Shown here: one piece after another, positions 1-64,000 of the stretch
How positions within the stretch are numbered: the stretch's first letter is position 1
Layout of the letters: the number at the start of each line of letters is the position of its first letter
Source of the DNA: an uncultured bacterium
GTDB taxonomy: Bacteria > Verrucomicrobiota > Kiritimatiellia > RFP12 > UBA1067
Assembly: GCA_902799955.1 (NCBI GenBank)
Contig: CADCCQ010000002.1
Coordinates: forward strand, 4,017 to 68,016
Direction: 5' to 3'
Length of the DNA stretch: 64,000 bases
Notes under the pieces: generated by a model
Told to the model about the DNA's origin: nothing
What the model saw: the letters and a program-made list of their open reading frames with translations, nothing else
The model's database searches: none
Program-made: the position numbers and the translations under genes

Positions 1-132
1 CTCGCCGCCGTGGTCGGCCGCGATATCTGCCGCGTCGCGTTCGACGTGCCTGCGCGCCTCGTCCGCCGAATCGAACTTCCTCGTCTCGCTTCCGTAGCCC
101 GACGCGCTGAACCTGACCGTTGTCTTCGCCAT
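1..132 (-). CDS. hypothetical protein, N-terminal fragment (continues past window start)
   Basis: ATG at 132-130 with GAAAGGAA upstream. Reads MAKTTVRFSASGYGSETRKFDSADEARRHVERDAADIAADHGGE with no stop to position 1. Confidence 0.4.
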   Translation of the reverse strand, partial: MAKTTVRFSASGYGSETRKFDSADEARRHVERDAADIAADHGGE

Positions 133-158
133 CTTGGTGTTCCTTTCGATGATGATGA

Positions 159-407
159 TCAGCGGCTCGGCTTCTTGACCTTGAACACCTTATGCCCAAA
201 TATCTTGTCGGCGAAAGCGTCCGCCTCGCGCCTCCTCTGGTGGATTACGTCCTGAAGGCGGTTAACCTCATCCTGAAGGCGATGAACCTCGGCATCCAAC
301 TCCTTGAGCTTGCGAATCTCGTCATCGGTCGGCTTGCGCGTCTCTCGCGAGACAATCGAATAATCGGATTCGAGGCTCTTCAGGAATCCTGCTGAATATC
401 TGGCCAT
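159..407 (-). CDS. hypothetical small coiled-coil protein (82 aa)
   Basis: ATG at 407 preceded by GGAAGGA. First gene after promoter-leader cassette 1. Heptad-like KLKELDAEVHRLQDEVNRLQD. Confidence 0.5.
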   Translation of the reverse strand: MARYSAGFLKSLESDYSIVSRETRKPTDDEIRKLKELDAEVHRLQDEVNRLQDVIHQRRREADAFADKIFGHKVFKVKKPSR

Positions 408-479
408 GTCATCCTTCCTTTCTTTTCGGTTTTCTTTCGCGTCCCTCGCGGGGGCCTTTCCCCCGTTGGAACAGCACAC

Positions 480-508
480 ATGATGCCGTAATAATTCACG
501 AATAGCAA
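480..508 (-). promoter_or_regulatory. repeated promoter element, copy 1
   Basis: Minus strand: -35 TTGCTA (508-503), 17-nt spacer, -10 CATCAT (485-480). A/T-rich tract upstream (511-540). Shares the CCGTTGCTAT...TACGGCATCAT blocks with the other copies. Confidence 0.6.
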
Positions 509-565
509 CGGCCCGTCTGAAGATTTATGAAGATTTTTTCGCCCGCAGAACGGCGGCGATCCAGC

Positions 566-603
566 GCAAAAAAACGAACCCCGCCCTTGTGCAGGACGGG
601 GTC
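566..603 (-). terminator. rho-independent terminator after 627..935
   Basis: Minus strand: ACCCCG...CGGGGT stem followed by TCGTTTTTTTG. Confidence 0.55.
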
Positions 604-626
604 ATTGGCTTCGCTGTCGCCTTCGC

Positions 627-935
627 TCACTTCAGCTCGGTGCGGGCGACCACGTATGTGGCGGAGATGCAGTAGCATCTGACGCCCCTCGCGCCCGCGT
701 TCGGGTCGACGAGGACGTTCACCTCGCGCGGCAGCGGGGTGTCGAGAACCTTCTCCATGATTTGTCTTACCCACTCGCCCATCTCGGCCTTCTCGGCCTC
801 GCTCTTCGGCTCGTTCGTGTAGTCGGTGTCGTGGATCATCACCGCGTCGTCCCTCTCCAGGAACACATGCCCGAGCCTCGCCTCCTTGACGGCCTTCGCC
901 AGCGCGCTTGCCTCGTATGCCTCTTGTATCGTCAT
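627..935 (-). CDS. hypothetical protein (102 aa)
   Basis: ATG at 935 with AAAGGAGAA SD. Sits downstream of promoter copy 2. Confidence 0.5.
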   Translation of the reverse strand: MTIQEAYEASALAKAVKEARLGHVFLERDDAVMIHDTDYTNEPKSEAEKAEMGEWVRQIMEKVLDTPLPREVNVLVDPNAGARGVRCYCISATYVVARTELK

Positions 936-1007
936 TGTCGTTCTCCTTTGCTTTCGGTTTTCGGTTGCGTCCTTCCTGCGGGCCTTTCCCGCTCAAGGAA
1001 CGACACT

Positions 1008-1036
1008 ATGATGCCGTAATAATTCACGAATAGCAA
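1008..1036 (-). promoter_or_regulatory. repeated promoter element, copy 2
   Basis: -35 TTGCTA (1036-1031), 17-nt spacer, -10 CATCAT (1013-1008). Confidence 0.6.
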
Positions 1037-1158
1037 CGGCCCTTCTGCATAAATCTTCAGCGCCGAAAACCGAGCCGCCTTTTAAACCGACGCCAACCCA
1101 TCCGAGGCCGGAGCGGACTCGGACGCGGTTGGCGGTTTGAACCTGCCCTGGGCGGCTG

Positions 1159-1353
1159 TTACTTCTTCGCGGCCTTCTTGACCGCAGCCTTCGCCTTCGC
1201 GACGGGCTTCGCCGTCTTTGCGGCGGGCTTCTTCGTCGCAGCCCTGACTGCGGCCTTCTTGACCGCCACGGGCTTCGCCGCCGCCTTCGTCTTCGGCGCG
1301 GGCTTCTTGGCTGCGGGCTTCTTCGCGGGCTTGGCTGCTTTCTTGGTTGCCAT
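1159..1353 (-). CDS. histone H1-like Lys/Ala/Pro-rich DNA-binding protein (64 aa)
   Basis: MATKKAAKPAKKPAAKKPAPKTKAAAKP... AKP-type repeats throughout. AAGGAG lies 8 nt upstream of the ATG at 1353. Confidence 0.6.
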   Translation of the reverse strand: MATKKAAKPAKKPAAKKPAPKTKAAAKPVAVKKAAVRAATKKPAAKTAKPVAKAKAAVKKAAKK

Positions 1354-1514
1354 GTCGTCGGCTCCTTTCATGGTTTTTACGATACACATATTTTACCAAA
1401 GTCCTCCGCGTCGAACAACGGCAACGCCGGCTTTTCGACGAAAGGAAAGCCGTCGGCGTTTCGCATGAAACTCCGACGGCGCTCGAGAAAGCCTGGCGAG
1501 GATCGCCTTTCGCG

Positions 1515-2039
1515 CTATAGGAGGCTTGACGCCTCGCGGAGCGTCGACTCGCAGTCCTCGATCTGCGACTTCATCAGGCTTAGAATGCCGCGAAGCTCCT
1601 TTATGCCGCCCTTGCCAAGGCCGTCGGCAAGCGCAAGGCAGTCTATCCCCGCCAGCGATCCCGACACCTTCTGGAGCGCGACGCTGGCCTTACCCGCGTT
1701 CATGCAGATGACGTCGGGCTTCGGCTTCCTCGCCCTTGGATGCTTTGCCTTGTACTCGCTTCTTGTTTTCTCGCGGAACTTCGCGTTGCACCAGCCGATC
1801 AGTTCGTCGGTTCCCTTGCCGCAGAGCTTGGCAAGATGGTCGAGCATCATCTCGCGCGTCATCGTGTCGCTGTGCCTCGCGGCCTCGCCCATCGAGTCGC
1901 CCGACTCCATGCTCTTCCGCATGTCCGCAAACGTCAGCGTCGGCGGCATTTCCCCGACCGCCCACAGCTCTTCGGGATGCACCCGCTTGAACCATCCGAG
2001 GATGGTCTCGTCCAGCCCCCTGCCCTTTTTCTGTTTCAT
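1515..2039 (-). CDS. hypothetical protein (174 aa), paralogue of 2942..3508
   Basis: ATG at 2039 with GGAAAGGA SD. Shares the W-x2-RVHP-x-E...T-[VL]-TF...M motif with 2942..3508. Confidence 0.5.
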   Translation of the reverse strand: MKQKKGRGLDETILGWFKRVHPEELWAVGEMPPTLTFADMRKSMESGDSMGEAARHSDTMTREMMLDHLAKLCGKGTDELIGWCNAKFREKTRSEYKAKHPRARKPKPDVICMNAGKASVALQKVSGSLAGIDCLALADGLGKGGIKELRGILSLMKSQIEDCESTLREASSLL

Positions 2040-2075
2040 TTTATCGTCCTTTCCATTGAGTTGTTTACGCCGCAT

Positions 2076-2104
2076 ATGATGCCGTAGGTTTCTGATGATA
2101 GCAA
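2076..2104 (-). promoter_or_regulatory. repeated promoter element, copy 3 (divergent spacer)
   Basis: -35 TTGCTA (2104-2099), 17-nt spacer, -10 CATCAT (2081-2076). Confidence 0.55.
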
Positions 2105-2238
2105 CGGCCCATTTGAAGAATTATGAAGATTTCTTTCCGACCGCAGAAGAGGCGGATTTCCGGGCGATGAATCGCCCGCCACGGGACAGCAGGCGGACGA
2201 CGGCAAGACGCACGTCCCGCCGCAGGCGACGATGTGTA

Positions 2239-2376
2239 TCACGCCCGCGTCAGCGCGTCCTCAAGGGCGTACCCGATTGCCGCGAGTCGCGCGACGGCGA
2301 TGTCGAAGTCGCCGCCCGCGCAATAGCCCGCGATGACCTCGCGGGCCTCGCCTCTGAGTTTTTCGATCTCGTTCAT
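2239..2376 (-). CDS. hypothetical small protein (45 aa)
   Basis: ATG at 2376 preceded by AAAGGAGAG. MNEIEKLRGEAREVIAGYCAGGDFDIAVARLAAIGYALEDALTRA. Confidence 0.45.
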   Translation of the reverse strand: MNEIEKLRGEAREVIAGYCAGGDFDIAVARLAAIGYALEDALTRA

Positions 2377-2408
2377 GGTGTCGCTCTCCTTTCTCGTTTC
2401 GGCCAAAC

Positions 2409-2783
2409 CTACTCGACCGCCCAGGTCAGGCGTTCGTCGGGGAAGGACTGGAGCGCGAGGTCTGCAATCGCCTTCAGGCACACAAGCGCCTTCTTCGCGT
2501 TTCCGTCCGTGGCCTTCCAGTAGTCCGCGTCGGGCTGTGCTTCGCCGAGCGCGGCTATCGCCTTGTCGAGGACGGGAAGCGAATCCCTGACGCATCCGCC
2601 GTCGAGCGAACGCAGTCCATCGCCCCCGATCACCCGATGGAAGGTGCCCGCGTAGTTGTACGTGACGTACAGCCATGCGTCCTTCGTGCCGCCGACGGCA
2701 TACGTACCACCGGCGATCTCGTGCTTTTCCGGCAGGAGGACGTCCTTTCCGTCCTCGTGCTTGATCCTTACGCTGTAGCCCAT
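2409..2783 (-). CDS. hypothetical protein (124 aa)
   Basis: ATG at 2783. First gene after promoter copy 4. Confidence 0.5.
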   Translation of the reverse strand: MGYSVRIKHEDGKDVLLPEKHEIAGGTYAVGGTKDAWLYVTYNYAGTFHRVIGGDGLRSLDGGCVRDSLPVLDKAIAALGEAQPDADYWKATDGNAKKALVCLKAIADLALQSFPDERLTWAVE

Positions 2784-2837
2784 CTTCGTTTTCCTTTCTT
2801 AGTTCGCCCCAGGGGGCAGCTTTCACATGCAGACACT

Positions 2838-2866
2838 ATGATGCCGTAATCCGGCGGAAATAGCAA
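2838..2866 (-). promoter_or_regulatory. repeated promoter element, copy 4 (divergent spacer)
   Basis: -35 TTGCTA (2866-2861), 17-nt spacer, -10 CATCAT (2843-2838). Confidence 0.55.
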
Positions 2867-2941
2867 CGGCCTATTTTGAGAATTATCGAGACGCGAAAAT
2901 CGGCGGATGGAGGCGACCGCCCGCCCCCATCCGCCATCGTG

Positions 2942-3508
2942 CTATTCAGCCTTTAGCGGATAGCCCTTGGCCTTGAGAGCCTTGTCTACCTCGGCGGCGA
3001 GAACCTTGCGCTTCGCCTCGTCCGCCTTTCTCTCCTTGGCGTTCTCGTGCGGGGCTGCGGCAAGCCACAGACCGTACCAGACATCGTAGTCGGTGTCCGT
3101 CAGTTCGGCAAGACGCTCGAAGCAACGCTGGCGCTGCTCCGACTCCCCGCAGTCGAGGATCTCGTAGAAGTTCTCGCCGTCGCGCATCCGCCTCGCCAGC
3201 TCGACGAACGTGACCGTTTCGGAGAAGTCTTCCATCCAGTCGCGCTCGCCGGGATGGACGCGGAGCATCCAGTCGCGCACGACCTCGTTGAGCCCGCTCC
3301 TCTCGGGGTCGCCGCCAAGCTCCTCGATCTGTCTGTCGAGTTCGACCTTGAGCGCGTCCATCACCGCCTTGACCGCCTTTGGATTTGCGATGCCGGACTT
3401 CCTGCCGTCGAGGTGCGTCACCTCGATTAGCTTCGCGCCCCGCTCCGCGTAGGTGCGGCGGCAGCGTATGAGGTTGTCCCTCAGCTCGGTCTTCTGCTTT
3501 TTCGTCAT
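2942..3508 (-). CDS. hypothetical protein (188 aa), paralogue of 1515..2039
   Basis: ATG at 3508. Contains VRDWMLRVHPGERDWMEDFSETVTFVELARRM, compared with ILGWFKRVHPEELWAVGEMPPTLTFADMRKSM in 1515..2039. Confidence 0.5.
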   Translation of the reverse strand: MTKKQKTELRDNLIRCRRTYAERGAKLIEVTHLDGRKSGIANPKAVKAVMDALKVELDRQIEELGGDPERSGLNEVVRDWMLRVHPGERDWMEDFSETVTFVELARRMRDGENFYEILDCGESEQRQRCFERLAELTDTDYDVWYGLWLAAAPHENAKERKADEAKRKVLAAEVDKALKAKGYPLKAE

Positions 3509-3583
3509 GGTTCTTTTCCCTTTCGTTTCTGTTTTCGGTTTTTGCCGCGCCTCCCGCTTGGGGAGGTCGCGGCGGTTTGAAAT

Positions 3584-3865
3584 TCATGCCCAGAAGGATT
3601 CGTAATCCTCGCCATCGTCGGCGTCCTCGTCGTAGCCGTTCGCCGCGTCCTCGGCGCGGTCTATCATCTCCTCCATCTCGTCGAGCTTCTCGCGCATCGC
3701 CTTGATCGCCTCGCGCATCTTCGCCCACTCGTCGAAGTCGAATTCGCGTAGGTGCGTCTCGTCAAGCGTCCGCTCGGTGTCGGTCGCAATCTCCTCGCCG
3801 AGGTTTTCGAGGTCTTCGGCAATCGCCTGCGCCCCGTAGGTCGTCGTCGTGTTCATCGTCGTCAT
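3584..3865 (-). CDS. highly acidic small protein (93 aa; alternative in-frame start at 3856)
   Basis: D/E-rich throughout, for example EDAANGYDEDADDGEDYESFWA at the C-terminus. First gene after promoter copy 5. Confidence 0.5.
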   Translation of the reverse strand: MTTMNTTTTYGAQAIAEDLENLGEEIATDTERTLDETHLREFDFDEWAKMREAIKAMREKLDEMEEMIDRAEDAANGYDEDADDGEDYESFWA

Positions 3866-3929
3866 CCTTTCGTTTTCGGTTTTCGTTTCGCCCCTCTTCG
3901 CGGGCCTTTCCCGCTCAAGGAACGCCAGT

Positions 3930-3958
3930 ATGATGCCGTAATAATCCAGGAATAGCAA
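3930..3958 (-). promoter_or_regulatory. repeated promoter element, copy 5
   Basis: -35 TTGCTA (3958-3953), 17-nt spacer, -10 CATCAT (3935-3930). Confidence 0.6.
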
Positions 3959-4183
3959 CGGCCCATTTGAAGATTTTTCATTATTTTTTCGCCCGCGAAA
4001 TCGCCGCGAAAAACGCCCTGTTTGCCCACCTCGCGGAGGCCGGGGAAACGCCCGCCCAACGCCCACGGACGCGTCCTGCGGCGACTGTGGCGCAATAGCG
4101 GGGAGAACGGAAAAGCCGACGGAGAGAGCGTCCCTCCGTCGGCCAAACGAATACCGAATTCATGCGGCCTTGCCGCGATTGCG

Positions 4184-4726
4184 TCATTTCATGGCGACCC
4201 ACCTCCTTTTCTCGATTGGCTTCAAAGCGCCGAAGGCGTTAGGCAATCCCCAGTACCTCGCGCCCGTCGCGCAGGTGATGCGGTAGCCGTCGGGGTAGGG
4301 CTTGCCCTCGCGGAGCTTCCGCGTCTCGGGCGTCATCGCGTAGGTGAACGCGGGAACGCGGTAGCGGATCGCGCGGCTTCCCATCAGCTCGGCGTGGACG
4401 ATGACCTTGACGCAGTTGTAGACGCTGGGGTACCCCTCGTAGAGGTCGAGGCGGTGAAGCTCGGTCTTCGTGACGAGGTATAGGACGCCCTCTACGCGGC
4501 TTCCGCGCGAACGCTCGATGTCCGCGTAGAGCCTCTCGACGAGCCGCCAGCCCTTGAGCGTGGCGCGGCCCACGGCCCGCGCCTCGGGTATGCGGCGGCG
4601 TATCTGCTCGGGGTTCATGTTTGACCCGTAGGCGAAGTACAGGAATGTGTCGGGGCTCGTGGCGAAGCTCCCCTCGCACGCGCTCCAGTTCCAAGTCGGG
4701 CGTTTGCATTCGTCTGCAATCTTCAT
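4184..4726 (-). CDS. gamma-glutamylcyclotransferase / AIG2-like family protein (180 aa)
   Basis: FAYGSNMNPEQI N-terminal motif and LDLYEGYPSVY catalytic-Glu motif. AAAGGAG SD before the ATG at 4726. Confidence 0.7.
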   Translation of the reverse strand: MKIADECKRPTWNWSACEGSFATSPDTFLYFAYGSNMNPEQIRRRIPEARAVGRATLKGWRLVERLYADIERSRGSRVEGVLYLVTKTELHRLDLYEGYPSVYNCVKVIVHAELMGSRAIRYRVPAFTYAMTPETRKLREGKPYPDGYRITCATGARYWGLPNAFGALKPIEKRRWVAMK

Positions 4727-4795
4727 CTTTTCGCTCCTTTCGTTTTACGCTGGCCTTGCCTCGCCTCCCCTCGCGGGGAGGCGGGGCGTCCGCCT

Positions 4796-5686
4796 TCAGT
4801 CGTGCCGCCCGTCCTTCCAAGCCGCCGAGCCGGGCAGGTTCTTGCAGAGGTGCTTGCGCATCGACTTGAAGGTCTCGCCGTTCGCGCCTAGCCTCAAAAG
4901 GAAAACGCGGAAGTCGTACTTCGCGCTCGCCTCGCTGTAGGGGCGCGGGTTCTTCGCGCTCGCCGCCTTCGCGCTCTTCGCCTTGAGAACCATCAGGAGG
5001 TCGATCAGAACCGCCGCCTTGATGACACCCGCGTGGAGGCTCTGCTCGTGGTAGCGGAACTCGACCGTCCCCTTGGTTCCGTTCCAAAGGTTGTGGAGGT
5101 TAAGGGCGCGGTAGCGCGCCGAGGAGTAGTGGCTGTTGCGGTCGCGGCATCCCCCGTAGTAGGCGTCCGCGAGCTTCGCCATCGTCGGGTTGTGCATCGC
5201 GCAAATCTTGTCGACGAAGGTGTGGTCGGTGCGGCGCGTGTAGCTGCTGATGCGAGCCTCCTGCGTCCCCGTCGCCTTGAGGATCAGCGTCTCCTGTTTG
5301 TAGAAAATCTTGACGAGGTTCTTGATCTGCGTCGGGGTCATCCCCTGCGCCCCGACGTGGACGTGGAGCCCCGTGCGGCTGTTGACCTTCGCGTGGGCTT
5401 TCCTCATCGCCCTCACCACCTTCTGGAGGGTGTCCATGTCGCCGTAGCGAAGAATCGGCGTGACCACCTCGGCGCTCGTTCCCCAAAGGCTGCCGTCGCT
5501 CACGATGTTCCACTTGCGTCCGTCGGGCATCGTCACCACCCAGTTGTGGAGGTGGTAGCCTTCGTACCTCGCCGTGCCGCCCGTGACCTCCGCGACCACC
5601 TTGGCCGCCCGCTCCTGGCTGATTCCCTCGTACTCGAGTTCGCACCCGTAGGTGAGGCTCGCCAATTCTGCTTCCGTTATCGTCAT
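4796..5686 (-). CDS. amidoligase (glutamine-synthetase-like, Amidoligase_2 type), 296 aa
   Basis: YGCELEYEG, TGLHVHVG and GTVEFRYHE motifs typical of the phage/plasmid amidoligase family. First gene after promoter copy 6. Confidence 0.7.
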   Translation of the reverse strand: MTITEAELASLTYGCELEYEGISQERAAKVVAEVTGGTARYEGYHLHNWVVTMPDGRKWNIVSDGSLWGTSAEVVTPILRYGDMDTLQKVVRAMRKAHAKVNSRTGLHVHVGAQGMTPTQIKNLVKIFYKQETLILKATGTQEARISSYTRRTDHTFVDKICAMHNPTMAKLADAYYGGCRDRNSHYSSARYRALNLHNLWNGTKGTVEFRYHEQSLHAGVIKAAVLIDLLMVLKAKSAKAASAKNPRPYSEASAKYDFRVFLLRLGANGETFKSMRKHLCKNLPGSAAWKDGRHD

Positions 5687-5758
5687 CTTCTTGTCTCCTG
5701 TTTTTCGGTTTTCGTTTGCGTCCCTCGCGGAGGCCTTTCCCCCGTTGGAACAGCGCAT

Positions 5759-5787
5759 ATGATGCCGTAATACTTCACGGATAGCAA
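5759..5787 (-). promoter_or_regulatory. repeated promoter element, copy 6
   Basis: -35 TTGCTA (5787-5782), 17-nt spacer, -10 CATCAT (5764-5759). Confidence 0.6.
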
Positions 5788-6123
5788 CGGGGTATTTGAT
5801 TATTTTTGATTATTTTTCACTATTTTTTATAACTTTGGATAACGGGGCTATTATCGCCGCTTACGGGCGGTTTACGCATCTCGGAAACGCGGGATTCCTG
5901 CGGCTCGGCAAAAGAAATCCCGACGCCCGCCGCGATTCGGCGGCAGACGCCGGGAGTGTGTTTGAAAAAAGAGCCGGACGGGGCGGAGGTCTCGGGTGCG
6001 GCATGGGCAACGATGGTCGCGCCGCACCGTTTCGGCGCTTTCGGCGGAGAGGCGCGAAAACCGTCGCGCCAAGGGAGTTCCGCCTACTCGCGTCGTGCCT
6101 CGCCCCGTCCGGCGAGATTGGCT

Positions 6124-6609
6124 TTACTTCGCGTCGGTCTCCGCGTTCCTGTATCCCGCCTTGCGGTAGGCGACCCAGTCGCCCGATTCGATGACGGGCG
6201 CATCCTTGCGGAGGTTGTTCATGATGTAGACCCAGGCGAGGACGTTGCCTCCGCCGACGAGGTGAACCTGAATCTGCTCGCGGCGGTAGAGGTGCGGGTA
6301 GCCCTCAAGCCTGTCCATCGACTTGAAGCCGTCGTCGTTGACGGTCAGCACCTCGCCCTTGACGTGCGTCCGTCCGCGCTTCACGAACGCGGGGAAGCGG
6401 CAGCCCGTGTCGTAGATGGTGCCTGTGGTCCACGCCTTCTGTCGGCGGGCGTTCCCCGCCCAGTGCGCGTTGGCTTCGCCCGCGATGAGCGTCCCGTAGA
6501 CGAAGACCTTGTGTTCCTCGTCGCGGCAGGGAAGGCCGAGAGCCTTTTCGCACCGCCTCCGCACGGACGGAGGGAGGTGCCTGATTTCAAGTTCGATTGG
6601 CGTTTGCAT
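6124..6609 (-). CDS. gamma-glutamylcyclotransferase / AIG2-like family protein (161 aa)
   Basis: VFVYGTLIAGEANAH and MDRLEGYPHLYRR motifs. GAAAGGAA SD before the ATG at 6609. Confidence 0.7.
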   Translation of the reverse strand: MQTPIELEIRHLPPSVRRRCEKALGLPCRDEEHKVFVYGTLIAGEANAHWAGNARRQKAWTTGTIYDTGCRFPAFVKRGRTHVKGEVLTVNDDGFKSMDRLEGYPHLYRREQIQVHLVGGGNVLAWVYIMNNLRKDAPVIESGDWVAYRKAGYRNAETDAK

Positions 6610-6698
6610 TTTCGAGTTCCTTTCTATTTTACCATTTTTGGTTTCGGCTGTGCGCCCGAGCCTCGGCGCAAGCACCGAGGCACAGGACGCGGGATTGT

Positions 6699-7040
6699 TC
6701 AGTCGACCTCGGTGGCGTTCACCTCGGTCTTGTCGAGTTCAAGGTCGCTCACCTTGATGTCCTCGGCGGTGAAGCGGTCTCGGACAATCTCCTCGGCCTC
6801 GCTCTCGCTCGACGCCCTGACGTCGAACGAGCCCGCGAAGGTCGCATGGAGACTCACCGAGTAGGTGCGCTTCTCTTCGTCGCCTACGCCGTAGTCATCG
6901 GGGGCGCATTCGCTCACGCACACGGCAAGCGTCCGTCCGCCTCCGGCTTCGATCCAGATGGTGTGGCCGTCCGAGTCGCACTTCGCGTTCGCGGCCTTGA
7001 GCGCGTCCATGAGGATGCTGTGAATCTTCATCTCGTCCAT
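6699..7040 (-). CDS. hypothetical protein (113 aa)
   Basis: ATG at 7040. Compact spacing within the operon driven by promoter copy 7. Confidence 0.45.
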   Translation of the reverse strand: MDEMKIHSILMDALKAANAKCDSDGHTIWIEAGGGRTLAVCVSECAPDDYGVGDEEKRTYSVSLHATFAGSFDVRASSESEAEEIVRDRFTAEDIKVSDLELDKTEVNATEVD

Positions 7041-7109
7041 TTTCGTTTCCTTTCTCGTCGTGGTTTGAGGGTTGCCTCCACCCCCGCCTTGGGGGTGGAG
7101 GCGTTCGCC

Positions 7110-7319
7110 TTACCTCGCGGCGAGGGCTGCGGCCTTGGCGACCTGCAGCTGGCGAATCTGGTAGGCGAGGCTGCGCATCTCGACCGCGTAGGTTTCGAGG
7201 GCGGGAAGGTTCTCCCGCGTCAGCGGAAGCTCCCCGACCATCCTCGCGAACTTGCGCACCCGCATCTCCTTGACCATGAGCTGTGCGTTCAGCTCTGCCA
7301 TCATCTCTTCGTCGCCCAT
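7110..7319 (-). CDS. hypothetical small protein (69 aa)
   Basis: ATG at 7319. First gene after promoter copy 7. Confidence 0.45.
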   Translation of the reverse strand: MGDEEMMAELNAQLMVKEMRVRKFARMVGELPLTRENLPALETYAVEMRSLAYQIRQLQVAKAAALAAR

Positions 7320-7389
7320 TTTCTTGCCTTTCCTTTTTTGGTTTTCGTTTGCCTTCGGGTACTCCCTTTTCCCCGTTGGAACAGCGCAT

Positions 7390-7418
7390 ATGATGCCGTA
7401 ATGTTCCAGGAATAGCAA
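7390..7418 (-). promoter_or_regulatory. repeated promoter element, copy 7
   Basis: -35 TTGCTA (7418-7413), 17-nt spacer, -10 CATCAT (7395-7390). Confidence 0.6.
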
Positions 7419-7583
7419 CGGGGTATTTGAAGATTTTTTATTATTTTTTACACCTTTTTATAAGTTTCGATTATTGGGCGATTTACGGCGGTTTTGGCCT
7501 TCGGAAGAGGCGGAATTTCGGCGTTCGCAGGGAGGCTCGGCGAGGCGAGCTGACGGATGGGGAGTGCGGGCAAATCCCGCAAG

Positions 7584-7622
7584 ACGAAAAATGCCCGCCC
7601 CGCGTCAATGCGGAACGGGCAT
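7584..7622 (-). terminator. rho-independent terminator after 7646..8011 (A/T runs on both sides)
   Basis: ATGCCCG...CGGGCAT stem. Followed by TTTTTCG on the minus strand and TTTTC on the plus strand. Confidence 0.55.
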
Positions 7623-7645
7623 TTTCAATGAGGGCGACGGCGGAT

Positions 7646-8011
7646 TCAGATGCCGAGATCGTTTAGGCGACGGCGCAAGGCAAGTTCCTGCGCCTCGGAG
7701 AGACCGACGGAGTTGCATTCGCCGTCGTCGGCGCAGACGAAAGTGTCGCCGACGATGACATCGTTGTGAAAAAGAATCTCCGCGAGAATCGTCGCCTTGG
7801 GATTGTAGGATCGCTCCTTGAACTTTCCCTCCTCGTCGAGAAAAAGGTCAAGCCCGTCGAGGCCGTTGCCGGAAAGACACCACCGCTCAATGTCGCCGCC
7901 GACCATCGACTGCATCGTCTCAAGCGTGAGGTTGCCGTCGGCGTCGGTCTCGACTTCGACAAACTCCCAATCACCTCTCGCGGGGATTTTCAGAATCTTC
8001 GCCTTTGCCAT
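7646..8011 (-). CDS. DUF3846-like protein (about 121 aa)
   Basis: MAKAKILKIPARGDWEFVEVETD...LETMQSMVGGDIE matches the DUF3846 N-terminal pattern as I recall it. AAAGGAG lies 7 nt before the ATG at 8011; an ATG at 8017 is an alternative start. Confidence 0.55.
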   Translation of the reverse strand: MAKAKILKIPARGDWEFVEVETDADGNLTLETMQSMVGGDIERWCLSGNGLDGLDLFLDEEGKFKERSYNPKATILAEILFHNDVIVGDTFVCADDGECNSVGLSEAQELALRRRLNDLGI

Positions 8012-8071
8012 TTTCATGCTCCTTTCTGTTGCATCACCCCTCGGCGTTTCCGCCGAGGGGCGTGACATTCT

Positions 8072-8305
8072 TCAGCGGTCGATGAGCCCGACGAGCCCGG
8101 ACAGGAATCCGTCCGTCATCTCCGCCGCCGCAAGCGTTCCCGAAAACGCTCCGCGCAGTTGAAACACCCCGCTGGCGTTTCCCTTCTTGGCGAGCTTGAA
8201 GGCCATCTCCCTCGCATCCTTCATCGTGTCAGCCATCGCCGAAATCCGGCTGGCGAGGATGTTGATCCTCCTCTGCTCCAGCGTCTCGTTCTGCATCTCT
8301 TCCAT
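8072..8305 (-). CDS. hypothetical small protein (77 aa)
   Basis: ATG at 8305 with GAAAGGAAAA SD. Confidence 0.45.
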   Translation of the reverse strand: MEEMQNETLEQRRINILASRISAMADTMKDAREMAFKLAKKGNASGVFQLRGAFSGTLAAAEMTDGFLSGLVGLIDR

Positions 8306-8369
8306 CGTCGTTTTCCTTTCTTTGCGCCCCGCCCTCGGCGTTCCCGCCGAGGCGCAGGGCATTGTGTTT

Positions 8370-8777
8370 TCAGTCTTCGTCGTCCTCGCCCTCGTCGCGG
8401 TCGAGGTCGTCGTCGATGAAGTCCATCCGCGAGTCCTCGGTGTTGGGCGTCGTCTCAAGTTCGGGGCGCTCCTTGATGAAGGCGAACATCTCCTCGACGA
8501 GGCGTTCGGTGAAATCCGTGTAGGCGTCCTCGCCGAGGCTTCCGTTCCAGACCTCGGCCGGGAACTCCGAGCCGCGAATCTTCTCAAGGTACCTCGCCGT
8601 GCCGTTGCAGGTTTCCTTTCCGTAGCCGACGTTGATCTTGTCGCCGTCGTTGTACCAGCGGTACCAGATGCGGTCGACCGCGCGGATTATTTCGCCCGCT
8701 ACCGTCTCGGCCTTGCCGGAGGCCGGCATCAGCCGCTCCTCCATCGCCGCCCATTCTTTCTTCTGCTCTTCCGTCAT
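8370..8777 (-). CDS. hypothetical protein with poly-acidic C-terminus (135 aa)
   Basis: ATG at 8777. Ends in DFIDDDLDRDEGEDDED. First gene after promoter copy 8. Confidence 0.5.
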   Translation of the reverse strand: MTEEQKKEWAAMEERLMPASGKAETVAGEIIRAVDRIWYRWYNDGDKINVGYGKETCNGTARYLEKIRGSEFPAEVWNGSLGEDAYTDFTERLVEEMFAFIKERPELETTPNTEDSRMDFIDDDLDRDEGEDDED

Positions 8778-8848
8778 TTTCGTCTTCCTTTCTTTTGGTT
8801 TTCGTCTGTCTTTCGGGTACTCCCTTTTCCCCTCAAGGAACGCTACAC

Positions 8849-8877
8849 ATGATGCCGTAATAATCCAGGAATAGCAA
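8849..8877 (-). promoter_or_regulatory. repeated promoter element, copy 8
   Basis: -35 TTGCTA (8877-8872), 17-nt spacer, -10 CATCAT (8854-8849). Confidence 0.6.
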
Positions 8878-8911
8878 CGGCCCATCTGAAGATTTATGAA
8901 GATTTTTCGAG

Positions 8912-8950
8912 GGCGAAAAGCCGCCGCAGAAACGGCGGCTGCGGCGGCTT
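8912..8950 (-). terminator. hairpin terminator after 8958..9263
   Basis: 12-bp stem AAGCCGCCGCAG/CTGCGGCGGCTT, then TTCG on the minus strand (short U-run). Confidence 0.45.
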
Positions 8951-8957
8951 CCGTCGG

Positions 8958-9263
8958 CTACTCCATGTCGTTGCACGAGAGTCCGTTGAGGTGCATCTCC
9001 TCGTCGGTGTTCGCGTCCATCTCGACGACGCAAGCCCAGCGGAAACACGCCTTCAGCTCGTCCTTCCAGTCGCGGATGAGCGTCGGGACCATCCGGCATC
9101 CATCCGAACCATCGTTCTTCATAACTGTCTTCGGCTCGTGCGGGGCGCGGCTTATCTCGCGCTCACCCGCCCCACGGTACGCCCAGCCAGCCCTCCAGAA
9201 GATCCGCTTCGCGGGATGCGCCTCAAGGTCTGCGACCACGGTTTCGTAGTTCACTGTGTTCAT
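8958..9263 (-). CDS. hypothetical protein (101 aa)
   Basis: ATG at 9263 (MNTVNYETVVADLEAHPAKR...). Confidence 0.45.
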   Translation of the reverse strand: MNTVNYETVVADLEAHPAKRIFWRAGWAYRGAGEREISRAPHEPKTVMKNDGSDGCRMVPTLIRDWKDELKACFRWACVVEMDANTDEEMHLNGLSCNDME

Positions 9264-9327
9264 CTTCGGTTTCCTTTCTCTGCGTCCCGCACCTCGGCAT
9301 GAATGCCGAGGCACAGGACATTTGGTT

Positions 9328-9519
9328 TCAGCCAAGAACTTTCTTCATCTCCTCGGGTGCAAGCTTGATGAAGATTTTTTCAAGCTCGCCGAAGAGTCCG
9401 TCACCTCCCCGCTTGTGGTAGGAGTTGAAGAACTCCGGGCCATGCTCGGAGGCGACGCCCATGATGGCGTCAAAGGCATCCGCGAGTTGCTGGCGTTCAG
9501 TCTTTGTAAGTTGGTTCAT
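9328..9519 (-). CDS. hypothetical small protein (63 aa)
   Basis: ATG at 9519. ORF as given in the supplied track. Confidence 0.45.
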   Translation of the reverse strand: MNQLTKTERQQLADAFDAIMGVASEHGPEFFNSYHKRGGDGLFGELEKIFIKLAPEEMKKVLG

Positions 9520-9582
9520 TGTCTTTTTCCTTTCTTTCTGTTGAGTTGCCCCGCCGCGAGATGCGGCGGAGGCTGTTGAAAT

Positions 9583-9954
9583 TCAATCCTCGCCACCGTC
9601 CTGCTCGGTTTCTTTCCAGGCATTGTTGTCGACGATGTCCGTGAACCACCGTCCGCCGATATCGAAGCGCGGCATCGTCACCCTATCGGAGTGTTCCATG
9701 TCCGCGAGCTTGACGCACACGAGCGTGCAATCAGTCTCGGGGTAGGCGTTCGTGCCTGTCAGCCCGTACATGCGGTTCATCACCGACCCCTCGATTGTGT
9801 AGACGTCCTCGCGCTTGAGAGGTGTCAGCTCCTTCACCCAGTCGAGGAGTTCCTTGAGGTTCTCCTCGTCTGGCGCGAGCCCCTCAATAGTCAGCGACCA
9901 GTCCTTGTAGAGCTCGTCAAGCTGCGCCTTCGTCGTTACCTTGATTATGTTCAT
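9583..9954 (-). CDS. hypothetical protein (123 aa)
   Basis: ATG at 9954 (MNIIKVTTKAQLDELYKDW...). First gene after promoter copy 9. Confidence 0.5.
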   Translation of the reverse strand: MNIIKVTTKAQLDELYKDWSLTIEGLAPDEENLKELLDWVKELTPLKREDVYTIEGSVMNRMYGLTGTNAYPETDCTLVCVKLADMEHSDRVTMPRFDIGGRWFTDIVDNNAWKETEQDGGED

Positions 9955-10026
9955 CTTCGTTGCCTTTCTTTCTTGGTTTTCGTCTGCCTTTCGGGTACTC
10001 CCATTTCCCCTCAAGGAACGCTACAC

Positions 10027-10055
10027 ATGATGCCGTAATAATCCAGGAATAGCAA
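10027..10055 (-). promoter_or_regulatory. repeated promoter element, copy 9
   Basis: -35 TTGCTA (10055-10050), 17-nt spacer, -10 CATCAT (10032-10027). Confidence 0.6.
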
Positions 10056-10112
10056 CGGGGTCTGCGAAGATTTATGAAGAATTATTTTATGAAGATTTTT
10101 GCGGATACCCCG

Positions 10113-10141
10113 TTGCTATTATCCGAATATTACGGCATACT
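10113..10141 (+). promoter_or_regulatory. inverted (plus-strand) copy of the repeated promoter element
   Basis: TTGCTA (10113-10118), 17-nt spacer, CATACT (10136-10141). Back-to-back with copy 9 across a shared A/T-rich tract. Points into the 3' end of the minus-strand late operon. Confidence 0.45.
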
Positions 10142-10181
10142 GGTGTCGGCATGCTGCGGCCACAGTTGCGCCGGCGGCATA

Positions 10182-10224
10182 AACGAAAAAAGCGGTCACG
10201 CCTCCATGATGGAAGCGTGACCGC
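10182..10224 (-). terminator. rho-independent terminator ending the late (structural) operon
   Basis: Minus strand: GCGGTCACGC, 13-nt loop, GCGTGACCGC, then TTTTTTCG. Lies 7 nt after the stop at 10231. Confidence 0.65.
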
Positions 10225-10230
10225 CACGGC

Positions 10231-10725
10231 CTACCTTTGAGCCTTGCAATCCGTACAGTTCCCGCAGTTCGCGTCCTCGTTACACCCGCCATCGGACGCT
10301 GCATCCGGCTGACAGTCTGAACAGCCGTCCGTGCATCCACCGCCGTCGCAGTCGCCGCTGGCATCGGGGATCGAGCAGTCGCCGCATCCACCTTGGGAGG
10401 CGGACGAAGGCGTTGCATTGGTGGCCGCGTCGCCCGTCGTGAGGTCGTCCATGATTCCCTCGTAGGCGAGCTGGGCGAGCGCGTGGAGACGCACAGCCTG
10501 CGAGGGTGTCAGCTTTCCCTCCGCCACCAGCGACTCGATCTTGTTGGAGACGGCCTCGCGCCCGCCCATGTCGTAGGCGGTCTGGATGACCGTGGCGATG
10601 TTCTGCTTGCGCGAACCTCCACCGAGAGACGAGCAGCCGATTATGGCCGCCACAGACACCGCCGCGATTGCCACGGCGACGATTGCCTTGCACACGGTGC
10701 GAGGCGTATTGTACTTTGCATCCAT
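10231..10725 (-). CDS. lipoprotein with Cys/Asp/Gly-rich C-terminal tail (164 aa)
   Basis: Signal peptide plus lipobox (VAAIIGC). C-terminus GGCGDCSIPDASGDCDGGGCTDGCSDCQPDAASDGGCNEDANCGNCTDCK. AAAGGAG SD. Confidence 0.6.
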   Translation of the reverse strand: MDAKYNTPRTVCKAIVAVAIAAVSVAAIIGCSSLGGGSRKQNIATVIQTAYDMGGREAVSNKIESLVAEGKLTPSQAVRLHALAQLAYEGIMDDLTTGDAATNATPSSASQGGCGDCSIPDASGDCDGGGCTDGCSDCQPDAASDGGCNEDANCGNCTDCKAQR

Positions 10726-10769
10726 TTGGATTACTCCTTTTCTGGTTTGTGTTGTTCGACACCGCGCGG

Positions 10770-10994
10770 TCACTTGCCGACGCTGATGACGCTGATTGTC
10801 TTGGCCGACCAGTCGGGCTGGCCAGTCTTGATGGTCTCGGACTTGAGTGCGCCGACCTTGAGCTTGTCCTCGCGCTCAAGGATGGTCTGGTCCGTAGGCT
10901 CGTAGAACTCGCGCTGGATTATCTCCTGCGAGGCGCAGCCGCACAGGGCGGCGAGGGCGGCGGCTGTGCCGCACAGGACAAGAAGCCGCTTCAT
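10770..10994 (-). CDS. small lipoprotein (74 aa)
   Basis: MKRLLVLCGTAAALAALCGC lipobox. ATGA overlap with the upstream gene. Confidence 0.55.
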   Translation of the reverse strand: MKRLLVLCGTAAALAALCGCASQEIIQREFYEPTDQTILEREDKLKVGALKSETIKTGQPDWSAKTISVISVGK

Positions 10995-11422
10995 GCCGCA
11001 CCGCCTTTCTCCCTCGCCTCGTAGGGCGCACGCCACGCGCTCCAGCCGAAGCGCTGGCAGACGCGCGCGAACTTCACCGCGTCCCACATGACCTTGTACC
11101 GCCTCGGCCTCCACCACCCGAATGCGGCGCAGGCGACCTTGCATCCGTTCCTGCGGAAACGGGCGTTGCTCATGTCGAATGCGGCGACGCTTCCGTCCGA
11201 CTCGTGCCACTCGACGTCGTGTATGAACGCGACCGGGGCGAGTGACGGATGAACGGCGTCCAGCGCGGCGCGAAGCCACTGCGGGAACGCCTCCGGCCCG
11301 ATTCCGTTGTAGATGGCCGCGAGCTGCTCGTCCGTGTACTTGGCGAGAATCTCGCGGTTCTCCAGCTCGTACCTCTCGCACAGCTCACGAAGCCGGCGAG
11401 CCTCTTCTACCGTAGTTCCCAT
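10991..11422 (-). CDS. hypothetical protein (143 aa)
   Basis: ATG at 11422, one nt after the upstream stop. No family recognised with confidence. Confidence 0.45.
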   Translation of the reverse strand: MGTTVEEARRLRELCERYELENREILAKYTDEQLAAIYNGIGPEAFPQWLRAALDAVHPSLAPVAFIHDVEWHESDGSVAAFDMSNARFRRNGCKVACAAFGWWRPRRYKVMWDAVKFARVCQRFGWSAWRAPYEAREKGGAA

Positions 11423-11423
11423 T

Positions 11424-11912
11424 TCAGTCCTCCTCCCAGATGCAGTTCTTGAGGATCGCCTCCGCGTCCTCGTCGCTCATGCCCGCGTACCGCTTGACTG
11501 CGGCGATGGCCTCGCCGAACATCTCGTTGTCCTCGCGGAAGTTCTGCGCCGCGAGGTAGTAGTCCCACCAGCCGCGCTCCTCGATCCACGTCTTCACCAA
11601 GACCCACTTGTCCGCCGCCTTGAGCGCGGCGACGAGCTTCAGCTTGGAGAACACCCTCGCCCTGGTCGGCTGCGGCTCGTCGGGCACCTGCTTGTAGATG
11701 CGGACGATTGAATCCGCCGTCTCCTCCCAGCCGCTCACCTCGACCGTGCATCCGTCCTCGGCCTTTGGCGGCTCGTCGACGATGCGCTTCCACCCCGCAG
11801 CGAGGTATGTTTCCGCGCTCGGGTTGCTGACGACGGTTCCGTCGTCGAGCGTTATCTTCGCGGGGGCGTATTCGACTTCGCCCCCGACCAGTTTTCCGTA
11901 GTTCCTGTTCAT
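11424..11912 (-). CDS. hypothetical protein (162 aa)
   Basis: ATG at 11912 with AAAGGAG SD. Confidence 0.5.
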   Translation of the reverse strand: MNRNYGKLVGGEVEYAPAKITLDDGTVVSNPSAETYLAAGWKRIVDEPPKAEDGCTVEVSGWEETADSIVRIYKQVPDEPQPTRARVFSKLKLVAALKAADKWVLVKTWIEERGWWDYYLAAQNFREDNEMFGEAIAAVKRYAGMSDEDAEAILKNCIWEED

Positions 11913-11929
11913 GCGTACTCCTTTTGTTT

Positions 11930-12658
11930 TCAGTTTGGAATTACCGTACCGTCCTTGAGGACGATTCCGTCCAAGCCGTGGAAACGGACCGGCTCCGACG
12001 CGCCGTCCGCCTTGAACGGGAAGCCGCTCATCGCCTTGATCTGCGCGCACGTTGATTTGCGCAGGTATAGGTCATAGAGCTTCCACCCGTAGTAGTCCCA
12101 GAAACGCGAATCGATCTGCTTCACGTTGTCCGCGTGCATCTGCGTCGGTGTCGGGCCGGAGTAGAACGACGTCTGCACAAGCCGCGTCATCGAGGGCAGG
12201 ATGAAGTCCGTGATTCCGCGCGTAGACCCGAAGGCGTAGCTGCCAATGCTCGTCACGTTCGGCAGGTTTATCACACCCCTCATGCAGTGGCAGTTGTTGA
12301 ATGCGTAGGTGGCGATGGACGTCACCTTGCTTCCGATGGATACGAGCTCGCGGAGCATGTCACGCTCCGCAACCCCGCCTGTCGGACTGCTGTCGGTGAA
12401 GCCGAAAGTACAGAGGTCGTCGGAGATTCTGACCGTGTACTCTCCCGGCTTTTCGTAAGTATGCCTCGCATCGCTGATCCTCGAATACTCGCTTTTCTGC
12501 CCGTCGCCCCAGTAGACGAAAACAGAATCCGAGTCGTCGGCAAGGTCGCCCCGCGCGATCCTTACGGTCATCGAAGCCGAAGAAGCCTCGACCGCAAGAA
12601 TCGTCCCCGGTCCGGCAAACGTGTCTCTCCAGAGGCACTGCCTTGACGCTATCTGCAT
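11930..12658 (-). CDS. BspA-type leucine-rich-repeat protein (242 aa), tail-fibre region
   Basis: VTSIATYAFNNCHCMRGVINLPNVTSIGSYAFGSTRGITDFILPSMT matches the LRR_5/BspA-like pattern. TGATG overlap with the upstream gene. Confidence 0.55.
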   Translation of the reverse strand: MQIASRQCLWRDTFAGPGTILAVEASSASMTVRIARGDLADDSDSVFVYWGDGQKSEYSRISDARHTYEKPGEYTVRISDDLCTFGFTDSSPTGGVAERDMLRELVSIGSKVTSIATYAFNNCHCMRGVINLPNVTSIGSYAFGSTRGITDFILPSMTRLVQTSFYSGPTPTQMHADNVKQIDSRFWDYYGWKLYDLYLRKSTCAQIKAMSGFPFKADGASEPVRFHGLDGIVLKDGTVIPN

Positions 12659-13686
12659 CACGTAGCCCTCCAGTTCACCTTGTCGATCCACGCGCAGTCG
12701 CTGCCTCTGGAGACACTGCCGTCCTTCACGTAGCGCCACTCGAAGACGTGTTCACCCGGTCCGAAGTCCGCGCAGTTGCACGTGATGTCGCCCCAGTCCT
12801 GATCGCCGCTCCAGGAGAACTTCTGGACGCCGTCCGCGAAGAAGCGGAGATAGTCCCAGTTGCTCTCGCTCGACACCTTGCGCCTGAACGCGAGCACGCC
12901 AGGACCCGTTACGGTTCCGAAGAGCGACGTTTGCTGGCTGTCGCCTATCGCCCCGCTCCTCGCTGACGGCGCATCGGGATTGCCTGTTGCGTCGTCAAGC
13001 GACCACTTTGCGTTGCCGTCCGTCGTGAACACGATGTCGCCCGACTCGAGGATCGCCGGCGCGAACTTGTCGACGTAGGTCTCCCACTTGGCGATGAGCC
13101 GCGAAACGGACGTCTTGACGGTGTCGGTAGCCTTTACCTCGACGCCGTCCTCCGTCATCCAGTACACGAAGACGTAGCCCTTGCGGACGGGGACGGGGAG
13201 CGTTCCGTACTTCACGCCGAGAAGGTAGTCCTTGGATGGCGGATCGACCGTACCGCCGTCCGCGTCGAAGATGACGCTTTGCGCTATCGACACGAGCTTG
13301 CGGTTCACGACGAAAGTGCCGTCATCCGTCTCCGTGAAGGCAAAGATGTTCACTCCGACGAGGCAGGAGAACGACTCCTCGTCTCCCTCCTCGAAGGAGA
13401 ACGTCTCGCCCGTCGGCACGGCGAAAGTCACCTCCGGAACCGAGTCGGAGGTTATGACGAGCCGCAGCAGGAAGTCGCGGGCGACGCCCTCGACCTTGGG
13501 CGGGAAGTTGATGCGGACGGCGTCCGGGTTCTTCAATTCGACGCGCGTCACGCACCTGTCCTGAAGACCCACCGCGCCGTCGGTGACGACGGCCTTAACG
13601 AGCTTGTACCCGGCTGGCGTGTCGCCGCCGCCGGAGCCTCCTCCGCCGCCGGATTCGTTTCCGTTTACGAGATAGACGAGTTCCAT
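12658..13686 (-). CDS. tail-fibre-region protein with a Listeria-Bacteroides (InlB B-repeat-like) domain (342 aa)
   Basis: VIFDADGGTVDPPSKDYLLGVKYGTLPVPVRKGYVFVYWMTEDG is the typical repeat signature. Gly-rich N-terminal linker. Confidence 0.5.
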   Translation of the reverse strand: MELVYLVNGNESGGGGGSGGGDTPAGYKLVKAVVTDGAVGLQDRCVTRVELKNPDAVRINFPPKVEGVARDFLLRLVITSDSVPEVTFAVPTGETFSFEEGDEESFSCLVGVNIFAFTETDDGTFVVNRKLVSIAQSVIFDADGGTVDPPSKDYLLGVKYGTLPVPVRKGYVFVYWMTEDGVEVKATDTVKTSVSRLIAKWETYVDKFAPAILESGDIVFTTDGNAKWSLDDATGNPDAPSARSGAIGDSQQTSLFGTVTGPGVLAFRRKVSSESNWDYLRFFADGVQKFSWSGDQDWGDITCNCADFGPGEHVFEWRYVKDGSVSRGSDCAWIDKVNWRAT

Positions 13687-13688
13687 TG

Positions 13689-13952
13689 TCAGTCCTCCTT
13701 GTCGATCATGATTGTTTCGTTGATGGGGACGTAGGCGAGGTCTTCAGCCTCTTCCCATTTCCCGTATGCCCACATGACCCTGACGCACCCGTCGGGGTCC
13801 TTGTCGATTCTGTGTATCGGACGCATCTCGCCGGTGCCGAAGCACTCGTAGACGATGCCTCCGTCGTTCTTGACGAGGAACGTCGCGAGCTTCCGCTTCT
13901 GGAAATGCTCGCTCGTCGCCTCAAAGCCGTAACAGTCGATCTGTATCTTCAT
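13689..13952 (-). CDS. hypothetical protein (87 aa)
   Basis: ATG at 13952. Tightly packed between tail-fibre genes. Confidence 0.45.
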   Translation of the reverse strand: MKIQIDCYGFEATSEHFQKRKLATFLVKNDGGIVYECFGTGEMRPIHRIDKDPDGCVRVMWAYGKWEEAEDLAYVPINETIMIDKED

Positions 13953-13958
13953 GTTCCG

Positions 13959-15437
13959 TTATCCTTTCGTGACAGTCGCCGCGTCCTTCCTTGCGACAAG
14001 GAAGCGGTTTTCTGAAACTTCCGTAAAGAAGAATGTAGCCGTCGTTCCAGTCTCGATGTCGCCAAACACACCCTCGTCGTCGCTCTCGAAGTTGACTCCC
14101 GACGGGAACGACCAGTCTGTCTCCGCCGCCATCGTCAGCCGCACGACGAACGAGCGGGCCTTGCCTTCGATGGACGCAGGCGGCGAGAGGCCAATCGTCC
14201 CGCCCGTAAGCGACACCGCGTTGACCGCCCGGTCGACGAGCGATATCACCCCGCCAGTCCCGACGGACGGCGTCGCGAACGCGAACGCTCCTGCGCTCTC
14301 GACGGCGGACTTCGCGTCGGCGAGGACGGCCGCTATCTCTGGCGCGGGGCGCACGGTCGTGTAGCCCACACACGGGAAGAACGTAGTCAGTTCGCCCGTC
14401 CGCCCGGTTATCACGCTTGCGAGGTAGCCGCCCGCTCCTGCCGTGGACGCGAGCATCACTGGCGCGGAGCTGTTCGCACCTGCGGAATCGACGATGTTCA
14501 TGCGGTATCGCGTCCCCGCGCGGAGTTCGACCGGCCTCGTGAAGCGGAACTCAAGCGTCCGTCCGGGAAGCGCGAACGACGCCTCGTTCCTCGACGAGGC
14601 GAGGATCGTCGTGCCGTCCGCCGTTCGGATCTCAAGCCTTCTCGTCTCCGCAGCGGGGAGTACGCTCTCCGTGTGCGAGACGAGCGAAAGCCCGGAAAGG
14701 CACACCGACTCGCCGATGATGCCGAGTCCCTCAAGCGTGAACACGGCATACCACAGCCCCGTAGTTCTGTCGCTCGCTGTCCCGAAGGAGCCTGTCGCCT
14801 CGACAAGCCCGCCGCTGGCGGCAGGGAGACGTTCGGCGGGGATATTGCCTTCCGCGTCGACAAGCGGCCAGTCGCGGAACTGGAGCGTCCCGTCGGCGGT
14901 GTTCGTGCCGCTTCCGAGCTGGACGGTTGCCTGCGTAGTTCTCGCTCCTGAAGATCCCGCGACGGCGTTGCGCCCAATCGCCACTGCGTCTATGCCGAGG
15001 GCGGACGCGGCCTTGCCGACGGCAACAGCCCCCGAATCCCTCGCGCCAGTCCCCGTGCCGGTGCCGGCGGTCGAATTCCAGCCGATGGCGATCCCGTTGG
15101 ACGCGGGACTCGCGCCCTTGCCGAGTCCGATTGAATACGCCTCTTTCCATGCGGCGAAGTTCGGGTCGTTCTCCGTCATGTCGGCGAGCCGCTCCTCGGT
15201 CGCGGCCTTAAGCCTGACAAGAGCGTCCTGGATAGCCCTGAAGGATGCGAAGTACGAGTTGCAGCTCGGCGGCGGCATCTCGTCTGACGGAGTGCCGTCG
15301 TCGTCCGCATCTGGCGTCACAGCCTTGGCGAGCGCATCGAGCGCGGCGACAATACCCGCGAACGCCTCGAAGTACGAGTTCGCGCCGTGTGCGTCCTCGC
15401 CGACGGCATTGTCAATTTCGTCTCCGTTAACAGCCAT
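13959..15437 (-). CDS. tail fibre protein with YadA/Hep_Hag-like head repeats (492 aa)
   Basis: NGIAIGWNSTAGTG...SGAVAVGKAASALGIDAVAIGRNAVAGS repeats. ATG at 15437. Confidence 0.55.
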   Translation of the reverse strand: MAVNGDEIDNAVGEDAHGANSYFEAFAGIVAALDALAKAVTPDADDDGTPSDEMPPPSCNSYFASFRAIQDALVRLKAATEERLADMTENDPNFAAWKEAYSIGLGKGASPASNGIAIGWNSTAGTGTGTGARDSGAVAVGKAASALGIDAVAIGRNAVAGSSGARTTQATVQLGSGTNTADGTLQFRDWPLVDAEGNIPAERLPAASGGLVEATGSFGTASDRTTGLWYAVFTLEGLGIIGESVCLSGLSLVSHTESVLPAAETRRLEIRTADGTTILASSRNEASFALPGRTLEFRFTRPVELRAGTRYRMNIVDSAGANSSAPVMLASTAGAGGYLASVITGRTGELTTFFPCVGYTTVRPAPEIAAVLADAKSAVESAGAFAFATPSVGTGGVISLVDRAVNAVSLTGGTIGLSPPASIEGKARSFVVRLTMAAETDWSFPSGVNFESDDEGVFGDIETGTTATFFFTEVSENRFLVARKDAATVTKG

Positions 15438-15450
15438 GATTGGGTTCCTT

Positions 15451-16335
15451 TCATTGTTCTGGTCGGACTCTCGTCCCGCCCCAGTCCTCATAGAAGAGGG
15501 CGCGGAGTTCGTCGCTCGCGTCCTTCACCACGTCGTCGTGGTTCGTCACCATTCCCTCCTGTCCGTTCATCCTGTCCGGCATCAGGAGTTCGGGATCGTC
15601 CGTCCACGCGCCCGTCAGCGACTTGCAGTCCTGGTAGCACATCCTCGCCGATGTCATCGTCTCGGGCCATGCGGGGATCTCTCCAGCCGCTCCTGTGTTC
15701 ATGTAGCACTGGTCGCACGACTCTGCGTCCTTCGGCCAGGGCGGAATCCTCCCGCCGAGGCCGGAGCAGTACTGGTACGTGCCGTCGCACACCTTTACGG
15801 ACGGTCCCCACTTCGGGAACGGACCAGTGAGGTTTGGGTTGCGCTCGTAGCAACAGAATGTAGTGGTGATGGACTTCCCCCACGGGATTATGCCGCCACG
15901 GATGCCGCGACCCTCGCGCGTCCCCGTCCAGCCGCAGTAGGTTCCCTGCGCCGACTCCACGAAGTCGCCCCACTGGATCGGGCGAAGGAGCGGACGAGAG
16001 CCGTATGTGCGACCGTTCGCGGAAGTCCAGCACTCGGTGAAGCGGAACCACTTGAGCCGCTTGTCGAACTTCACGCGGTACTTCCCGGTAGCCGTCCAGT
16101 TGTGCCACATCGTGTACTGGCTCTTCGGCCAGTCCTGCTTCGTTCCGTCGCCCCAGTCCACGCCGACCGCGTCGAACCCGGCGCGTGGCGTTATGTAGAA
16201 CTGCACCTGGCACTGCCCGCCCTCGGGGATCTCGATCTCGTCGAACTCGATGTCGAAGATCGTCTCCTCCTTCAGAGGTTCGCAGGCGAAAACCTGCATC
16301 ATCGCCGCTATCATGAGAAGAACTCCTTTCGTCAT
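15451..16335 (-). CDS. lipoprotein with Cys-containing LRR-like repeats (294 aa)
   Basis: MTKGVLLMIAAMMQVFAC lipobox. About four 24-aa repeats of the type C-x-x-C-x-x-L-x-G-x-IP-x-WP. ATGA overlap with the upstream gene. Confidence 0.5.
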   Translation of the reverse strand: MTKGVLLMIAAMMQVFACEPLKEETIFDIEFDEIEIPEGGQCQVQFYITPRAGFDAVGVDWGDGTKQDWPKSQYTMWHNWTATGKYRVKFDKRLKWFRFTECWTSANGRTYGSRPLLRPIQWGDFVESAQGTYCGWTGTREGRGIRGGIIPWGKSITTTFCCYERNPNLTGPFPKWGPSVKVCDGTYQYCSGLGGRIPPWPKDAESCDQCYMNTGAAGEIPAWPETMTSARMCYQDCKSLTGAWTDDPELLMPDRMNGQEGMVTNHDDVVKDASDELRALFYEDWGGTRVRPEQ

Positions 16336-18416
16336 ATCTTCGTCAGCTCCACTGCGGGGTCGAGGTACACGAACCCGCCGGATGCATACCATGAGAAATA
16401 CACCCTCACGTCCACCGGCGAGACCTCAGCGATGTCCACCGGCATTTCAAGGACGAGCTGCGTGAGGTCGCTGTCGTTGACCCAGCTCGACGCAGAGTCG
16501 TCAGCCCAGCGACCGTGCAGCGTCGAGTAGTACACCTTGCCCTTGACCGTCGCCGAAACGACGAACTGCCTGTACAGCTCGGCGGGCGAACCGTAGCCCT
16601 TGAACGCGATGTGCGCCCGCAGGATATGCCGCCCGGTCGTTGTCGGCGTCAGCTGCATTCCGTTGAACGGACGCCGTCCCAGCACCATCATCTCCGCGCC
16701 CGAGCAGGTGTTGTTCGAGAGCTTCAATGCCGCCGTGCCGCCGCCAGTCCTTCGGACGCTCCACGTGTCACAGAGTCCGTTCGCGCATCGGAACGCGAAG
16801 TGTCCGTCCGCGCCCTCGCTGTTGCAACCGAAGCCCTGGTAGATGTGCTGCGCCTTGCTGCTCGTTGTCGTCATCGGCGAGAGGCTGGCGTTCGACTCGT
16901 CCACGAATACGCTCCCATTCTCCGAGTAGGTAGAGAACACGAGCGGGTCTTCGTTGTAAGGGTACTCAGTGTTGGCGAGGTTCGCCTCCATGAGCCGCAC
17001 CCTCGCGTGGCTTCCGTTCTGAACATAGAGTGCCTTTCCGGGAAACCATGTCTTGATCGACCTGATGTCCGCCTCCGTGTAGGAGAGTAGGACCGTCCCC
17101 TCGAACTCTGCGTCCGTTAGGCGGATGTTCTCCGCGTAGAGCGCTTTGCCCCTCGGACACTTCACGGTCAGGTCTGTCACCTCCATGACCTTCGCGTACA
17201 TTGTGCAGTCGCTCTGCGAGAACGACAGAACAACCGCCGCGTAGCTCTCGCGCGTCGAGGTGGCGTTCGCGTATGTGCAGACCTCCCCGATGCCCGCTGT
17301 GGACGCAAGGACGATGTTAACGCCCTCGATCCTCTTCACGACGCCGGGGACGTAGTTCCCGGAGTAGCAGCGGTCGAACTGCAGTACCGGCGACTTCGCG
17401 TACCACACGTTCGGAAGGTTCACGCTGACAGCCTTCACCGCAAGTTCGTACACATACGAGAAGTACATCATCGCGTAGTCGATGGAAAGCGAGGTCGGGT
17501 TCGTCGAGTTGAGGGCCGTCCCCATAGCCACCGACACGTTCTCGACCGTGCAGGAGATGTAGCCCTGCATGTACATGAGCGTCGGGATGTGCGTTCCCGT
17601 CGATCCGTTCATGCGAACTGTCTGCTCGACATTGCGGATCGTGCATTCCACTCCTTTCTGGCATGTCCCCGAAAGGAAGAGCGGGTAGGCGCTCGACGTG
17701 TAGTCTGTCCAGACCGGCGAGTAAACCTTCACACCGTCCACGTTCAGTATATCCGCGAAGTAGCAGTAGAACCCGCATGGGTTTGTGGTGTTACCCGTGA
17801 GCGCGTGGTTTATGACGCAGTCCCGGACATTGAGCATCCTCGCGTAGTAGATGTACACATAGCTCTTGAGGCGGCTCGTCGTGACAGCAGTCGTGTAGGC
17901 GGTCTTGTCGACGTTGATTCCCCTTGATCCAAACTTGCAGTGCTCGAAGGCGTAGCACCCGATGGACTGGGTGTTGTTCTGGAACTTGAGGATGTACTGG
18001 TCGGCATTGATCCCATCACGGAAGAGATAGACCCTGTGGAGGAGAAAAACGTTCAGGTTCGGCGCGGCGAACGAGCCGCTCGCCGCCGTCGACTGGATGT
18101 TCGCGTACTCCGCCGAGTCGCCGCCCCACGCAGACTTTGCCGCCGCCGGGACGAGTTCGTACAGCTCGTCGCTGGCGTTCGGCATTCCCAGAAGGAGCAG
18201 GTTCTTGATCGAGCTGTTCGTTCCGTTCGGGATGACCGCCGCCTTCGCCTCCGCCGTGCGGCGGATAAGGTAGCACGTATTGTCCGCGAACGCCGCCGCC
18301 GTCGAGGGAAGCGCGTTCAGCGCATTCGCGGGGGTCGAGCCGTCCCCGGACGAGGACTTCGAGGAGTCCACGTAGACCACGTTGAAGTCGATGTTCGAGT
18401 ATCGCATTGTCGCCAT
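16332..18416 (-). CDS. putative tailspike / beta-helix receptor-binding protein (694 aa)
   Basis: Large size and tail-module position. N/G/T/S-rich repetitive strands that look like a right-handed beta-helix. No catalytic motif verified. Confidence 0.4.
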   Translation of the reverse strand: MATMRYSNIDFNVVYVDSSKSSSGDGSTPANALNALPSTAAAFADNTCYLIRRTAEAKAAVIPNGTNSSIKNLLLLGMPNASDELYELVPAAAKSAWGGDSAEYANIQSTAASGSFAAPNLNVFLLHRVYLFRDGINADQYILKFQNNTQSIGCYAFEHCKFGSRGINVDKTAYTTAVTTSRLKSYVYIYYARMLNVRDCVINHALTGNTTNPCGFYCYFADILNVDGVKVYSPVWTDYTSSAYPLFLSGTCQKGVECTIRNVEQTVRMNGSTGTHIPTLMYMQGYISCTVENVSVAMGTALNSTNPTSLSIDYAMMYFSYVYELAVKAVSVNLPNVWYAKSPVLQFDRCYSGNYVPGVVKRIEGVNIVLASTAGIGEVCTYANATSTRESYAAVVLSFSQSDCTMYAKVMEVTDLTVKCPRGKALYAENIRLTDAEFEGTVLLSYTEADIRSIKTWFPGKALYVQNGSHARVRLMEANLANTEYPYNEDPLVFSTYSENGSVFVDESNASLSPMTTTSSKAQHIYQGFGCNSEGADGHFAFRCANGLCDTWSVRRTGGGTAALKLSNNTCSGAEMMVLGRRPFNGMQLTPTTTGRHILRAHIAFKGYGSPAELYRQFVVSATVKGKVYYSTLHGRWADDSASSWVNDSDLTQLVLEMPVDIAEVSPVDVRVYFSWYASGGFVYLDPAVELTKI

Positions 18417-18437
18417 GATGTGTTTCCTTTGCTTTCG

Positions 18438-19838
18438 CTATCCCATGAATGAAGAGTAGGACGGGAACTCCGCGAGGAGTCCGATTGTCTGCGGTTCGCA
18501 CACTTCGAGGCCGGGCATCCCTGACGGCGAACCGCCGCCGTTTGTCCACGACGAGAGGCGAGTCCTCCCGTTGATTGTGGCGTAGCGGTTCATCTCGTCT
18601 ACCGAGACCCCGGCCTCCTTAAAACGGACGATTACCTCGCCCTCGATGCCCCGGCGGATGGTCGCGTTCTCGAACACGATCCTCGTCACCTGCGCGACGG
18701 ACGTGTCCGCGTCCGCCACGAGGACGTCGCCGTACACCGTCTCGTCGTCGCCGAGGTACTTCTGCCAGGATGCGCCCGCGAAGTCGGACAAGGTCGGAGT
18801 GTCGATTGGCGAGTCGCTCTGGATCTCGGCGCGGTACTTGCGGCTGGCGGCTGGCGTCAGCGAGAAGCCCCGCCCGTCCGTGTTCTCTGCGTATGCGACG
18901 TAGAGGTACGCCTCGTGTCCCGTTGCACCAGTCGGGCCGCGCGGAATCTTGAAGTTGAACACCGCGTCCGTCGCCGTCCCCGAGTTTGTCACCTCAGGCG
19001 GATCGTCGGTCGCCACCATCTCGACGTTCCCGATGCGCACCGTAGCCGCGTTGCCCCTCGCCCCCTGCGGGATCTTGAAGTCGAGAACAGCGTCGTGTTC
19101 GTCGCCGGAGTTCGTCACCTCCGCCTGCGTCCCCGCCGCCCCGGTCATGACCGTCCCGACCTCTATTGTCCCCGCGACTCCGCGTGGCCCCGCCAGTAGC
19201 GGAAGCGGATCGCTCCATACATTCCCAACGAGGGCGTTTCTGAACCGATACCACCTTGCCGTCTCGGGAACGCTCTCGTCGATCTCGGCATCGTACCACG
19301 TCTCGCCGTCGTCGGAAAGCTGAACCGCCATCTTCGCCGCGAAGAGGGCGCGTATCTGCGCGGCGGTGTACGAGCCGTCCGAGACGGGCGCAGGGCGTCC
19401 CGTCCCCGCGTCGGCGCGGCGGTTTCGGATCGATATGTCGAACTGCAAAAGGAAGCCGGGGGTCGTCTCTCCCGTCTCGAATCCCGCAAGCTCGCACCCG
19501 AAGGTCGCCGACTCGTTCGTTCCGAGAGCGGCGATAAGTTCCTGCGTGTTCGTCTCGGTGAGCGGGACGCGGACGGCATTGCCCTCGACCGTTATCCCCT
19601 CAATCACGCGGAGCTGCGGCGTCGTGGTCGTGTCCCAGTCGTTCGCCACCGCGAAGTCCCACGAGGCGTATGCGCCGAGACCGTCGAGCGGCTCGCCGTT
19701 CGTGTCTACAAGCTTCAGGACAAGCTCAGCCCTCATGCCCCGCGTCATCGCGGGGAGCGACGAAACCTGCTGGTTCCACTCGTCCACGAGCGTACCCTTG
19801 ACGGACGCCGCCCGCAAGTACATCGTTATCGTCTGCAT
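18438..19838 (-). CDS. tail fibre protein (466 aa)
   Basis: Duplicated GPRGVAGTIEVG...EVTNSGDEHDAVLDFKIPQGARG / ...EVTNSGTATDAVFNFKIPRGPTGATG fibre repeats. Confidence 0.55.
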   Translation of the reverse strand: MQTITMYLRAASVKGTLVDEWNQQVSSLPAMTRGMRAELVLKLVDTNGEPLDGLGAYASWDFAVANDWDTTTTPQLRVIEGITVEGNAVRVPLTETNTQELIAALGTNESATFGCELAGFETGETTPGFLLQFDISIRNRRADAGTGRPAPVSDGSYTAAQIRALFAAKMAVQLSDDGETWYDAEIDESVPETARWYRFRNALVGNVWSDPLPLLAGPRGVAGTIEVGTVMTGAAGTQAEVTNSGDEHDAVLDFKIPQGARGNAATVRIGNVEMVATDDPPEVTNSGTATDAVFNFKIPRGPTGATGHEAYLYVAYAENTDGRGFSLTPAASRKYRAEIQSDSPIDTPTLSDFAGASWQKYLGDDETVYGDVLVADADTSVAQVTRIVFENATIRRGIEGEVIVRFKEAGVSVDEMNRYATINGRTRLSSWTNGGGSPSGMPGLEVCEPQTIGLLAEFPSYSSFMG

Positions 19839-20899
19839 CAGTCGTCCTCCTTGAATCTGAATCCGTTTTGACAGTTGTAGTCGAGGAAGCCCCACACCTT
19901 CGCCTCGTAGCCGCGCTTGGCGCTTCGGCGGTGGATGGCGCGTCCTTGGTCATCGAAATCGCTCGTAGGCACAACCTCGTTCTTCGGTATGGAGTCGATG
20001 TCTCCGATGGTGAAGTCCATGTCGAGCGGGTCGTCCACGTGGGTTCTGCTTTCGCTCATCCCCTCGTTGAGGCCTCCGTCGCCGCCGTCGAACACCGACG
20101 TGGCCAGTTCCTGCGAGTATGGAACCGGGCCAACGGGAGCGCTGACGAGGGAATACACGCGGAAGTCAAGCTCCCGCCCCGCGAGCCAGCTGCGGACTTT
20201 AGTGATCCTGTGCGACCGCGACTGCGCGTAGCCGCAGTAGCCGTCGACATTGCCTTCCCAGTCGTCCTGACCCTCCTCTACAGGCTGCGGACACTTCCAG
20301 TGGGTGTTCCCGCTCCATGCGTAGAAGTCCGTCGGCATGCGAGTGAGCGTTCCCTCGGTCGGCATGTCCTCCCCGAAGGCGAGGCTCATAGCCGTACCGA
20401 TGGATTCGTCGAACGGCGGGTCGTGCTTCGATCCGGAACGCGAGTACGTCTTGCCGCGCGCATCCGTGCATTTCACGACGTGCATCTTGTCTATCGCGCA
20501 GCGGATCGTCCGCAGCCACTCGCCGCCGCCCTCAAGTAGCTGGCCGAAGTGCGCGAAGCGGTATATCCCGCATCCTTCCTCCATTACGAGGTCTCGGTAA
20601 GTCCACATTCTCGGGAAGTCCGACCAGTCCTCCTCGTAATCTGTGAACTCGTCGTTGAAGAAGTGTGGAGCAAGATTCGATATCTCTCTCACTACGGCCT
20701 CCACCGACTTGAGCGACACGGTCTTCCACGGGGAGATGGCGACCACGTCCTGCGAAAGCTGCACGTGCGCAGCGGACGCCCGCTCCATGAGCGCCTGCCG
20801 AATCGCCATGACGTAGTCGGCCTTTCGCGGGTCGGGCGAGTTCCAGTCCATTCCCTTGGAATTCCAAGAGTCAGGCATCTCGTATTCGATCAGCGCCAT
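19838..20899 (-). CDS. tail/baseplate-region hypothetical protein (353 aa)
   Basis: ATG at 20899 with GGAGGTGG SD. The upstream part of the 517-aa track ORF is out-of-frame overlap with the preceding gene. Confidence 0.5.
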   Translation of the reverse strand: MALIEYEMPDSWNSKGMDWNSPDPRKADYVMAIRQALMERASAAHVQLSQDVVAISPWKTVSLKSVEAVVREISNLAPHFFNDEFTDYEEDWSDFPRMWTYRDLVMEEGCGIYRFAHFGQLLEGGGEWLRTIRCAIDKMHVVKCTDARGKTYSRSGSKHDPPFDESIGTAMSLAFGEDMPTEGTLTRMPTDFYAWSGNTHWKCPQPVEEGQDDWEGNVDGYCGYAQSRSHRITKVRSWLAGRELDFRVYSLVSAPVGPVPYSQELATSVFDGGDGGLNEGMSESRTHVDDPLDMDFTIGDIDSIPKNEVVPTSDFDDQGRAIHRRSAKRGYEAKVWGFLDYNCQNGFRFKEDD

Positions 20900-21732
20900 A
20901 CCGCCACCTCCCCGAGGTAAGCCTTGGCGTGTTCGTCGCCCTTGATGTGGTCGTAGAGCGACACGGAAATGTCGCGCCCCTGAGCCTCCGATCCTTCCTT
21001 CTTCGTGAACCTGAACGTCACGGAACCTTCCCGCGAAGGCTCCGACCCCTCGTGCCACCCCGCGTCGGAGCCGGGTTCGCCGATGACCCACTTGCCGTCC
21101 GCATGACGTATTCGCCCATAGGTGAAGTAGCCGTTCGTCTTTGCGAACGAGCGGACGAAGTATTCTCCGCCGCCCTGGAAGCGCGGAAGTCCAAGCCACC
21201 TCTTCCCCTCCATGCCGTCGACTGCCTCGTACTCGCCGAACTCGCCGCGCTTGGCCTTCCAGCGCGGCCACACGGTGGACATCTCCTTCGGCTCGCCGCT
21301 GTCGTGGATCGAGCCGCGCGGCGTCAGCGTAGCTGCCCCGCCCCCAGGCTGCGGAAAGGAGTAGAACGTGTAGAATCTGTCGCCCGTCCACGTGGTCTCG
21401 CCGTCCTTGTAGTCATAGTCCTCGACGGGTTCGTAGCCAGGGAACATCCCGCTCATGTACACCCAGCCGTAGGTCTGCGTGTAGTACACATAGCCGCCGC
21501 CCGACCAGTGGATGTACCCGTTTATGGACGAGAACACTGGCTTCATCGTGATGCCGCCTATGGAGAGCGAGAAGCACAGCTCCTTCGACATGATCCTCCC
21601 GCCCCACGAATAGCCAGCATCAAATGCAAACACTCCGCTGTCCGCGTCCGCCCCGCACCAGATGCCGTCCGGCAGCGTGAAGTTCGGTATCTTAGGGACG
21701 CGGAACTGCCCAGGCATATAGTGGAAGCTCAT
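20890..21732 (-). CDS. tail-region hypothetical protein (280 aa)
   Basis: ATG at 21732 in ATGA overlap with the upstream stop. Confidence 0.5.
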   Translation of the reverse strand: MSFHYMPGQFRVPKIPNFTLPDGIWCGADADSGVFAFDAGYSWGGRIMSKELCFSLSIGGITMKPVFSSINGYIHWSGGGYVYYTQTYGWVYMSGMFPGYEPVEDYDYKDGETTWTGDRFYTFYSFPQPGGGAATLTPRGSIHDSGEPKEMSTVWPRWKAKRGEFGEYEAVDGMEGKRWLGLPRFQGGGEYFVRSFAKTNGYFTYGRIRHADGKWVIGEPGSDAGWHEGSEPSREGSVTFRFTKKEGSEAQGRDISVSLYDHIKGDEHAKAYLGEVAVWR

Positions 21733-22487
21733 GTCTCGCTCCCTCCCGTCGAAGCCATCGCGGTCTTGTGTCCAATGATCCACGTGCCTGAGGGTATGTC
21801 AGAATCGAGAGCCACATCCGGCAGAAACAACAGCGCGGAGTATTCCACGCCGCCTTCGTCGGAGCGTCCGTTAGGGTAGACCGTAACCGTGTAGCCCGCT
21901 GTAGCAGAGCCGCTGCCAACCTTGCACATGAGAGCCTTGTCCTCCGCCTGCCCCGCGCCGGCGCCGCCAAGCTGCAGGACGCACCACTGCTCGCCGCCCC
22001 CGCCCGCACGCCAGAGGATGCGGGCTGTCCCCGTCGCCGACGATTCGAGCGCACCAGCCGACGACCCGGCCTTCGGAACGGCGTAGTCGTCGTCGGACGA
22101 GTTGATTATCACCTTCGCGGGCGTCACGCCGAGTATCATGGCGCGGCCTATCTCGCCCGCCGCTATCGGCTCAAGAAGGATGGCGTAGGGCTTCCCCTCA
22201 CGGTCGGTGGTCATCTTGAGTCCCTCAAACACTGGCGGGCAGGACGCGAACTCTTCCTCGTTTGTCTCGGCGGTCACGCACACCCCTGTGATGACAAGCG
22301 CTGAGAAGCGTGGATAGAGAGTCGTCTCCCCGTTCTTAATGCGGACGATTCCAACGTCAAGCCCAGCAGAGATGCCGCTTGCCGAGCTGTTCTGCTTCGC
22401 CTCCTTGACCCAGTTGGCCGCGTCGACAAAGGCGTTCCATGTGGAGGCCTTGATGTTAACCGCCTCGCCGCTTCTCACTTTCTCCAT
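21729..22487 (-). CDS. tail-region hypothetical protein (252 aa)
   Basis: ATG at 22487 preceded by GGAAGGAGG at 6-nt spacing. The TTG at 22517 is less likely to be the start. Confidence 0.5.
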   Translation of the reverse strand: MEKVRSGEAVNIKASTWNAFVDAANWVKEAKQNSSASGISAGLDVGIVRIKNGETTLYPRFSALVITGVCVTAETNEEEFASCPPVFEGLKMTTDREGKPYAILLEPIAAGEIGRAMILGVTPAKVIINSSDDDYAVPKAGSSAGALESSATGTARILWRAGGGGEQWCVLQLGGAGAGQAEDKALMCKVGSGSATAGYTVTVYPNGRSDEGGVEYSALLFLPDVALDSDIPSGTWIIGHKTAMASTGGSET

Positions 22488-22547
22488 AAAACGCCTCCTT
22501 CCGTGTGCTTTCTCCAAACCGTACCGTCAGAATTTGACGGCACTCCG

Positions 22548-23381
22548 TCAGTTCCCGAGTCCGAGCCGCCCGAAGTCGCCCTCCGGGTAGACCATCTCGA
22601 CATACGCCGCGACCGGCTTCTTCACGACGTTCTTCCCGTTCTCCGCCACCTTGTCCGCATAGCGGACCCAGAGGTAGTCCCAGCCGTACTTCCGCGCCAC
22701 CTTTATGTCCCCGACCTGCAGCCCCGCCTGGTTTGGCGAGACGGCGAAGCGGTAGGTTATCTCCCAGGGCGCGGAAGACTTCTTCGACCTCTTGGTTCCC
22801 GACGCGCCGAGGAAGAGAACCTCGCCTGCCGAGAACCCACGGAAGCCGGACTTGTTGACCGTCCCCGTGAGGTCGGCGAGCGTCTTCTTGTACGAGGTCG
22901 AGACGCGGCTTCCGTTCATGGTGTGCGTCTCGGTGAAGTTGAGGACGGGCATCGTGACGTCCACGCCGTTGACGTTCCCCTCGTTGTCCACCCCGATTGC
23001 GCCGCCGAAGTCCGGGGCGTCGTTCGGGTACTTGCCATCCGTCTTGAGCGACTGGTTGAGGTGCTTCGTTCCGCCGCCGGTGTCGAACGCGAACATTGTC
23101 GTGTCCTCGTCGTCGGTCGAATCGTCCTCTTCGCCGTCCTCGTCAACCTCGTAGATTGCCTTGACCTTCCAAGTGGTGTCGTTGATGCGCTCGACGGTCT
23201 CGACCGATTCGAGCGTCATGCCCGTCACGGACTTGTGGTTCGACTTGACGGCGGAGAGTGCCGCCGACTCGTCGTTCACGTTGAACACGAGGTAGGGAAT
23301 CTCCACCTCCGTGACGTTCCCCTTGGCGTCGATTGTCTCGTCGCGCTCGGAGTATGCCTCCTCGACCCTTACAGTAGCCAT
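22548..23381 (-). CDS. tail protein immediately downstream of the tape measure (possible distal tail protein), 277 aa
   Basis: ATG at 23381 with GGGAGGTGG SD. Assignment rests on its position after the tape measure. No motif verified. Confidence 0.45.
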   Translation of the reverse strand: MATVRVEEAYSERDETIDAKGNVTEVEIPYLVFNVNDESAALSAVKSNHKSVTGMTLESVETVERINDTTWKVKAIYEVDEDGEEDDSTDDEDTTMFAFDTGGGTKHLNQSLKTDGKYPNDAPDFGGAIGVDNEGNVNGVDVTMPVLNFTETHTMNGSRVSTSYKKTLADLTGTVNKSGFRGFSAGEVLFLGASGTKRSKKSSAPWEITYRFAVSPNQAGLQVGDIKVARKYGWDYLWVRYADKVAENGKNVVKKPVAAYVEMVYPEGDFGRLGLGN

Positions 23382-23392
23382 ATCCACCTCCC

Positions 23393-26300
23393 TTACTGGA
23401 ATGTCATAGTTGTGCCGCCGCCCGCCCCGTCCTTGAGGAGTTCTGCGGTCTTCTTCGTGTGCTTCACGATCTCCTGCGTGGCTGTGAGCATCCGCTGCTC
23501 CATCTGGTTGCCACGGAGCGACTGCGCGGCGTTCGCGTAGAACGTCCCCTGCGGCTTCGCAATAGAAGTCTGCTTCGCGGTCGCCTCCTGCGCCGAGCGG
23601 AGCTTCGCCTCGTACTTGTCCACCAGCCCCTCGGCGAGGGAGTAGGCGTCCTGCGCCTTGCGGATTCGCTTCTCCTCGTCGTCGGACACTTCTCCGTCGG
23701 CGGAAGCCTCGGCGAGCGCCTTTCGGAACTCGTCCTTCGCGGCTGCGGCGGACACCTTCGACTGGAGGATGAGGTCGTTCAGCATCTTCATCCCAGCAGC
23801 CGCATCGTCCTTCAGGGTAGCCTCGACCTTGCGGTCTGTCTCGCCCTCGCTGCGCCTGCGGCTTATGTCCTCCGCCGTCTGGTCGAACGACTCCTGGAGA
23901 TCCGCGATCTCCTTGTCGAACTTCCGCTTCGCCTTTGCCTCCGCCGACTTGATTCGGCGCTCCGCCGTGGCGTCCGCCTCGGCGAGACGGCCTTCGAGGT
24001 CTGCGATCTTCTCCAAGTCCTTGTCCTTCTTCGACTTCTCGTAGGACAGGACTGTTGAGATCAAGGCCTTGTACTCGTCGCGGAGTTCCCGTATGTCGGA
24101 GATTTCGTTCTCCAGTTCGCTCCGCGTCTCGCGGATTAGCCGCTTCTCGATTTCGGAGGCCTTCTTCGACGCGGAGTCGGCCTCGTCCATGCTGGCGTGC
24201 TTCTCGCTCCGCCCCGTCTCGACTTTCTCCTCCAGCTTCTCGTGTTCTGTCTTGCCGCCGGTCAGCGCGTCCTTGTCGCCGTCGCGGATGGCGTTGAGGC
24301 GTTCCTGCGCCTCGGCCATCTGCTTCATCATGGCGCGCATCTTCTCGCCGTTCGCCTCGATCTCCTTCGCGGCCTTGTCGCCACGGAAGGTTATCGTGTT
24401 CCACGTGTTCACCCAGACGCCGCAGAGCGACTTGTTCTCGTCGTGAAGCTCGTTGAGGTTCTTCCGCAGCTCAGACATCTCCGCCTCAATCTGGTGGATC
24501 GCCTGCGCCTTCATCGCCTCGTTGAACTTCTCCTGCGCGTCCGCCGCCATCGAGATGGAACGCGAAGCTCGGTCTATCGACACGCCGAGGTCGCCGTAGC
24601 GACCCTTGAGCTGCCCCGCGAGCTTCTCCGCCTCCGCCATCTCCGCGTTGGAGAGGTTCTCCTTCTCCGCGAGCTGCTGGAGCCGCTCCATGCGGAGCTG
24701 GTCCGTCGCACGGAGCTGGTCGCCCTTGTCGCGCATCTTCGACATCTCGTCGGAGAGGTTCGCCGTGTGCTTTGTGGCCGATGCCATGTAAGCGCAGAGG
24801 CCGCCCAAGGCCGCGACTACTCCGATCAGCACCCACGTTATCGGAATCGCGCAGAACGCGGTCGCCGCAGTGGAGGCCGCGAGGTAGCCAGCAGCAACCA
24901 CCTTCGTGGTCGCGGCGAGGGCTACGTTCGCAGTCGCCGCCACACCCGCCGTCAGCGCGGCTTTCGCGTGGGACAGGGTCAATGCCCGCCCGACCGCCGC
25001 GAACGCCACGTGCGCCGCCGTAGCCGCCTTTGCCGCGATTGTGCCGATGGTCTGGGCGGCTGCGTGGGCTTTTGCGCTCACCGTGGCGGCTATAGTGGCC
25101 GAATTGAGGCCTTTCAGGGCGGCTGTCACCGCCGTGAAGCGGCTGGCGATGGCGGATTTCGCCGCCGCAGCCGCCTCCGCGTTCGACATGAGGACGAGAC
25201 TCGCCGCTATCTGCTTCGCGCGGCTGTCTATCGGCAGATTCAGGGCGGCGAGAAGCCGCGAAGTCCCGACCATAGCTGGGATCGCCGCGTTCCTGTAGTC
25301 CGAAAAAGCCCTCGCCATGAGCGAGAACGCCCCCTGTACGAGGACGCCCTTGCCCGCAAGTGCCGCCTGGACTCCGGCGAACGCGGAGAACACGCCGGAC
25401 AAGACGCCGATCCCCGTGGAAAGCACACGGCTCACGGTGCCTATCGTCAGGAGCGCCGCGCCGAGCGCGGCAATCGAACCCGCCGTCACCGCGATGGAGG
25501 CGACAAGTCCCTTGTTCGCCTCGATCCACTTGGTGAACGAGTTTATAACTGCCGTTATCCGCTCCACCATCGGCTTGATGGTCGAGTTGAGAGCCTCGCC
25601 CGTGGCGTTCATCGCGCCCTCGACCGCCGACTGGAAGAGGCGGAACGAGCCGCCGATCCCGGCGTCCATCGCCCTGGCGGTGGCGTCAGCCTGGCCGGAG
25701 ACATCCTTGAGCTTCGCAAGGAACTCGTCCAGCTCGCCGATGTCCTTCGTAAGGGACATCCCGGACATCATGCCCCTGACGTCGAACACGTCCTTCATGA
25801 AGGCGAGCCGCTCGGCAGTCGGAAGCTTCTTCGTCGCCACCGCGATGTCGCGCATCACCTCCGCCATCTTGCGGAGGTTGCCGTTCGCGTCCGTGGCCTC
25901 CACCCCGACTTCGCGGAGCGTCTTCTGAACCTTCACGTCCGCGAACTGCACATACGCCTTGCGGAGCGCCGTTCCGGCGAGGGAACCCTTGACGCCCATG
26001 TTGGCCATGACGCCCAGGGCGGCGCACAACTCGTCGAGCGATTCGCCTGCCGCCGCAGCCTGCGGCCCAGCCATCTTGAGTCCCTCGAAGAGGTCGGTCA
26101 AGGTCTGGGCGGACCCGTTAGCGGTGGCGGTCAGGATGTCCGAAACCTGCGACATCTTCGATGCCTCTAGACCGAAGATGCGCATCGAGTTCGCCGCGAT
26201 GTCGGCGGACTCCGCAAGTTCCGTGCCGGTTGCACGGCTCAAATTCAAAACGGAGGAGATCGAGGCTTCAATCTCCGTCCTGTCGAATCCCATTCGACCA

Positions 26301-26644
26301 AGCGCGATCATCGCGTCAGCGACCTGCTGCGCGGTGAAGGACGTCTCCCGCCCCAGCCTCTGCGCCGTTTTCGTCAGCGACTCGAACGCCTCGCCCGTCG
26401 AGTTCGTGACGGCCTGCACGAGCCTCATCCTGTCGTCGAAGCCGGCGAACGACCGCTCCGCGAGGGCGAAAGGAAGCGACATCGCGCCCCCAAGCGCCAG
26501 CATTTCGCGCCCAATCGCCGTGCAGGACTTGGAGAAGGAGCGGAGCTGTGCCTGCGCCTCGCCGAGCGACTTGCGCAGATTCGAGGAATCGGCGGTCACC
26601 TCGACGTATGCGCGTCCCGCCTTTATGTTCGCAGTCGCCGACAT
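23393..26644 (-). CDS. tail tape measure protein (1083 aa)
   Basis: Core GLKMAGPQAAAAGESLDELCAALGVMANMGVKGSLAGTALRKAY, followed by transmembrane-like Ala-rich and long coiled-coil segments. Size and position fit. Confidence 0.85.
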   Translation of the reverse strand: MSATANIKAGRAYVEVTADSSNLRKSLGEAQAQLRSFSKSCTAIGREMLALGGAMSLPFALAERSFAGFDDRMRLVQAVTNSTGEAFESLTKTAQRLGRETSFTAQQVADAMIALGRMGFDRTEIEASISSVLNLSRATGTELAESADIAANSMRIFGLEASKMSQVSDILTATANGSAQTLTDLFEGLKMAGPQAAAAGESLDELCAALGVMANMGVKGSLAGTALRKAYVQFADVKVQKTLREVGVEATDANGNLRKMAEVMRDIAVATKKLPTAERLAFMKDVFDVRGMMSGMSLTKDIGELDEFLAKLKDVSGQADATARAMDAGIGGSFRLFQSAVEGAMNATGEALNSTIKPMVERITAVINSFTKWIEANKGLVASIAVTAGSIAALGAALLTIGTVSRVLSTGIGVLSGVFSAFAGVQAALAGKGVLVQGAFSLMARAFSDYRNAAIPAMVGTSRLLAALNLPIDSRAKQIAASLVLMSNAEAAAAAKSAIASRFTAVTAALKGLNSATIAATVSAKAHAAAQTIGTIAAKAATAAHVAFAAVGRALTLSHAKAALTAGVAATANVALAATTKVVAAGYLAASTAATAFCAIPITWVLIGVVAALGGLCAYMASATKHTANLSDEMSKMRDKGDQLRATDQLRMERLQQLAEKENLSNAEMAEAEKLAGQLKGRYGDLGVSIDRASRSISMAADAQEKFNEAMKAQAIHQIEAEMSELRKNLNELHDENKSLCGVWVNTWNTITFRGDKAAKEIEANGEKMRAMMKQMAEAQERLNAIRDGDKDALTGGKTEHEKLEEKVETGRSEKHASMDEADSASKKASEIEKRLIRETRSELENEISDIRELRDEYKALISTVLSYEKSKKDKDLEKIADLEGRLAEADATAERRIKSAEAKAKRKFDKEIADLQESFDQTAEDISRRRSEGETDRKVEATLKDDAAAGMKMLNDLILQSKVSAAAAKDEFRKALAEASADGEVSDDEEKRIRKAQDAYSLAEGLVDKYEAKLRSAQEATAKQTSIAKPQGTFYANAAQSLRGNQMEQRMLTATQEIVKHTKKTAELLKDGAGGGTTMTFQ

Positions 26645-26657
26645 GGGCCTCCTCCTT

Positions 26658-26831
26658 TCATTTCTCCTCTTCGAGGAACACGCCCGCTGCGTGCTCCATC
26701 ATCCCGAGCCGCTCCCGGCTTTCGTACTCCTCCGGGTGGTTCTTCTTGAGCCACCCCGCAACCTCGCGGATGTCCTCCGCGAGGATCTTGAGCCTCTCGA
26801 CCGCGTATGCGGGGTTAACGATGTCCGTCAT
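26658..26831 (-). CDS. hypothetical small protein (57 aa)
   Basis: ATG at 26831 in ATGA overlap with the upstream gene. Confidence 0.4.
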   Translation of the reverse strand: MTDIVNPAYAVERLKILAEDIREVAGWLKKNHPEEYESRERLGMMEHAAGVFLEEEK

Positions 26832-27055
26832 CTGGCACCTCCCCTGCAAAAAGCGGCCTTTAGCGCCTCCTTCATCTCCTCGCCGCGAAGTATTATCTTC
26901 GGCGGCTGTGGAGTGAACGGATTGAAGTCCGAGGGTCTGAACGGCTTTCCTTTCTTCGGATCGCGGTTCAGGTTGGCGAGCAAGGCCATCTGCGAGGAGA
27001 CTATTCCCCACTCGAACTTCGCCCGCCCCTCGGCCATCAGCCCCAGTTCCCTCAA
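26828..27055 (-). CDS. tail assembly chaperone T-like segment (-1 frame relative to 27052..27552)
   Basis: WGIVSSQMALLANLNRDPKKGKPFRPSDFNP resembles chaperone T-domains. Start is TTG 27055 or ATG 27037. I found no clear slippery heptamer. Confidence 0.4.
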   Translation of the reverse strand: MRELGLMAEGRAKFEWGIVSSQMALLANLNRDPKKGKPFRPSDFNPFTPQPPKIILRGEEMKEALKAAFCRGGAR

Positions 27056-27552
27056 GGTGAAGGAGCCGGGGTCGACTCCGCAGATTCCCGCGAGGCGGCA
27101 GGCGGTTGCAAGGAGGTCTTCAGACGCTCCTCGAACTCGGGGCTGTTCAGAGCCTTTTCTAGCACTTCCAGGTTCTCCGTCTCGTACTTCCTTGCGAGGT
27201 CGACCGCCTTCTTCAGGAAGAGCCGCCTCGCCCCTGGGAAAAAATCGACGAGTTCGTCGAGGAACGCCCTCGTTGCGTCCGCAATGGAATCCCCCGCAAG
27301 GGACGAGCCGAAGTCGTCATCGGTCACCCCGGCCGCCTTCGCCTGTCCCTCGCAGAGAACCCACAGGATGTCGACGAGGAGGATAGGGTCGTTGGCCACG
27401 CGGTCAAGCGTGTCCGTAGCAACCGCTCCGTCCTTGCCCGCCTGTATGACGTTCACGAGGTCGATTCCCAAGATGTCTCGGACGCGCTTCATCTGGCGGA
27501 CGTTAAGCTCCACCTCCCAGACGCGGTCCTTCGTGTCGGTAAACTGTCTCAT
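27052..27552 (-). CDS. tail assembly chaperone (166 aa)
   Basis: Lies between the tail tube and tape measure genes and has an acidic helical sequence. Confidence 0.55.
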   Translation of the reverse strand: MRQFTDTKDRVWEVELNVRQMKRVRDILGIDLVNVIQAGKDGAVATDTLDRVANDPILLVDILWVLCEGQAKAAGVTDDDFGSSLAGDSIADATRAFLDELVDFFPGARRLFLKKAVDLARKYETENLEVLEKALNSPEFEERLKTSLQPPAASRESAESTPAPSP

Positions 27553-27571
27553 CGTTCTCCTCCTTCAGTCC

Positions 27572-27997
27572 TTACGATCCGCCGCCGTCCTTCCAGGTCG
27601 GCGCACGCGTCACCAATGTAGGTTTGCACGTTACGCTCACAGTCAAAGCCTCCTCAAGCGGCTCGGAACGCGAGAACGACGTCACGACGAAGTCGGCGTC
27701 GAGTCCGTTCCCGTCGCCGTCCGAGGCGAAGAGCGCGATGGCGGAGTTGTTGAAGTATGCGTTCTTGATCGCCTTGAACCCGTTGTCGGACGTGTCCCAG
27801 ACCATCTCGAACTCCAGCGACGCGTCCTTCAGGGTCGCTGCCGTGATGCGCCAGCCCTCGGCGGCGCGGGTCGTGATGTCCGCCTCGCCGGTCTCCAGCG
27901 TCAGCGTGACGTCCTTGCAGTTCGCCATCTCGGACGAGGCGGTCGATCCCGCCGCTCCGTGGAAGAGCTTTGCATCCAATCCAAGTTTGTATGCCAT
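27572..27997 (-). CDS. major tail (tube) protein (141 aa)
   Basis: MAYKLGLDAKLFHGAAGSTA...VTLTLETGEADITTRAAEGW resembles TP901-1/phi13-type major tail proteins. Position fits. Confidence 0.7.
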   Translation of the reverse strand: MAYKLGLDAKLFHGAAGSTASSEMANCKDVTLTLETGEADITTRAAEGWRITAATLKDASLEFEMVWDTSDNGFKAIKNAYFNNSAIALFASDGDGNGLDADFVVTSFSRSEPLEEALTVSVTCKPTLVTRAPTWKDGGGS

Positions 27998-28021
27998 ATT
28001 TTTCTCCTGTTTGTGTGTAAG

Positions 28022-28402
28022 TCACTTTACCGCGTCCTTCCACATCTTTGCGACGTGGGGGGCGGACTCCTTGAGAGCGGGACCCATGAGCGGACGCTTC
28101 GGGTAGCGCTCCCTGCGGTACTTCCCGCCGAACTCGTGCGCGGACATCGAAGGCCCGACGAAGTTGAAGCCCGGTCCGACGAGGACGGACTTGTCTCCGT
28201 CGCTCCCGAAGAGGATCGCCCGCTTGAGCAGTCCTTTCCGGGAATGCGGAGGCGACCCCGGCTGCGACGCCTTGGGGCTTGTCACTACCTTCCTCTGCGC
28301 GACGCGGCGGACATACGCCCCCGCGCGGCGGAGGATGTCGCGGCTCGCCCTCGCGATCCTTGCGACAATCCCGTCCTCGTCGAACTCGGTCTCGCACCTC
28401 AT
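28022..28402 (-). CDS. HK97 gp10-like tail completion / head-tail component (126 aa)
   Basis: PGSPPHSRKGLLKRAILF motif. ATGA overlap with the upstream gene. Confidence 0.5.
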   Translation of the reverse strand: MRCETEFDEDGIVARIARASRDILRRAGAYVRRVAQRKVVTSPKASQPGSPPHSRKGLLKRAILFGSDGDKSVLVGPGFNFVGPSMSAHEFGGKYRRERYPKRPLMGPALKESAPHVAKMWKDAVK

Positions 28403-28815
28403 CCACCGGCCTCCGCGACGCGATGCTCGTTCACCTCCTTGAAGAGGAGTTCGATTACGCCGGTGAACTGCCGCCTGTCCCTCATGTGGTCGGGGACGTA
28501 GAGCGGGGCGTGGTTCGCCTCGACGCACTTCGCCCCCCGCACGGTCGTGTGCAGGAAGTCGAGCGCAAGCGTCTGCGCGTAGTTGACGAGATCGACGAGT
28601 TCGTCTTCCGTCGCCTTGCGGAGGACGCCCACCTGAATGGTGAGAAAGTCCTCCCTGAACCCACGCGCCAGCATCTTGTGCTTGATGCCTACGGGGACGA
28701 CCACGATCCGCGTCCGCTCCTTCACGTCCTTGAGCGAGTATTCGGGCGCGAGTTCCACGTCCGCCTCTCCGATCCTCTCGGCCACTCCGTGTGCAAGCGA
28801 AATGATGTCGACCAT
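28399..28815 (-). CDS. head-tail joining region hypothetical protein (138 aa)
   Basis: ATG at 28815. Assignment by position only. Confidence 0.45.
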   Translation of the reverse strand: MVDIISLAHGVAERIGEADVELAPEYSLKDVKERTRIVVVPVGIKHKMLARGFREDFLTIQVGVLRKATEDELVDLVNYAQTLALDFLHTTVRGAKCVEANHAPLYVPDHMRDRRQFTGVIELLFKEVNEHRVAEAGG

Positions 28816-28836
28816 GTCCCGCCTCCTTGTCCGTCG

Positions 28837-29100
28837 CTACTGCGACATTCCCTTTACGATGTCGAAGATGAGCGTCCCGACCGCCGAGAGAAGCGAGATT
28901 ATCGCCGCTCCCATTGCCGCGTGCAGGGTCTTCTGAAGCCCTGTCGCCGTGGCGCAGGGCGGCGTGTGGTGCGCTCCGTCGGAGAAGTGCATCTTCACCA
29001 TGCCCTTGAGTTCCGCGATGTCCATCCTCGCCCGCGTCAGCCCCTCCCAGAGTTCGGGGAACCCCGGAGGCATCTCGACGTGCTGTTCGTTCGCTGCCAT
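28837..29100 (-). CDS. small protein with C-terminal transmembrane helix (87 aa)
   Basis: ATG at 29100. GAAIISLLSAVGTLIFDIV hydrophobic segment. Confidence 0.45.
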   Translation of the reverse strand: MAANEQHVEMPPGFPELWEGLTRARMDIAELKGMVKMHFSDGAHHTPPCATATGLQKTLHAAMGAAIISLLSAVGTLIFDIVKGMSQ

Positions 29101-29102
29101 TG

Positions 29103-29444
29103 CTATCCTCCTGTGTGCTTGGCGTGAATCCTGTACGCCGTGTGGAACGCGTCGCTCCACCTCCAGCAGTATTCGCCGCTGGGCGCGAGGACTTCGTAGG
29201 TGTGCCCAAGGAACTCCACCTCGTCGCCGACCTGCGGCTCCGAGGCGAGAAGCTCCTTCGGCACGATGAAGTCCCGCGTCTCTATGCGCGTCCATATCCC
29301 GCTCTCGTCCGTTGAGCGGAACACCGTCCGCCCGACCACGGCGCGGATCGTGCGCGTCTCGCCGCCGAGCGGCGTGTAGCCGACCTCGACGGCGAGGCTC
29401 TGCATCTGTATCGCGCGCATATGCTCTATGGCGGACTTGACCAT
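29103..29444 (-). CDS. putative head-tail adaptor/connector (113 aa)
   Basis: Position after the capsid and decoration genes. No strong motif. Confidence 0.4.
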   Translation of the reverse strand: MVKSAIEHMRAIQMQSLAVEVGYTPLGGETRTIRAVVGRTVFRSTDESGIWTRIETRDFIVPKELLASEPQVGDEVEFLGHTYEVLAPSGEYCWRWSDAFHTAYRIHAKHTGG

Positions 29445-29445
29445 G

Positions 29446-29787
29446 TTAGTTCAGCCCCTGGCAGAGCCTGACGTACACGAGCGTGTCACCGGCAGCCGCG
29501 AGCGCGACCGCGTGGCCGAGCTTGACCGAGCCGGACGTACCTGCTGCGACAGCCTGCTTTGTGGTCGGATTCCACCCGACCTCCATGCCAGCCGCGACCG
29601 CGAAGCCGGTCGCCTTGGCGACTTCGTACACACCCGTCAAAGCGAGTGCTCCGAGTTCGCCAGTCTTGATGTCGAGCTTGGCGACGCCGACGACCTTGTT
29701 GGCGAGAACGACGATGTCGCCCGCCGCGACGTCCGCCATCGGCGTATGGTCGATGGCGTCGCCCCTCTGAACATATCTTGCATCCAT
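29446..29787 (-). CDS. DUF2190-like head protein (113 aa)
   Basis: DIVVLANKVVGVAKLDIKTGELGALALTGVYEV pattern. ATG at 29787 with GAAAGGA SD; the track start at 29796 is TTG. Confidence 0.55.
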   Translation of the reverse strand: MDARYVQRGDAIDHTPMADVAAGDIVVLANKVVGVAKLDIKTGELGALALTGVYEVAKATGFAVAAGMEVGWNPTTKQAVAAGTSGSVKLGHAVALAAAGDTLVYVRLCQGLN

Positions 29788-29894
29788 TTTGTGCAATCCT
29801 TTCTCGTTTGAAGTTCATGAAATGGCCGCTGCGGGCCGAGCGGGGAAAGAAACAAGCAAAGAAACCCGCCCGGCCCCGCAGAGGCCGAGAATGT

Positions 29895-31904
29895 TTAGGC
29901 CGCAGCCCCGTTGGACTTGACCATGCCGCGATGGTCCTGTTCGCGGATACCCACGTCGAAGTACACGCGGAACCAGATGCCGAGGACGTTGAAGTCGAGG
30001 TCCCCGCGCTCCACGGTCGGCGTGCGCTTCCCCTTGAGGTAGCCGATCTCGAAGGTGTCCACCGTGCCAGGCTTGCCGAAGAGGTACCACGCGGTCTCGC
30101 TCGCGCCGCCGTACTTCGCGTTCGAGAGGTACGGGCTGGAGACGATCTGGAGGTTCTGGTCGGCGAGGACGTTCAGCGTCGGGCGGATCGTCTGCTCGGC
30201 TCCGCCGGACATCATCAAGGCCGCGCCGCGAGTGAGCTCGACGGCGAGGAACTTGAGCGCGGTCGGGACGAGCAGAATGCTCGGCTCGACGTTCACGGGC
30301 TGGCCGTCCGCGTCCGTCTGGTCGAGGAACACCTTGATTGCCTTCTTGAGCGAGTCGGCGGAGAGTGCGGAGTTCGCACCGGAAAGAAGGTTCTTGTGGT
30401 TCGTCGAGAAGAGCGGCTTTCCGTCCACCATCGTCGGGTTCGCCATGAGACGCTCGAAGAAGAGCTGGTCGACGAGACGCGCGGCGCGGTTGCCCATCGC
30501 GGTCGGAACCTTGAGGAACGCACCGAGATCGTCGTTGATGATCATCTTGCGCGTCAGGCAGAACTTCTTGGCGTAGGTGTCGAGCTGGTTGACGGCCTTC
30601 TCCTCGGAGACGCCGCCGTCCTTGATCTCGCCGTCCGCGCCGACGGGCTTGAGGTCGCCGATGTCGGTCAGGCGGAAGCGCTGGTTCTCCTTGAAGTCGG
30701 AGAGGTCGGCGGACGTGCAGAGGCTCGTCGCGATGATAGGCTGCGCCCTGTACGCCTGCAGGAGCTTCTTCTGCGCGACGTTGGAGAGGATGCCGGGGAG
30801 CGAAACCGTCGAGAACGCGGCCTTGATGCTGGCGTTGTCGAAGGTGCGGGGGACGTTCATGCCCTCAAGCCTCATGCACTCCGCGAGGACGCCCTGTAGC
30901 GGGATGTCGCAGTCCTTCATCGCGGCCTCGACAGTCTCGTCGCCCATCTCCTTGGCCAGAGTGTCTCCGTCGATCCCTGCGCGGAGCGACAACGCCGCCT
31001 CCAGCGTCTTCTCGGTCATGCCGGACTTCTTCACCGTCACGGACGGAGGGGTGGTCGTGGGCTGCTTGGCGCGATACGCCTTGAGAACTTCCTCGTTCAC
31101 GCGGTTGCGGTCCCATCCCTCGGCGATTGCCTTTGCCTCGATCTCGGGGAACTCGCTGCCGCAGGCCACCTTGATCATCGTCACGCGGTCGCGCTCGGCC
31201 TTGACCGCCTCTGCCGCGATTGCCTTCGCGTCGGGCATCGGGTCGGCAGGCTTTTCGGGTGTCGCGGACGCGGTCACCGTCTTGGGGGTGTCCTTCGGCA
31301 CAGCCGCAGGCGTAGCCGGAGGGTTAGCGGGAGCCGCCGCCTCGACGGGCTTCGTCTCCTTGTTGGTCACTTCAGGTTCCATAATGGAGTTTCCTTTCAG
31401 TTGCAGTTGTGCCGTGACTGTCATGTGCGTCGAGCGGTCCGCGCCCACGGCGACTACGCTGACCTCCCGCAAAGTTGATTTCGTGACGTGGTAGAACGGA
31501 GCTTCGTGTTCCACTCCGTTGACCGTCCGCTTGCCTTCCTGTACAAGCTCGGCGGCTTCGACCTCCGCTCCGATTGAGAGCTGCCAGTCCGCGCCCGCCT
31601 TGCCCTGGGCGACTATCGCCTCGGCGAGCTCGCCTCCGGCCACGATGTCGCCCGAGATTGCGAGGTGTCCGTCCTCGACCTTCGCGTCGACCACGCCCAC
31701 GCGCCCAAGCGTGTGGTTCTCATGGTTGGCGAGTAGCGGCACGGACTCGGGGACGGTCATGCCGGATAGGTCGACGACCACCGGCTTCGACCATCCGAAG
31801 AGCCTCATCTTGCCGCCTCCGTAGGCGAGCCCCGCAACCTTGTGCTTTCCGTCTCCGCCGTCTTTCGCGGCGGTTATTTCGAGATATTCACTCGTCTTTT
31901 CCAT
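29895..31904 (-). CDS. fused prohead protease - scaffold-like linker - major capsid protein (669 aa)
   Basis: N-terminus LLANHENHTLGRVGVVDAKVEDGHL (HK97-type prohead protease). Ala/Pro/Lys-rich linker. C-terminal HK97-fold capsid-like region (...TAWYLFGKPGTVDTFEIGYLKG...). Confidence 0.65.
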   Translation of the reverse strand: MEKTSEYLEITAAKDGGDGKHKVAGLAYGGGKMRLFGWSKPVVVDLSGMTVPESVPLLANHENHTLGRVGVVDAKVEDGHLAISGDIVAGGELAEAIVAQGKAGADWQLSIGAEVEAAELVQEGKRTVNGVEHEAPFYHVTKSTLREVSVVAVGADRSTHMTVTAQLQLKGNSIMEPEVTNKETKPVEAAAPANPPATPAAVPKDTPKTVTASATPEKPADPMPDAKAIAAEAVKAERDRVTMIKVACGSEFPEIEAKAIAEGWDRNRVNEEVLKAYRAKQPTTTPPSVTVKKSGMTEKTLEAALSLRAGIDGDTLAKEMGDETVEAAMKDCDIPLQGVLAECMRLEGMNVPRTFDNASIKAAFSTVSLPGILSNVAQKKLLQAYRAQPIIATSLCTSADLSDFKENQRFRLTDIGDLKPVGADGEIKDGGVSEEKAVNQLDTYAKKFCLTRKMIINDDLGAFLKVPTAMGNRAARLVDQLFFERLMANPTMVDGKPLFSTNHKNLLSGANSALSADSLKKAIKVFLDQTDADGQPVNVEPSILLVPTALKFLAVELTRGAALMMSGGAEQTIRPTLNVLADQNLQIVSSPYLSNAKYGGASETAWYLFGKPGTVDTFEIGYLKGKRTPTVERGDLDFNVLGIWFRVYFDVGIREQDHRGMVKSNGAAA

Positions 31905-33312
31905 CTTCTTCTCCTTCTTCGTTTTGAGAATCGTCCTTTGTCGGAACATCGTCGATGCCGAGTTCCTTCATGAGCGTCCTTTCCTTGGCTATCTGCCGAA
32001 GCTCCGTCTCCCAGTCCTTGCCCTGGCGGGCATATTCCGCTGCGAGGGTCGTGGTCTTGTTCAGAAGCCTCTTCTCCTGCGCGTTCGCCTCCTTCGCGGG
32101 ATCGACGTGTTCCTGTCCGTCCCAGAACCACACATGGCGGCAGTCGCAGGAGTCCAGCTGCGTAGCCGTCGCCAGCGACCACTCGCGCATCCACGCCTCG
32201 AACACGCGGTCGAGTATCTCCGCCTCCATGAACGCGCGGTCGACCTTCAGCGATTTGTAGTACGTCTGGTGGTCGAGCCGCCCGCTCGCGTAGTTGTAGC
32301 CGGATGAGTTGCCCGCCGCGATGTTGTAGGGCATCGAAAGACACCTTGCGATCTCGTTCAGTATCTCGTGCTTGAACTCGCCGTATGTCGTGACGGGCTG
32401 CTTCGGATCGACCTGGCTCATCTTCCAGCCGCCGGGCATGGTGAGGAGCATGTTCCGCTCCAGCTGGATCGTGTCCATCGCCTCCACGCTGTCGGCCTCG
32501 CCGTTCGCCGGGGCGTCCGTGTACAGGATGCCAGCGAAGTCGGCAGCCGCCTCCGCAGCACTCACCACCGCCAGCGTGAACCGGCGGAGGTGTGCGAAAA
32601 GCGGCAGCGCGGCGGTTATCTCCGGGATGCCGCGATGCTGCTCCGGCCTGTCCTGGCGGAACACGTGGATCATGTTTTCCGCCTTGACGGTCAGGAACTC
32701 CGTGTTGAAGCTCTCCGTCCCGCCCGGATGGAACTTCAAAACCCTGTACGAGACGGGGTTCCCGAAAGAGTCGAACGTGATGCCGTCGACCCGCTTTTCG
32801 TCGCTGATCAAATCATCATCCGTAACCCGGTCGGCTTCGATGAGCTGCAGGTCGAGCCTCACGTTCGTTGTAAGCCTTGGGTTCTGGGCGAGCATGACAA
32901 ACGCCTCGCCGTCCTGGCACCGCGCCATCCTTATGGTGCGGAGCTTCGCGGGAAGCCTCGTCCTTTTCGCCCAGACCTGAAAATCGTGTTCTATGCGCTT
33001 GTTCACATCCTCGTCGTCGAGAAGCATCTGAAGCCTCGGCCCCGTTCCGACTGTGTCGTCTGCAAGCGTCTTCACAATGCCACGCGCATACGAGTTGTTC
33101 TGCACCTCGTAGCGGGCGCGGGTGCGGAGTATCTTGCGGACGTTCGAGTCCGCCTCCGCGTCTGCGGACAGGAAGTCCGCCGCGCCCCAGTGCTTCGCGT
33201 TGTCCTTCGTCGTCTGCGCGGCGTCGAAGCGGGCGCGCATCCAGCTCACGAACCTTCCGCCAATGCTCTTCCGGATTGGGGCGTCCTTCTTCTTCGATGG
33301 CCAAAGCTTCAC
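31888..33312 (-). CDS. portal protein, lambda family (474 aa)
   Basis: FDAAQTTKDNAKHWGAADFLSADAE...TRARYEVQNNSYARGIVKTLADDTVGTGPRLQ. GTG start in GTGA overlap with gpW. Confidence 0.85.
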   Translation of the reverse strand: MKLWPSKKKDAPIRKSIGGRFVSWMRARFDAAQTTKDNAKHWGAADFLSADAEADSNVRKILRTRARYEVQNNSYARGIVKTLADDTVGTGPRLQMLLDDEDVNKRIEHDFQVWAKRTRLPAKLRTIRMARCQDGEAFVMLAQNPRLTTNVRLDLQLIEADRVTDDDLISDEKRVDGITFDSFGNPVSYRVLKFHPGGTESFNTEFLTVKAENMIHVFRQDRPEQHRGIPEITAALPLFAHLRRFTLAVVSAAEAAADFAGILYTDAPANGEADSVEAMDTIQLERNMLLTMPGGWKMSQVDPKQPVTTYGEFKHEILNEIARCLSMPYNIAAGNSSGYNYASGRLDHQTYYKSLKVDRAFMEAEILDRVFEAWMREWSLATATQLDSCDCRHVWFWDGQEHVDPAKEANAQEKRLLNKTTTLAAEYARQGKDWETELRQIAKERTLMKELGIDDVPTKDDSQNEEGEEDGKDE

Positions 33313-33512
33313 AGCGCACCTCCCCCCGCCGCCATCTTCGTGATGCGACTCGGCAGCCGTTTGCCCTTGAGGGCGTCCTTCGATGCATAGTAGTTGAGGA
33401 GCTTGATGAGGTCAGCCGCCGAGTGGTTCTCCACGACCTGCCCGTCAACCTCCACCTTCTTGGGCGAGAGGAGGAGATTCTCCATTATCTTCTCGATCTT
33501 TGACTGATCCAT
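33309..33512 (-). CDS. gpW-like head-tail joining protein (67 aa)
   Basis: Size, position upstream of the portal, and the KKVEVDGQVVENHSAADLIKLLNY pattern resemble lambda gpW. Confidence 0.5.
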   Translation of the reverse strand: MDQSKIEKIMENLLLSPKKVEVDGQVVENHSAADLIKLLNYYASKDALKGKRLPSRITKMAAGGGAL

Positions 33513-34536
33513 AGTCCTGAAACTCCTTTCCCGCTTCCACGGCGGCGATCCTCTCGCCGACCCAGCGCATTACGTTGACGCACATCGAGTTCCCGCACAC
33601 TTTGTGGCGGAATCCGTCGGGCGCGTGTTCCTTGCCTTTCCACGGGATGTCCGTCCAACCGTCGGGAAAGCCCATCAGACGCTCCGATTCGACAGGCATA
33701 AGCCTGCGGAGCTGCGTCGGCGTGCAGACCGCATTGACGTGGCTTGAGCGGAGCGTGTACATCGCCGCACCCGCTTCGTCGTAGCACTTCGTCTTGAGGT
33801 TCTTCGTGCGCCCCTCGATGTTCATCATGTCTATGGGGAAGCACTCCCCCGAAGCACATTCTCCAGCGCCTTCGGAAGCAAATAGCCCAGTCGTTCTGCG
33901 CGGGCAAGCATCGCCTCCGCATAGTTCGCCGCCAAGCAGTACCTCTGCGGCGCGGGTCCAGTCTCCACGATGTCCGACAAGGATGACACGACGCCTTCGC
34001 TGCGGCACCGCCCCCGGAAATGAGGGAACTCTGGTATATCTCGCGTCCAGCACTCGCCACGAAACGCCGAAGCGTCCGGGGGCGTTGGTGACGATTCCCG
34101 CATGCCCCCATCCGCCGTCTGGGACTTGAACGTCCCATCCTGCGAACTCCGAGAGGATTCGGGCGAAGTCCCGTCCGTCTCCAATCGTAAGCACGGCTGG
34201 GACGTTCTCCCAAACCACCCAGCGGCAATGCGTCCGTTCAGCCAGCCGCGCAAACTCAAGCGCGAGGTTTCCTCGCGGATCGGCGATTCCGCCCTTGCTT
34301 CCGCCGCTTGAAAACGACTGGCAGGGCGACCCTCCGACAAGGAGGTCGATTCCGTTTCCATGGTCTCCCTCCTTGATCTTCGTGAAGTCGCCGAGGTTCG
34401 GCACCTCCGGCAGACGGTGTTTCAGCACTTCCGACGCGAACTCGTCGATTTCCGAGACGAATTCGCAACGCCAGCCGAGGGGCCGCCATGCGACCGAAGC
34501 GGCCTCAATCCCGCTGCACACGCTTCCGTATCGCAT
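33445..34536 (-). CDS. DNA (cytosine-5)-methyltransferase (363 aa)
   Basis: Motifs SVCSGIEAAS (I), GGSPCQSFS (IV), WENVP (VI), QRRRRVILVG (VIII), RRLMPVESERLMGFPDGWT (IX), GNSMCVNV (X). ATG at 34536 with GGAAGGAGGG SD. Confidence 0.85.
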   Translation of the reverse strand: MRYGSVCSGIEAASVAWRPLGWRCEFVSEIDEFASEVLKHRLPEVPNLGDFTKIKEGDHGNGIDLLVGGSPCQSFSSGGSKGGIADPRGNLALEFARLAERTHCRWVVWENVPAVLTIGDGRDFARILSEFAGWDVQVPDGGWGHAGIVTNAPGRFGVSWRVLDARYTRVPSFPGAVPQRRRRVILVGHRGDWTRAAEVLLGGELCGGDACPRRTTGLFASEGAGECASGECFPIDMMNIEGRTKNLKTKCYDEAGAAMYTLRSSHVNAVCTPTQLRRLMPVESERLMGFPDGWTDIPWKGKEHAPDGFRHKVCGNSMCVNVMRWVGERIAAVEAGKEFQDYGSVKDREDNGESPPLAQEGGG

Positions 34537-34604
34537 GGCGGCTCCCTCCTTCCCGGCCTTTATCCTCTTCGCACAATGGGGAATACATGGCATCCCCTCA
34601 CTCT

Positions 34605-34633
34605 CTTATACGACATCAGGTACACCGTTTTAA
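34605..34633 (-). promoter_or_regulatory. second promoter type, copy A (upstream of the methylase inserted in the head module)
   Basis: Minus strand: TTAAAA (34633-34628), 17-nt spacer, TATAAG (34610-34605). A roughly 35-nt block is near-identical to 50221-50255. Confidence 0.5.
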
Positions 34634-34656
34634 CAACATTTCTTCATGAAGTTTCC

Positions 34657-36936
34657 TCATCCCTTGAGCCGCCTCAGTTCAGACAGTTTTACCTTTGGCT
34701 TCGCTGCCGCACGCGGTTTTCCGTCCGTCATCGTCCCCGCAAGCACGCAGCCGGACATCGACGCGGCGACCGCAGACCCGACTATGCAGTCCCACCAGTG
34801 GTTGTCGTGTGCGTCCGGGCGCATCTTCCACTCGTCCACACGGCGTCCGCGTCCCTCGGTCTTGACCCTGTACTCCGCCGTCAAGTGTTCGGCAAAGAGC
34901 AGATGGTCTTCAGCAGAGCGTCCCCAGAGGGTGATTGCCCCACGGTCGCCCGTCGCCGTGAGAAGCCTCGTCGCCACAAACGACTTCCAGAAGTTGGTGT
35001 CGTACACGACGTGCCTCACTGCCCGCTTGCCACGGACGTTCGGCATCCGCCAGTTCATCCCGACCCTGTCGCCGACCGCTTTCTTGTACTCGCCCATAGG
35101 CTTCGACGATGCACCGATGTAGCGGCCATGCGACGGCGTAAGGACGGATGCGTACTCCGACTCTCGACAGAACTGGTACACGGTGTCCGTGGACTGTCCC
35201 CAGTTCGCATCAACGAGACAGCGCTCAATTCGCATCGCCGCGCCGTCGTCGCGGAAGTATTCTCGCCCGAGGATCTCGCCGGTCAGCTTCTTGAGACCTT
35301 CGGAAAGACATCCTTCGAGGCCGTTTCTCGGAAACTTCATCTGAAGCGTGATGTTCGCGTCCGAGAGCGTGAAGAACCGCCTGTTCTGGTCGGGCCACTC
35401 ACCATAGTCTATGACGCGCCCCGTGAAGTCGTCGTCCCATGCGGCGATGACATAGAAAAGCATCGTCTTCTGAACGTCGATGAACGCCGTGAGGTGCGTC
35501 GCCGAGACGGGCACGCCAAGCCGCGAGTGTCCATTGACCCGCGAGGAAACGCCGTCCAGCGTCAGCTGCTCCTCAGTCCCCAAGTCCTCCGCAAGCGGCT
35601 CGTTCTGATACTCCGCCCAGAACGCGGCCTCGTCGGTGAGCTTCAGGTCCATCGCGTGCTGAACCGCCGAAATCTCGTCGTGGTTGAACCTTGCCTTCCA
35701 CGCGACCACAGCTCCCTCGTCCATCTCCCTCTGGTGGGCGCGGTAGAATTCGGTCGCCTTGAGGAACGTGCCTTTCTCGCGCAGTTCGTCAGCGCGGAGG
35801 TCGGCATACTTGTTCCACAATTCCTCGTTCTTCGGGAACTTGTACATCATCCGGCAACGCTCGCCGTTCCACTCGGGGTGCTTCGAGCGGTCGAGCATCT
35901 GCTCGGCCATGTCTCCTGGGCGTATGACGGTGCATGGCATTACGCCCGCGATTTTCCGCCCCGGACCCGCAAGGCCGAGAACGTCGCCCGCCAGCACACG
36001 CACACGCTTCCTTGTCTGCTCCGCCGATCCCGCCGACTCGCTCGTCTGCGGGTCATCGACGATGACGAACTCGGGACGGATCGTCCGCCCGTCGGGGCGC
36101 TTGAACTTCATGCCGCGAATGCGCCCCGTGATGCCGGCGACGCGGACGATTGCGCCGCTGGACGCCGCACCCGCTATCGTGGGGAGGACGATTTCGCTTG
36201 CCGTCCAGCCGATGCGCGTCCTCTCGCCCTTGTAGAGCTGGCCCGCGCAGCGGTTGGCTATTCCCTCAAGGCGGGCTATCGGATACACCATCTCCGGGAA
36301 GTCCTCGGCGAGGTGTTCGTTCACCTCAAGTTCCGTCTTGATGGAGTCGAGCATCTCAAGGGCGGCACCTTCGCTTGCGCCGATTACAACGATGAACTCG
36401 CGATGTCCATAGGCCATTGCCCATATCGCCGCCGTCTCTGTGAGAGAGGATTTGCCGGAGCCACGCGCCATTGCGAGGGCGAAGAGTCCGCCTTCGAGAA
36501 CGGCCTTCTGAAGTTTCTCTATAGCCCGCAGATGGTCGTCCGACCATTCGAGATTGTACACTTCCGGGAAGTAGGTCTCGCAGAACTTCCTGAAGTCAAA
36601 GCGGCACGCCTCCTTCCTTTCGGGATCGACAACGGCGGGAAGCTCGCCGATGTCGCGCCCCGCAAGTGAAAGCTCCGACTGCCGCTGCGCGGCGGACTCC
36701 CGGTGCGCGTCGTAGCCTCCAGGTGTCGAGGCAGGCGTGTTAGCCCGCTTGTCGATGAGCCACGCCGCGTAGCGGTAGAAGCTCAACGAGCGGCTGTCCT
36801 CCGTCGATGCGATGCGGTATCCGGCCTCCGCGAAGTGGCGGTACACCATCGCGGCAGAGATGACCGTCCCTAGCTCCGTGGAGTTGAGGAAGCGCACCAT
36901 TTCCACGGGCTTCATCTTCTTAACGTTGACCGTCAT
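34657..36936 (-). CDS. terminase large subunit (759 aa)
   Basis: Walker A region ALAMARGSGKSS. C-terminal nuclease-like region. Lies upstream of gpW and the portal. Confidence 0.85.
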   Translation of the reverse strand: MTVNVKKMKPVEMVRFLNSTELGTVISAAMVYRHFAEAGYRIASTEDSRSLSFYRYAAWLIDKRANTPASTPGGYDAHRESAAQRQSELSLAGRDIGELPAVVDPERKEACRFDFRKFCETYFPEVYNLEWSDDHLRAIEKLQKAVLEGGLFALAMARGSGKSSLTETAAIWAMAYGHREFIVVIGASEGAALEMLDSIKTELEVNEHLAEDFPEMVYPIARLEGIANRCAGQLYKGERTRIGWTASEIVLPTIAGAASSGAIVRVAGITGRIRGMKFKRPDGRTIRPEFVIVDDPQTSESAGSAEQTRKRVRVLAGDVLGLAGPGRKIAGVMPCTVIRPGDMAEQMLDRSKHPEWNGERCRMMYKFPKNEELWNKYADLRADELREKGTFLKATEFYRAHQREMDEGAVVAWKARFNHDEISAVQHAMDLKLTDEAAFWAEYQNEPLAEDLGTEEQLTLDGVSSRVNGHSRLGVPVSATHLTAFIDVQKTMLFYVIAAWDDDFTGRVIDYGEWPDQNRRFFTLSDANITLQMKFPRNGLEGCLSEGLKKLTGEILGREYFRDDGAAMRIERCLVDANWGQSTDTVYQFCRESEYASVLTPSHGRYIGASSKPMGEYKKAVGDRVGMNWRMPNVRGKRAVRHVVYDTNFWKSFVATRLLTATGDRGAITLWGRSAEDHLLFAEHLTAEYRVKTEGRGRRVDEWKMRPDAHDNHWWDCIVGSAVAASMSGCVLAGTMTDGKPRAAAKPKVKLSELRRLKG

Positions 36937-37120
36937 CGCCCATCTCCTTTGCGACCCACGCGATGTACTTCAGGATGTTGATCGTCCCGTCCGCGTTGAC
37001 GGGCGCACCCGAGGCGATGTCCGCCTCAAGCCTCTCCAGCGTAAGGGTCCTCGACCCCGACCGCCGCATGGCGGTCACGAAGTTCTCCTTCGATACGTGT
37101 TCGCGGTTGTTTTCGGGCAT
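36920..37120 (-). CDS. putative small terminase / HTH DNA-packaging protein (66 aa)
   Basis: Overlaps the terminase large-subunit start by 17 nt. AAAGGAGG SD. The call rests on position only. Confidence 0.4.
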   Translation of the reverse strand: MPENNREHVSKENFVTAMRRSGSRTLTLERLEADIASGAPVNADGTINILKYIAWVAKEMGDDGQR

Positions 37121-37259
37121 TTCAAGCCTCCTTTGAAGATCGTTTTAAGATTGGTGAAAATAGTTGGCAAACCCCGCTTGACTATTCCCGGACATAGAGC
37201 GAATATATCCGCCGTCCTGCCCGTGGTGGGCTGGACGCAGAAACAGAAAGGACAGATGC

Positions 37260-37745
37260 ATGAGCAAGTCGGCAATCCGCGCGGGCGACCGCGCATTCGT
37301 AAAGGTGGGGCGCAACCTCGTCGAGGTTCGCGTAGACGGCAAGGCGGAGAGCGGATGGAACGTCACCTCCCGCACCGGGAAGTCCATGACGGTCAAGACG
37401 CTCCTCACCGCCGAGGGCGACACCCTCGCGGCACACGAGGCGGAAGCCCCGGCATCCGCGAAGGCCGAGGCGAAGGCGAAGCCTGCCGCGCCCTCGCCGA
37501 AGGCCGTTCCCCCAAAGGGTCTCGGACTCCTCAGCGCGGCTGCGGCGGTGCTGGAGCGGTCAGACGCCCCCATGTCGGTCAAGGCGATGATCGAGGCGGC
37601 GAAGTCGGAGGGGCTTTGGACGCCCAAAGGCGGCAAGACCCCCGAACAGACGCTCTACTCCGCGATCATCCGCGAGATACGCGACAAGGGGAACGCCTCC
37701 CGATTTCGCAAGGAAGGACGCGGTCTCTTCGCGTTCGCGCAGTAG
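37260..37745 (+). CDS. HARE-HTH (winged-helix) domain protein (161 aa)
   Basis: C-terminus LLSAAAAVLERSDAPMSVKAMIEAAKSEGLWTPKGGKTPEQTLYSAIIREIRDKGNASRFRKEGRGLFAF. It is the lone plus-strand gene here, convergent on metK with a 2-nt gap. Confidence 0.6.
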   Translation: MSKSAIRAGDRAFVKVGRNLVEVRVDGKAESGWNVTSRTGKSMTVKTLLTAEGDTLAAHEAEAPASAKAEAKAKPAAPSPKAVPPKGLGLLSAAAAVLERSDAPMSVKAMIEAAKSEGLWTPKGGKTPEQTLYSAIIREIRDKGNASRFRKEGRGLFAFAQ

Positions 37746-37747
37746 CC

Positions 37748-38773
37748 TCACGCCTCGTACCCGAAAAGTCCGCGTCGGCACATCTCTGCGTACACGGGCT
37801 TGTCGAGTCCGAGGCTCTCTATCACGTGGCTCGCAGGCTCCGACTCCGTGTACGCCTCGACGATGCGGTTCTCGCCGTCCAAGAGCGTCACGCGGATGTC
37901 GCGGCGGCCGATGCAGCAGGAAATCATGCACTGCATGGACGGAAGCCCGTAACGCTTCATAGCCTCCAGAGCCTTGTGCCGGGCATAGACGTTCAAGGTG
38001 ACATCGGCCTTTGTCGGGTCTTTGCCCCAAGGACAGCCCCCGCCGATCCTTGAGTTCCCGCCGTAGAAGTCCACGACGAGCTTCCTGCCGGTCGTTCCGC
38101 AGTCGGCGACGGAACCATGTGCGACATAGCGGCCGGTGCCGTTCACGACGATGGCGCACTCTTCGCCCACTATCGACTTCGCCGTCTCAATGACCGACGC
38201 CTCGTCGTCGCCGGGGGCAAGAGGGATCGCGATGACACACTCTACGGGCTTTCCGTCCTCAAGCGTAACCTGCGTCTTGACGTCCAGTCCGCCGCTCACG
38301 CCCGCAATCGCCTGTCCGAGCTTGCGGGCAAGCCAGTAGTCCTTCGGCATGTAGCCGTACTTCGGCTCGTCCACTGCGTAGCCGAACACCAATCCTTGGT
38401 CGCCCCAAGAATCGCGGTCGACACCCTGCGATATGTCCTGCGACTGGCGGGAGATGTGCGTTTCGACCTCCACCTCCTCGGCGCAGATGGTGTTCGCATC
38501 GCCGAAGCGGTCCTGGTACTCGTCGTTGTAGCCGATCTTGTCGATGGCCTCACGCGCGAAGTCTGCGATGTCCTCTTCGCCGTAGGGGGCGTTCGAGGTG
38601 ATTTCGCCGGAAATCGTGCAGTAGCGTTCCTTGAGCTGCACCTCCAGGGCGACGCGAGATCGGCGGTCGGCCTCAAGGTACTTGTCGAGGATGTACGATG
38701 CGATGAAGTCGCACGTCCTGTCGGGATGACCGACGGTGCAGTATTCCGATGTCTGGATTCTGGTAGGTTTCAT
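37748..38773 (-). CDS. metK: S-adenosylmethionine synthetase-like protein (divergent MetK, 341 aa)
   Basis: TSEYCTVGHPDRTCDFIAS, QSQDISQGVDR...GDQGLVFGYA and GGGCPWGKDPTKAD align with canonical MetK motifs. Confidence 0.75.
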   Translation of the reverse strand: MKPTRIQTSEYCTVGHPDRTCDFIASYILDKYLEADRRSRVALEVQLKERYCTISGEITSNAPYGEEDIADFAREAIDKIGYNDEYQDRFGDANTICAEEVEVETHISRQSQDISQGVDRDSWGDQGLVFGYAVDEPKYGYMPKDYWLARKLGQAIAGVSGGLDVKTQVTLEDGKPVECVIAIPLAPGDDEASVIETAKSIVGEECAIVVNGTGRYVAHGSVADCGTTGRKLVVDFYGGNSRIGGGCPWGKDPTKADVTLNVYARHKALEAMKRYGLPSMQCMISCCIGRRDIRVTLLDGENRIVEAYTESEPASHVIESLGLDKPVYAEMCRRGLFGYEA

Positions 38774-39046
38774 TGATGGGTTTCTCCTGTTAGGTTTCGA
38801 CTGCTCTCAATAGTAGTTTAGGATCGTGTGCGAGAGCGACACAGGATCCACGGTATCTATAGTGCTCTCCGGAGTCTATCTTCGTGTGACGTCACGAAAT
38901 GCGGCGACTATCGGCGGATTTTCGCCGAATATCGCCGGATTTCGCCGCTATCGGAGTGTGTTTCCATACTGGTATATAGTGTCGTCGGACGTTCAACACG
39001 CACGTAGACACGCACTATACACGCCACGGAAGCACACTTTTGATAG

Positions 39047-39694
39047 TCACGAATTAGTCACGAGACCCTCGCAGATGCGGACGATGTGGCGGCACAGCTC
39101 GTCGGGCAGTTTCGCACGGACGGCCTTGCCTTTCAGCCCCTGCGTACCCGTCCTCGATCCGCGTGGCGCGGCGTCGTGGCACGGTGCGCCCCGCTTGCAG
39201 GGCTGACGGAACTGCGGGTCGGGGTGGTTCGAGAAGATGTCCGTCGGCTTCTGCCGCCTCTCGCCGTACTGGCAGTATGTCACCGTGTGCCGGCGTCCGC
39301 CGGTGTCGCGCAGGAGGTCGAGGATGAACGGCATCTTCCGCAGCATCCCCACCGGATTCTCGATGAACCACACCTTCGGCTTCAGCTGTCGGATGAGGTC
39401 GCAGACATGGGCATTGACGGCGTCGCATCTCGCGGCGTATTCCGTCTTCGGCCTCGTCCCGTCGCGGTGGCGAGAGATGCACATGACCGAGTACGTCGTG
39501 CAGTCAGGACTCGCCCAGACGACGTCGGGGCGTCCGAACCGTCCGACGATCTCATCGGCGGTCAGCATCCCGATGTCCGCATTCCAGTCGGGCTTGTGTT
39601 CCTCGCTCCAGTCCACGGTAAGCGTCCTGTGGCCGTGCCCCCTGAACGCGGCTGACAGGACGCCCGTCCCGGAGAAGAGTTCAAGCACCCTCAT
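39047..39694 (-). CDS. small DNA (cytosine-5)-methyltransferase-like protein (215 aa)
   Basis: LELFSGTGVLS (motif I), ASPDCTTYS (IV-like), FIENPVG (VI-like), RAKLPDELCRHIV C-terminus. Confidence 0.65.
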   Translation of the reverse strand: MRVLELFSGTGVLSAAFRGHGHRTLTVDWSEEHKPDWNADIGMLTADEIVGRFGRPDVVWASPDCTTYSVMCISRHRDGTRPKTEYAARCDAVNAHVCDLIRQLKPKVWFIENPVGMLRKMPFILDLLRDTGGRRHTVTYCQYGERRQKPTDIFSNHPDPQFRQPCKRGAPCHDAAPRGSRTGTQGLKGKAVRAKLPDELCRHIVRICEGLVTNS

Positions 39695-40973
39695 GTGTGC
39701 TTTCTCCCGCATCCGGCGCTGGTGACGTGTCAGATGACGTATCAGGATTTGACGGTGTGCCGTCAAGTTTCGGTGTCAGCTGCTCCCAGTCGCATCCCTC
39801 GCCATGCACGAACTCCGCCCAGCGCTTCCTGATTACGTCGCAGTACTTCGGGTCGAGTTCGACGCACCTGCACACACGCCCCGACCTCTCGCAGGCAATC
39901 AGCGTCGAGCCGCTGCCGCCGAAGGTGTCGAGGACGATGCCGCCACGTTTCGACGAGTTGCCGATGAGATAGACAAGCATCTCGACGGGCTTCATCGTCG
40001 GGTGCAGGTCGTTCTTCTTCGGCTTGTTGAACTCCATGACCGTCGTCTGCTTGCAGTCGGAGTACCAGTCGTGAGCACCACCGTCGCGCCAACCATAGAG
40101 GCAAGGCTCGTGAATCCACTTGTAGTCCTGCCGTCCGAGGACGAGCGAGTTCTTCTTCCACACGAGGCACTGGCGGACTTTCAATCCCACGTCGTAGCAC
40201 GCTCCACGGAAGTTGTAGCCCTCCGAGTCGGCGTGGAAGATGTAGAACGAACCGCCCGGCTTCAGGCACTTCTCCGCGCAGCCGAACGCCGTGCGCAGAA
40301 ACTCGCGGAACTTCGTGTCCTCCATCGAGTCGTTCTGTATCGACTGCCCGTCGCTCCCGTGGTAGTCCACGTTGTACGGCGGATCGGTGAGCCAGAGGTC
40401 TGCCTCGTCGTGGGCGCACACCTTCGCAACGTCGTTGGGCTTCGTCGAGTCGCCGCAGACGAGGAGGTGCTTGCCGAGGACGTACACCTCGCCGGGCGTC
40501 GAGACGGGAATATCCGGCGTCTCGGGGACTGCATCCGGCTCAGTCTCGCCATGCGTCCCCGCCTCGCCGCCAAGGAGGTCGTCCAGCTCGTCGTCGCCGA
40601 ACGCGAGAAGCGAGAGGTCGAAACCAGCCTCCTGCAACGCGGCCAACTCGACCTTTAGCTTGTCCTCGTCCCACTCGGCGATTTCCGCGATCTTGTTGTC
40701 CGCGATGCGGAGAGCCTGCTCCTGTTCCGGCGTGAGGTCGGTCGCTATGATGCACGGCATCGTCTCCCAGCCGAGCTTCTTCACCGCGAGGAGGCGCGTG
40801 TGTCCCTCGATGATGACCTTGTCCTTGTTGAGGACGGCGGGGTTTCTGAAGCCGAACTGTTCGATAATCCTGGCGAGCTGTTCGACCGCGCCCTCGTTGA
40901 CGCGGGGGTTGTTCTCGTAGGGAACTATCTCCGACACGGGGACGTTCACCACCTTGATTTTATTCGTTTCCAT
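39681..40973 (-). CDS. ParB-like nuclease domain fused to an N6/N4 DNA methyltransferase (430 aa)
   Basis: N-terminus IVPYENNPRVN...IIEGHTRLLA (ParB/Srx fold). LWLTDPPYNV (motif IV). VLDTFGGSGSTLIACE (motif I). Confidence 0.85.
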   Translation of the reverse strand: METNKIKVVNVPVSEIVPYENNPRVNEGAVEQLARIIEQFGFRNPAVLNKDKVIIEGHTRLLAVKKLGWETMPCIIATDLTPEQEQALRIADNKIAEIAEWDEDKLKVELAALQEAGFDLSLLAFGDDELDDLLGGEAGTHGETEPDAVPETPDIPVSTPGEVYVLGKHLLVCGDSTKPNDVAKVCAHDEADLWLTDPPYNVDYHGSDGQSIQNDSMEDTKFREFLRTAFGCAEKCLKPGGSFYIFHADSEGYNFRGACYDVGLKVRQCLVWKKNSLVLGRQDYKWIHEPCLYGWRDGGAHDWYSDCKQTTVMEFNKPKKNDLHPTMKPVEMLVYLIGNSSKRGGIVLDTFGGSGSTLIACERSGRVCRCVELDPKYCDVIRKRWAEFVHGEGCDWEQLTPKLDGTPSNPDTSSDTSPAPDAGESTHEGA

Positions 40974-43080
40974 CTGTGTTCTCCTGTTCGTGTTCCTTGT
41001 CGTAGTTCTGGATTCGCTGGCATATCCAGCGGGCGCAGTTGACCGCCCAGCCGTTGCCCAGAGCCTTGTACCTCGGCGTATCGGGACATTCCTCGGCGCT
41101 CTTTCCGCGATGCGGAATCTTCGTGTATCCGTCGGGCAGCCCCTGGAGCCGTTCGCATTCGAGCGGAGTAAGCCGGCGGACGATGTAGTCAACCGCAACC
41201 GCCGGAAGGTTGTCGCCCATCTTCGCCCGCAGCGTGGACGTCACCTCGTCGCCAAAGCGGTTGTCCGCGCCCTCGCGCTTGGCGAGCCCCGGCTCGAACG
41301 ACACAGCGCCGGGGCCTTTCGAGATGACCGTAGGCGCACACTCCTCCTCGACCTTGAATCCGAACTGCGCGTTCTTGCCTTGATTGAATGAGGCGCGGTC
41401 AAGTCCAATTGCGACGCCGCACTTGTGGTTTTTCGCAAGCGGCGAACTCACCTCCGGCTTGGGGCTGTCCTCGTGCGTCCCCGCCTCGGCGTTGAAGCCG
41501 ATGGCGACGGCGTGCGGGTCTGTGCCGTGGAGCGCGAGGATCGTCGGCGAGACGCCGGACGTGTCAGCCCGACCGCTCGACTTCCCGGCCTCCATGTCGA
41601 AAACGCCGATGCACTCGGTAGCCACCGCGACCTTGTTTCCGCTCTCACCCTGCGTCTTGACGAGCGTAGGCGCGACTTCCTCTTCCGCGCCCAGCCCCTG
41701 TGCCTTCGCGGAGTTGCCGGGCAGGAACGCCACGACCGCCGTGCCGCCCTGATGCTTCACGGGGGCTGAATCCACAGTCGTCAGCGTCGGGGCGCACTCG
41801 ACCTCGCGGCATCCCGAATGGGGATTCTTCGACTTCATCGCGTTCGACCCCATCGAGTCGATGGCGTAGGCAACCGCGTGCTGGTCTCTCGCCGTGAGCG
41901 TGTAGGACGCGCCTTTCTCCGAGACGCCGAATCCCGCGCCACCCTTGCGGACGGGCTTGTCGGCATTCGTCGGCTTGTTCTTGTCCATGTCGATGGCCAC
42001 GACACCGTCCGCCGGTGTGACCACGAGCGGGTTGTTGTTCGCCGCCTGCGCATTATGCGTTGCGCCCATAGTCGGCGCTACCTCGACTTCGCTCGTCCTC
42101 GCATCCGTCTGGTGGTTCTCGAAGCAGACGGCGTTGTGGAAGCCGGGCGACGATCCGTTCACCAGCGCACCGCTTACCTCGCGGTTTTCAGACTTCACTC
42201 CGCCCGGCTCGTATGGGTCGAAGCCGGACGGCTGCATTACGAACACCCCCGACTTGTCGGCCTGCCCCGTGAGACGTTTCGTCAGGTCGGTGGCGTTCAG
42301 GGTCGGCATCACGTTGCCGCCGTTTGCGTTCGTTGGAACCGGGCGATCTGCGCCTTGAGCGCCGCCGCCAATCTCGCGGGTAAATCCTTGCCCCGTGACG
42401 CGGCACGGCGGAGTATCCCCGCGCACGCCTTGAGGCTCAAACAGTATTTCCGCAGGTGCTCGCCAACCGTCTCCAGTATGTCCGAGAGTCCGCATACCGA
42501 CGAGCCAAACCCTGCGTCGCCGCTGGGGGACTGCGCGGGGCAGCCCGTCCACTCGCACGTATTGAGCGTCCAGAGTCCTGTAGGCAAGAGCATACCCGCA
42601 TTCCCCAATCGAGCGGACGAAGTGCGCGAAGTCCCGCCCTCCGTTGCTGGTGAGAACTCCCGGCACGTTCTCCCATACGACCCATCGAGGTTGTAGCTCA
42701 CGACAAAGTCGCGCAAAGTGGAAGGCAAGGGAGCTGCGGGTTCCGCTGCCTTCCGCCATGCCCGCCCGCTTTCCGGCGACCGACACGTCCTGGCACGGCG
42801 TCCCGCCGGCGAGGACGTCGAGACGCCCGGCAAGTTCAATGACATCTGTTCCATTCGTTATCCTCCATTTCTCGTCGCCGACCATCTCGGCTGTTATTGT
42901 CGTCATGTCCCCGAGGTTGGGGACGTCGGGGTAGCGGTGTGCCAGGAGCGAGCACGGGAACGGCTCGATCTCGCTGAAGAACACCGGCTTCCACCCGCCC
43001 AGCGGCTTCACCGCCGCGCTCATGCACTCTATCCCGCTGCATACCGTCGCATAGGTCAATTCCCTTGCTTTTGTTGGCAT
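40960..43080 (-). CDS. DNA (cytosine-5)-methyltransferase with expanded repeat region (706 aa)
   Basis: TVCSGIECMS (I), GGTPCQDVS (IV), WENVPG (VI), QRRRRVWLVG (VIII), about nine x-P-T-[LIMV] units (res 259-617), RRLTPLECERLQGLPDGYT (IX), GNGWAVN (X). Confidence 0.85.
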   Translation of the reverse strand: MPTKARELTYATVCSGIECMSAAVKPLGGWKPVFFSEIEPFPCSLLAHRYPDVPNLGDMTTITAEMVGDEKWRITNGTDVIELAGRLDVLAGGTPCQDVSVAGKRAGMAEGSGTRSSLAFHFARLCRELQPRWVVWENVPGVLTSNGGRDFAHFVRSIGECGYALAYRTLDAQYVRVDGLPRAVPQRRRRVWLVGMRTLGHTGDGWRAPAEILFEPQGVRGDTPPCRVTGQGFTREIGGGAQGADRPVPTNANGGNVMPTLNATDLTKRLTGQADKSGVFVMQPSGFDPYEPGGVKSENREVSGALVNGSSPGFHNAVCFENHQTDARTSEVEVAPTMGATHNAQAANNNPLVVTPADGVVAIDMDKNKPTNADKPVRKGGAGFGVSEKGASYTLTARDQHAVAYAIDSMGSNAMKSKNPHSGCREVECAPTLTTVDSAPVKHQGGTAVVAFLPGNSAKAQGLGAEEEVAPTLVKTQGESGNKVAVATECIGVFDMEAGKSSGRADTSGVSPTILALHGTDPHAVAIGFNAEAGTHEDSPKPEVSSPLAKNHKCGVAIGLDRASFNQGKNAQFGFKVEEECAPTVISKGPGAVSFEPGLAKREGADNRFGDEVTSTLRAKMGDNLPAVAVDYIVRRLTPLECERLQGLPDGYTKIPHRGKSAEECPDTPRYKALGNGWAVNCARWICQRIQNYDKEHEQENTDGNE

Positions 43081-43243
43081 TTTCGGCCTCCTTGAAAAAT
43101 TACGTCAGTGAAAGAAAGTCTGCCCTGGAGCCGCGCTCCTTCCCGCGCCCTGCCTTTGAGAGGGGGTAGGGGAGGAACCGTGGCCTCGGCGGGACATATC
43201 GTCCCACCCGCCCGAGGCGGGTCATTTTTCCGCCCGTGGGCCG

Positions 43244-43273
43244 TTGACTTGTCCTCGCCGGTTATGGCATAAT
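43244..43273 (+). promoter_or_regulatory. sigma70-like promoter candidate with no downstream ORF
   Basis: TTGACT (43244-43249), 18-nt spacer, TGgCATAAT (43265-43273). Points into the palindrome array at 43394-43580. Confidence 0.35.
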
Positions 43274-43393
43274 GTCCCGCGTCGGCCGCTTCGGGTGCTT
43301 TTGGGTTTCGTCGCCCAACGGTTTTCGTTTCCCGCAGCGGCCGATTTTCCCTCCACTCCCGAAACAGGCGATTTTGCGCTTGGGCGGACACGG

Positions 43394-43580
43394 ATTAGTT
43401 TTGATTTTTCTGCGCCCCTAAAGGGAGCGCAAAAAAACAAAACTAAATCAACCCGTTTCCGCCCTGGCCGGAATTAGTTTTTTGTTTTGTTTTTCCTAGG
43501 CAAAACAAAACTAATCTCGACCCCGGAACGACGCCGGAATTAGTTTTGCTTTTTGTTTTTTCACGCGAAGAAAAACTAAT
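43394..43580. repeat. three long A/T-rich inverted repeats bounded by ATTAGTTTT / AAAACTAAT (candidate replication origin or operator array)
   Basis: Forward ATTAGTTTT at 43394, 43473 and 43539. Reverse AAAACTAA(A)T ending at 43448, 43515 and 43580. Each pair encloses a T-run, a centre and an A-run. Confidence 0.7.
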
Positions 43581-45648
43581 CCGGCGCATCCTCGTCCTCC
43601 TCTCCGGGCAGGGTTATGAACTTCGTCGCCTGCATCCCCTTGGGCTGGTTCGGGAGCCTCCCGCAGACGATTAGACCGTCCGTGATGGCGCGTTCGACCG
43701 CCAGCTTCGCGGTCTTCTCCATGAGGCCGTAGGCCGTTTTCACCGTGTCGATGAACACGCCCTTGGCCTGCGGATGGTCGGGATCGACCAGCTCCGCGAG
43801 ACGCTTCGCAATCTCGGAAGGAGGCGGATCGTCCTTCTTGGCACCCACCTCCGACTTGCCAGCCAAGTCCTCCGGGTTCCTATCGTAGTCGGGCAGCATG
43901 AGCGGAAACGCCTTCTGCAGCACGATAGGCTCCTGACGCGGGAACGAGCGCACGACAGCCTCCAAGACAAGGTAGCCGTCGTCCTTGTGCTCGCGCAGGA
44001 TGAGGTGTGTGTCGGCTGCGCGCGACTGAGAGCCAGCGCCAGCGCCGACATCCGTTATCGACTTCTGCGACTGGTTCCCCTTGGACGTGTGGTGGATGAG
44101 GACAAACGAACACCCGACCTTCTTGGCGAAGGTGTCGATGAGGTTGTAGATGCTGGCGATAGAGCCGTTGTCGTTCTCGTCCGTGTCCTTCGGGAGCGCA
44201 CGGTAGAACGCGTCGATGACTATCATCCTGTACCCCGCCTCCTTGAACTTCGGAAGCCACGCGGCGAGGTCGGCTATCGACTTCCACTTGCCTCGAAGGT
44301 TCCACACGTCGATCATGTCGTCCACGTTGGGGAGATTCGGGTTGACTTTGCGCATAGCCTCGACTACGAGCGGGATGCGGTTCGCGGACGTCTCCTCGTG
44401 AAGTTCGTTGTCGATGAGAAGGACTTTGCCCGCCGTGCAGACGTGGCCGAACCACTCCGTTCCCGAGGCGACGCAGATCGCGAGCTGTGTAACGAGCCAC
44501 GACTTGCCGGTCTTGGGCGCTGCGATGATGTTCATTGTCTCTCCAATTCTCAGGAAGCCGTCGATGAGGACGGGGCGCATCTCCGGGAAACGCCTCTTGA
44601 GCGTCCCAAGCGAAATCGGTCCCTCCTCCGATGCTGGTCCCTGTTCCCCGTTCCCAGTTCCCCCGGCTTTCAGGTTGAACGTCACGCCCAGCGTCGGCTC
44701 CTTCGCCTTGCCGTAGCCGGCGGTGTGCAAAGCGGACGCTGCGGCGGTGAAGTCGCCGTTGTGCCGCAGCGTCGCATAGACCGCGAACGGACTGTACTTG
44801 ACGTTCGGCTCGAACGGGGCCGCGTTCGACGAAAACACATAGAACGACCCGTCCTTGTAGGTCGCCGAGACTCCGTTCCTGGGGTCCTTTCCGGGACGCG
44901 TCCACTGCTCGTTGCCGTCGGCCTTGAGGCCGCAGAACTGCCAGCCTGCGTCGGAGAGAAGCCCGTGGATGTCGCCACGGGCGTTGAAATCGTCCCCCGG
45001 CGGCAAGTCCCACGCCTCCTTTCCGCTGGTAGGGGCGAAATCCGCGCCACGTTGCGCGACGTTCGCTCCGGCGGGGGCTGGCGGGCAGTTTGCCGCAGGA
45101 AGCTCGTCGAGCGAACGTGCGGCGTCCAGGAGGGCTTTCCGCGCATCGGGCGGTATAACCGCGAGATTGGCGAAGTCTCCCTGCTGGAGCGAATAGCCCT
45201 CGGTCGGGGCGCAGAGGAATAGCCCTCCCTCGCCACGCGTTTCGATTAGCGTCTTCTCCTTGCCTTCGCGGATGCCGCGCGCCAGTTTCAGATTGCCATC
45301 CACCGGCTCATCCGAACGGTAGAACACATGGTATCCGCCGCTCGGGGTCTGCTCAATGACGAGCTTCGAGAGGAGTTCCGTGTCGATCTTGTCCATCCAC
45401 GCGGCGAACAGCTCGCCGTGCTGGTCGAAGTCCATGCACTCGAGGTTCCCGGACACTTTGCCCGAAACCACACATATAGCGTCGTGCGTGTTCGAGAACC
45501 ACGCCTTGACCTCGACCTTCGTCGGAAGCCGAGACTGCCATGTCTTCCAGCCTCCGATTGCCGGACGCTTCTTCGCCTTGGCAGCGGGAAGGCACGAGAG
45601 GCCTGCTGCGAGATACGCCATTGCCGTTGCGACGGGTATTGTAGCCAT
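43576..45648 (-). CDS. bifunctional primase-polymerase / RepA-DnaB-like helicase (690 aa)
   Basis: N-terminus AAGLSCLPAAKAKKRPAIGGWKTWQ...ICVVSGKVSGNLECMDFDQHG (prim-pol). C-terminal Walker A IIAAPKTGKSW and VLLIDNEL. AAAGGAGG SD before the ATG at 45648. Confidence 0.8.
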   Translation of the reverse strand: MATIPVATAMAYLAAGLSCLPAAKAKKRPAIGGWKTWQSRLPTKVEVKAWFSNTHDAICVVSGKVSGNLECMDFDQHGELFAAWMDKIDTELLSKLVIEQTPSGGYHVFYRSDEPVDGNLKLARGIREGKEKTLIETRGEGGLFLCAPTEGYSLQQGDFANLAVIPPDARKALLDAARSLDELPAANCPPAPAGANVAQRGADFAPTSGKEAWDLPPGDDFNARGDIHGLLSDAGWQFCGLKADGNEQWTRPGKDPRNGVSATYKDGSFYVFSSNAAPFEPNVKYSPFAVYATLRHNGDFTAAASALHTAGYGKAKEPTLGVTFNLKAGGTGNGEQGPASEEGPISLGTLKRRFPEMRPVLIDGFLRIGETMNIIAAPKTGKSWLVTQLAICVASGTEWFGHVCTAGKVLLIDNELHEETSANRIPLVVEAMRKVNPNLPNVDDMIDVWNLRGKWKSIADLAAWLPKFKEAGYRMIVIDAFYRALPKDTDENDNGSIASIYNLIDTFAKKVGCSFVLIHHTSKGNQSQKSITDVGAGAGSQSRAADTHLILREHKDDGYLVLEAVVRSFPRQEPIVLQKAFPLMLPDYDRNPEDLAGKSEVGAKKDDPPPSEIAKRLAELVDPDHPQAKGVFIDTVKTAYGLMEKTAKLAVERAITDGLIVCGRLPNQPKGMQATKFITLPGEEDEDAPD

Positions 45649-45674
45649 GAGACCTCCTTTGCTTTTTTTGTGTG

Positions 45675-45902
45675 TTACCCGCTCTGCGAGCGGACGCTGT
45701 CGATTGCGTTCTGCCACATGCTGGGCTTCTTGGGCGGCGTGTGGCTCGCCACGAACCACAGCAGGGCGAAGAGAAGAAGAACCGCCGCCCCCATCAGGGC
45801 GGCGTACCTCGACGCCTTGTACAGCTTCTCGCGCCAGCGTATCTGCCTGTCCACCCAAGCCCAGTATTCGTCGTCAGAACGGAATGTCATCCCAGTCTTC
45901 AT
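45675..45902 (-). CDS. small membrane protein (75 aa)
   Basis: AAGGAGAGGAG SD before the ATG at 45902. AALMGAAVLLLFALLWFVA transmembrane helix. Confidence 0.45.
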   Translation of the reverse strand: MKTGMTFRSDDEYWAWVDRQIRWREKLYKASRYAALMGAAVLLLFALLWFVASHTPPKKPSMWQNAIDSVRSQSG

Positions 45903-47601
45903 CGGAAAGCTCCTCTCCTTGTGTGTTTTGTCCAGACTCAACGAGCGGAAACTCGCCGAGTTCACAACCAGTTATCTCGGGGTACTTCTGCCCCGACACG
46001 AACCGCACAGTTATCTCCTTGACCTCGCGCAGCATCCCGGAGAACTCGTGTTCGCACACCTCCTCCGCCGTGCGCGGCATCGGGCAGTCGGGATGCGCGT
46101 GCTCTCGCCACCATTTCTCGAACTTCCTGCGTGCGTACCCCGTGTGTTCGGGACACAGCCACTCGGAGTAGTGCGTAAGGTAGTCGATGTCGTATGTGAC
46201 GCGCACCGTCTTCGGCGCATCCGGCGGAGCGCCCCGCTTCTCCCACACCTGGTAGATTGTGTGCTTGACGGGAAACTTCTCAATCGTCACCTCGCCAGAG
46301 AGAATGCCAGCCCTCGCCGCAGTCGCCTCATGAGCCTTGTGCTCCGGTTCCTTGCGCGGCCATTGGTATCCGCAGGTCGGGCAGAGCATGACGGGAAGGT
46401 TCACGATTGTGCGGCAGTTGGGACACTCCTTGGCGAGCGGTCCGCCTCCGCCCTGGCCGGGTTCCTTGACCCGTATCATGTCGATCGGCCCGTGACGCTC
46501 GATGTTGCGTCCGTAGTCGAGGACAAGACACTCGGTCTTGCCAGTCTCGGGCGACAGTCGAAAGCCACGCCCCACCATCTGCACCAGAAGCCCTGGCGAA
46601 TTGGTGGGGCGCAGCAATGCGATGGTGTCGAGGCGAGGAATGTCAGTCCCCGTAGTCAACACAGACACATTGCAGCAGTACCTGAGCGGCGGCTTGTCCG
46701 CGAAGAGGTCGGCTTTCACCGTCTCGCCGCGAAGCCGACGGATCGTCTCCTCGCGTTCGAGGTCGGGCATGTCGCCCGTGACGATTGCACACTCCTCGCC
46801 GGAGAACTTCGCAATCTGCGCCGCAACCTTCTTGCAGTGGGCGATTGAGGTGCAGAAGATGAGGCAAGCCTTGCGGTCTTTTGTAAGCTCGACGATCTCG
46901 TTGCAGGCGGACGTCACAAGACGATCCTCGCCCATCAGCTTCTCAACGTCCTCGGCGACGAACTCGCCAGCGCGGATGTGCAAGCCCTCGGTATTCGCCT
47001 TGACCTTGCCAGCCCTCGCCGTGATGTTCGAGATGTAGCCACGGTTGATGAGTTCCTTGACCCCGATCTCGTAGCACACCTCGTTCAGGAGATTTTCAGG
47101 CTTGCAGATAAGCCCGCCCTGCGTCCTGTAGGGAGTGGCCGTCCAGCCGACAAGCCGGACGCGGGGATTGACCCGCTTCGCGGCTTCAAGGAAAGTACGG
47201 TAGCGTCCCTCGCCGTCAGGCGGCACCATGTGTACTTCGTCGATCATGACGAGATCGAACGGCTTGAACGCCTCGATCTTGTTGTACACCGACTGGATGC
47301 CGGCGACGACTACAGGTTGCTGCGTGTCGCGGCTATCGAGCCCTGCCGAATACACGCCGACAGGGAGGTCGGGACAGATGGACTTGAGCTTCCCCGCGTT
47401 CTGCTCGACCAGCTCCTTGACGTGTGCGAGTATCATCACGCGCCCGTTCCACTTCGTCACGGCGTCCTTCGCCACCTGCGCAATGCAGAGGCTCTTGCCG
47501 CCCGCCGTGGGAATCACAACGCAGGGATTCGTGTCCTTTTCGCGGAGGTGCTGGTACACGGATTCAACCGCGTCGCTCTGGTAGGGGCGCAATGTGTACA
47601 T
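45874..47601 (-). CDS. superfamily-2 DEAD/DEAH-box DNA helicase with Zn-ribbon (575 aa)
   Basis: LRPYQSDAV, VIPTAGGKS (motif I), MIDEVH (motif II), CPNC...CPTC. ATG at 47601 with GGAGGGA SD. Confidence 0.85.
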   Translation of the reverse strand: MYTLRPYQSDAVESVYQHLREKDTNPCVVIPTAGGKSLCIAQVAKDAVTKWNGRVMILAHVKELVEQNAGKLKSICPDLPVGVYSAGLDSRDTQQPVVVAGIQSVYNKIEAFKPFDLVMIDEVHMVPPDGEGRYRTFLEAAKRVNPRVRLVGWTATPYRTQGGLICKPENLLNEVCYEIGVKELINRGYISNITARAGKVKANTEGLHIRAGEFVAEDVEKLMGEDRLVTSACNEIVELTKDRKACLIFCTSIAHCKKVAAQIAKFSGEECAIVTGDMPDLEREETIRRLRGETVKADLFADKPPLRYCCNVSVLTTGTDIPRLDTIALLRPTNSPGLLVQMVGRGFRLSPETGKTECLVLDYGRNIERHGPIDMIRVKEPGQGGGGPLAKECPNCRTIVNLPVMLCPTCGYQWPRKEPEHKAHEATAARAGILSGEVTIEKFPVKHTIYQVWEKRGAPPDAPKTVRVTYDIDYLTHYSEWLCPEHTGYARRKFEKWWREHAHPDCPMPRTAEEVCEHEFSGMLREVKEITVRFVSGQKYPEITGCELGEFPLVESGQNTQGEELSDEDWDDIPF

Positions 47602-47926
47602 GGACAAGTCCCTCCGGGATTGGTTCCAGCATCTCCATGTGGAGACGCTTGACGAGTGAGTCGTCCTCCATTACGCCCGCGTTGACGAGCGAGTCCAGGA
47701 GGCATTTGAGGATGTTGTCGATGTCGCGCCTCCTCCTGTCGGGAGGATAGCAGTCGAGGGACAACGCAACCGCCCCGGAGAACTTGTCGAAAAGCCCTCC
47801 GAGGCGGCTCACCGCAATTCGGCGGTATTTGCGACCCTCGCGGCTGATGAGGACGCAATGCCCGACGTGGCGGTAGTAGCGGTTTACGCTGGGCGGCCAG
47901 GGGAGGTCGAACTCTACCGCACCCAC
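47564..47926 (-). CDS. rusA: RusA-family Holliday junction resolvase (about 120 aa)
   Basis: FDLPWPPSVNRYYR...YPPDRRRRDIDNILKCLLDSL. GTG 47926 is a provisional start. Confidence 0.7.
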   Translation of the reverse strand: MGAVEFDLPWPPSVNRYYRHVGHCVLISREGRKYRRIAVSRLGGLFDKFSGAVALSLDCYPPDRRRRDIDNILKCLLDSLVNAGVMEDDSLVKRLHMEMLEPIPEGLVHVHIAPLPERRG

Positions 47927-48363
47927 GGCGCGGCCCCCGACGCCTGCGGCGACTTCTGCACCGGCTGCTGTGTCTGCGCGGACTTCGCCTTGTACGCCTT
48001 GATGACGTTCTTCGTCGGGTCGTTCCTGTCGAGGCCGACCGTAATGAGGAGCGGGAGGTTGTGGAGCTGTACGGTATCCTCCAGCTCGGTTACTCCGACC
48101 GCCTTGCAGAGGCTCGCCAGCTCCTCGCGCCCGATCTGCTGCGCCTTCGCGCTCGCGTTCTCGTAGTTGATCCACGCGAACACCTTGCGTCCCTTGGCCG
48201 GACCCTCGGAGAGGATCTCGAACGTGAGGTTGATGCCGATGCCGGTGCCGGACTTGGTGGCCCTCGTCTCCGAGTCGGTCACGACCGCCTCGTAGGTGCC
48301 GGAGGGGATTGCGTCGCGGGAGGTAGTGTCGACCTCGGCCGCATTGAACTTCAGTTGTGCCAT
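47914..48363 (-). CDS. DUF669-like ssDNA-binding protein (149 aa)
   Basis: IPSGTYEAVVTDSETRATKSGTGIGINLTFEILSEGPAKGRKVFAWIN. ATG at 48363 with AAAGGAG SD. Adjacent to the Sak4-like ATPase. Confidence 0.65.
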   Translation of the reverse strand: MAQLKFNAAEVDTTSRDAIPSGTYEAVVTDSETRATKSGTGIGINLTFEILSEGPAKGRKVFAWINYENASAKAQQIGREELASLCKAVGVTELEDTVQLHNLPLLITVGLDRNDPTKNVIKAYKAKSAQTQQPVQKSPQASGAAPWVR

Positions 48364-48456
48364 GATAGGCTCCTTTCCTGTTTTCGTTTGGGCATGAAAA
48401 AAGGGAACCCGCGCCACAAGGCACGGATTCCCCGTTTTCAAAGTCAGATTGTTGCG

Positions 48457-49203
48457 TTACTTCTTCGATCCCGCCTTCATGCCGTCCATGAAGGCCTGCC
48501 ACGAGAGAGCCATCTCGCTCGGAAGCGAATAGCGGTTCTTCGCGTTGCAGGCGGGCGAGCCGTTCGTGCGGAGGATTCGCTCGCCACCATCGGCACCGAC
48601 GGGTGCTGCCTTGCCGGTCGTGGAGTCCACGCGCATCCTGCGAGTGGCGAACAGCACAGCGTCCGCCCACTCGCACACGAGCGAGTTCGCAGACTTGTGG
48701 AGACGCGGCTGGTAGCGGTCGTAGGCGGGATGCTCCGGGTCCTCGAAGCGCTCGACCTTGGCGTGTGCAACAAGAATCACAGCCATCTGCTTGCGTGCGC
48801 GGATCTCGTTCAGGAGCTTCACGATCTCGCGCCAATATGTGAGCGCGTAGGTGTACCCCTTGCCGTAGCCTCCGTCGGCCTTTTCGATGGACTTGACGCC
48901 GTAGTCGGCGCACACGCGGTCCCAGATGAGACGCTCAAGCCAGTCGAGCGAGTCGATGCACAGCGTCGCGTAGTCGTGTTCGCCGTCGCGGATTGCCTTG
49001 AGCTGCTCCACGACCTCCGCGTAAGAGGTGCAAAGCGGGAACTTCGCGCAGTCAATCTCACTCAAACCATCTTCGGTCTGAATGAAGATCGGCTTTGGCG
49101 ATGAGGCGGCGAAGGTGGACTTCCCCACTCCCTCGCTGCCGTAGATCATGATGCGGGGAGGCTGCTGCGCCTTGCCCGTTGTTATCGTCTCCAGTAGGTT
49201 CAT
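48457..49203 (-). CDS. Sak4-like RecA-fold AAA ATPase (AAA_24 type), 248 aa
   Basis: PRIMIYGSEGVGKSTFAA Walker A. LCIDSLDWLE Walker B. Confidence 0.75.
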   Translation of the reverse strand: MNLLETITTGKAQQPPRIMIYGSEGVGKSTFAASSPKPIFIQTEDGLSEIDCAKFPLCTSYAEVVEQLKAIRDGEHDYATLCIDSLDWLERLIWDRVCADYGVKSIEKADGGYGKGYTYALTYWREIVKLLNEIRARKQMAVILVAHAKVERFEDPEHPAYDRYQPRLHKSANSLVCEWADAVLFATRRMRVDSTTGKAAPVGADGGERILRTNGSPACNAKNRYSLPSEMALSWQAFMDGMKAGSKK

Positions 49204-49287
49204 CTGTTGTTCCTTTTTTCGGGTGTATGAAAAAGGCGGGCGATGGAATACCGCCCGCCAAATTGAATAGTGGATGGTTGATGGAGG

Positions 49288-50112
49288 CTACACGTCGAGA
49301 ATACGCATATCCTCCGTGCGCGTAGGCCAGACGTTCTCGCGGCGGCACTTGCGGAGTTCCGCAATCGCACGCTCGTTCTCAAGGGCGCAAGCCTCAAGTA
49401 TGCCGTCGGTGAGCTTCCACACGCCGCAGCGCATCGGCTCGCGCTTCTCGACTGCGATGAGGTAGCAGTCGGCGACGACCTCGCCCTCGCTTGCGGTGCA
49501 CAAGACCTCGCGGTAGAACGCCATCTGCTGCGGATAGCCGAAACGCCGCGCGTCGCCCTCGAAGTAGTCGAGCGTCTCGCAGGTCTTAAGGTCGCAGATG
49601 ACCGGGCGTCCATCGTAGTCTGCGCGGAACCAGTCCATGCGTATCTGGCATGGCTCGTCGCAGTAGTGTGTGCGAACGGTCTGCTCGGCGACGCCGTCGT
49701 CCAGCAGCTCGCGGGCGACGGGATGCGCCCACACGCTCTCGCGGAGCTTCGACATGAAGGCGAAGTCGGGACCGCCCACGACGTCCTTCGTCTGCGCCGC
49801 CGCCCACTCCTTGTACGCCTTCGTGAGCTTCCCGAACGGCTCGCCGGTCTTCGGGTTGACCGGCCCGTCGCTCACCATGAACTCCTCGTCGAACTTCGAG
49901 CGTCCCTCAAGAACAAGGGTATGGACGGCGCGTCCGACTGCAAGCGCAGTCGACTCCGTAGGCTCGATCTCGCCGTTCATCTTCTTCTTGTAGAGAAGAG
50001 GCGACTTCCTGAAATCGCCGAGCAGATGGCTGGAGAGGAACTTCCCGTCCCTCGCCGCCTGATGGTACTCGTCGGACGGCACGTCCGCAAAGAATGGTAG
50101 GCTGTTTTTCAT
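49288..50112 (-). CDS. PD-(D/E)XK nuclease (phage exonuclease, Cas4/RecB-like fold), 274 aa
   Basis: AVGRAVHTLVLEG, ICDLKTCE (D-x-K) and GYPQQMAFY motifs. First gene of the leftward early operon. Confidence 0.7.
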   Translation of the reverse strand: MKNSLPFFADVPSDEYHQAARDGKFLSSHLLGDFRKSPLLYKKKMNGEIEPTESTALAVGRAVHTLVLEGRSKFDEEFMVSDGPVNPKTGEPFGKLTKAYKEWAAAQTKDVVGGPDFAFMSKLRESVWAHPVARELLDDGVAEQTVRTHYCDEPCQIRMDWFRADYDGRPVICDLKTCETLDYFEGDARRFGYPQQMAFYREVLCTASEGEVVADCYLIAVEKREPMRCGVWKLTDGILEACALENERAIAELRKCRRENVWPTRTEDMRILDV

Positions 50113-50225
50113 TGTCTTCCTTTCTGTGAGGTGAAAAAGAGCGAGACATGGCGGCGCGGAAAGTATGGAATCATTACGAAACCGACAATGGAATCAAAGG
50201 CGACGCCATGTCTCGTCCCCACTCT

Positions 50226-50254
50226 CTTATACGACAAACGGTACACGGTTTTAA
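50226..50254 (-). promoter_or_regulatory. second promoter type, copy B (early leftward promoter)
   Basis: TTAAAA (50254-50249), 17-nt spacer, TATAAG (50231-50226). The block 50221-50255 is near-identical to 34600-34634. Confidence 0.5.
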
Positions 50255-50377
50255 CGGACAATTTTCTGGAATCGAAGGTCGGCGGACTCCCACCCAGATT
50301 CATCGACAACCTGCTCCTCCCTAGCCGCAGCATCCCGGCGAAACACCTGCTACTTTGTTGAAATATGAAATACTACA

Positions 50378-50407
50378 TTGCTGTTAGACGGCATTTTTTG
50401 GTATAAT
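50378..50407 (+). promoter_or_regulatory. strong sigma70-like promoter of the low-GC island operon
   Basis: TTGCTG (50378-50383), 18-nt spacer, extended -10 TGgTATAAT (50399-50407). Lies 45 nt upstream of the ATG at 50452. Confidence 0.6.
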
Positions 50408-50451
50408 ATATGTCACTTGCATATAAAAACACATGACAAGAGAAGCCAAGC

Positions 50452-50673
50452 ATGACTACAACGCTTAGACTCAACGACGATTTGAAACGCGCCTGCGACG
50501 CGATCCTCGATGACATCGGGATCTCGTTCAGCGCAGCTGTGACCATTTTCATGAACGAGGTCGTAAGAACCGGCGGCATCCCGTTCATGGTGCGCTCGCC
50601 CAAGGCCGTCGGCCCGGCAAAGGATATGCAGACCAAGCCGGAGCCTGACAGCGAAAAGCGGCAGGAGGAGTGA
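50452..50673 (+). CDS. RelB/DinJ-family ribbon-helix-helix antitoxin-like protein (73 aa)
   Basis: MTTTLRLNDDLKRACDAILDDIGISFSAAVTIFMNEVVRTGGIPFMV is the canonical DinJ/RelB N-terminal pattern. Confidence 0.8.
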   Translation: MTTTLRLNDDLKRACDAILDDIGISFSAAVTIFMNEVVRTGGIPFMVRSPKAVGPAKDMQTKPEPDSEKRQEE

Positions 50674-50674
50674 C

Positions 50675-51451
50675 ATGACAACAGCCCCTACCATCAACAT
50701 ACAGCATCTTGGAATTCTGTCTGCCGTCCTTGATATGGACGATGACGGATGTGCCGTTGCGGTTGACGAGGTTGCGAACACAAGCAGCGCAAATGGACTG
50801 TCCATTGCTGATGTCCAGAAGAAAGTCAAGGCTTATTTCCATCTTACGGCGAATGACAATATCCAACGCTATATGATGGAATGCTTGATGTGGATCGCCC
50901 AAAAAACAGACCGCGACAAAAGCACAACAATCTCCTATTGCGAGTGGACTACAGAAAGTCGCCAGATCATTTCAAGAATCTACACCAAACGATTGATAGA
51001 CTATTTCTCGAAATGTTCAATAGACGAGCGAGCAAGGGAAATGGCTGCAGTAAGTTCACAAGACCCCTTGTTCATTAGGCACATCGAATTGCTTGGGGAA
51101 GAGGGACTACCTCTACTCACCAGGGCACTTGAGGCTTACTGCTCTGCCGAAATGAACAGGCAAAAGTGGTACGAATATGAGTTGTACAACGAAGACGATC
51201 TCATGGAATATGAGAGCCGGCTGCTGAATAAGCACGATGAAATCTTCAACAGGGCGCACAACCCTGGGCAAAGCGACGAGGCAAGAGGCGCAGAAACGCT
51301 AAGGATGTGCAGCAGCCAGGGAGACGCAATCCCGCTTGCAGACAAACCGACCCAGGGAAGAATGGCAGAAGGAACGTATCATCGCATTGCCAACAAAGGC
51401 GACACGATTGGATGGCATCCGCAATGGCCGGATAAGATCAAGAGGGACTGA
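50675..51451 (+). CDS. 258-aa protein, candidate first (CTD-bearing) component of an ABC-3C-type system; no recognised effector domain
   Basis: GGAGGAG SD. Start is 1 nt after the RHH stop. C-terminal GTYHRIANKGDTIGWHPQW motif. The call rests on gene order upstream of the MC-like and DUF3732 genes. Confidence 0.45.
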   Translation: MTTAPTINIQHLGILSAVLDMDDDGCAVAVDEVANTSSANGLSIADVQKKVKAYFHLTANDNIQRYMMECLMWIAQKTDRDKSTTISYCEWTTESRQIISRIYTKRLIDYFSKCSIDERAREMAAVSSQDPLFIRHIELLGEEGLPLLTRALEAYCSAEMNRQKWYEYELYNEDDLMEYESRLLNKHDEIFNRAHNPGQSDEARGAETLRMCSSQGDAIPLADKPTQGRMAEGTYHRIANKGDTIGWHPQWPDKIKRD

Positions 51452-51457
51452 GGCAGC

Positions 51458-51970
51458 ATGAAAGCAGATAGTAGTCTTCTCGTTGATGAGTACCGCACAT
51501 GGCACACGCCTGTTATTGGCGCGTATCTGCTATACCTTTTCACGGAGGCGTACAAGGGAAGCCATCCAGAAGGACGCGCACCCATCGTCATCCTACATTT
51601 CATAGCCGCTGCAATCCTTACCGATGATGCGCTCGCCGACAAGCTAAAACGGAAAACATCTCTCGTCCAATATGTGCGACACGCCCGAAATGGCGACACG
51701 TCGCTCCACTTTATGAAACTGCACGAGCGCACGCGTTCTCGCTTTTCGTACACAGCCAGAGCTATTGACATCGCGGTTGCGGGCGGATATCTCAAATGGG
51801 ACGTGGACTCGGCGAGCCTAACCGCCTGCAAATTGGCAAGCAGACCGGGAAGCGGGGACTTCAAAACAGGGCGCATCAAAGAGCTTGGCGAACGCGCAAA
51901 ACTTCTTGGGCGCATCATGGCAAGGACAACATTGCCCAAAACGGCAGAACTATTAGGAGTGTCGCTATAA
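51458..51970 (+). CDS. 170-aa helical protein, candidate ABC-3C middle component
   Basis: Size and its position directly upstream of, and overlapping (TAATG), the DUF3732-type ATPase gene. Confidence 0.5.
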   Translation: MKADSSLLVDEYRTWHTPVIGAYLLYLFTEAYKGSHPEGRAPIVILHFIAAAILTDDALADKLKRKTSLVQYVRHARNGDTSLHFMKLHERTRSRFSYTARAIDIAVAGGYLKWDVDSASLTACKLASRPGSGDFKTGRIKELGERAKLLGRIMARTTLPKTAELLGVSL

Positions 51971-54000
51971 TGCAATTCCAAATCGATCGCATTATCGTAT
52001 GGCCGAAAGACGACAGTCTGAGGAGGAACGAGGTCTTGTTCCAAAGGAACACGGTCAATGTCATCTCGGGAGCATCAAGAACTGGGAAATCCGCGATCTG
52101 CGGTTTGATTGATTACTGCATGGGCAGCAAGGAGTGTTCGATCCCAGTCGGCGTCGTGCGGGACAACGCTGCGTGGTATGGCATCGTAGCACACACAGCC
52201 GAAGGACGAATACTGTTCGCGAGGCGGAATCCTGCAGACAAGGAAAAAACAAGTTTGGACTGCCGGATCATACCAATATTAGCGGACAGCGACATCCCTG
52301 ATTCGATAAGAGAAGAGCCGAACCGTGAGAATACAGACGACGTGGTTCAAAAGTTGTCGCGCCTCGCTGGGATTACAGACGTTGGCAGGGAGGACACCCC
52401 CGGAAGGACAAATGACGACGGCCATTTGAGCTTCAGGGACATAGCGCATATGCTATTCCAAGTTCAAGACATCATGACAAGTCGCTATATGCTGTTCTAC
52501 AAGTTGCACGTTTCATTCAGCAGGGACAAGCTAAGGGACTGGTTTAATTTCATCATAGGCGCGGAAACACTTATGGAGGTGCTGAAGCGCAAAGAAGTAA
52601 AAGCGCTGCGCCTAAAGCTCGATACTTTACAGGACAATTACGAACGAGCCAAAAATGCAGCGAATGTTTTTCTGTCATCCATCCGAGACAAGATGGTGGA
52701 GGCTGTTAAGTTTGGCCTTTGCCCTGCCGATGGTCTGCCAGAAGACCACGACAAGCTGATAGCACTTGCTACCAAGATTGCGCAAGACAGCGGAGACACT
52801 CAAACTAAGGCAAGCTCAGAGACGCTAAAGGCATACCGAAAGGAAATCCGCACCCTCAAGAAACAAAACGAATTTCTGGATTCCGAAATCCGCAGGGTAA
52901 ACAAGGAAATGTCGGAATTCGAGTCTCTCATCGAAAACCTGAACCTTTACAATAGTGCAAATGCCGCAAAGAAGGAGCGTTTGAAGATTGCCAAGTGGAT
53001 GCGGGAGAATTGGCATGATGCCGGCGAATGCACAGCATCAGGAAAAGATGGTTACAACAAAGCTGTTGCCGAGCTAGACAAGATTTGCTCCGTCGTCCAG
53101 CGATGCGAAGATGCGGCTTCCGCGACAAGTGCCGTAAATCCTCAAGACATCTCAGAGTACCAGAACCTAAAGCGGCGCAGCGAAGAGTTGATTGAGACAT
53201 TAAGGCGGAACGAGCAGCAAATCAAGGCGCTCCAAAACACGCAAGTCTCTGTGCAGTCCGTTAAAATGAACCAGCTAATCGGTGAAATTAGACAAGTCAT
53301 TGCTACTGCCGAACACATCAAGGAACACGAGGGCATCTATAAGCAAATCTCGGAAGTAAAAGCGCAGTTGGACGCGGCGACAAAAGAATGCGATGAGGGA
53401 GCAATCCGGGCAAGGGCGAAGGAGAGAATAGAGGCTATCCAGCGAATTGCACTCGAACGGCTTAATTCGCTTGACTGCGAAGACGAGTACAGGATGAATC
53501 CTCCGATCTTCGACAAGAACGAAATGAATTTGTCGGTCGTGGATTCCCACGGCTCCAGGCATAATCTTAGCGAGGTCGGAAGTGCTTCAAACTGGGTGTC
53601 AATGCACATCGCATTTTCCTGCGCATTCCAGGAGTTCTTCTCAAAAATGGCAGCGCCGGCTTCGTGCGTGCCGAATTTCATGGTATTTGACCAGCCAAGC
53701 CAAGTGTATTTTCCGGCTGTGTCAAATCTAAGGCAAGGAAACCAATACGACGAGATTTTGAAGAACCTCGACAATGTCAAGCTTGATAGCGATGACAGGG
53801 AGAGCGTGAGAAAGATATTCTCAACGCTTTCGCATTCAACAAGAGATTCCAATTTCCACTGGCAAGCCATCGTTCTTGAACACGCAGGCGAGGATGTTTA
53901 CGGCAATGTTGATGGCGTTGTCGAATGCGCGAACTGGCATAATGGCGATGCATTGATTCCGAAGGCTTGGTACGAAAAACCTAACACGGCAGAGATTTAG
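51970..54000 (+). CDS. DUF3732-type coiled-coil ABC/SMC-like ATPase (676 aa)
   Basis: Walker A GASRTGKS (res 34-41), about 280-aa heptad-rich middle, GSASNW signature-like motif, Walker B FMVFDQPSQ (D about 574), VLEHAGED. The true ATG is 51970, not the track start at 51796. Confidence 0.8.
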   Translation: MQFQIDRIIVWPKDDSLRRNEVLFQRNTVNVISGASRTGKSAICGLIDYCMGSKECSIPVGVVRDNAAWYGIVAHTAEGRILFARRNPADKEKTSLDCRIIPILADSDIPDSIREEPNRENTDDVVQKLSRLAGITDVGREDTPGRTNDDGHLSFRDIAHMLFQVQDIMTSRYMLFYKLHVSFSRDKLRDWFNFIIGAETLMEVLKRKEVKALRLKLDTLQDNYERAKNAANVFLSSIRDKMVEAVKFGLCPADGLPEDHDKLIALATKIAQDSGDTQTKASSETLKAYRKEIRTLKKQNEFLDSEIRRVNKEMSEFESLIENLNLYNSANAAKKERLKIAKWMRENWHDAGECTASGKDGYNKAVAELDKICSVVQRCEDAASATSAVNPQDISEYQNLKRRSEELIETLRRNEQQIKALQNTQVSVQSVKMNQLIGEIRQVIATAEHIKEHEGIYKQISEVKAQLDAATKECDEGAIRARAKERIEAIQRIALERLNSLDCEDEYRMNPPIFDKNEMNLSVVDSHGSRHNLSEVGSASNWVSMHIAFSCAFQEFFSKMAAPASCVPNFMVFDQPSQVYFPAVSNLRQGNQYDEILKNLDNVKLDSDDRESVRKIFSTLSHSTRDSNFHWQAIVLEHAGEDVYGNVDGVVECANWHNGDALIPKAWYEKPNTAEI

Positions 54001-54002
54001 TC

Positions 54003-54680
54003 ATGGAGAATCCATCTTCATATAAAGCGATTGGGGACCTCGCAAAGTGCATCGGCAATCTTTCTGCTAGACTTGACGCTGGATCAACTCCGCCCGAGGT
54101 TCTTCTTTCGCCGAAGCAACCAGTATTCTCGCTCCTGACGACATTGTTGCCAACCATTGCCGATGACAAATCTTTGGGAAGAACAGAACAGCTCGAATGT
54201 GCAAAGCTTGATCAAGCAATGCAGGGGTTGTTCAAGAAATGCAAAATTCTCGCGGGAATGGCACTCGCGAAAGACATATCGCTGTCCTGGTCATCCATAT
54301 ACGCAATTCTAAAGCGAGGCAATCGAGACGAAGCATCGGGAGAATCCATCGCGATGTTGATGACCGAAATTACAGACAGGCTCTCTGAGTTTTGCAACTG
54401 CAGCAAAGCAAAGAAGAAATCTGTGCGCAAGTCTCGAATGGGCAGTGGACTACGCGGCACAAAAACAAAGAAAATGGACGATCAACTATCGGACTTCAAG
54501 GCGTGGCTCCTTGACAATCCGGCTAAGGATACTGACAAAACCAAAACCATCGGAGCAAGAGCGACCCAATACTGGAACCAAAACAAGAAGGCCATGACAA
54601 AAGCGGCAAAAGAAATCGGCGAAAAACGTGGCTACTCAAATGCCAAAGCCCTCGCTCAATCCTATCGTAAGACGAAATAG
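54003..54680 (+). CDS. 225-aa orphan protein with Lys-rich C-terminal half, coupled to the ATPase gene
   Basis: ATG lies 2 nt after the ATPase stop. Same low GC as the island. No family recognised. Confidence 0.55.
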   Translation: MENPSSYKAIGDLAKCIGNLSARLDAGSTPPEVLLSPKQPVFSLLTTLLPTIADDKSLGRTEQLECAKLDQAMQGLFKKCKILAGMALAKDISLSWSSIYAILKRGNRDEASGESIAMLMTEITDRLSEFCNCSKAKKKSVRKSRMGSGLRGTKTKKMDDQLSDFKAWLLDNPAKDTDKTKTIGARATQYWNQNKKAMTKAAKEIGEKRGYSNAKALAQSYRKTK

Positions 54681-54717
54681 TACTACGCAATTCCCGTTTT
54701 CAGCGTAGTAGTTTTCC
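54681..54717 (+). terminator. hairpin after island operon
   Basis: TACTACGC, 14-nt loop, GCGTAGTA, then GTTTTCC. Confidence 0.4.
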
Positions 54718-54745
54718 TAACTACGCTACTATTCCGAACCTCATA

Positions 54746-54780
54746 AACCCCAGCTTTTGCTGGGGTTTTTCGTTATTTTC
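54746..54780 (+). terminator. rho-independent terminator of the island operon
   Basis: AACCCCAGC, TTTT loop, GCTGGGGTT, then TTTCGTTATTTT. Confidence 0.7.
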
Positions 54781-54919
54781 AGTTCTCCATCAATCACAAA
54801 CAAACAACTTTACTACGCCGAGATTTATCTTATTCGCGTGATTCGGGGCAATGCGCCTACCGTCGCACAGTGCGACAGCGGGGACTGCAAAACCCACGAA
54901 TTGCAGAATAGGAAACATA

Positions 54920-55159
54920 ATGGCAAAGAGTTATGCTCCCGTCAGGAGCAAACGGCAAAAACGCGGTACGATGGCAGGGTTCTATCGCCGCTGCGAAGCA
55001 TTCTATGCTCAGATCGATTGGGATCTTGAATGCGAAAGACGCAGACGCGTAGACTGGAAATGCACCCAAAACAAACCGGCACTCCCTAAGTCTGGCACGG
55101 AGGGAATGCATATCGACAAAAGCCTTGTCGGGCTTCTTCTTGAAAAGAAGGAGGCGTGA
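54920..55159 (+). CDS. hypothetical small basic protein (79 aa)
   Basis: ATG at 54920 after AGGAAACATA. Two inverted repeats lie upstream (GTCGCAC-a-GTGCGAC at 54863-54877; CTGCAA-N10-TTGCAG). Confidence 0.4.
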   Translation: MAKSYAPVRSKRQKRGTMAGFYRRCEAFYAQIDWDLECERRRRVDWKCTQNKPALPKSGTEGMHIDKSLVGLLLEKKEA

Positions 55160-55160
55160 C

Positions 55161-55427
55161 ATGGCGACTCCCAATAGAAATGCCAAACGCTGGCCGTCCC
55201 GTCTTGCAGGCTCAGCTTCTTGCCTTCACAAGGAGATTGTCTCTCCAGGCTCATACTGCACAGTTCCAATCTGCGGATCGGAACTAGACCTGTCGGATGA
55301 CATCTGCGAGAGCGAGCGCAGCCTCGAAGCGTTCGAGGAGTTGGTCAACAACGACGCCTTCATGGAGAGGCGTTTCTCCGCTATCTGCGACATGCACGGC
55401 GGAAGATGCTGGGAGGTGGCGCGATGA
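55161..55427 (+). CDS. hypothetical Cys-containing small protein (88 aa)
   Basis: AAGGAGG SD. ATGA overlap with the sigma-factor gene. Its position is compatible with an anti-sigma or regulator role, which is unverified. Confidence 0.45.
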   Translation: MATPNRNAKRWPSRLAGSASCLHKEIVSPGSYCTVPICGSELDLSDDICESERSLEAFEELVNNDAFMERRFSAICDMHGGRCWEVAR

Positions 55428-56290
55428 AAGTTCCCGCCATTTCAATTCGCGTCCGCACCTACTTGCGGACCGGCTCTGGAGAGCATCTCGTCTCCGACAG
55501 GGTTCTCAAGCCGCTGACTGCGGCGGAGCGTCGCCAGGGAATGCGCGACGAACTGCGCGAATACATCGAAAAGCACGGCATCCCCGGCACTAAGCGCAAG
55601 GGGAAGCGGCGATACAAGCCAAGCGCACGCGAACTCGACTGCGGAGCGGACACATCGTTGAACATGGCATTCGACGCCGACGGGGTTCCGTCCACGGAGG
55701 ATCAGGAGGCGATGTACAAGATGATGCGCTCGCACCTCTCCCTCGTCGCAAGCGATCTCGCGGCAAGCGGGGTCATATCGTTCAGCGACGTCCAAGACGC
55801 GGAGATGCAGTTCTTCGGCGTCTGCCGAGACTCTCTGGCGAAATGGGACCCGCAGAAGGCCAGCCTCAAGACATTCCTGTACGAATGCGTCGCAAACGCG
55901 AAGCTCGACTTCGTGAAGTCGATCAAGCGCGCGAAACGTTCGTTTTCGCATACGCACATCCCCATAGAAAACGAGGCTACCGACGGCGATGCCGAGGCGG
56001 GCAGGGACGATTCTCTGAATGGAACCGTCAACGAGGAGGCTCTGTGTGACCGCCATGCGCTTGAGCGGATGGAGTTCATGTGGGCACTCCACGATTTCGT
56101 GGCGCTACTCGACCCAGACGAGAAGCTCGCGCTTGACTACCTTCTGCACGACCACACGCAGGATGAGACCGCAAAGTGGATGGGCTGCACGCTCATGCAG
56201 TTCCGCCGCCACATACTGCAGTCACTCCAGATGAAGGCAGTTCTATGCGGCTTTACACCCCACAATGGCTCGGAAATTTGCAAAGGATAG
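55424..56290 (+). CDS. ECF-like sigma-70 family factor with N-terminal extension (288 aa)
   Basis: Region-2-like DVQDAEMQFFGVCRDSLAKWDPQKASLKTFLYECVANAKLDFVKSIKR. Region-4-like LDPDEKLALDYLLHDHTQDETAKWMGCTLMQFRRHI. Confidence 0.6.
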   Translation: MKVPAISIRVRTYLRTGSGEHLVSDRVLKPLTAAERRQGMRDELREYIEKHGIPGTKRKGKRRYKPSARELDCGADTSLNMAFDADGVPSTEDQEAMYKMMRSHLSLVASDLAASGVISFSDVQDAEMQFFGVCRDSLAKWDPQKASLKTFLYECVANAKLDFVKSIKRAKRSFSHTHIPIENEATDGDAEAGRDDSLNGTVNEEALCDRHALERMEFMWALHDFVALLDPDEKLALDYLLHDHTQDETAKWMGCTLMQFRRHILQSLQMKAVLCGFTPHNGSEICKG

Positions 56291-56296
56291 GGGGCA

Positions 56297-56827
56297 ATGA
56301 TGAAAACATCAGATTTATCAACATTCCCACTTGATATATCCCCCGTCATTACGGCATCATATCGGTCGGAAAGCATGAAAGGCGAAATGGAAGACGACAT
56401 TCGACATGAGATCGACCGACTCGCAGCGCTCGACCACGAGGCGCTGAAGATGGAATATCTCTCCCGTTTCGGCGGCACGGCGACCTTCGGCGATGTCTTC
56501 ATGCGCCGCCGCCTTGCGCAGCAAATCCAGGAGGATCGGCTCGGTGGCCTCACCGCCACGGAAATCGAACTGCTCGCGCGGGTCGCCCGCAAGGACGGAC
56601 GCGCAAACCCACGCGCCACGCGCAAGGCGAACCCCGCCGTGCGCGGCGTCACCTACACCCGGATGTATAAGGGACGCCTCGTCGCCGTGACGGCAGCGGG
56701 ACACGGGCAGTTCGAGTACGAAGGACAGCTCTATCCGTCCCTCACGGCCTGCGTCAAGGCAATCACGGGGACTCACTACTCTGGACGCAAGTTCTTCAGA
56801 CTTGGAGGCGAGCCATGCAGCAGGTAA
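56297..56827 (+). CDS. DUF2924-like protein (176 aa)
   Basis: GVTYTRMYKGRLVAVTAAGHGQFEYEGQLYPSLTACVKAITGTHYSGRKFFRL. Typical partner found upstream of large serine recombinases. Confidence 0.7.
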   Translation: MMKTSDLSTFPLDISPVITASYRSESMKGEMEDDIRHEIDRLAALDHEALKMEYLSRFGGTATFGDVFMRRRLAQQIQEDRLGGLTATEIELLARVARKDGRANPRATRKANPAVRGVTYTRMYKGRLVAVTAAGHGQFEYEGQLYPSLTACVKAITGTHYSGRKFFRLGGEPCSR

Positions 56828-58110
56828 TACGGTGTGCCGTCTACACGCGCAAGAGCGTGGAGGAGGGGCTAGAGCAGGAGTTCAACACGCTCGATGCCCA
56901 GCGGATGGCTTGCGAGGCTTATATCGCCGCCAAGCGTCTTGAAGGCTGGACGTGTCTTCCCGACCGCTACGACGACGGCGGCTATTCCGGAGGCAACCTG
57001 AAGCGTCCCGCGTTCCAGAGACTGATGGACGATGTCCGCGCCGGCTGTGTGGACATGATAGTCTGCTACAAGATCGACCGACTCTCCCGCTCGCTCCTGG
57101 ACTTCACGCAGGTCTTCAACGAGCTGGAGAAGCACCACGTCTCGTTCTCGTGTGTCACGCAGGAGCTGAACACCTCGACCTCGATGGGGAGGATGTGCAT
57201 GAACCTCCTCATGACATTCGCGCAGTTCGAGCGGGAGCTTGCCTCAGAACGCACGTCGGACAAGATGGCGGCAACGAGGCGCAAGGGAATCTGGCCGGGC
57301 GGGACGGTACCATATGGCTACAAACGAATCGAGAAGCGGCTCGTCGTCGATCCAGACACAGCCCCGAACGTCGTGAAGATCTTCGAGTGGTATCTCGAAC
57401 TCGGGACGCCAAAGCTCGTCGCCAAGCGCCTCACCGAGAACGGCATACTCCGCTTCCCGGAGAGGAACAAGCCATTCGACACGGTAATGGTCGCGACAGC
57501 GCTCCGCAACTGCGTCTACATCGGTCGTGTCCCGCTGAAGAACGAATCCTTCAAAGGCATACACGAACCCATCATCGACATGGATCTGTGGGACAAGGTG
57601 GCGGCCCGGCTGAAGAACGTCGAGTTCAAGCCGAGGACGGAGCGGCGCGCCACCTCTCCGGCACTGCTGACAGGGCTTCTCCGCTGCGGACATTGCGGCG
57701 ACGCGCTCTCCTACACCTGGACTGGCAAGAACCGCAGCGGACAAATCCGCTACGGATACTACACGTGCCGAAAGGACATGAGGCGCGGTGTCTCGACCTG
57801 CTCGGTAAAGTCCGTTCCGGCACAACTGATCGAGCCGCTTGTCGAGTCCGAGGCGGTCGCGTTCCTAAAGACCCCGACAATGCTCCGCGCCCTCGCGGGG
57901 GAACGCCATATCTCGCCGTTCGAGATGCGAAGGCAGCTCGACTCGCCAGAGGAGTTTTGGACGTCCCTGACGCCGGCCGCCAAGCGCGAACTGCTATCAA
58001 GAATCATAGAAACTGTGACGGTCTACGAATCGTCCGTCGACATAAAGTTCAAGGTAAAGGGCGACAAACGCCTCATGGAGGAGTTCAAGAATGAACATCA
58101 TGGAAACTGA
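56815..58110 (+). CDS. large serine recombinase (integrase), 431 aa
   Basis: RCAVYTRKSVEEGLEQEFNTLDAQ (catalytic Ser region), YKIDRLSRS, recombinase and Zn-ribbon region CGHCGD...YYTC. Confidence 0.9.
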   Translation: MQQVIRCAVYTRKSVEEGLEQEFNTLDAQRMACEAYIAAKRLEGWTCLPDRYDDGGYSGGNLKRPAFQRLMDDVRAGCVDMIVCYKIDRLSRSLLDFTQVFNELEKHHVSFSCVTQELNTSTSMGRMCMNLLMTFAQFERELASERTSDKMAATRRKGIWPGGTVPYGYKRIEKRLVVDPDTAPNVVKIFEWYLELGTPKLVAKRLTENGILRFPERNKPFDTVMVATALRNCVYIGRVPLKNESFKGIHEPIIDMDLWDKVAARLKNVEFKPRTERRATSPALLTGLLRCGHCGDALSYTWTGKNRSGQIRYGYYTCRKDMRRGVSTCSVKSVPAQLIEPLVESEAVAFLKTPTMLRALAGERHISPFEMRRQLDSPEEFWTSLTPAAKRELLSRIIETVTVYESSVDIKFKVKGDKRLMEEFKNEHHGN

Positions 58111-58489
58111 AGACGGGAACGTCCTAGTATCGATTCCGATCCGCTTTCAGACCGTCTGCGGACGCAGGCGGCTCGTCGTCGTCGGGCAAGGCGAGGTGAA
58201 CGACATCGACCTTGACGAATCGGGGACGCTCATACGATTGTTCGCCCGCGCACGGGAATGGACACGGCTTCTCGAAAGCGGGGCGTTCGCCGACGTGAAG
58301 GAGCTTGCGGAGGGGTTGAAGATGGACCGACCATACGTGGTTCGCGTCCTCCGCCTCGCCAATCTTTCGCCGAAGATACTCCGTGCGGTCATAGCCAAGG
58401 AACTTCCAGACGATTTCTCGACCGAGCGGCTCTTCAACATCAAGAGCGACCTCTGGAGCGAACAGGAGAGGGAGATAGGCCTCGCATAG
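58091..58489 (+). CDS. small HTH accessory protein of the DUF2924-recombinase module (132 aa)
   Basis: YVVRVLRLANLSPKILRAVIAKELPDDFSTERL resembles the ParB/KorB-like tail I recall seeing next to such recombinases. Confidence 0.5.
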   Translation: MNIMETEDGNVLVSIPIRFQTVCGRRRLVVVGQGEVNDIDLDESGTLIRLFARAREWTRLLESGAFADVKELAEGLKMDRPYVVRVLRLANLSPKILRAVIAKELPDDFSTERLFNIKSDLWSEQEREIGLA

Positions 58490-58516
58490 CCGATCCACGT
58501 CATCCAATGCTTCCTG

Positions 58517-58546
58517 CGGCATGGTCTTTTGACCATGCCGTTTCTG
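58517..58546 (+). terminator. rho-independent terminator of the integration operon
   Basis: CGGCATGGTC, TTTT loop, GACCATGCCG, then TTTCTG. Confidence 0.7.
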
Positions 58547-58827
58547 TCTCGTGTGCATTTGCACACATTCCCGACATAAAGTTCTCTTTGCGCCCAAAAT
58601 CGGTCTATGAAAGAATGCGCGCATACCAGACTTGAAGTTTGCATAGGGAATCGGAGAAACGGGCGTTTTCCCTCGAAAACGTCGTGTTGACTAAAGTCAC
58701 GCGGCGGAGATACAAAAGGGGCGAAAAAGCCCTGGTAAAGCCCCGCAGCGGGGTTTCCGCCACACACGGCAGAGAACTCGCCAAAAGCAAAACAGCCCCG
58801 TGTATTGGGCTTTATACGCAAATCTAT

Positions 58828-58858
58828 GAAAAAGAAAAAATCGGAGTTCTCTCCGATT
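58828..58858 (-). terminator. terminator of the tRNA operon
   Basis: Minus strand: AATCGGAG, AGAA loop, CTCCGATT, then TTTTTCTTTTTC. Confidence 0.7.
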
Positions 58859-58869
58859 TCGATGGAATT

Positions 58870-58945
<76 letters not shown>

Positions 58946-58961
58946 GCACCTTTGGCCGAAA

Positions 58962-59037
58962 TGGTAGGGGCGCAGGGATTCGAACCCTGGACCCAGTGAT
59001 TAAGAGTCACTTGCTCTACCAGCTGAGCTACGCCCCC
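58962..59037 (-). tRNA. tRNA-Lys(CTT): tRNA-Lys (anticodon CTT), CCA encoded
   Basis: Acceptor GGGGGCG/CGCCCCT (G1-U72 wobble), anticodon stem-loop AGTGA-CTCTTAA-TCACT, T arm CAGGG-TTCGAAT-CCCTG. 76 nt. Confidence 0.85.
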
Positions 59038-59049
59038 ATTTCACTGTTT

Positions 59050-59125
59050 TGGAGCGAGGAACGGGATTCGAACCCGCGACAACCACCTTGGCAAGGTGGC
59101 ACTCTACCAACTGAGTTATCCTCGC
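59050..59125 (-). tRNA. tRNA-Gly(GCC): tRNA-Gly (anticodon GCC), CCA encoded
   Basis: Acceptor GCGAGGA/TCCTCGC, anticodon stem-loop CCACC-TTGCCAA-GGTGG, T arm GCGGG-TTCGAAT-CCCGT. 76 nt. Confidence 0.85.
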
Positions 59126-59189
59126 TTTGAAAACGAACAATAGTATATCACATTCCCACCATAAAAAGCAAGAGGGAATTTTGATTTTT

Positions 59190-60056
59190 TTAGTGGGCTG
59201 CCCTGAAGGCCGAAAACGCTATCATCAGGAAGCCGACGACGGAGAGGAGATCGGGCGTCTGCGAGAAGAACAGATAGCCCAGCGCGGCGGTGAAGACGAC
59301 GTTGGAGTAGTCGTAGACGGCGACCTCCCGCGGCGGCGCGAAGCGATACGCGGCGGTGACGCCGAACTGCCCTATCGCCGCGCCGCATCCCGCGCCGAGC
59401 ATTATCAGGAACTGCCTCCACGTCATCGGGTCGACGCCGGCCGCCATGAAAGGCAGCGACGCCACGCAGGAGAACGCGCTGAAGAAGAACACTATGAAGG
59501 AGCCGTCCACGCGCATGACCCCCAGCTCCCTCACGCACGTGTACGCGATCCCGGCGCCGAGCCCCCCGGCGAGGGCGCACAGCGTCGCGAACGTATCCGC
59601 GCCCCTGAAGCCGGGTTTCATCACGAGCATGACGCCGACGAACGCCGCGACGAGGCACAGCGCCTGGTGGAGGCGCACCCTCTCGCGCAGGAACACCCAG
59701 GAAAGCGCGACGGCGAAGATCGGCGCCGTCTTGTTGAGCGCCATGGCCTCGCCTACAGGAATCCTGGACAGCGCGTAGAAGTTGCCGAATATGCCGATGC
59801 ACCCGGCGACGGAACGCGTCAGCACAAGCGCCCACGCCTTTCCCGGAAGGCGCGGAAAAGCGGCCTTCATCCCGCCCTCGCCCCTGACCAGGACAACGCC
59901 GGCGATTACAAGCGCGACGAGATTCCTGAACAGGCTCTTCTGGAAGCTGGAGACAGGCCCGCCGTAGTCGTCGCAAAGCCTGACGAACGCCGCCATCAGC
60001 GCGAAGCCGAATGCACTCGCCAGAATCGCGAGGATGCCCTTTGCGCGAGCAGTCAT
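59190..60056 (-). CDS. EamA/DMT-family transporter (288 aa)
   Basis: About ten hydrophobic helices. ILASAFGFALMAAFVRL and duplicated EamA-like halves. Confidence 0.75.
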   Translation of the reverse strand: MTARAKGILAILASAFGFALMAAFVRLCDDYGGPVSSFQKSLFRNLVALVIAGVVLVRGEGGMKAAFPRLPGKAWALVLTRSVAGCIGIFGNFYALSRIPVGEAMALNKTAPIFAVALSWVFLRERVRLHQALCLVAAFVGVMLVMKPGFRGADTFATLCALAGGLGAGIAYTCVRELGVMRVDGSFIVFFFSAFSCVASLPFMAAGVDPMTWRQFLIMLGAGCGAAIGQFGVTAAYRFAPPREVAVYDYSNVVFTAALGYLFFSQTPDLLSVVGFLMIAFSAFRAAH

Positions 60057-61603
60057 CGCCTGTTGGTCCTGGCATCCGCCAAGGTCAGGCCTACACGCTT
60101 CATCCGGTAGTTCATCATCCTAGGCGAGACGCCGAGTTCGCGTCCGGCGGAGGAGATGTTCCCGCCGTGCCTGGCCAGGGCCGCCTCAAGCACCCTTCTC
60201 TCAAACGCGAGTATCTGCTCGTCGAGCGGACGGCTGGCGTCCTCAGGGTGGAACGGATCCTCCTCCAGTCCCTCCTTCTGGATGACGGGCGGGAGGTTGT
60301 ACGTGCGTATCGTGCCGTCCCTCGCGGTCAGCACCGCCCTCTCGATGCAGTTCTCCAGCTCCCGGACGTTCCCCGGCCACGAATACGCCTCGAGCATGCT
60401 CATCGCCGGCGCGGATATGCGGCTTATCGACTTCTTGTACTTGGCGTTCATCTTGTCGAGGAAGCGCTCGGCGAGGAGCGCGACGTCGCCCGCGCGCCTG
60501 GACAGCGGCGGCATCGCTATCGGAAACACCGAAAGCCTGTAGTAGAGGTCCTCGCGGAAGAGCTTGCGCTCCATCAGCTCCTCGAGGTTGCGGCTCGTCG
60601 CGGCGATGAACCTGACGTCGCTGCGCAGCACCTCGTTGGAGCCCACGCGCGAGAAGGTGCGCTCCTGCAGGAACCTGAGGAGCTTGACCTGGACGGGTAT
60701 GGAAAGGTCGCCCACCTCGTCGAGGAAGAGCGTGCCGCCGTTGGCGGACTCCGCGCGCCCGATGCGCCGCTCGCGCGCGTCGGTGAACGCGCCCTTCTCG
60801 TGTCCGAAGAGCTCCGACTCGACGAGCGCCTCAGGAAGCGCGGCGCAGTTCAGCACGACGAACGGCTTGTCCCTGCGCGGTGAGAGGGACTGTATGGCGC
60901 GCGCCACGAGCTCCTTGCCCGTGCCGCTCTCGCCGCGTATGAGCACCGTAGCGTCGCTTGGCGCGACCTGGCGTATAAGCTCGTAGACCGTGCGCATCTC
61001 GCGGCAGTCGCCGACGAGCTCGCCCGGCCAGGTGGTCAGCATGTCGCGAAGCCGCCTGTTCTCCTCGACGAGGGCGTCGCGTTCGGCGCGCTCCTCGCGG
61101 TACACAGCCGCCGCGTCGGCCGTCATCTCGGCTATGATGCAGAGAAGCGCGACGTCGCGCCCGAGGGACGTCGTGTCGCCGCGCATCTCGCGGTCCGCCG
61201 AGAGCGTGCCGATCACCTGCCCGTGCTGGATGAGCGGGACGCAGACGAACGACAGCGCCTTCGCGGCGTCGCGCGCGCCGGTCCTGTTCAGGAACCGCCT
61301 GTCGGCGCGGATGTCGGGGACGACCTCCGGGCGGCCGGTCTTCGCGACAATCCCCGTGACGCCCTCTCCGATGCGGTACCGCCCGAGGGCCCGCTCCTCG
61401 GCGTTCAGCGAGGAAGTCGCCTCAATCCTCAGCTCGTCGCCCTCGAGCAGGCAGAAAGTCCCGCGCAGCATCCCCATGCTGCGCTCGAGTATCTTGAGCA
61501 CATGGTCGAGGAGGCGCTTGACGTTCCTCTCGCGGACGATGGCGGAGGCGATCTCCTGGAGAACCTCCACCTCGTGCGGCACCGCCGGCGTTGAACCTTT
61601 CAT
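60053..61603 (-). CDS. sigma-54-dependent transcriptional activator (GAF - AAA+ - Fis-type HTH), 516 aa
   Basis: GESGTGKELVARAIQ, ESELFGHEKGAFTDA, C-terminal GGNISSAGRELGVSPRMMNYRMKR. ATG at 61603 overlaps the rsfS stop. Confidence 0.85.
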   Translation of the reverse strand: MKGSTPAVPHEVEVLQEIASAIVRERNVKRLLDHVLKILERSMGMLRGTFCLLEGDELRIEATSSLNAEERALGRYRIGEGVTGIVAKTGRPEVVPDIRADRRFLNRTGARDAAKALSFVCVPLIQHGQVIGTLSADREMRGDTTSLGRDVALLCIIAEMTADAAAVYREERAERDALVEENRRLRDMLTTWPGELVGDCREMRTVYELIRQVAPSDATVLIRGESGTGKELVARAIQSLSPRRDKPFVVLNCAALPEALVESELFGHEKGAFTDARERRIGRAESANGGTLFLDEVGDLSIPVQVKLLRFLQERTFSRVGSNEVLRSDVRFIAATSRNLEELMERKLFREDLYYRLSVFPIAMPPLSRRAGDVALLAERFLDKMNAKYKKSISRISAPAMSMLEAYSWPGNVRELENCIERAVLTARDGTIRTYNLPPVIQKEGLEEDPFHPEDASRPLDEQILAFERRVLEAALARHGGNISSAGRELGVSPRMMNYRMKRVGLTLADARTNRR

Positions 61604-61917
61604 GCCCAGAGCTTCTCGAGGGCGTAGTACGCCCTGGCCTCGGGAGAGAACACGTGGACCACGATGTCGATGTAGTCCACGACTATCCATCCGGACTCCG
61701 GGTCGCCCGACGTGCGGTAGCTCGCGACGCCCAGCGCCTTCATGGCGGCCTGCGTCTCCGCAATCAGCGCCTTGAGATGCGGCGCGGCGGCGCCCGTCGC
61801 GACGATAAAGCAGTCCGCCAGCTGGCTCTTGCCCCTGACGTCGTACACCTTTATGTCCGTGCCCTTGCGCTCCTCGAGCGCCTTCACGATTGCCTGTGTC
61901 TGTTCTTCTATTGTCAT
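61600..61917 (-). CDS. rsfS: ribosome silencing factor RsfS (105 aa)
   Basis: GTDIKVYDVRGKSQLADCFIVATG...WIVVDYIDIVVHVFSPEARAYYALEKLW. Confidence 0.85.
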   Translation of the reverse strand: MTIEEQTQAIVKALEERKGTDIKVYDVRGKSQLADCFIVATGAAAPHLKALIAETQAAMKALGVASYRTSGDPESGWIVVDYIDIVVHVFSPEARAYYALEKLWA

Positions 61918-62038
61918 ATTGCGGACATTATACCACAACAAAGCCTTGTTGTCACAACTTCCGTGCATCATTCCTCTTCGTCGGAATTCGCACATACGAG
62001 CATTGCACCGCAAATTTCCCCGTGGCGTTATGGGGTTG

Positions 62039-63028
62039 TCAGCTTTTGACGAAGGCCCGGAAGTAGTCGATCGTCTTGGCGAGGCCCTCGGAGAGCGGCA
62101 CCTTCGGCTCCCAGCCGAGCAGCTCCTTCGCGAGCGTGATGTCGGGCTTGCGGCGCTTCGGGTCGTCGGCCGGGAGCGGGCGGAACACCAGCTTCGACTT
62201 CGACTCCGGAAGGAGCCTCAGCGTCTCCTCGGCGAGCTGCTTGATCGTGTACTCGCCAGGGTTGCCGGTGTTGACGACGGGCGCGCCGAGGCCGTGCCGC
62301 TCGCAGAAGGCGTCGACCTCCTCGCGGGGCAGCGACATGTAGCGGCGGATCGCCTCGATCAGGTCGTCGCAGTACTGGAAGCTGCGCGTCTGGAGACCGT
62401 CGCCGAAGAGCGTGATGTCCTCGTTCTGCAGCGCCTGCATTATAAAGTTGGAGATGACGCGTCCGTCCTTCGGATGCATGTTCGGCCCGTAGGTGTTGAA
62501 GATGCGGACCATGCGGGCGTCGACGTTGTACTCGCGCCTGTAGTCGGCGACGAGCGTCTCCGCGCAGCGCTTGCCCTCGTCGTAGCAGCTCCTCACGCCG
62601 ATCGTGTTCACGTTGCCCCAGTAGCTCTCGACCTGCGGATGGACGAGCGGGTCGCCGTACACCTCGCTCGTGGAGGTGTGTATGAGGCGCGCCTTCGTCT
62701 TGAGCGCGAGGTCAAGCATGTTCATTATGCCGAGGACGCTTGACTTGATCGTCTCGACGGGGTTGTGCTGGTAGTGGATGGGGCTCGCCGGGCACGCGAG
62801 GTTGTATATCTCGTCGAACTGCCCCCAGTACGGCTGCGTGACGTCGTGGAGGACGAACGAGAAGCGCCTGTTGCCAAGGAGGTCCTCGATGTTCCTCTTC
62901 GTGCCGGTGAACAGGTTGTCCAGCGCCGTCACTTCGTATCCGTCGTCAAGGAGCCTCCTGCACAGGTGGCTCCCCAGGAATCCCGCCGCGCCCGTGACGA
63001 GCGCCTTCTTTGGTAGTTCTAGTCTCAT
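62039..63028 (-). CDS. UDP-glucuronate decarboxylase (UDP-xylose synthase, SDR family), 329 aa
   Basis: [39 protein letters not shown]. Confidence 0.85.
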
Positions 63029-63031
63029 GGT

Positions 63032-63151
63032 TGGTCGTTAGTGGGTAGTCGTTTAGTGGGTAGTAGTTAGTGGGTAGTCGTTAGTGGGTAGTCGTTAGTC
63101 ATTAGTGGATAGTGGTTAGTGGGTAGTGGATAGTGGCTAGTGGGTAGTCGT
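63032..63151. repeat. 17 tandem heptamers (TAGTGGG / TAGTCGT variants) filling the whole intergenic spacer
   Basis: Units read off directly: tggtcgt tagtggg tagtcgt (+t) tagtggg tagtagt tagtggg tagtcgt tagtggg tagtcgt tagtcat tagtgga tagtggt tagtggg tagtgga tagtggc tagtggg tagtcgt. Confidence 0.9.
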
Positions 63152-63699
63152 CAGGAGGCGGGGACGAGCGACGCCTCCTGCGACGCGAGGAACTCGCGGG
63201 CGAGGGATAACCCGTCGACGGACTCCAGGCCGCCGACGGCGTCGGCGAGTTCCGAGCGCGAGATGGTGTACTCCTCCGCGCCTTTTTTGTGGGTGAAGGT
63301 CAAGTCGAAGTCCCCGGGGTAGTTGAAGAGCATCAGCACGGCCTCGACGAGGTCGCCCATCGGCGGGAGGTCTATGTGCCTCGCCGAGAACGAATACGAA
63401 AGCTCGGTGCCGACGCCCTTCTCGGACTTGAGCGACACGGCGCCGTCGGTCGACTCGCATATCTGCTTCAGGATCGGGAGCCCCAGCCCGACCTTGCGCT
63501 TGTCGTGCTTGCCGGGCTCGGTGTAGAACGGATTGAACGCGCGCGCCTGGGTCGCCTCGTCCATCCCCTTCCCGTCGTCCTTGATCCTGACGGCGATCGT
63601 CGCGCCGTCCTCGACGATCTCCAGCGAGACGTTCCTGGCGCCGGCCTCTATCGAGTTCTGCGCGGTGTCCGCTATCACGTCCGCAAGTGTTGCATGCAT
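63151..63699 (-). CDS. stand-alone GHKL/HATPase_c ATP-binding protein (182 aa)
   Basis: N box ADTAQNSIEAGA, G1 IKDDGKGMD, G2 KVGLGLPILK. Confidence 0.7.
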   Translation of the reverse strand: MHATLADVIADTAQNSIEAGARNVSLEIVEDGATIAVRIKDDGKGMDEATQARAFNPFYTEPGKHDKRKVGLGLPILKQICESTDGAVSLKSEKGVGTELSYSFSARHIDLPPMGDLVEAVLMLFNYPGDFDLTFTHKKGAEEYTISRSELADAVGGLESVDGLSLAREFLASQEASLVPAS

Positions 63700-63714
63700 C
63701 CCCCCACCGCCTTT

Positions 63715-64000
63715 CTAGAACGAGACAAGCCGCGGCGAGATCGTCGTCGCGCGTGACGCGAACGCCGCCTTCAGCGAGGCAACGGAGAATTCCGCGAGGT
63801 CCGCCTCGGTCCAGACCCTCGCGACGTCGTCAAGGTTGTGCGCGTCGGAGCTCCGCGTGACGGCGTAGCCGTCGGCCTTCGCCATCCAGGCCGACTCGTC
63901 GGCGGTGCGCGAGAGCTCCACGGCGTCGAACGCGCCGTCCTCCGGGATGCCGCCGAGCTGGGAGTAGACGGAGAACGCGGAGCGGTCGATGTGCGCGGCG
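63715..64000 (-). CDS. PHP-like phosphoesterase, C-terminal fragment (continues past window end)
   Basis: The frame is open from 63999 to the stop at 63715. ...AAHIDRSAF...TRSSDAHNLDDV are His/Asp motifs typical of PHP domains. Confidence 0.45.
   Translation of the reverse strand, partial: AAHIDRSAFSVYSQLGGIPEDGAFDAVELSRTADESAWMAKADGYAVTRSSDAHNLDDVARVWTEADLAEFSVASLKAAFASRATTISPRLVSF

Follow-up and report, generated by a model that had tools for sequence, protein, structure and literature searches.

Temperate phages can carry morons, which are units of promoter, gene and terminator inserted in late regions, as known from lambdoid phage genomics; in the classical cases each unit arrives with a promoter unrelated to those of the others. 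Strong stable-RNA promoters of bacteria (E. coli rrn, B. subtilis) combine an UP element with a TRTG-type extended -10. Promoter-early stem-loops (PeSLs) have been described in T4-like phages (Arbiol et al. 2010, PMC2839356; Comeau et al. 2014, PMC4122927), while the stoperators of Cluster A mycobacteriophages are located in transcribed regions, where binding of the immunity repressor turns them into blocks to elongation (PMC9283540, PMC6550527).

The window analysed here (the whole stretch of 64,000 nucleotides) carries the prophage of a temperate, lambda-like siphovirus in a PVC-group bacterium, and in this prophage one promoter element recurs along a row of nine accessory units. Like the PeSLs (PMC2839356, PMC4122927), it is a multi-copy sigma-70-like promoter with an A/T-rich upstream tract in each copy, accompanied by stem-loop terminators, with a Shine-Dalgarno sequence (SD) and start codon at the 3' end, and its copies are concentrated in a plastic, ORFan-rich genome part and linked to modular shuffling between relatives. 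However, PeSLs belong to lytic T4-like myoviruses and their hairpins are embedded in the promoter, whereas here the terminator hairpins are separate, upstream and non-conserved, an extra covarying hairpin is found in the transcribed leader, the hexamers, with C at -12 and -15, depart from those of the host consensus, and both crossover at the element and mini-circles are hypothetical. As with morons, autonomous promoter/gene/terminator units stand beyond the prophage tail genes, insulated from late-operon read-through; unlike morons, a single conserved promoter-leader module is common to nine consecutive units and is also present at the integrase operon. By its design the module can be regarded as analogous to both the PeSLs of T4-like phages and the morons.

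Stoperators offer a further parallel, being short asymmetric sequences that recur about 10-30 times in the genome of a temperate phage, all oriented alike with respect to transcription and better conserved than their surroundings, but every copy here is a complete promoter, promoter-less copies are absent and no repressor was identified among the ~75 prophage ORFs scanned. Finally, the element has in common with host stable-RNA promoters an A-rich tract upstream of the -35, a TTGCT -35 box and T-R-Y-G at -17 to -14, whereas those promoters (TATAAT/TATACT) carry T at -12 and -15 and the element keeps C at both.

The promoter-leader module and its cassettes

The sequence TTGCTA-N17-CATCAT is present without mismatch at nine minus-strand sites, and a plus-strand copy departs from it at two positions (Table 1). 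Eleven matches with at most two mismatches were counted against 1.3 expected, a number reached in none of 100 shuffles, and the window total is 12 element copies, including the 18-nt-spacer copies at 43241(+) and 56328(+). An nhmmer profile trained on the copies of relatives only, and then run on the window, found all ten sites (E = 2e-14 to 4e-11) and two additional copies at 56308-56365(+) (E = 2.4e-6) and 43242-43275(+) (E = 0.004). The ten copies listed in the first-pass annotation were exact in their coordinates and were found again by this independent profile. Against the promoter reading, a generic sigma-70 scan called none of the element copies, and TTGCTA and CATCAT together have only 8 of 12 hexamer matches.

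In the alignment the CCGTTGCTAT and TACGGCAT blocks are invariant and the AAATCTTCATAAATCTTCA tract (GAAGATTT on the plus strand) lies upstream of the promoter, in agreement with the shared blocks and A/T-rich tract recognized earlier; the conservation of the leader as far as the ATG had been overlooked. Each array copy is laid out as A/T-rich tract, promoter, 37-73-nt leader, SD and 1-3 ORFs, and faces, in the correct orientation, the SD and ATG that follow after 37-73 nt. The module comprises an UP-like A/T-rich tract (-55 to -41), the -35 TTGCTA, a 17-bp spacer, a TRYG-type extended -10 (T-17 A-16 C-15 G-14 G-13), the -10 CATnAT and, in its 3' part, a purine-rich tract with the SD sequence GAAAGGA. 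The leader contains a GC hairpin in most copies: 87% of the helix cells are paired (25-55% in slid controls), 44 double-change cells reveal compensatory changes versus 13.5 in shuffles (44 was reached in none of 500), and its stability exceeds that of shuffled sequence (mean z = -1.8).

Six of the nine array units are closed by a strong intrinsic terminator. The three hairpin terminators noted earlier (566-603, 7584-7622 and 8912-8950) were real on re-examination, and at least three further cassette terminators were recognized, in units 3, 4 and 5. Additionally, the terminator of the late structural operon insulates the cassette array from that operon. Since each copy is followed by 1-3 genes and an intrinsic terminator closes most units, the region can be described as a row of insulated cassettes; the layout proposed in the first-pass annotation, in which units of promoter, 1-3 genes and terminator follow one another, was borne out as an architecture, from which we infer their transcription. 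The array probably continues leftward beyond the window edge.

Table 1. Coordinates of the cassette units and of the other element copies in the window
Feature	Coordinates	Strand	Details
Late structural operon terminator	10191..10225	-	strong intrinsic; dG -30.5, z -6.7
Backward-facing copy	10089..10143	+	-35 10113-10118, -10 CATACT 10136-10141
Unit 1 promoter	10023..10090	-	-35 TTGCTA 10055-10050, -10 CATCAT 10032-10027; UP-like A/T-rich tract to ~10090
Unit 1 body	8912..10022	-	leader 10026-9955; ORFs 9954-9583, 9519-9328, 9263-8958
Unit 1 intrinsic terminator	8950-8912	-	dG -27.2, z -2.8
Unit 2 promoter	8845..8910	-	-35 8877-8872, -10 8854-8849; UP-like tract
Unit 2 body	7584..8844	-	leader; ORFs 8777-8370, 8305-8072, 8011-7646 (DUF3846)
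Unit 2 terminator	7622-7584	-	dG -29.8, z -4.4
Unit 3 promoter	7384..7460	-	-35 7418-7413, -10 7395-7390; UP-like tract
Unit 3 body	5918..7383	-	leader; ORFs 7319-7110, 7040-6699 (weak DpnD/PcfM match), 6609-6124 (GGACT)
Unit 3 terminator	5955-5918	-	dG -33.8, z -5.6
Unit 4 promoter	5753..5830	-	-35 5787-5782, -10 5764-5759
Unit 4 UP-like tract	5795-5827		10-nt TTTGATTATT repeat
Unit 4 body	4114..5752	-	hairpin leader; ORFs 5686-4796 (Amidoligase_2), 4726-4184 (GGACT)
Unit 4 terminator	4144-4114	-	dG -26.4, z -3.7
Unit 5 promoter	3924..3990	-	-35 3958-3953, -10 3935-3930
Unit 5 body	2895..3923	-	leader; ORFs 3865-3584, 3508-2942
Unit 5 terminator	~2935-2895	-	dG -35.7, z -4.5
Unit 6 promoter	2836..2894	-	-35 2866-2861, -10 2843-2838
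Unit 6 body	2140..2835	-	leader; ORFs 2783-2409, 2376-2239
Unit 6 3' hairpin	2140-2215		weak, without good U-run; z -1.35
Unit 7 promoter	2071..2136	-	-35 2104-2099, -10 2081-2076; short 37-nt leader without hairpin
Unit 7 ORF	1515..2039	-	174 aa; no family match
Unit 8 promoter	1006..1068	-	-35 1036-1031, -10 1013-1008
Unit 8 body	577..1005	-	hairpin leader; ORF 935-627
Unit 8 terminator	603-577	-	dG -23.8, z -2.9
Unit 9 promoter	475..540	-	-35 508-503, -10 485-480
Unit 9 body	1..474	-	CGGGGG-AAAGG-CCCCCG leader hairpin; ORF 407-159; ORF from 132 leaves window
Variant copy	43241..43273	+	CCGTTGACTT-N12-TATGGCATAAT, 18-nt spacer
Variant copy	56308..56365	+	TTGATA 56331-56336, 18-nt spacer, TTACGG, CATCAT 56355-56360

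Outside the array, the backward-facing plus-strand copy is divergent from unit 1, with which it shares the A/T tract, and is directed into DNA that is non-coding or belongs to the 3' end of the late (tail) operon; a non-coding or antisense RNA is its probable product. The copy at 43241(+) faces iteron-like repeats (43390-43590) and the 3' end of the primase gene. The remaining variant copy is predicted to drive an operon of DUF2924 (56375-56827) and a large serine integrase (56815-58110), which would therefore be under the same promoter as the cassettes.

Family-wide variation and the host promoters

The element is family-wide and common to related phages: more than 200 distinct copies cluster on Kiritimatiellia/Lentisphaerae prophage contigs from gut and rumen. 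Across this family T-35 (96%), T/G-34, G-33 (88%), T-31 (83%) and A-30 (76%) are conserved in the -35 box, and A-11 (100%), T-10 (97%) and T-7 (97%) in the -10, while -9 and -8 vary (CATCAT, CATAAT, CATACT, CATATT, CATAGT) and the spacer measures 17 nt, or 18 nt in the two variant copies. The variation obeys sigma-70 rules. The earlier assignment as a promoter element is supported at the sequence level, where every attribute of one is present, with hexamers 17 nt apart, A-11 and T-7 invariant beside variable -9 and -8, and an SD and ATG 37-73 nt downstream.

In its upstream half the element resembles the promoter of the host tRNA. The window copy of this promoter (59192-59158, matched by the element profile with E = 0.065) reads TGTGA-TATACT and has in common with the element a TTGCT -35 box and the A-rich tract; the same kind of extended -10 is also found in other host stable-RNA promoters (TATGA-TATAAT for the tmRNA in L064, TTTGC-TATAAT for the tRNA in L043). 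The explanation that we favour, with moderate confidence, is that a strong host-sigma promoter and its leader would constitute a portable expression module in temperate lambda-like Kiritimatiellia siphovirus prophages. The module would extend over ~130-170 bp with the element as its core, its reader would most likely be host RNA polymerase with the housekeeping sigma, and each array copy would drive 1-3 small accessory genes. The accessory arm would accordingly be composed of independently transcribed, insulated cassettes downstream of the terminated late operon, and the two backward-facing copies would be transcription units as well, probably non-coding.

C-15 and C-12 are 98-99% invariant across the family. 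Since hosts have T at these positions, a pure strong host promoter is an incomplete reading, and the invariance hints at an additional specific factor. In 145 copies anchored on the left block only, TTACGGCAT is 98-100% invariant versus 73-96% on the -35 side, although the filter applied to this set (at least 5 of 8 block matches) somewhat inflates the apparent conservation. The conservation of TTACGGCAT exceeds the needs of a -10 region. Its invariance, together with the non-consensus C at -15 and -12, is left unexplained by the promoter reading.

A layer could be added to that reading, without replacing it, if the host-sigma promoter overlapped an operator and TTACGGCAT were bound by a single conserved regulator of phage or host origin, either a repressor by which, in one state, all ~12 units would be silenced together, or an activator (or appropriator), needed because -12 and -15 are non-consensus. 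This would be consistent with the departure of both C residues from the T of host promoters and of the canonical promoters of the prophage, and with the presence of the block at functionally different promoters (cassettes, integrase operon, origin-side copy, convergent pairs in relatives). However, among ~75 prophage ORFs scanned against Pfam none resembled a repressor, Cro or CsrA, the only DNA-binding matches being to a RelB-like RHH and, weakly, to a ParB-HTH, and no stand-alone TTACGGCAT sites were found away from promoters. The conserved spacer and the dyad (CCGT-N4-ATT..AAT-N4-ACGG) described in the first-pass annotation did not hold up as general features either: the spacer varies across the family, and conservation of the left CCG is only 58-81%, against 99-100% for the right ACGG, so the operator argument from the dyad fails. 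Such a regulator is possible, albeit rather unlikely.

The sigma-like protein and the mosaic gene order

Recognition by the phage's own sigma factor had also been suggested. The product of ORF 55406-56290 is a genuine, if divergent, sigma of the ECF-like type: profile, PHROG (1740) and Foldseek matches agree on the sigma-70 family, 9 of 17 homologues match Sigma70_r2 and one matches r4_2, the best PDB match of the profile is sigma-E (regions 2 and 4), and nearly all top Foldseek matches are sigma factors; only sigma2 and sigma4 were found in it, region 3 not being detected. The ORF and the element co-occur in IMG/VR contigs, and a copy lies directly downstream of the ORF in every examined relative where such an ORF was found. 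Nevertheless, the sigma4 recognition helix differs strongly upstream of identical copies (MQFRRHILQSL, YERRYLSPI, FKFNMLRPL), and the alleles are hypervariable, some barely detectable (L001, E ~5e-5), next to an unchanged consensus; this variation makes the phage sigma an unlikely reader. Furthermore, the element has group-1 hallmarks (A-11 and T-7, 17-nt spacer, extended -10) and lacks the AAC and CGT motifs of ECF promoters. A better candidate target is the repeated GTTAAAAC..TCGTATAAGAGAGTG motif at 50220-50255 and 34599-34634, which heads the replication operon, stands also just before the portal-side late genes, and tracks with closer sigma alleles. We consider it improbable that the element represents a class of phage-specific promoters recognized by this protein.

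The order of cassette genes is mosaic and differs among relatives. In L001 homology resumes at 56323, the exact upstream edge of the integrase-operon copy, and the prophage encodes a serine recombinase, which would fit an element that is primarily a recombination or attachment-type site, or a selfish repeat, and promoter-like by chance. Homology blocks end within units in 42 of 195 cases versus 13.9% expected (nominal p = 0.0025, observations non-independent), and because this enrichment is modest the case for a recombination role of the element is weak; crossover within it is only tentatively indicated. Against the reading as a primary recombination site or selfish repeat stand the strict orientation, the fixed distance to SD and ATG and the promoter-specific variation pattern; the element has no conserved dyad or central crossover dinucleotide, and homology breakpoints fall mostly outside it. 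A primary role of this kind is very improbable.

Under the portable expression module that we favour, cassette genes could be gained, lost and reordered with their expression kept, because every cassette carries the same module; the mosaic gene order and the L001 junction at the integrase-operon copy agree with this reading too. In the prophage of an uncultured gut Kiritimatiellia bacterium one promoter with a folded leader precedes each small accessory cassette, a design that resembles that of T4-like phages.

Copies of the element and the cassettes that they head

The nine minus-strand copies listed in the first-pass annotation all match TTGCTA-N17-CATCAT without mismatch, and the plus-strand copy differs from it at two positions (CATACT). 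Alignment of these ten array copies confirmed the exact 17-nt gap in all of them, the invariance of the shared blocks CCGTTGCTAT and TACGGCAT, and a common upstream A/T tract, AAATCTTCATAAATCTTCA, which is the GAAGATTT of the annotation read on the opposite strand. Similarity among the copies also extends downstream through the leader to the start codon, a feature absent from the annotation. When up to two mismatches were allowed, 11 matches were found against 1.3 expected, and no shuffle reached 11. A profile made solely from the copies of other genomes recovered the ten array sites at E = 2e-14 to 4e-11, and the scan beyond the array, which the annotation had called for, yielded two extra copies, therefore the window contains 12 copies. 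In these two variants, 43241(+) and 56328(+), the spacer is 18 nt long. The array probably extends past the left window edge, since an ORF that begins at 132 is cut off there. No copy was detected in the host DNA of the window.

Coordinates of the features discussed in the text
Feature	Position	Strand	Evidence or remark
Element, array copies	480, 1008, 2076, 2838, 3930, 5759, 7390, 8849, 10027	-	no mismatch
Element, array copy	10113	+	two mismatches
Element, extra copy	56308-56365	+	profile match; immediately before DUF2924 and serine integrase
Element, extra copy	43242-43275	+	profile match; adjoins iteron-like repeats by primase gene
Amidoligase_2	5686-4796	-	domain match
GGACT/AIG2 cyclotransferase	4726-4184	-	domain match
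GGACT/AIG2 cyclotransferase	6609-6124	-	domain match
DUF3846	8011-7646	-	domain match
Unit terminators	8950-8912, 7622-7584, 5955-5918, 4144-4114, ~2935-2895, 603-577	-	hairpin and U-run
Strong terminator closing late operon	10225-10191	-	
Large serine integrase	56815-58110	+	gene content
Three tRNA genes	58870-59125		host genes next, including sigma-54 activator
Canonical promoter within prophage	~50380		TTGCTG..TGGTATAAT
Canonical promoter within prophage	~1400		TTGTTC..TGGTAAAAT
Second motif	50220-50255	-	head of replication operon
Second motif	34599-34634	-	between terminase and portal-side late genes
Second motif in relatives	L075/L076 4857-4892; L077 ~8133-8170		

The window is a prophage, with an integrase gene, lambda-type portal, capsid, terminase, tape-measure and tail genes on the minus strand, and a replication module. 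Megablast of 1-12000 against INPHARED gave no match to known phages, and Rfam detected nothing in the window beyond the three tRNAs. The nine minus-strand units come after the terminator of the late operon and lie where accessory genes (morons) are classically placed, with the tail genes on one side and the attachment site on the other.

The units contain 1-3 ORFs each, whose start codons were set by a conserved GAAAGGA Shine-Dalgarno (SD) sequence. Apart from the four ORFs with domain matches and one further ORF with a weak DpnD/PcfM match, no cassette ORF matched Pfam, PHROG or PADLOC, and as regards a defence function the cassette genes gave no PADLOC matches. Strong hairpins with U-runs end six units (dG -24 to -36, z -2.8 to -5.6); the three terminators recognized earlier are real and belong to these six, and at the boundaries 2140-2215 and 1040-1110 the structure is weak or absent. 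The sequence agrees with the earlier description of a string of 1-3-gene units that would be transcribed independently. With promoter, ORF(s) and terminator in the late/accessory region of a prophage, the units correspond to the architecture of a moron, with the difference that here one promoter module is common to all units.

Within the cassettes, GC-rich hairpins without U-runs were also observed between the ORFs (4758-4787, 7074-7102, 8037-8060 and 9284-9319, and by eye ~3545-3580, 8328-8362 and 9551-9578), and, as in the leaders, an A-rich tract and an SD follow each of them, so that every ORF, also beyond the first of a unit, is preceded by a hairpin and an SD. Between units 7 and 8 (numbered leftwards from 10090) a small Lys/Ala/Pro-rich histone-H1-like protein (..KKAAKPAKKPAAKKPAPKTKAAAKP..) is encoded at 1159-1389(-) with its own canonical TTGTTC-N17-TGgTAAAAT promoter.

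Several other features of the region were recorded. A low-GC (0.49-0.53) island at 50380-54680(+), with a canonical promoter of its own (TTGCTG-N18-TATAAT) and a terminator at ~54750, carries the gene of a RelB-like RHH protein together with an ABC-3C system (CTD7, MC3, DUF3732 ATPase), and is probably a prophage-borne defence island. Three inverted-repeat pairs, ATTAGTTTT..AAAACTAAT, lie at 43390-43590 in a 500-bp gap beside the primase-helicase gene; this iteron-like region, into which the 43241(+) variant points, probably serves as the replication origin. At 54680-54830, just 5' of two small ORFs and the sigma-like gene, ACTACGC / GCGTAGT occurs four times in direct and inverted orientation, which makes this a possible operator region. 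At 37748-43080(-) a SAM synthetase gene adjoins three DNA methyltransferase genes, two of C5 type (one a weak match) and one of N6/N4 type fused to ParB_N; so large a set of DNA-modification genes is unusual in a prophage. In the host DNA, a tandem repeat of 8.4 copies of the 14-nt unit GTCGTTAGTGGGTA, with a 7-nt sub-period TAGTGGG, is situated between two genes at 63034-63151.

Distribution, variation and promoter class

With CCGTTGCTAT-N11-TACGGCAT as the query, public collections gave 10 viral and 64 genome loci. Nearly all loci are on contigs from the gut or rumen that carry the label Kiritimatiellia, Lentisphaerae or Verrucomicrobiota, or come from MAGs that are unclassified or were probably mis-binned. 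Several copies per contig are usual (at most 7 in 8 kb), with the same upstream tract and leader style; a few isolated matches in unrelated A/T-rich contexts resemble chance, for which we estimate about 17 matches for 18 fixed bases in the collection searched. Among the loci examined, the element was not seen in a clearly non-prophage context. The element-bearing genome contigs L016, L022, L024, L034, L037, L044, L050, L057 and L071 had been assigned to MAGs of Clostridia, Gemmiger, Selenomonadales and Thermoguttaceae; since the phage sequences are identical, binning errors are more likely than a broad host range.

In relatives (L013, L026, L038, L061, L062, L064, L073 and others) convergent pairs of elements ~100 bp apart were also observed, for example at ~6269-6480 in L061. 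Such pairs, which are absent from the window, resemble face-to-face switch promoters and would give fully overlapping antisense RNAs, GTCGGACGATGGGATAGGG.. versus GGCGTGGTGC... Neither the leader nor the relatives' putative non-coding RNAs had a match in Rfam.

Conservation was measured by anchoring on one block and reading the other, which limits ascertainment bias. On the -35 side the family-wide values are T-35 96%, T-34 74% (G 23%), G-33 88%, C-32 73%, T-31 83%, A-30 76% and T-29 84%, downstream of an A/T-rich stretch from -55 to -41. On the -10 side they are T-17 99%, A-16 100%, C-15 99%, G-14 100%, G-13 99%, C-12 98%, A-11 100%, T-10 97% and T-7 97%, with variable -9/-8 (CATCAT, CATAAT, CATACT, CATATT, CATAGT, CATTAT). 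The upstream CCG is conserved to 58-81% only and the spacer sequence is essentially free. The conserved spacer and CCGT..ACGG dyad of the first-pass annotation are limited to the recently related copies of this genome and are not features of the family; a dimeric operator was ruled out, because neither the left half nor the spacer is conserved.

TTGCTA has 4/6 matches to TTGACA, the spacer falls within 17 +/- 1 bp, and CATnAT resembles TATAAT, keeping A-11 and T-7 but having C instead of T-12 in 98% of copies. Invariant A-11/T-7, variable -9/-8, a TTG-type -35 box and a 17-nt spacer are the established signature of promoters for group-1-type sigma factors, and because the element has all of these, it can be classified from its sequence as a promoter of the type that such factors are expected to read. 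Other classes were inspected against their consensus sequences: sigma-32 has a similar -35 box, but the invariant T at -7 is not where sigma-32 requires it, and neither sigma-28 nor sigma-54 fits.

Candidate readers of the element

The promoter of the tRNA cluster in the window is AAAAAAATCAAAATTCCCTC-TTGCTT-N18-(TGTGA)TATACT, and in related loci a tmRNA gene is preceded by TATGA-TATAAT and a tRNA gene by TTTGC-TATAAT. T-15 and G-14 are present in both canonical promoters within the prophage. From the tRNA, tmRNA and canonical prophage promoters it follows that the host uses extended -10 promoters of the TRTG type. The TAYGG block of the element sits at the exact position of this extended -10, and the tRNA promoter, which the element profile matches at E = 0.065, resembles the element in its A-rich tract and its TTGCT -35 box as well. 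Since all three parts resemble host promoters, the host housekeeping holoenzyme would be the most economical reader of the element.

The first-pass annotation had offered the sigma factor of the phage as a possible reader. ORF 55406-56290 is indeed a divergent protein of the sigma-70 family: alone it has no Pfam match; 9/17 homologues match Sigma70_r2 (best E = 5.7e-6) and one matches r4_2, the best PDB matches of the family profile are regions 2 and 4 of sigma-E (E = 0.03), PHROG 1740 'RNA polymerase sigma factor' is matched at E = 6.7e-4, and the AlphaFold model (pLDDT 72) retrieves almost only sigma factors, mostly ECF, from the PDB. This genuine sigma-like gene stands in a conserved order with an element copy, DUF2924 and the large serine integrase (55406-58110(+) in the window; L045, L052, L034, L030, L001/L004 and L075/L076). 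However, its alleles are hypervariable (from 100% identity down to E ~5e-5) where DUF2924 and the integrase can remain 93-97% identical, and the unchanged consensus element lies downstream of each of three types of sigma4 recognition helix (MQFRRHILQSL in the window; YERRYLSPI in L052, L034 and L030; FKFNMLRPL in L001). Furthermore, ECF promoters have AAC at -35 and CGT at -10, ~16-17 nt apart, without an extended -10, whereas the element has TTGCTA, CATnAT and an extended -10, thus an ECF-like two-domain sigma is a poor fit for this extended -10, A-11/T-7 promoter.

A more plausible target of the phage sigma is a second repeated promoter-like motif, GTTAAAACnGTGTACCnnnTGTCGTATAAGAGAGTG (also written GTTAAAAC..CGTATAAG), readable as TTAAAA-N17-TATAAG or as an ECF-like AAC..CGT promoter. 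It is a candidate because phages whose sigma-like alleles are related conserve it; in L001, whose allele differs greatly, it is absent at the corresponding position. This association could be mere physical linkage. Because of the hypervariable alleles, the poor ECF-like fit and the more plausible second motif, we regard reading of the element by the sigma-like protein as very unlikely. The annotation appears to be right about the promoters and cassettes; its dyad is mistaken, and its proposal of the phage sigma probably so.

Reading by the host holoenzyme leaves one point unexplained: the element has C at -15 and -12 almost without exception, where host promoters have T. The TTACGGCAT block is 98-100% invariant, and this holds over >200 copies in many diverged phages; the invariant block with its non-consensus C's poses the sharpest question of this study. 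Tentatively, and with considerable doubt, TTACGGCAT may mark a dedicated phage promoter class, at which the host RNA polymerase would need a putative specificity factor of phage or host to switch about a dozen units. This factor could be a global repressor, an activator or a polymerase-modifying protein, and if the idea is true, one factor would co-switch the accessory cassettes, the integrase operon and the antisense RNAs. No repressor-, HTH- or CsrA-like gene was found in the prophage. C5-methylation by the phage methylases, making the C's mimic T, was kept as a speculation, since the block shows no obvious methylase recognition site.

Leader hairpin, cassette shuffling and comparison with known systems

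Most of the 58 non-redundant leaders analysed from the family have a GC-rich hairpin, whose loop begins ~20 nt past the -10 box. The leaders are more stable than dinucleotide shuffles, at a mean z of -1.8 and with 53% below -2. In 31 loop-aligned hairpins 87% of the cells are paired, against 25-55% in slid registers, a percentage inflated by the choice of these hairpins for folding; the compensatory changes are not affected by this choice, and 44 double-sided changes were counted against 13.5 in shuffles (0/500 shuffles reach 44). ANAGG is kept in the loop while the stems vary. As it has no U-run, the hairpin is not a terminator in the sense direction; we infer a role in stabilising or processing the mRNA, and protein binding, boxB-like or CsrA-site-like, is possible. 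If TTACGGCAT does mark a dedicated promoter class, the conserved ANAGG loop could be a second control point, at the RNA level and of the boxB or CsrA-site type.

Relatives carry the cassette genes in other orders and combinations, hence mosaicism is evident. Endpoints of homology blocks fall within promoter-leader units in 42/195 cases against 13.9% expected, a nominal p of 0.0025 for non-independent observations, and in a close relative homology stops at 50094 and restarts at 56323, precisely where the element of the integrase operon has its upstream edge. Most breakpoints are outside the element, many of them at gene ends; crossover within the element is suggested weakly.

The closest described system is the promoter-early stem-loop (PeSL) of T4-like phages, in which strong early promoters of sigma-70-like type, preceded by an A/T-rich tract, recur in combination with a stem-loop terminator and a downstream SD, and which clusters before ORFans in hyperplastic regions and is implicated in modular shuffling (PMC2839356; PMC4122927). 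The element shares with it the repeated sigma-70-like promoter, the A/T-rich upstream tract, the SD and start codon at the 3' end, and an ORFan-rich plastic setting where gene content and order differ among relatives. In contrast, the terminators here are separate, sequence-unrelated hairpins upstream of 6/9 units, and the conserved hairpin lies in the leader and lacks a U-run. By this comparison the element would work like a PeSL yet is not a member, because the terminator is outside the conserved motif, because the phage, a temperate one, is unrelated, and because recombination at the element is at most weakly suggested. It is also set apart from stoperator arrays (PMC9283540), which have a cognate immunity repressor and sites away from promoters as well: here all exact TTACGGCAT copies are in full promoters, matches with one mismatch elsewhere do not exceed chance, and the prophage has no repressor-like ORF.

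The element is a sharp metagenome marker for this prophage family, it flags the starts of accessory genes, probably for counter-defence or host takeover, and it would offer a ready strong expression part for a group without genetic tools. By way of its invariant non-consensus bases, a possible global regulator could be pursued in concrete tests. The element also provides a first, sequence-only view of promoter architecture (UP-like tract, TTGCT -35 box, TRYG extended -10) in Kiritimatiellia, a gut and rumen lineage which is nearly all uncultured. The design of one promoter module per ORFan cassette, known in lytic T4-like phages, is present also in temperate siphoviruses of a distant phylum.

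Follow-up and report, generated by a model that had tools for sequence, protein, structure and literature searches.

A prophage amidoligase and two gamma-glutamyl cyclotransferases as a candidate module for adding and removing gamma-glutamyl groups

What would a temperate phage gain from encoding, next to each other, an enzyme predicted to form gamma-glutamyl amides and enzymes predicted to break them? On its face, a ligase together with an immediate remover is a futile cycle. The question is raised by three genes found in a 64,000-nucleotide stretch of DNA from an uncultured Kiritimatiellia bacterium (the window), in which a preliminary description had recognized a phage-borne amidoligase gene flanked by two gamma-glutamylcyclotransferase-like (GGCT) genes. 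We address it here from the transcription units upwards, through the families and conservation of the three proteins, to the chemistry that they may perform.

The prophage and its transcription units

The three genes are carried by an integrated siphovirus-like prophage, the host of which is a bacterium of the gut or rumen. Tape measure, portal, capsid-protease fusion, terminase and integrase genes were recognized in the window with PHROGs and Pfam profiles, and host genes occupy its positions 59-64 kb, in agreement with the earlier statement that the three genes are phage-borne. A position outside the prophage was ruled out for them, since related loci keep the block between the tail genes and the integrase. 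No match was returned when the locus was compared at the DNA level with 50,697 phage records. The genes sit in a block of ORFan genes with repeated promoters, of which the core (CCGTTGCTAT-N11-TACGGCATCAT) occurs in nine exact copies on the minus strand of the window, against zero expected. The features of the two units concerned are the following, in the order of transcription:

7390-7421, minus strand: promoter core copy 7 (CCGTTGCTAT-N11-TACGGCATCAT), from exact pattern match, cassette alignment and repeat family D2
7110-7316, minus strand: p68, first gene of the copy-7 unit (68 aa; ORF)
6699-7040, minus strand: p113, second gene of the copy-7 unit (113 aa; sub-threshold DpnD/PcfM-like match)
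6124-6609, minus strand: GGCT2, predicted gamma-glutamyl cyclotransferase of the YtfP/GGACT subfamily (161 aa; PF06094)
5918-5955, minus strand: intrinsic terminator with a 16-bp stem and T tract, closing the copy-7 unit
5759-5790, minus strand: promoter core copy 6, driving amidoligase and GGCT1
4796-5686, minus strand: amidoligase (Amidoligase_2), predicted GS-like ATP-dependent carboxylate-amine ligase (296 aa; PF12224, fold model and motifs)
4762-4783, minus strand: intercistronic hairpin in the amidoligase/GGCT1 gap, 9-bp GC stem with a GCGA loop and without a T tract (read from the sequence)
4184-4726, minus strand: GGCT1, predicted gamma-glutamyl cyclotransferase of the human-GGCT (C7orf24) subfamily (180 aa; PF06094)
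4114-4144, minus strand: intrinsic terminator with a 14-bp stem and T tract, closing the amidoligase-GGCT1 unit

The ORFs of the three enzymes are present at these coordinates (4796-5686, 4184-4726 and 6124-6609), each with an AGGAG-type ribosome-binding site 7-10 nt 5' of its ATG. Amidoligase and GGCT1 are one promoter-to-terminator operon, which begins with promoter copy 6, has an intergenic gap of 69 nt and ends with the terminator at 4144-4114. The copy-6 cassette (approximately 5690-5830) is composed of an AT-rich upstream stretch, the core and a purine-rich leader containing a hairpin, and at least ten related loci have an identical core at a distance of 60-100 nt upstream from the amidoligase gene. 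In the copy-7 unit, GGCT2 comes last, behind p68 and p113. The nine exact promoter copies and the terminators confirm what had been proposed before, that the amidoligase and one GGCT gene share cassette copy 6 and that the second GGCT gene belongs to copy 7. No Pfam or PHROG profile matched p68, homologues of which (43-85% identity) are found 5' of the module in many related loci; p113, which is kept in some related loci, matched no PHROG and reached 20.4 bits with PF14207 (DpnD/PcfM), under the cut-off of 25.

Three predicted enzymes and a conserved gene pair

Profile searches placed all three proteins above the Pfam cut-offs in the families that had been suggested for them (Amidoligase_2; GGACT/AIG2), and as sequence matches their Pfam and PHROGs scores are far beyond chance. 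Judging from the translations, the three are predicted to be intact enzymes with complete catalytic motifs. No N-terminal hydrophobic signal sequence was recognizable by inspection in any of them, and NCBIfam assigned no family to the amidoligase, GGCT1 or GGCT2. For the amidoligase, the ELEY, HVHVG and EFRYH motifs named in the preliminary description were read directly in the translation, and the assignment holds: PF12224 matched at 2.9e-44 (152.2 bits against a cut-off of 22, profile positions 3-238 of 245) and phrog_2443, 'amidoligase', at 2.4e-74. Residues E16, E18, E73, H108, H110, E209 and R211 are invariant across 39 ligase sequences with 59-89% identity. The family is large, with more than 4,000 clusters at 50% identity; when ten longer homologues (420-956 aa) were searched for fused domains, Amidoligase_2 alone was recognized, barring a sub-threshold DUF2924 in P0178. 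In the literature searched, no PF12224 enzyme with biochemical characterization was found.

By sequence, the amidoligase matched none of the PDB chains, even at E = 10. Its AlphaFold2 model (pLDDT 91.9, pTM 0.92) has as top Foldseek neighbours in the PDB exclusively GS-like ligases, with a probability of 0.96-1.0 and TM scores of just 0.35-0.5 at 10-16% identity, among them YbdK (1r8g/1tt4), glutamine synthetases, the gamma-glutamylmethylamide synthetase GmaS (9qur), PafA (4bjr) and glutamate-cysteine ligases. Every significant PDB neighbour of the model is an ATP-dependent gamma-glutamyl or carboxylate-amine ligase, and its BFVD neighbours are annotated phage amidoligases, with TM scores up to 0.70.

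The AIG2/GGCT motifs reported for the two other genes (YG[ST] and EGYP) were likewise read directly in both, and phrog_2520, 'gamma-glutamyl cyclotransferase', matches both proteins (9e-20 and 8e-27). Nevertheless, the two genes had been treated as equivalent and they are not, since GGCT1 belongs to the human-GGCT and GGCT2 to the YtfP/GGACT subfamily and their identity of 32% extends over 47 residues only; on the same grounds, recent duplicates were ruled out. GGCT1 matched PF06094 (GGACT/AIG2) at 1.4e-15 (58.4 bits; cut-off 22.8) and carries the motifs YFAYGSN and LYEGYPSVY, the predicted catalytic Glu lying in LYEGYP. Over residues 16-173 it aligned with human GGCT (2pn7/2i5t; 2.4e-7), the LYEGYP Glu standing opposite Glu98, and YFAYGSN and LD.YEG.P are invariant in 27 homologues. 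The PDB entry 3cry is the E98Q mutant of human GGCT. GGCT2 matched PF06094 at 4.9e-27 (95.3 bits; cut-off 22.8) and carries VFVYGTL and RLEGYPHLY, with the predicted catalytic Glu in RLEGYP. Among solved structures, E. coli YtfP (1xhs; 1.7e-7) is closest to it and mammalian GGACT comes next, and the RLEGYP Glu aligns with the corresponding position of both; VFVYGTL and MD.LEG.P are invariant in 25 homologues, and the protein is 35% identical to PaP3 orf42.

A GGCT1-type gene lies directly 3' of the ligase gene in essentially every related Kiritimatiellia/Lentisphaerae locus with sequence at that place (about 30), and GGCT2-type genes are near the ligase in most related loci, at variable positions. 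Among the 40 listed records of distant phages, whose ligase is only 34-40% identical to the present one, 39 also have the ligase gene followed on the same strand by a GGCT-type gene, and most of these are gut phages of the Ca. Heliusvirales; the gap is mostly about 50-350 nt, and 0.9-1.2 kb in three records. For the gut phages of the Ca. Heliusvirales, the pair was counted in at least 33 of the listed genomes, and Bacillus phages have it too; the Heliusvirales paper makes no mention of the ligase or GGCT genes. The partner of the ligase in other phage lineages is a protein resembling class-II glutamine amidotransferases, next to which a GGCT may or may not be present (PMC3890496, PMC10580990), and such an alternative amide-breaking partner fits a make-and-break logic. 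The ligase-GGCT gene pair is real and conserved and is already known from many phages. It is not new in itself, being routinely annotated in dozens of deposited phage genomes, and the secondary sources that cite Iyer et al. (2009), as far as they relate that work, bear out the earlier remark that the neighbourhood had been predicted and is still uncharacterised.

Proposed chemistry and alternative roles

We read the three genes, with moderate confidence, as a conserved enzyme module with which a temperate phage would 'write and erase' gamma-glutamyl groups. By analogy with related enzymes, its most likely chemistry would be the ATP-dependent gamma-glutamylation of an amine, followed by removal of the group as 5-oxoproline. 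If the ligase follows its solved relatives, ATP would activate a carboxylate as an acyl-phosphate, which would be joined to an amine to give a gamma-glutamyl amide. The carboxylate would most probably be the gamma-carboxylate of glutamate; since the ligase resembles the GS-like ligases only distantly, glutamate as acyl donor is an assumption. In the co-transcribed GGCT1, again as in solved relatives, the free alpha-amino group of the glutamyl residue would attack the amide, which would release 5-oxoproline and regenerate the amine, and GGCT2, of YtfP/GGACT type, would perform the same reaction on alkyl- or epsilon-amine conjugates. As the ligase would add the gamma-glutamyl group and the cyclotransferases would remove it, a small molecule or peptide in the cytoplasm would carry the group only transiently, as a handle or as protection. 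Tagging of proteins finds no support, given that the known enzymes of the GGCT family have small-molecule substrates. The phage could benefit through modification of cell-wall precursors, through takeover of the host or through counter-defence. No intervening step or third partner between ligase and cyclotransferase was identified at the locus.

A role in cell-wall modification is unlikely. The enzymes would then alter cytoplasmic peptidoglycan precursors, for example by adding and trimming a gamma-linked glutamyl on the diamino acid of the stem peptide, and would block superinfection or ready the wall for lysis. Citing papers attribute this reading of the phiEco32 and LUZ24-type modules to Iyer et al. 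(2009) (PMC11945000, PMC11318856, PMC10580990); the cyclotransferase in those modules and GGCT2 belong to one subtype, and the stand-alone promoter-gene-terminator units look like lysogenic-conversion morons. However, the window shows no detectable ATP-grasp, GATase or COOH-NH2 ligase partner, and the bacteria that harbour the pair (Clostridia, Bacillus and Kiritimatiellia) differ greatly in their walls. In addition, the alpha-amino group of D-Glu in peptidoglycan is capped by L-Ala, so that, given the established GGCT mechanism, the native stem peptide could not be a substrate of a cyclotransferase, and the literature searched contained no experimental support for this role.

It is unlikely that the module serves counter-defence, modifying or destroying an amine-containing host immune signal or effector, or protecting a phage component, early in infection. 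The position of the genes in a variable block of small ORFans, all of them preceded by the same strong promoter, is consistent with such a role, as are the DUF3846 gene and the weak DpnD/PcfM-like gene nearby; furthermore, the ligase and YtfP-type GGCT of Bacillus phage 055SW001 open a block with a host-nuclease inhibitor and recombination genes, and related ligases adjoin dcm on the conjugative plasmid pCW3. On the other hand, none of the approximately 20 neighbouring accessory proteins searched with Pfam and PHROGs matched a known anti-defence family, or any other family save DUF3846 and the sub-threshold DpnD/PcfM. Four DNA methyltransferases and a SAM synthetase, an obvious anti-restriction kit of the prophage, are already encoded elsewhere, and no defence pathway is known in which a gamma-glutamyl amide is used. 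The name of counter-defence region, earlier given to these surroundings, is without homology support in those searches and has to be regarded as a guess.

A bolder proposal seems quite unlikely to us, in which the strictly coupled operon of ligase and then cyclotransferase would not be a biosynthetic pathway and would act instead as an ATP-driven converter of glutamate to 5-oxoproline with the amine as catalyst, or as a transient capper of a specific host amine. The phage would thereby drain or rewire the pools of glutamate and ATP in its host, or inactivate a regulatory or immune molecule that contains an amine, and the YtfP-type paralogue would extend this to alkyl- or epsilon-amine conjugates. 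If true, phages would have a host-takeover or counter-defence chemistry of a new kind, common to a very widespread gut phage order.

An auxiliary metabolic role, in which the enzymes would supplement the host gamma-glutamyl cycle, glutathione or nitrogen metabolism to the benefit of the lysogen, is distinctly improbable. PHROGs classes the cyclotransferase as 'moron, auxiliary metabolic gene and host takeover', and such a role was proposed for Poriferisphaera phage ZRK32, the GGCT of which matches GGCT2, but that proposal was built on growth effects and not on enzymology (PMC10945688). Moreover, the ligase is neither GshA nor GshB nor glutamine synthetase, having no PDB sequence match, no NCBIfam family and only a distant fold similarity, and a strictly coupled ligase and cyclotransferase would give no net assimilation. 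Hypermodification of DNA, with the ligase adding an amino acid to a modified base of the phage DNA and the cyclotransferases trimming it, is very hard to credit although viral metagenomes have amidoligase and amidotransferase genes together with gene clusters for thymidine hypermodification (PMC8989533), since the genes lie in the accessory block and not in the replication module, the phage encodes several ordinary methyltransferases instead, and the general PHROGs and Pfam profiles gave no hydroxymethyl-dU kinase or aGPT-Pplase annotation among the large ORFs scanned in the replication and packaging modules.

Comparison with known systems

At the level of single enzymes, the modelled ligase appears to have in common with the YbdK/GCS2 and GS-type ligases (GS, GmaS, PuuA-like, GCL and PafA) the fold and the E-x-E, H-x-H and E-x-R metal/phosphate-binding strands, and from this analogy amide formation by it is expected to be ATP-dependent; it is, however, much smaller (296 aa) than these enzymes, and the TM scores (0.35-0.5) and identities (10-16%) are low. 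GGCT1 aligns nearly full length with human GGCT (C7orf24), including YGSN and Glu98, and GGCT2 aligns with E. coli YtfP and mammalian GGACT, including YGTL and the catalytic Glu, in both cases as gapped alignments of low identity (E about 1e-7). Both have N-terminal extensions of about 30 residues compared to the solved relatives, that of GGCT2 being partly conserved among its own relatives.

The gamma-glutamyl group serves as a transient handle in butirosin biosynthesis (BtrJ/BtrG) and in putrescine catabolism (PuuA/PuuD). BtrJ is an ATP-grasp enzyme and BtrG a GGCT-fold enzyme, PuuA is GS-like and PuuD is a hydrolase, and both pathways include intervening tailoring enzymes. By analogy, the present module would share with them the logic of an ATP-dependent gamma-glutamyl ligase followed by a remover, whereas no tailoring enzyme was found at the present locus.

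The LUZ24/PaP3-like and phiEco32-like phages carry a five-gene module (COOH-NH2 ligase, amidoligase, class-II GATase, ATP-grasp and GGCT), which shares a PF12224 ligase and a YtfP-type cyclotransferase with the present locus (PMC3890496). When the PaP3 proteins were compared with the window by tblastn, the GGCT alone was found at that BLAST-level sensitivity (1e-8; the others at E >= 0.08); the PaP3 ligase is too distant from the present one for a BLAST alignment, and the ATP-grasp, GATase and COOH-NH2 ligase are absent from the window by the same search. In contrast, the present locus has a human-GGCT-type enzyme, which that module is without.

The pair of Firmicutes phages (phrog_2443 and phrog_2520) belongs to the same two Pfam/PHROG families as the present one and has the same order, strand and short gap (PMC11318856), as in Ca. 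Heliusvirales PV036410-PV036459, Terrisporobacter phage TPDSL_ph1 and the C. clostridioforme LM41 prophages, and its ligase is mostly a stand-alone protein of about 300 aa, like the one studied here. The differences are a ligase identity of 34-40% with no DNA similarity, a host from the PVC group (Kiritimatiellia/Lentisphaerae), the extra YtfP-type cyclotransferase, and the setting, which here is a repeated-promoter accessory block whereas the Firmicutes pair adjoins terminase, ParB or methyltransferase genes. The window alone opens no new experimental route, and culturable phages with the same genes exist (Bacillus phage 055SW001, LUZ24 and phiEco32). To an amidoligase-GGCT pair that is among the commoner uncharacterised enzyme pairs of phage genomes, the window adds a host phylum that is new for the pair, a cleanly defined operon and two distinct cyclotransferase subtypes alongside the ligase.

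The three enzyme genes and their families

The genes that the preliminary description had reported as an amidoligase (hereafter the ligase) and two gamma-glutamyl cyclotransferases (GGCT) are intact minus-strand open reading frames at the coordinates it gave, each with an AGGAG-like ribosome-binding site 7-10 nt 5' of its ATG:

4184-4726 (-), GGCT1, 180 aa
4796-5686 (-), ligase, 296 aa
6124-6609 (-), GGCT2, 161 aa

The motifs it quoted are seen in the translations (ELEY, HVHVG and EFRYH in the ligase; YFAYGSN and LYEGYPSVY in GGCT1; VFVYGTL and RLEGYPHLY in GGCT2), and profile searches confirmed both families, with the ligase matching Amidoligase_2 (PF12224; 2.9e-44, 152 bits, cut-off 22) and the cyclotransferases matching GGACT (PF06094; 1.4e-15 for GGCT1 and 4.9e-27 for GGCT2). 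In PHROGs, the ligase corresponds to phrog_2443 'amidoligase enzyme' (2.4e-74) and both cyclotransferases to phrog_2520 'gamma-glutamyl cyclotransferase', while none of the three has an NCBIfam model. The Pfam entry PF12224 reportedly points to Firmicutes in which the family neighbours an Aig2-family cyclotransferase.

GGCT1 and GGCT2 are not duplicates, their mutual identity being only 32% over 47 residues. Human GGCT (C7orf24) aligned with residues 16-173 of GGCT1, including the YGSN loop and the catalytic Glu98, and the closest alignment of GGCT2 was to E. coli YtfP, followed by the mammalian gamma-glutamylamine cyclotransferase. Among the homologues of each (25-27 distinct sequences, 44-90% identity), neither the loop nor the catalytic Glu motif varies.

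A PDB sequence search with the ligase detected no relative. Its AlphaFold2 model, built from an alignment of 39 homologues in which E16, E18, E73, H108, H110, E209 and R211 are invariant, is confident (pLDDT 91.9, pTM 0.92). In the PDB, every one of its top structural neighbours has the glutamine-synthetase fold and belongs to the ATP-dependent carboxylate-amine or gamma-glutamyl ligases, a likeness that is distant (TM 0.35-0.5). These include YbdK (1r8g, 1tt4), glutamine synthetases, gamma-glutamylmethylamide synthetase (9qur), the Pup ligase PafA (4bjr) and glutamate-cysteine ligases.

Repeated promoter cassettes in a prophage

The three genes belong to an integrated, siphovirus-like temperate phage. 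Between about 50 kb and position 1 its genes, including a portal gene and a capsid-protease fusion, all lie on the minus strand. Ordinary bacterial genes occupy 59116-64000, and therefore the prophage boundary is placed near 58-59 kb:

23393-26644 (-), tape measure, followed by tail genes
34657-36936 (-), large terminase
43-50 kb (-), replication genes
56815-58110 (+), serine integrase
60053-61690, GAF/sigma-54 activator, host chromosomal
62039-63028, NAD-dependent epimerase, host chromosomal
63151-63699, histidine-kinase ATPase, host chromosomal

A divergent S-adenosylmethionine synthetase (37748-38773, -; phrog_1569, listed as 'unknown function'), matched by all three MetK domains, is surrounded by four DNA methyltransferase genes (33445-34593; 39047-39766; 39681-41198, a ParB-methyltransferase fusion; 40960-43080), and it seems that the phage itself provides the methyl donor for heavy self-methylation. 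A low-GC island (50675-54680 and 56297-58110, both +; GC about 0.50 vs 0.62) carries genes for components of an ABC-three-component (ABC-3C) anti-phage system (CTD7 domain, 4.7e-13; DUF3732 ATPase, 1.5e-37), adjoining a DUF2924 protein and the large serine integrase, and looks like defence cargo at the integrase end.

The last 10 kb (positions 1-10,100) form a block of small genes without detectable homologues, in which CCGTTGCTAT-N11-TACGGCATCAT occurs in nine exact copies (0 expected by chance, pattern match):

480, 1008, 2076, 2838, 3930, 5759, 7390, 8849 and 10027 (-), promoter cores, spanning 480-10058

Every copy has an AT-rich stretch upstream and a small-gene unit behind it; the leader 3' of each core, about 80 nt long, combines a conserved hairpin with a purine-rich tract and a ribosome-binding site. 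All 21 specified bases recur unchanged in 27 related prophage loci, where protein identity has fallen to 60-70%. This conservation goes far beyond the needs of a -35/-10 pair and suggests that a dedicated sigma factor or regulator reads the core. A tenth copy with two mismatches (10110-10141, +) stands back-to-back with copy 9 and points antisense into neighbouring unannotated minus-strand genes (10.2-12 kb).

Downstream of copy 6 (5759-5790) come the ligase, a 69-nt gap, GGCT1 and a 14-bp terminator (4144-4114), so that ligase and GGCT1 form a single operon; downstream of copy 7 (7390-7421) come two small genes, GGCT2 and a 16-bp terminator (5955-5918). Because this order of promoter, genes and terminator matches the layout first described, with the ligase and one GGCT under copy 6 and the second GGCT under copy 7, that description was correct.

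In the ligase-GGCT1 gap, a 9-bp GC stem closed by a GCGA (GNRA) loop and lacking a T tract (4762-4783, -) could tune the ratio of both enzymes. A 34-nt GC-rich hairpin (GCCTCGG...CCGAGGC), perhaps serving in RNA processing or stability, has three intercistronic copies within the accessory units (6655-6688, 8327-8360 and 9286-9319), one directly 5' of GGCT2. Two ORFan proteins, each with its own promoter cassette (1515-2039 and 2942-3508, -), are paralogous (28% identity over 112 residues, 8e-10) and have a common 'W..RVHP.E' motif. Other accessory genes encode a 64-aa Lys/Ala/Pro-rich, histone-H1-like basic protein (1159-1353, -) and a strongly acidic 92-aa protein (3584-3862, -), conceivably a DNA mimic; Pfam and PHROG gave no match for either.

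Linkage of the genes in related loci

Gut and rumen metagenomes hold many close homologues of the ligase (59-98% identity); among genome assemblies, these occur almost entirely in MAGs of Kiritimatiellia, Lentisphaerae and Verrucomicrobiota. A GGCT1-type gene lies directly 3' of the ligase wherever the sequence reaches (about 30 related loci); in at least ten of these loci, the identical promoter core precedes the ligase by 60-100 nt. In two of these loci (L003, 7010-7492; L005, 3863-4345) the gene caller missed GGCT1; the public call places a 203-aa ORF on the other strand, which is an artefact hiding the conserved pair, as tblastn reveals a GGCT1 homologue (83% identical). The GGCT2-type gene is usually upstream of the ligase, being downstream instead in, for example, loci L017, L025, L026 and L031.

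In the phage collection, the ligase gave 72 protein-level matches (34-40% identity or lower), mostly in Ca. Heliusvirales gut phages of Clostridia, and 39 of 40 records among the matches listed have a GGCT1-type match immediately 3' on the same strand, a very strong evolutionary linkage. GGCT2-type matches were found in phiEco32-like, LUZ24/PaP3-like and Bacillus phages and in Poriferisphaera phage ZRK32, the Bacillus phages carrying a ligase with both cyclotransferase types. The ligase family comprises 4,146 clusters (50% identity, E <= 1e-3), with more distant members on Clostridium perfringens conjugative plasmids. In these Tcp plasmids, such as pCW3 (NC_010937.1, 4455-5861), a 469-aa family protein is encoded just 3' of dcm and a DUF4417 gene, with no GGCT annotated nearby; the family also moves on plasmids without the cyclotransferase.

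Possible function and comparison with known systems

The most economical reading is a scheme in two steps, in which the ligase would spend ATP to form a gamma-glutamyl amide on some amine and the co-transcribed GGCT1 would remove the gamma-glutamyl group by cyclisation to 5-oxoproline, while GGCT2 would act on alkyl or epsilon-amine conjugates. What has been shown is membership of the families, catalytic motifs that are intact, one operon and the strong linkage; glutamate as acyl donor, the nature of the amine and whether a further step intervenes are our inference. In other phage lineages a class-II amidotransferase-like hydrolase accompanies the ligase, either replacing GGCT or alongside it (PaP3 annotation; PMC3890496; PMC10580990), which supports the general make-and-break logic.

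Modification of cell-wall precursors, auxiliary metabolism, host takeover and counter-defence are all candidate roles. In the passages of later papers that cite it, the proposal of Iyer et al. (2009) is that the phiEco32/LUZ24-type module modifies the cell wall so as to prevent superinfection (PMC11945000, PMC11318856, PMC10580990); a study of a planctomycete phage regarded the genes as nitrogen-metabolism AMGs (PMC10945688), and amidoligases co-occur with thymidine hypermodification clusters (PMC8989533). The label of counter-defence region gained no support from homology: none of about 20 neighbouring proteins matched a known anti-defence family.

The statement that such neighbourhoods had been predicted and are still uncharacterised agrees with the citing papers, a 2023 paper writing that the functions 'remain to be explored', and with our finding no biochemical characterisation of the system in the literature searched. 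LUZ24-like phages carry a five-gene set of COOH-NH2 ligase, amidoligase, GATase, ATP-grasp and GGCT (PMC3890496; also PaP3 annotation). A tblastn search of the window with the PaP3 proteins did not detect the partners ATP-grasp, GATase and COOH-NH2 ligase; C. clostridioforme prophages carry the same phrog_2443/phrog_2520 pair (PMC11318856). The system is a further case of a known and widely annotated gene neighbourhood whose function is uncharacterised, to which it makes the modest additions of a new host phylum and a second, distinct cyclotransferase subtype.

Follow-up and report, generated by a model that had tools for sequence, protein, structure and literature searches.

Introduction

Tandem-TRD multispecific C5 cytosine methylases are known from phages (PMC8936443 and its references 45 and 56-59). 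The Bacillus-phage enzymes M.SPRI, M.Phi3TI, M.Rho11sI and M.H2I, and also M.phiBssHII, combine a single C5 core with tandem TRD modules, each of which bears a T-[LIV] hallmark and lies in an enlarged variable region from motif VIII to motif IX; they are phage-borne orphans with a presumed anti-restriction function (PMC8936443). Viral metK genes, as well as metK and dcm on one genome, have been published as auxiliary genes: the compact MetK proteins of PHROG 1569, of a Streptococcus prophage and of Ca. Heliusvirales comprise about 340-370 aa, keep the substrate-binding motifs and are often found on genomes also encoding C5 methylases (bioRxiv 10.1101/2021.01.05.425418; PMC11283538; PMC8223999). 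Furthermore, the HARE-HTH domain, which occurs in ASXL, HB1, restriction-enzyme fusions and the Firmicutes RNA polymerase delta subunit, is predicted to read modified DNA on account of its DNA-modification gene neighbourhoods, and binding to 6mA DNA was seen in pull-downs with the ASXL1 domain (PMC6591016); this reader role is disputed (PMC11037411). Here, we compare with these systems a locus in which all three components stand side by side.

Results

The window, i.e., the whole stretch of 64,000 nucleotides that was analysed, carries a temperate, lambda-like prophage that encodes a serine recombinase and is flanked by a tRNA cluster; the right end of the window holds host genes. The host is probably an uncultured rumen bacterium belonging to the Kiritimatiellae. 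Six genes adjoin the packaging genes, namely four DNA methylases, a compact SAM synthetase and a HARE-HTH protein (Table 1); the original prediction had listed all six, and each was found in its place with its family reproduced by Pfam, TIGR or PHROG comparisons. A low-GC Lamassu island sits in the lysogeny/moron region of the prophage.

Table 1. Coordinates and supporting matches of the modification genes, the packaging genes and associated elements in the window.
Feature	Coordinates	Strand	Evidence or context
Portal protein	31888..33312	-	PF05136 Phage_portal_2 (source contig gene table)
Small ORF, 58 aa (67 aa from upstream ATG)	33309..33485	-	gpW position, between M1 and portal
M1, C5 cytosine methylase, 363 aa	33445..34536	-	PF00145 132.6 bits, TIGR00675; between TerL and portal
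Promoter-like leader element, 36-nt pattern	34599..34634	-	Upstream of M1; 61-nt repeat D4
TerL, GpA (lambda) type	34657..36936	-	PF20454 85.9 bits, PHROG 38, PHROG 15
Candidate small terminase subunit (TerS), 66 aa	36920..37120	-	Position alone; overlaps TerL start
HARE-HTH protein, 161 aa	37260..37745	+	PF05066 48.3 bits, residues 92-158
Compact MetK-like methionine adenosyltransferase, 341 aa	37748..38773	-	PF00438, PF02772, PF02773, all above cut-offs
Non-coding leader upstream of MetK, 273 nt	38774..39046	-	Conserved inverted repeat and box
M2, minimal C5-methylase-like protein, 215 aa	39047..39694	-	PHROG 757 'DNA methyltransferase' 1e-35; without sizeable TRD
ParB_N and beta-class N6/N4 amino-methylase fusion, 430 aa	39681..40973	-	PF01555 92.6 bits; PHROG 498 1e-160
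M3, C5 cytosine methylase, 706 aa	40960..43080	-	PF00145 122.3 bits, TIGR00675
M3 TRD array, residues 225-632 (408 aa)	41185..42408	-	About 10 modules of 30-57 aa, each with hallmark E-x-[ASC]-x-T-[LMIV]
DUF3799 exonuclease	49288..50112		First gene of leftward replication operon
Promoter-like element, second copy	50220..50255	-	Upstream of first gene of leftward replication operon

The gene order ParB-methylase, MetK, convergent HARE-HTH, TerS, TerL, C5 methylase, small ORF and portal was kept in ten related loci wherever the contig reaches, whereas M3 and M2 lie outside this conserved order and are accessory. The methylases are orphans, since no endonuclease ORF was found among the methylase genes of the locus and there are overlaps of 14 nt each from M3 to the ParB-methylase and from the latter to M2. 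Directly upstream of TerL, the candidate TerS ORF is present in the related loci with 47-88% identity and had no match in Pfam or PHROG. The small ORF before the portal gene is likewise conserved; it occupies the gpW position of the terminase-gpW-portal order that had been proposed, but the label is positional only, as neither a Pfam/PHROG match nor BLAST similarity to a lambda gpW query sequence was detected.

In M3, the PF00145 match falls into two parts, residues 13-198 and the C-terminus, with a long variable region between them, and the motifs GTPCQ, ENVPG, QRRRR, RRLTPLECERLQGLPD and GNG are visible in the sequence. The array comprises seven strict and three degenerate hallmark modules, with hallmark threonines at residues 260, 337, 394, 432, 472, 513, 584 and 616; degenerate copies are located at residues 301-306 and 543-548, and the three degenerate hallmarks read GAL, SPL and PTV. 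The strict hallmark pattern occurred five times as compared to 0.002 times in shuffled sequences. Moreover, the same regular expression found seven hallmarks in M3, from 5 to 12 in 120 close homologs, several of which are annotated as 'DNA cytosine methyltransferase [Kiritimatiellae bacterium]', and three in M.SPRI, a count equal to the three known TRDs of the latter. All the traits given above for the Bacillus-phage methylases recur in M3, and its modules align hallmark-to-hallmark, in register, with the TRDs of rho11s and H2 (E = 0.003 in one pairwise comparison). The differences concern scale and origin: the region from motif VIII to IX spans 449 aa with seven strict and three degenerate hallmarks in M3, as compared to 220 aa with three in triple-specific M.SPRI, and homologs of M3 reach 11-12; TRD-region identity is only about 25%; and the host belongs to the PVC group rather than to the Firmicutes. 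Characterised multispecific enzymes of the Bacillus-phage type are known to have two to about five specificities, whereas those of M3 are predicted from sequence.

Among M3 relatives at 59-99% identity, indels correspond to entire modules of 29-48 aa, and above 75% identity single modules are gained or lost between conserved flanks. In a set of 33 homologs, most of the modules that are kept show little or no variation, which speaks for their being under selection. M3 shares module types with a Lentisphaerae prophage, in whose 566-aa enzyme they recur, with a Clostridium phage belonging to Ca. Heliusvirales, and with a Vibrio-phage methylase (486 aa), where the terminal TRD is of such a type. 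Thus, M3 resembles a multispecific enzyme, its TRD modules numbering about ten, and the earlier count of four methyltransferases would fall short of the specificities that are likely present; a single TRD may extend over two hallmarks, so that the hallmark count may in turn overstate their number. AF2 gave no usable model of M3 (pLDDT 34.7, with no confident fold for any module) and therefore no indication that each of ten modules has access to the active site.

M1, by contrast with the large M3, is of ordinary size with a single TRD hallmark, and its alignment to M.HhaI spans motifs I-VI and IX-X; of the two large C5 methylases originally described, both are C5 methylases and only M3 is large. 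M1 had been noted to interrupt the lambda-like order, a wording that suggests a recent insertion; however, a C5 methylase fills the slot between TerL and portal in every related locus reaching it (the ORF being 566 aa in L016 and 455 aa in L013), and the slot is thus a stable feature of the lineage. The element upstream of M1, described earlier as its own copy of the early promoter, is a genuine repeat, the 36-nt pattern matching twice in the sequence as compared to no match in shuffles; it would act as a promoter at both positions.

The two remaining methylases were identified as predicted. M2, for which the gene caller preferred a start at 39712 (221 aa), scored 20.6 bits against PF00145, under the cut-off of 22, and displays the motifs FSGTG, SPDC, ENP and QYGERRQ. 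Its AF2 model (pLDDT 69, pTM 0.74) retrieved exclusively C5 methylases as top matches in a PDB fold search with Foldseek (M.HaeIII, DNMT1, M.HhaI, Dnmt2 and DNMT3B). M2 is present in three of the ten related loci, whereas the ParB-methylase has a match in all ten (66-90% identity). The latter resembles the ParB_N-fused beta-class N6/N4 phage methylases of PHROG 498 over its full length, with DPPY and then FGGSGST in the motif order of a beta-class enzyme. Its ParB_N part was sub-threshold in Pfam (20.8 against a cut-off of 26.3) and matched PHROG 620 (ParB-like) at 6e-53. The DPPY motif suggests N6-methyladenine as product. The non-specific M.EcoGII comprises 349 aa, and the paper describing it makes no mention of ParB (PMC5778455).

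The SAM synthetase was indeed divergent: beside its three Pfam MetK domains, it scored 170 bits against TIGR01034, far below the NCBIfam equivalog cut-off of 309. It matched PHROG 1569 over the full length (2e-70), its best PDB match was MetK (1e-36), and it belongs to a distinct, compact clade of phage-type MetK. The central and C-terminal parts are shortened while the catalytic motifs are retained, and all listed substrate-binding motifs are kept (GHPD, E42, GEIT, QS.DI, GDQG, D.K, GDCG.TGRK and GKDP.K.D); the protein therefore looks active. The gene was intact in all ten related loci (57-90% identity), each time directly downstream of a methylase. This position, fixed between the ParB-methylase and the convergent HARE-HTH gene and directly upstream of the terminase, distinguishes it from other viral metK genes, as does its identity of at most 40% to MetK in deposited phage records. 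In an unrelated Clostridium phage, MetK is again accompanied by a ParB-methylase and a large C5 methylase. The leader of the present gene contains an inverted repeat, CGGCG...CGCCG (about 38895-38945), as well as a CACACGATCC box, both conserved across the related loci; no covariation was detected in these elements across the loci and no Rfam family matched. Since this leader separates MetK from the methylase operon, MetK may be regulated separately.

The HARE-HTH protein consists of an N-terminal region, a basic linker rich in Lys, Ala and Pro, and the C-terminal domain. Its clear PF05066 score and DNA-modification neighbourhood resemble those of other HARE-HTH proteins, from which it differs in being stand-alone with a basic linker instead of having an acidic tail or an enzymatic fusion. 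Relatives numbered 735 at E <= 0.001, and no NCBIfam or PHROG match was obtained. As described before, it is the sole opposite-strand gene called in the block; its stop codon (TAG, 37743-37745) is separated by 2 nt from that of MetK (37748-37750), and no terminator-like site was found at the junction. The convergent arrangement was conserved in 10/10 related loci.

CCGCGG does not occur in the 50.3 kb of phage sequence, for which about 60 sites would be expected, while the 4.9-kb host flank has two; the site is also rare in the related phage loci. This absence shows strong restriction pressure and implies that methylation is not all the phage relies on. Taken alone, the four GC-only 4-bp palindromes amount to 1,451 sites, or about 2,900 cytosines per phage genome copy, which, multiplied by a burst of about 100, would by our estimate reach the order of magnitude of the cellular SAM pool.

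Discussion

Taken together, we consider it probable, at roughly 0.6, that the module is a self-methylation kit by which this phage protects its DNA from restriction, with a multispecific M3 and a SAM-supplying MetK. We propose that its components are expressed during lytic growth and that M1, having its own copy of the early-operon leader, can act before packaging. The ParB-fused enzyme would contribute N6-methyladenine, M2 would be an accessory minimal C5 methylase in this particular phage, and accessory M3, with one catalytic core and about ten tandem modules, would methylate several different sequences in the manner of the enzymes of phages SPR, phi3T, rho11s and H2. MetK, with its active site intact, would make SAM locally, so that methylation at many sites in about 100 genome copies, at the rate of replication, would not be limited by the host SAM pool. 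The HARE-HTH protein, whose gene is transcribed towards MetK and away from the terminase genes, may be a DNA-binding partner. That phage MetK feeds phage methylation, as the original prediction had it, fits the retained motifs, the methylase linkage in 10/10 loci and the restriction pressure; given that phage metK, also with C5 methylases, has already been catalogued, this interpretation is plausible but neither new nor proven. Extra SAM could also aid SAM-dependent host restriction (Type I, BREX).

A narrower view of the arsenal, which we find tentative and on balance unlikely, is that the M3 modules together make up a single large or repetitive region for DNA binding, or that most of them are decayed pseudo-domains, leaving M3 with one or two, or relaxed, specificities among four ordinary methylases. 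Inactive pseudo-TRDs are known in Bacillus-phage enzymes, three M3 hallmarks are degenerate, AF2 gave none of its modules a confident fold, and two adjacent hallmark units occupy the terminal TRD position of the Vibrio-phage enzyme together, so that a single TRD could be made up of more than one. This is countered by the gain and loss of single modules between conserved flanks, the T-[LIV] hallmark kept by every module at TRD-like spacing, the exact recovery of the M.SPRI TRDs and the near-invariance of most retained modules. It seems improbable, too, that MetK is an auxiliary metabolic or lysogenic-conversion gene serving host methionine, organosulfur, polyamine or quorum-signal metabolism instead of phage methylation. 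Viral metK is listed among the organosulfur auxiliary genes (10.1101/2021.01.05.425418), in Streptococcus agalactiae a truncated MetK of a prophage affected aggregation and biofilm (PMC8223999), and the gene here has its own leader. However, it lies on the lytic-gene strand between methylase and terminase in all ten loci, outside the lysogeny/moron region, and the recurrence of the trio in the Clostridium phage likewise speaks for methylation.

The earlier suggestion that MetK counters SAM depletion, by replacing or bypassing the host enzyme where SAM is depleted by a host system or by a phage competitor (e.g., through a T3-type SAM lyase with an additional inhibitory effect on MetK), found no supporting evidence and appears very unlikely. 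SAM cleavage and MetK inhibition are documented for phage T3 (10.1101/2023.02.27.530186), and a distinct phage-type clade could escape inhibitors of host MetK; however, nothing in the locus points to a SAM-depleting system, and the conserved linkage to methylases is explained by simple supply. We know of no SAM-depleting defence or competitor for this host. Dam methylation licenses the pac site of P1, and methylation here might similarly serve mainly the phage's own DNA transactions, such as licensing cos recognition and packaging, with HARE-HTH reading the mark beside the terminase genes. Genes for methylation and genes for packaging are intermingled here, in an order that is conserved from ParB-methylase to portal, the domain is a predicted reader with 6mA pull-down data for ASXL1 (PMC6591016), and a TerS of just 66 aa might need an accessory DNA-binding protein. 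We nevertheless regard this as rather improbable: the reader role is contested (PMC11037411), the 139-bp intergenic region between HARE-HTH and TerS holds no evident cluster of candidate methylation motifs, and variable, accessory M3 and M2 together with site avoidance fit anti-restriction better. The claim that the HARE-HTH protein reads methylated DNA gained no support from the evidence found and stays a domain-level prediction (PMC6591016, PMC11037411).

The M3 module array, the gene order conserved in ten related loci and the absence of CCGCGG are what this analysis adds to the first reading of the locus. For this prophage, probably of Kiritimatiellae, the module is most likely an anti-restriction kit of an already known type.

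Gene block and prophage setting

In the interval 33.4-43.1 kb the minus strand carries nearly all real genes (see table), and the coordinates and family calls of the original prediction were found to be correct, with qualifications that concern M2, the size of M1 and the gpW label. The genes of the C5 methylase M3, the ParB_N-N6/N4 enzyme (here ParB-methylase) and the small C5-like methylase M2 overlap by 14 nt at each junction (M3/ParB-methylase and ParB-methylase/M2), and no endonuclease gene was found alongside them, which makes them orphan methylases organized in one operon. The 495-nt gap between the replicase and M3 genes (43081-43575) holds two 43-nt AT-rich direct repeats (43467-43509 and 43533-43575), a long hairpin (43381-43464), where miRNA-precursor matches were weak and at chance level, and a sigma-70-like site on the plus strand (43244-43273; 10/12 positions). 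The gap could be an origin or a regulatory region.

Features of the methylase and packaging block and of the right end of the window (positions in the window)
Feature	Position	Strand	Size or remark
Portal	31888-33312	minus	474 aa
Small ORF in gpW position	33309-33485	minus	58 aa
M1, C5 methylase	33445-34536	minus	363 aa
TerL (large terminase subunit), GpA-type	34657-36936	minus	759 aa
Small ORF, candidate TerS (small terminase subunit)	36920-37120	minus	66 aa
HARE-HTH protein	37260-37745	plus	161 aa
MetK-like protein	37748-38773	minus	341 aa
Non-coding leader before MetK	38774-39046	minus	273 nt
M2, small C5-like methylase	39047-39694	minus	215 aa
ParB_N-N6/N4 methylase	39681-40973	minus	430 aa
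M3, C5 methylase	40960-43080	minus	706 aa
Prim-Pol/AAA_25 replicase	ends 43576	minus	first in transcription order
Lamassu island, LmuA and LmuB	50.7-54.0 kb		low GC
DUF2924 protein and large serine recombinase	56.3-58.1 kb		recombinase 56815-58110
tRNA-Phe, tRNA-Lys, tRNA-Gly cluster	58870-59125

At the right end of the window, the Lamassu island is followed in turn by the DUF2924 protein and serine recombinase genes, three tRNA genes and cellular genes, which include those for a sigma-54 activator and an epimerase. The serine recombinase, the tRNA cluster and the flanking host genes show that the element is an integrated prophage and rule out a free phage or plasmid. The low-GC island at the lysogeny end (50675-54680; ~50% GC as compared to 62%) codes for a LmuA-like protein (1e-13; Pfam CTD7 of ABC-3C systems) and LmuB (6e-93; DUF3732), followed by a 225-aa ORF without assignment. 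The identical MetK protein was found on 13 contigs from metagenomes, of which several belong to rumen assemblies and one spans 107.8 kb. For M3, M2 and the HARE-HTH protein, those homologs that bear a name are Kiritimatiellae proteins, and the related loci are found in MAGs assigned to Kiritimatiellae, Lentisphaerae and Verrucomicrobia, with a few labelled Firmicutes. Zero matches were obtained when the 9.9-kb region was compared by megablast with 50,697 phage records; the phage has no close deposited relative. Additionally, a 684-aa ORF (29895-31949) looks like a fusion of a head-maturation protease/scaffold and a major capsid protein; it matches Phage_capsid_4 and, faintly, Mu-like gpT, and a cement/decoration protein then follows in the gene table of the source contig.

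M3 and its array of putative recognition modules

M3 was recognized as a C5 methylase by PF00145 (122.3 bits; cut-off 22) and scored above the TIGR00675 cut-off, and in both M3 and M1 motifs I (FxGxG-like), IV (PCQ), VI (ENV), VIII (QxRxR), IX and X are present in order. The C5 core of M3 is split: residues 1-190 hold motifs I-VIII and residues 635-690 hold motifs IX-X. The variable region between motifs VIII and IX comprises 449 aa, whereas that of M.SPRI has 220 aa and that of M1 98 aa. This region contains ten copies of the hallmark E-x-[ASC]-x-T-[LMIV], which marks each target-recognition (TRD) module; they typically read E-V/C-A/S-P-T-L/M/I/V and are spaced 32-57 residues apart, seven fitting the strict regular expression and three being degenerate (EVSGAL, EVSSPL, ECAPTV). 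The final hallmark is located 19 residues before motif IX, a position comparable to that of the T250-L251 dipeptide of M.HhaI, whose motif IX lies at about residue 270 in the alignment with M1. Applied to M.SPRI (GenBank K02124), which is reported to be an enzyme of triple specificity (PMC8936443, its reference 57), the same regular expression detects exactly three hallmarks; the TRD properties used here were in part taken from the account in PMC8936443. Moreover, BLAST aligned the M3 array hallmark-to-hallmark with the TRD regions of M.Rho11sI/M.H2I (26% identity over 129 residues), with E = 0.003 applying to that single pairwise comparison.

Comparison with 120 homologous proteins (59-99% identity, 626-816 aa) revealed that their length differences correspond to whole modules. 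Deletions remove residues 283-315, 451-487, 525-555 or 559-588, and insertions of 29-48 residues each bring a new hallmark ('EVAATLG', 'EVAETRNTF', 'EVSGTLAAR'). Single-module indels among close homologs span 29-48 aa, and the number of hallmarks per homolog ranges from 5 to 12 (n = 120). Module types of M3 also occur in a 566-aa Lentisphaerae enzyme and in a Clostridium-phage enzyme, and one module pair is the terminal TRD of a 486-aa Vibrio-phage methylase. One M3 homolog, P0100 (1150 aa), is interrupted directly after the catalytic Pro-Cys of motif IV by 335 inserted residues, which contain intein and homing-endonuclease domains (PF14528, PF13403).

Taken together, M3 has the sequence features by which multispecific tandem-TRD methylases are defined, and its modules are two to three times as many as those known from such enzymes. 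We tentatively propose, with a probability of roughly 0.3, that M3 and its relatives (626-816 aa) would be natural TRD arrays in which one C5 core is combined with 7-12 active, independently exchangeable cassettes and protects at least seven unrelated motifs, the cassettes being common to Kiritimatiellae, Lentisphaerae, Firmicutes and Vibrio phages and the SAM demand being met by MetK. For the multispecific enzymes of Bacillus phages three to five specificities are known, whereas at least seven motifs would lie well beyond that range. Some of the M3 modules may be inactive, and one TRD may span two hallmarks. The AlphaFold2 (AF2) model of M3, built from a 33-sequence alignment, was unusable (mean pLDDT 34.7; residues 201-706 all below 50), and we know of no structure of a multispecific methylase.

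M2 and the ParB-methylase

The assignment of M2 as C5-like stood on PHROG and fold searches, whereas its Pfam score fell below the cut-off: PF00145 gave 20.6 bits against 22 and covered only the N-terminal 116 profile positions. M2 matched PHROG 757 at 1e-35, and the 32 best Foldseek matches of its AF2 model (pTM 0.74) all had the C5-methylase fold with probability 1.0 and modest TMq values of 0.37-0.54. FSGTG, SPDC (with P-D-C in place of P-C), ENP and QYGERRQ do not vary among 24 homologs. Taken together, PHROG, the AF2/Foldseek comparison and the motifs identify a C5 catalytic fold with a catalytic Cys motif and an ENV-type motif. A search of M2 against PDB sequences gave zero matches, and PADLOC returned only weak Type II methylase matches.

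The ParB-methylase was assigned by PF01555 (92.6 bits; cut-off 26.7), and its 'LTDPPYNVDY' (near residue 195) and 'FGGSGST' (near residue 345) place DPPY N-terminal to FxGxG, which is the beta-class order. Its putative ParB_N domain scored 20.8 bits against the Pfam cut-off of 26.3, as compared to 27.0 bits for the ortholog in the related locus L013; PHROG 620 ('ParB-like') matched at 6e-53, and PDB matches to Noc cover residues 2-94.

Conserved gene order, M1 and the packaging genes

The window's proteins were compared by tblastn with ten related loci, whose MetK proteins are 57-90% identical to that of the window. Wherever the contig reaches, the core order is kept: ParB-methylase, MetK, convergent HARE-HTH gene, small ORF, TerL, C5 methylase, small ORF, portal. 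Among these ten loci M3 and M2 are accessory, being present in five and three, respectively. As a distant parallel, genes for a MetK-like protein (mis-annotated as 'peptidase'), a ParB-type methylase and a 640-aa C5 methylase lie within 5 kb in a Clostridium phage of Ca. Heliusvirales. In Clostridium phage NatCom_42228 (PV036444.1; L001, 4546-5595) the MetK-like gene is annotated 'peptidase', although its product is a MetK homolog by tblastn (35% identity over query residues 2-273), and the same label occurs in three other records, of the series PV036427, PV036428 and PV036445.

M1 (PF00145, 132.6 bits against a cut-off of 22; above the TIGR00675 cut-off) can be aligned to M.HhaI over motifs I-VI and IX-X and, described in the original prediction as large, is a methylase of ordinary size. 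It does lie between TerL and the portal gene, as predicted, but the notion that it interrupts a terminase-gpW-portal order does not hold in the sense of a recent insertion: every related locus that reaches the TerL-portal slot has a C5 methylase there (363 aa in the window and L009, 455 aa in L013, 566 aa in L016), which rules out such an insertion and makes M1 a stable feature of the lineage. TerL is of the GpA type (PF20454, 85.9 bits) and the portal is lambda-type (PF05136, Phage_portal_2). For the small ORF between M1 and the portal gene neither a Pfam or PHROG match nor a BLAST alignment to lambda gpW was obtained; it agrees with gpW in position and size only and has no detectable similarity to anything, and the gpW label was rejected.

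Upstream of M1, a 61-nt stretch shares 75% identity with one that precedes the first gene in the leftward replication operon. Its 36-nt core pattern occurs at those two places only (zero in shuffles) and spans a TATAAG box as well as a GAGAGTG(A/G)GGG Shine-Dalgarno-like sequence. The claim that M1 has its own copy of the early promoter is borne out as regards the shared repeat, which is a putative promoter. This sharing supports expression of M1 with the early genes despite its position in the late region.

MetK and its leader

MetK scored above the cut-offs of PF00438, PF02772 and PF02773, whereas TIGR01034 gave 170.3 bits, under the equivalog cut-off of 309.4; solved MetK structures were matched at 1e-36. 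The residues were assigned from two alignments, one with PDB MetK and one with E. coli MetK, the second being consistent with the first. In E. coli numbering, His14, Asp16, Glu42, Glu55, Gln98, Asp118, Lys165, Asp238, Arg244, Lys245, Lys265, Lys269 and Asp271 are kept, and so are GHPD, GEIT, the QS.DI..GV gating loop, GDQG, D.K, GDCG.TGRK and GKDP.K.D, while parts of the central domain and ~25 C-terminal residues are missing as compared to the E. coli enzyme. The catalytic and substrate-binding motif list is the same as that used for viral MetK (10.1101/2021.01.05.425418). MetK is probably an active methionine adenosyltransferase.

The protein belongs to a distinct compact clade and matched PHROG 1569 ('unknown function') over its full length. 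Its closest relatives form several tens of 50%-identity clusters of 340-375 aa, and 130 deposited phage records encode a relative; PADLOC gave nothing for MetK. Several compact-MetK relatives (P0254, P0256, P0259, P0263 and P0269) have lengths of 660-730 aa and split matches, which suggests inteins here, too. Viral metK is a known auxiliary gene, and single genomes that carry both metK and dcm have been described (bioRxiv 10.1101/2021.01.05.425418). Among Ca. Heliusvirales genomes 67% encode a C5 methylase and 58.9% a SAM synthetase (PMC11283538), and a truncated prophage MetK was studied in Streptococcus agalactiae (PMC8223999). What this analysis contributes for phage MetK is its fixed place directly downstream of a methylase across the whole lineage.

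In the MetK leader, a GTGTGC...GAAACACAC pair, a CGGCG-N26-36-CGCCG inverted repeat and a CACACGATCC box are shared with the leaders of the related loci L008-L017. A GCCCC-loop-GGGGC hairpin just before the ribosome-binding site is present in most relatives' leaders and absent from the window. Rfam had no match in the window at the gathering threshold and none in nine related loci, at E <= 1 it gave only chance-level miRNA matches between 33 and 44 kb, and RNAalifold of nine MetK leaders detected only an invariant 5-bp stem with zero covariation. A SAM riboswitch or other known RNA in the leader was rejected due to the lack of Rfam matches and covariation.

The convergent HARE-HTH protein

As predicted, the HARE-HTH gene converges on metK with a 2-nt gap between the stops and no terminator-like site at the junction; in each of the ten related loci it is likewise transcribed towards metK and divergently from the terminase genes. 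PF05066 scored 48.3 bits (cut-off 25.9; orthologs 48.4 and 39.3), and the domain occupies the C-terminal 70 residues, which are near-invariant across the lineage. In the window and its closest relatives the N-terminal part consists of a conserved region without recognised fold and a linker rich in Lys, Ala and Pro; in the Lentisphaerae locus it is little more than the basic linker. A PDB sequence search yielded nothing meaningful for this protein and PADLOC nothing. The HARE-HTH domain was predicted to read DNA modifications, and the ASXL1 domain bound 6mA DNA in one pull-down (PMC6591016); its target is disputed (PMC11037411). The phage protein might be a regulator that makes use of its gene's convergent orientation to metK, act at cos as an accessory factor, or read modifications.

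Restriction pressure, SAM demand and implications

Site frequencies were compared between the phage sequence (window 1-50300) and 4.9 kb of host flank (59126-64000). In the phage, CCGCGG is absent as compared to 60.3 expected sites, CCCGGG is absent as compared to 10.2 expected and GGCGCC occurs once, whereas the host flank has two, one and five sites, respectively. GGCC and CCGG are found at observed/expected ratios of ~0.5 and CTAG at 0.14. CCGCGG occurs 0-3 times per 15-21 kb in related phage loci as compared to 5-12 in unrelated genomic loci. Combined with methylation, this site avoidance supports an anti-restriction role of the methylases. The phage part contains 1,451 GC-only 4-bp palindromes with ~2,900 cytosines, and 19,171 A+T base pairs, that is 19,171 adenines over both strands. 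A bacterial SAM pool is estimated at ~10^5 molecules; with many target motifs in ~100 genome copies, methyl demand would be similar to or exceed it.

Self-methylation backed by a phage SAM synthetase is plausible from the gene content, and this reading is strengthened by the conserved gene order together with restriction-site avoidance. At the level of annotation it is already in the literature, and each component is of a known kind: the phage methylases are orphans, metK is known from viruses and C5 methylases can be multispecific. Of most interest are the hyper-modular C5 methylase and the MetK/HARE-HTH pair with its fixed place beside the packaging genes. The conserved MetK-methylase linkage offers a concrete, testable reason for metK in many gut and rumen phages, which would be cofactor supply for self-methylation and not the generic label 'organosulfur metabolism'. 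Moreover, the fixed convergent pair beside the terminase is a clean system for testing modification reading by bacterial and phage HARE-HTH proteins. If most of its modules are active, M3 would be more multispecific than any other known DNA methylase. It would then offer a natural, modular scaffold on which to study the use of alternative recognition domains by one catalytic core, and could supply enzymology and epigenetic tools with new m5C specificities.
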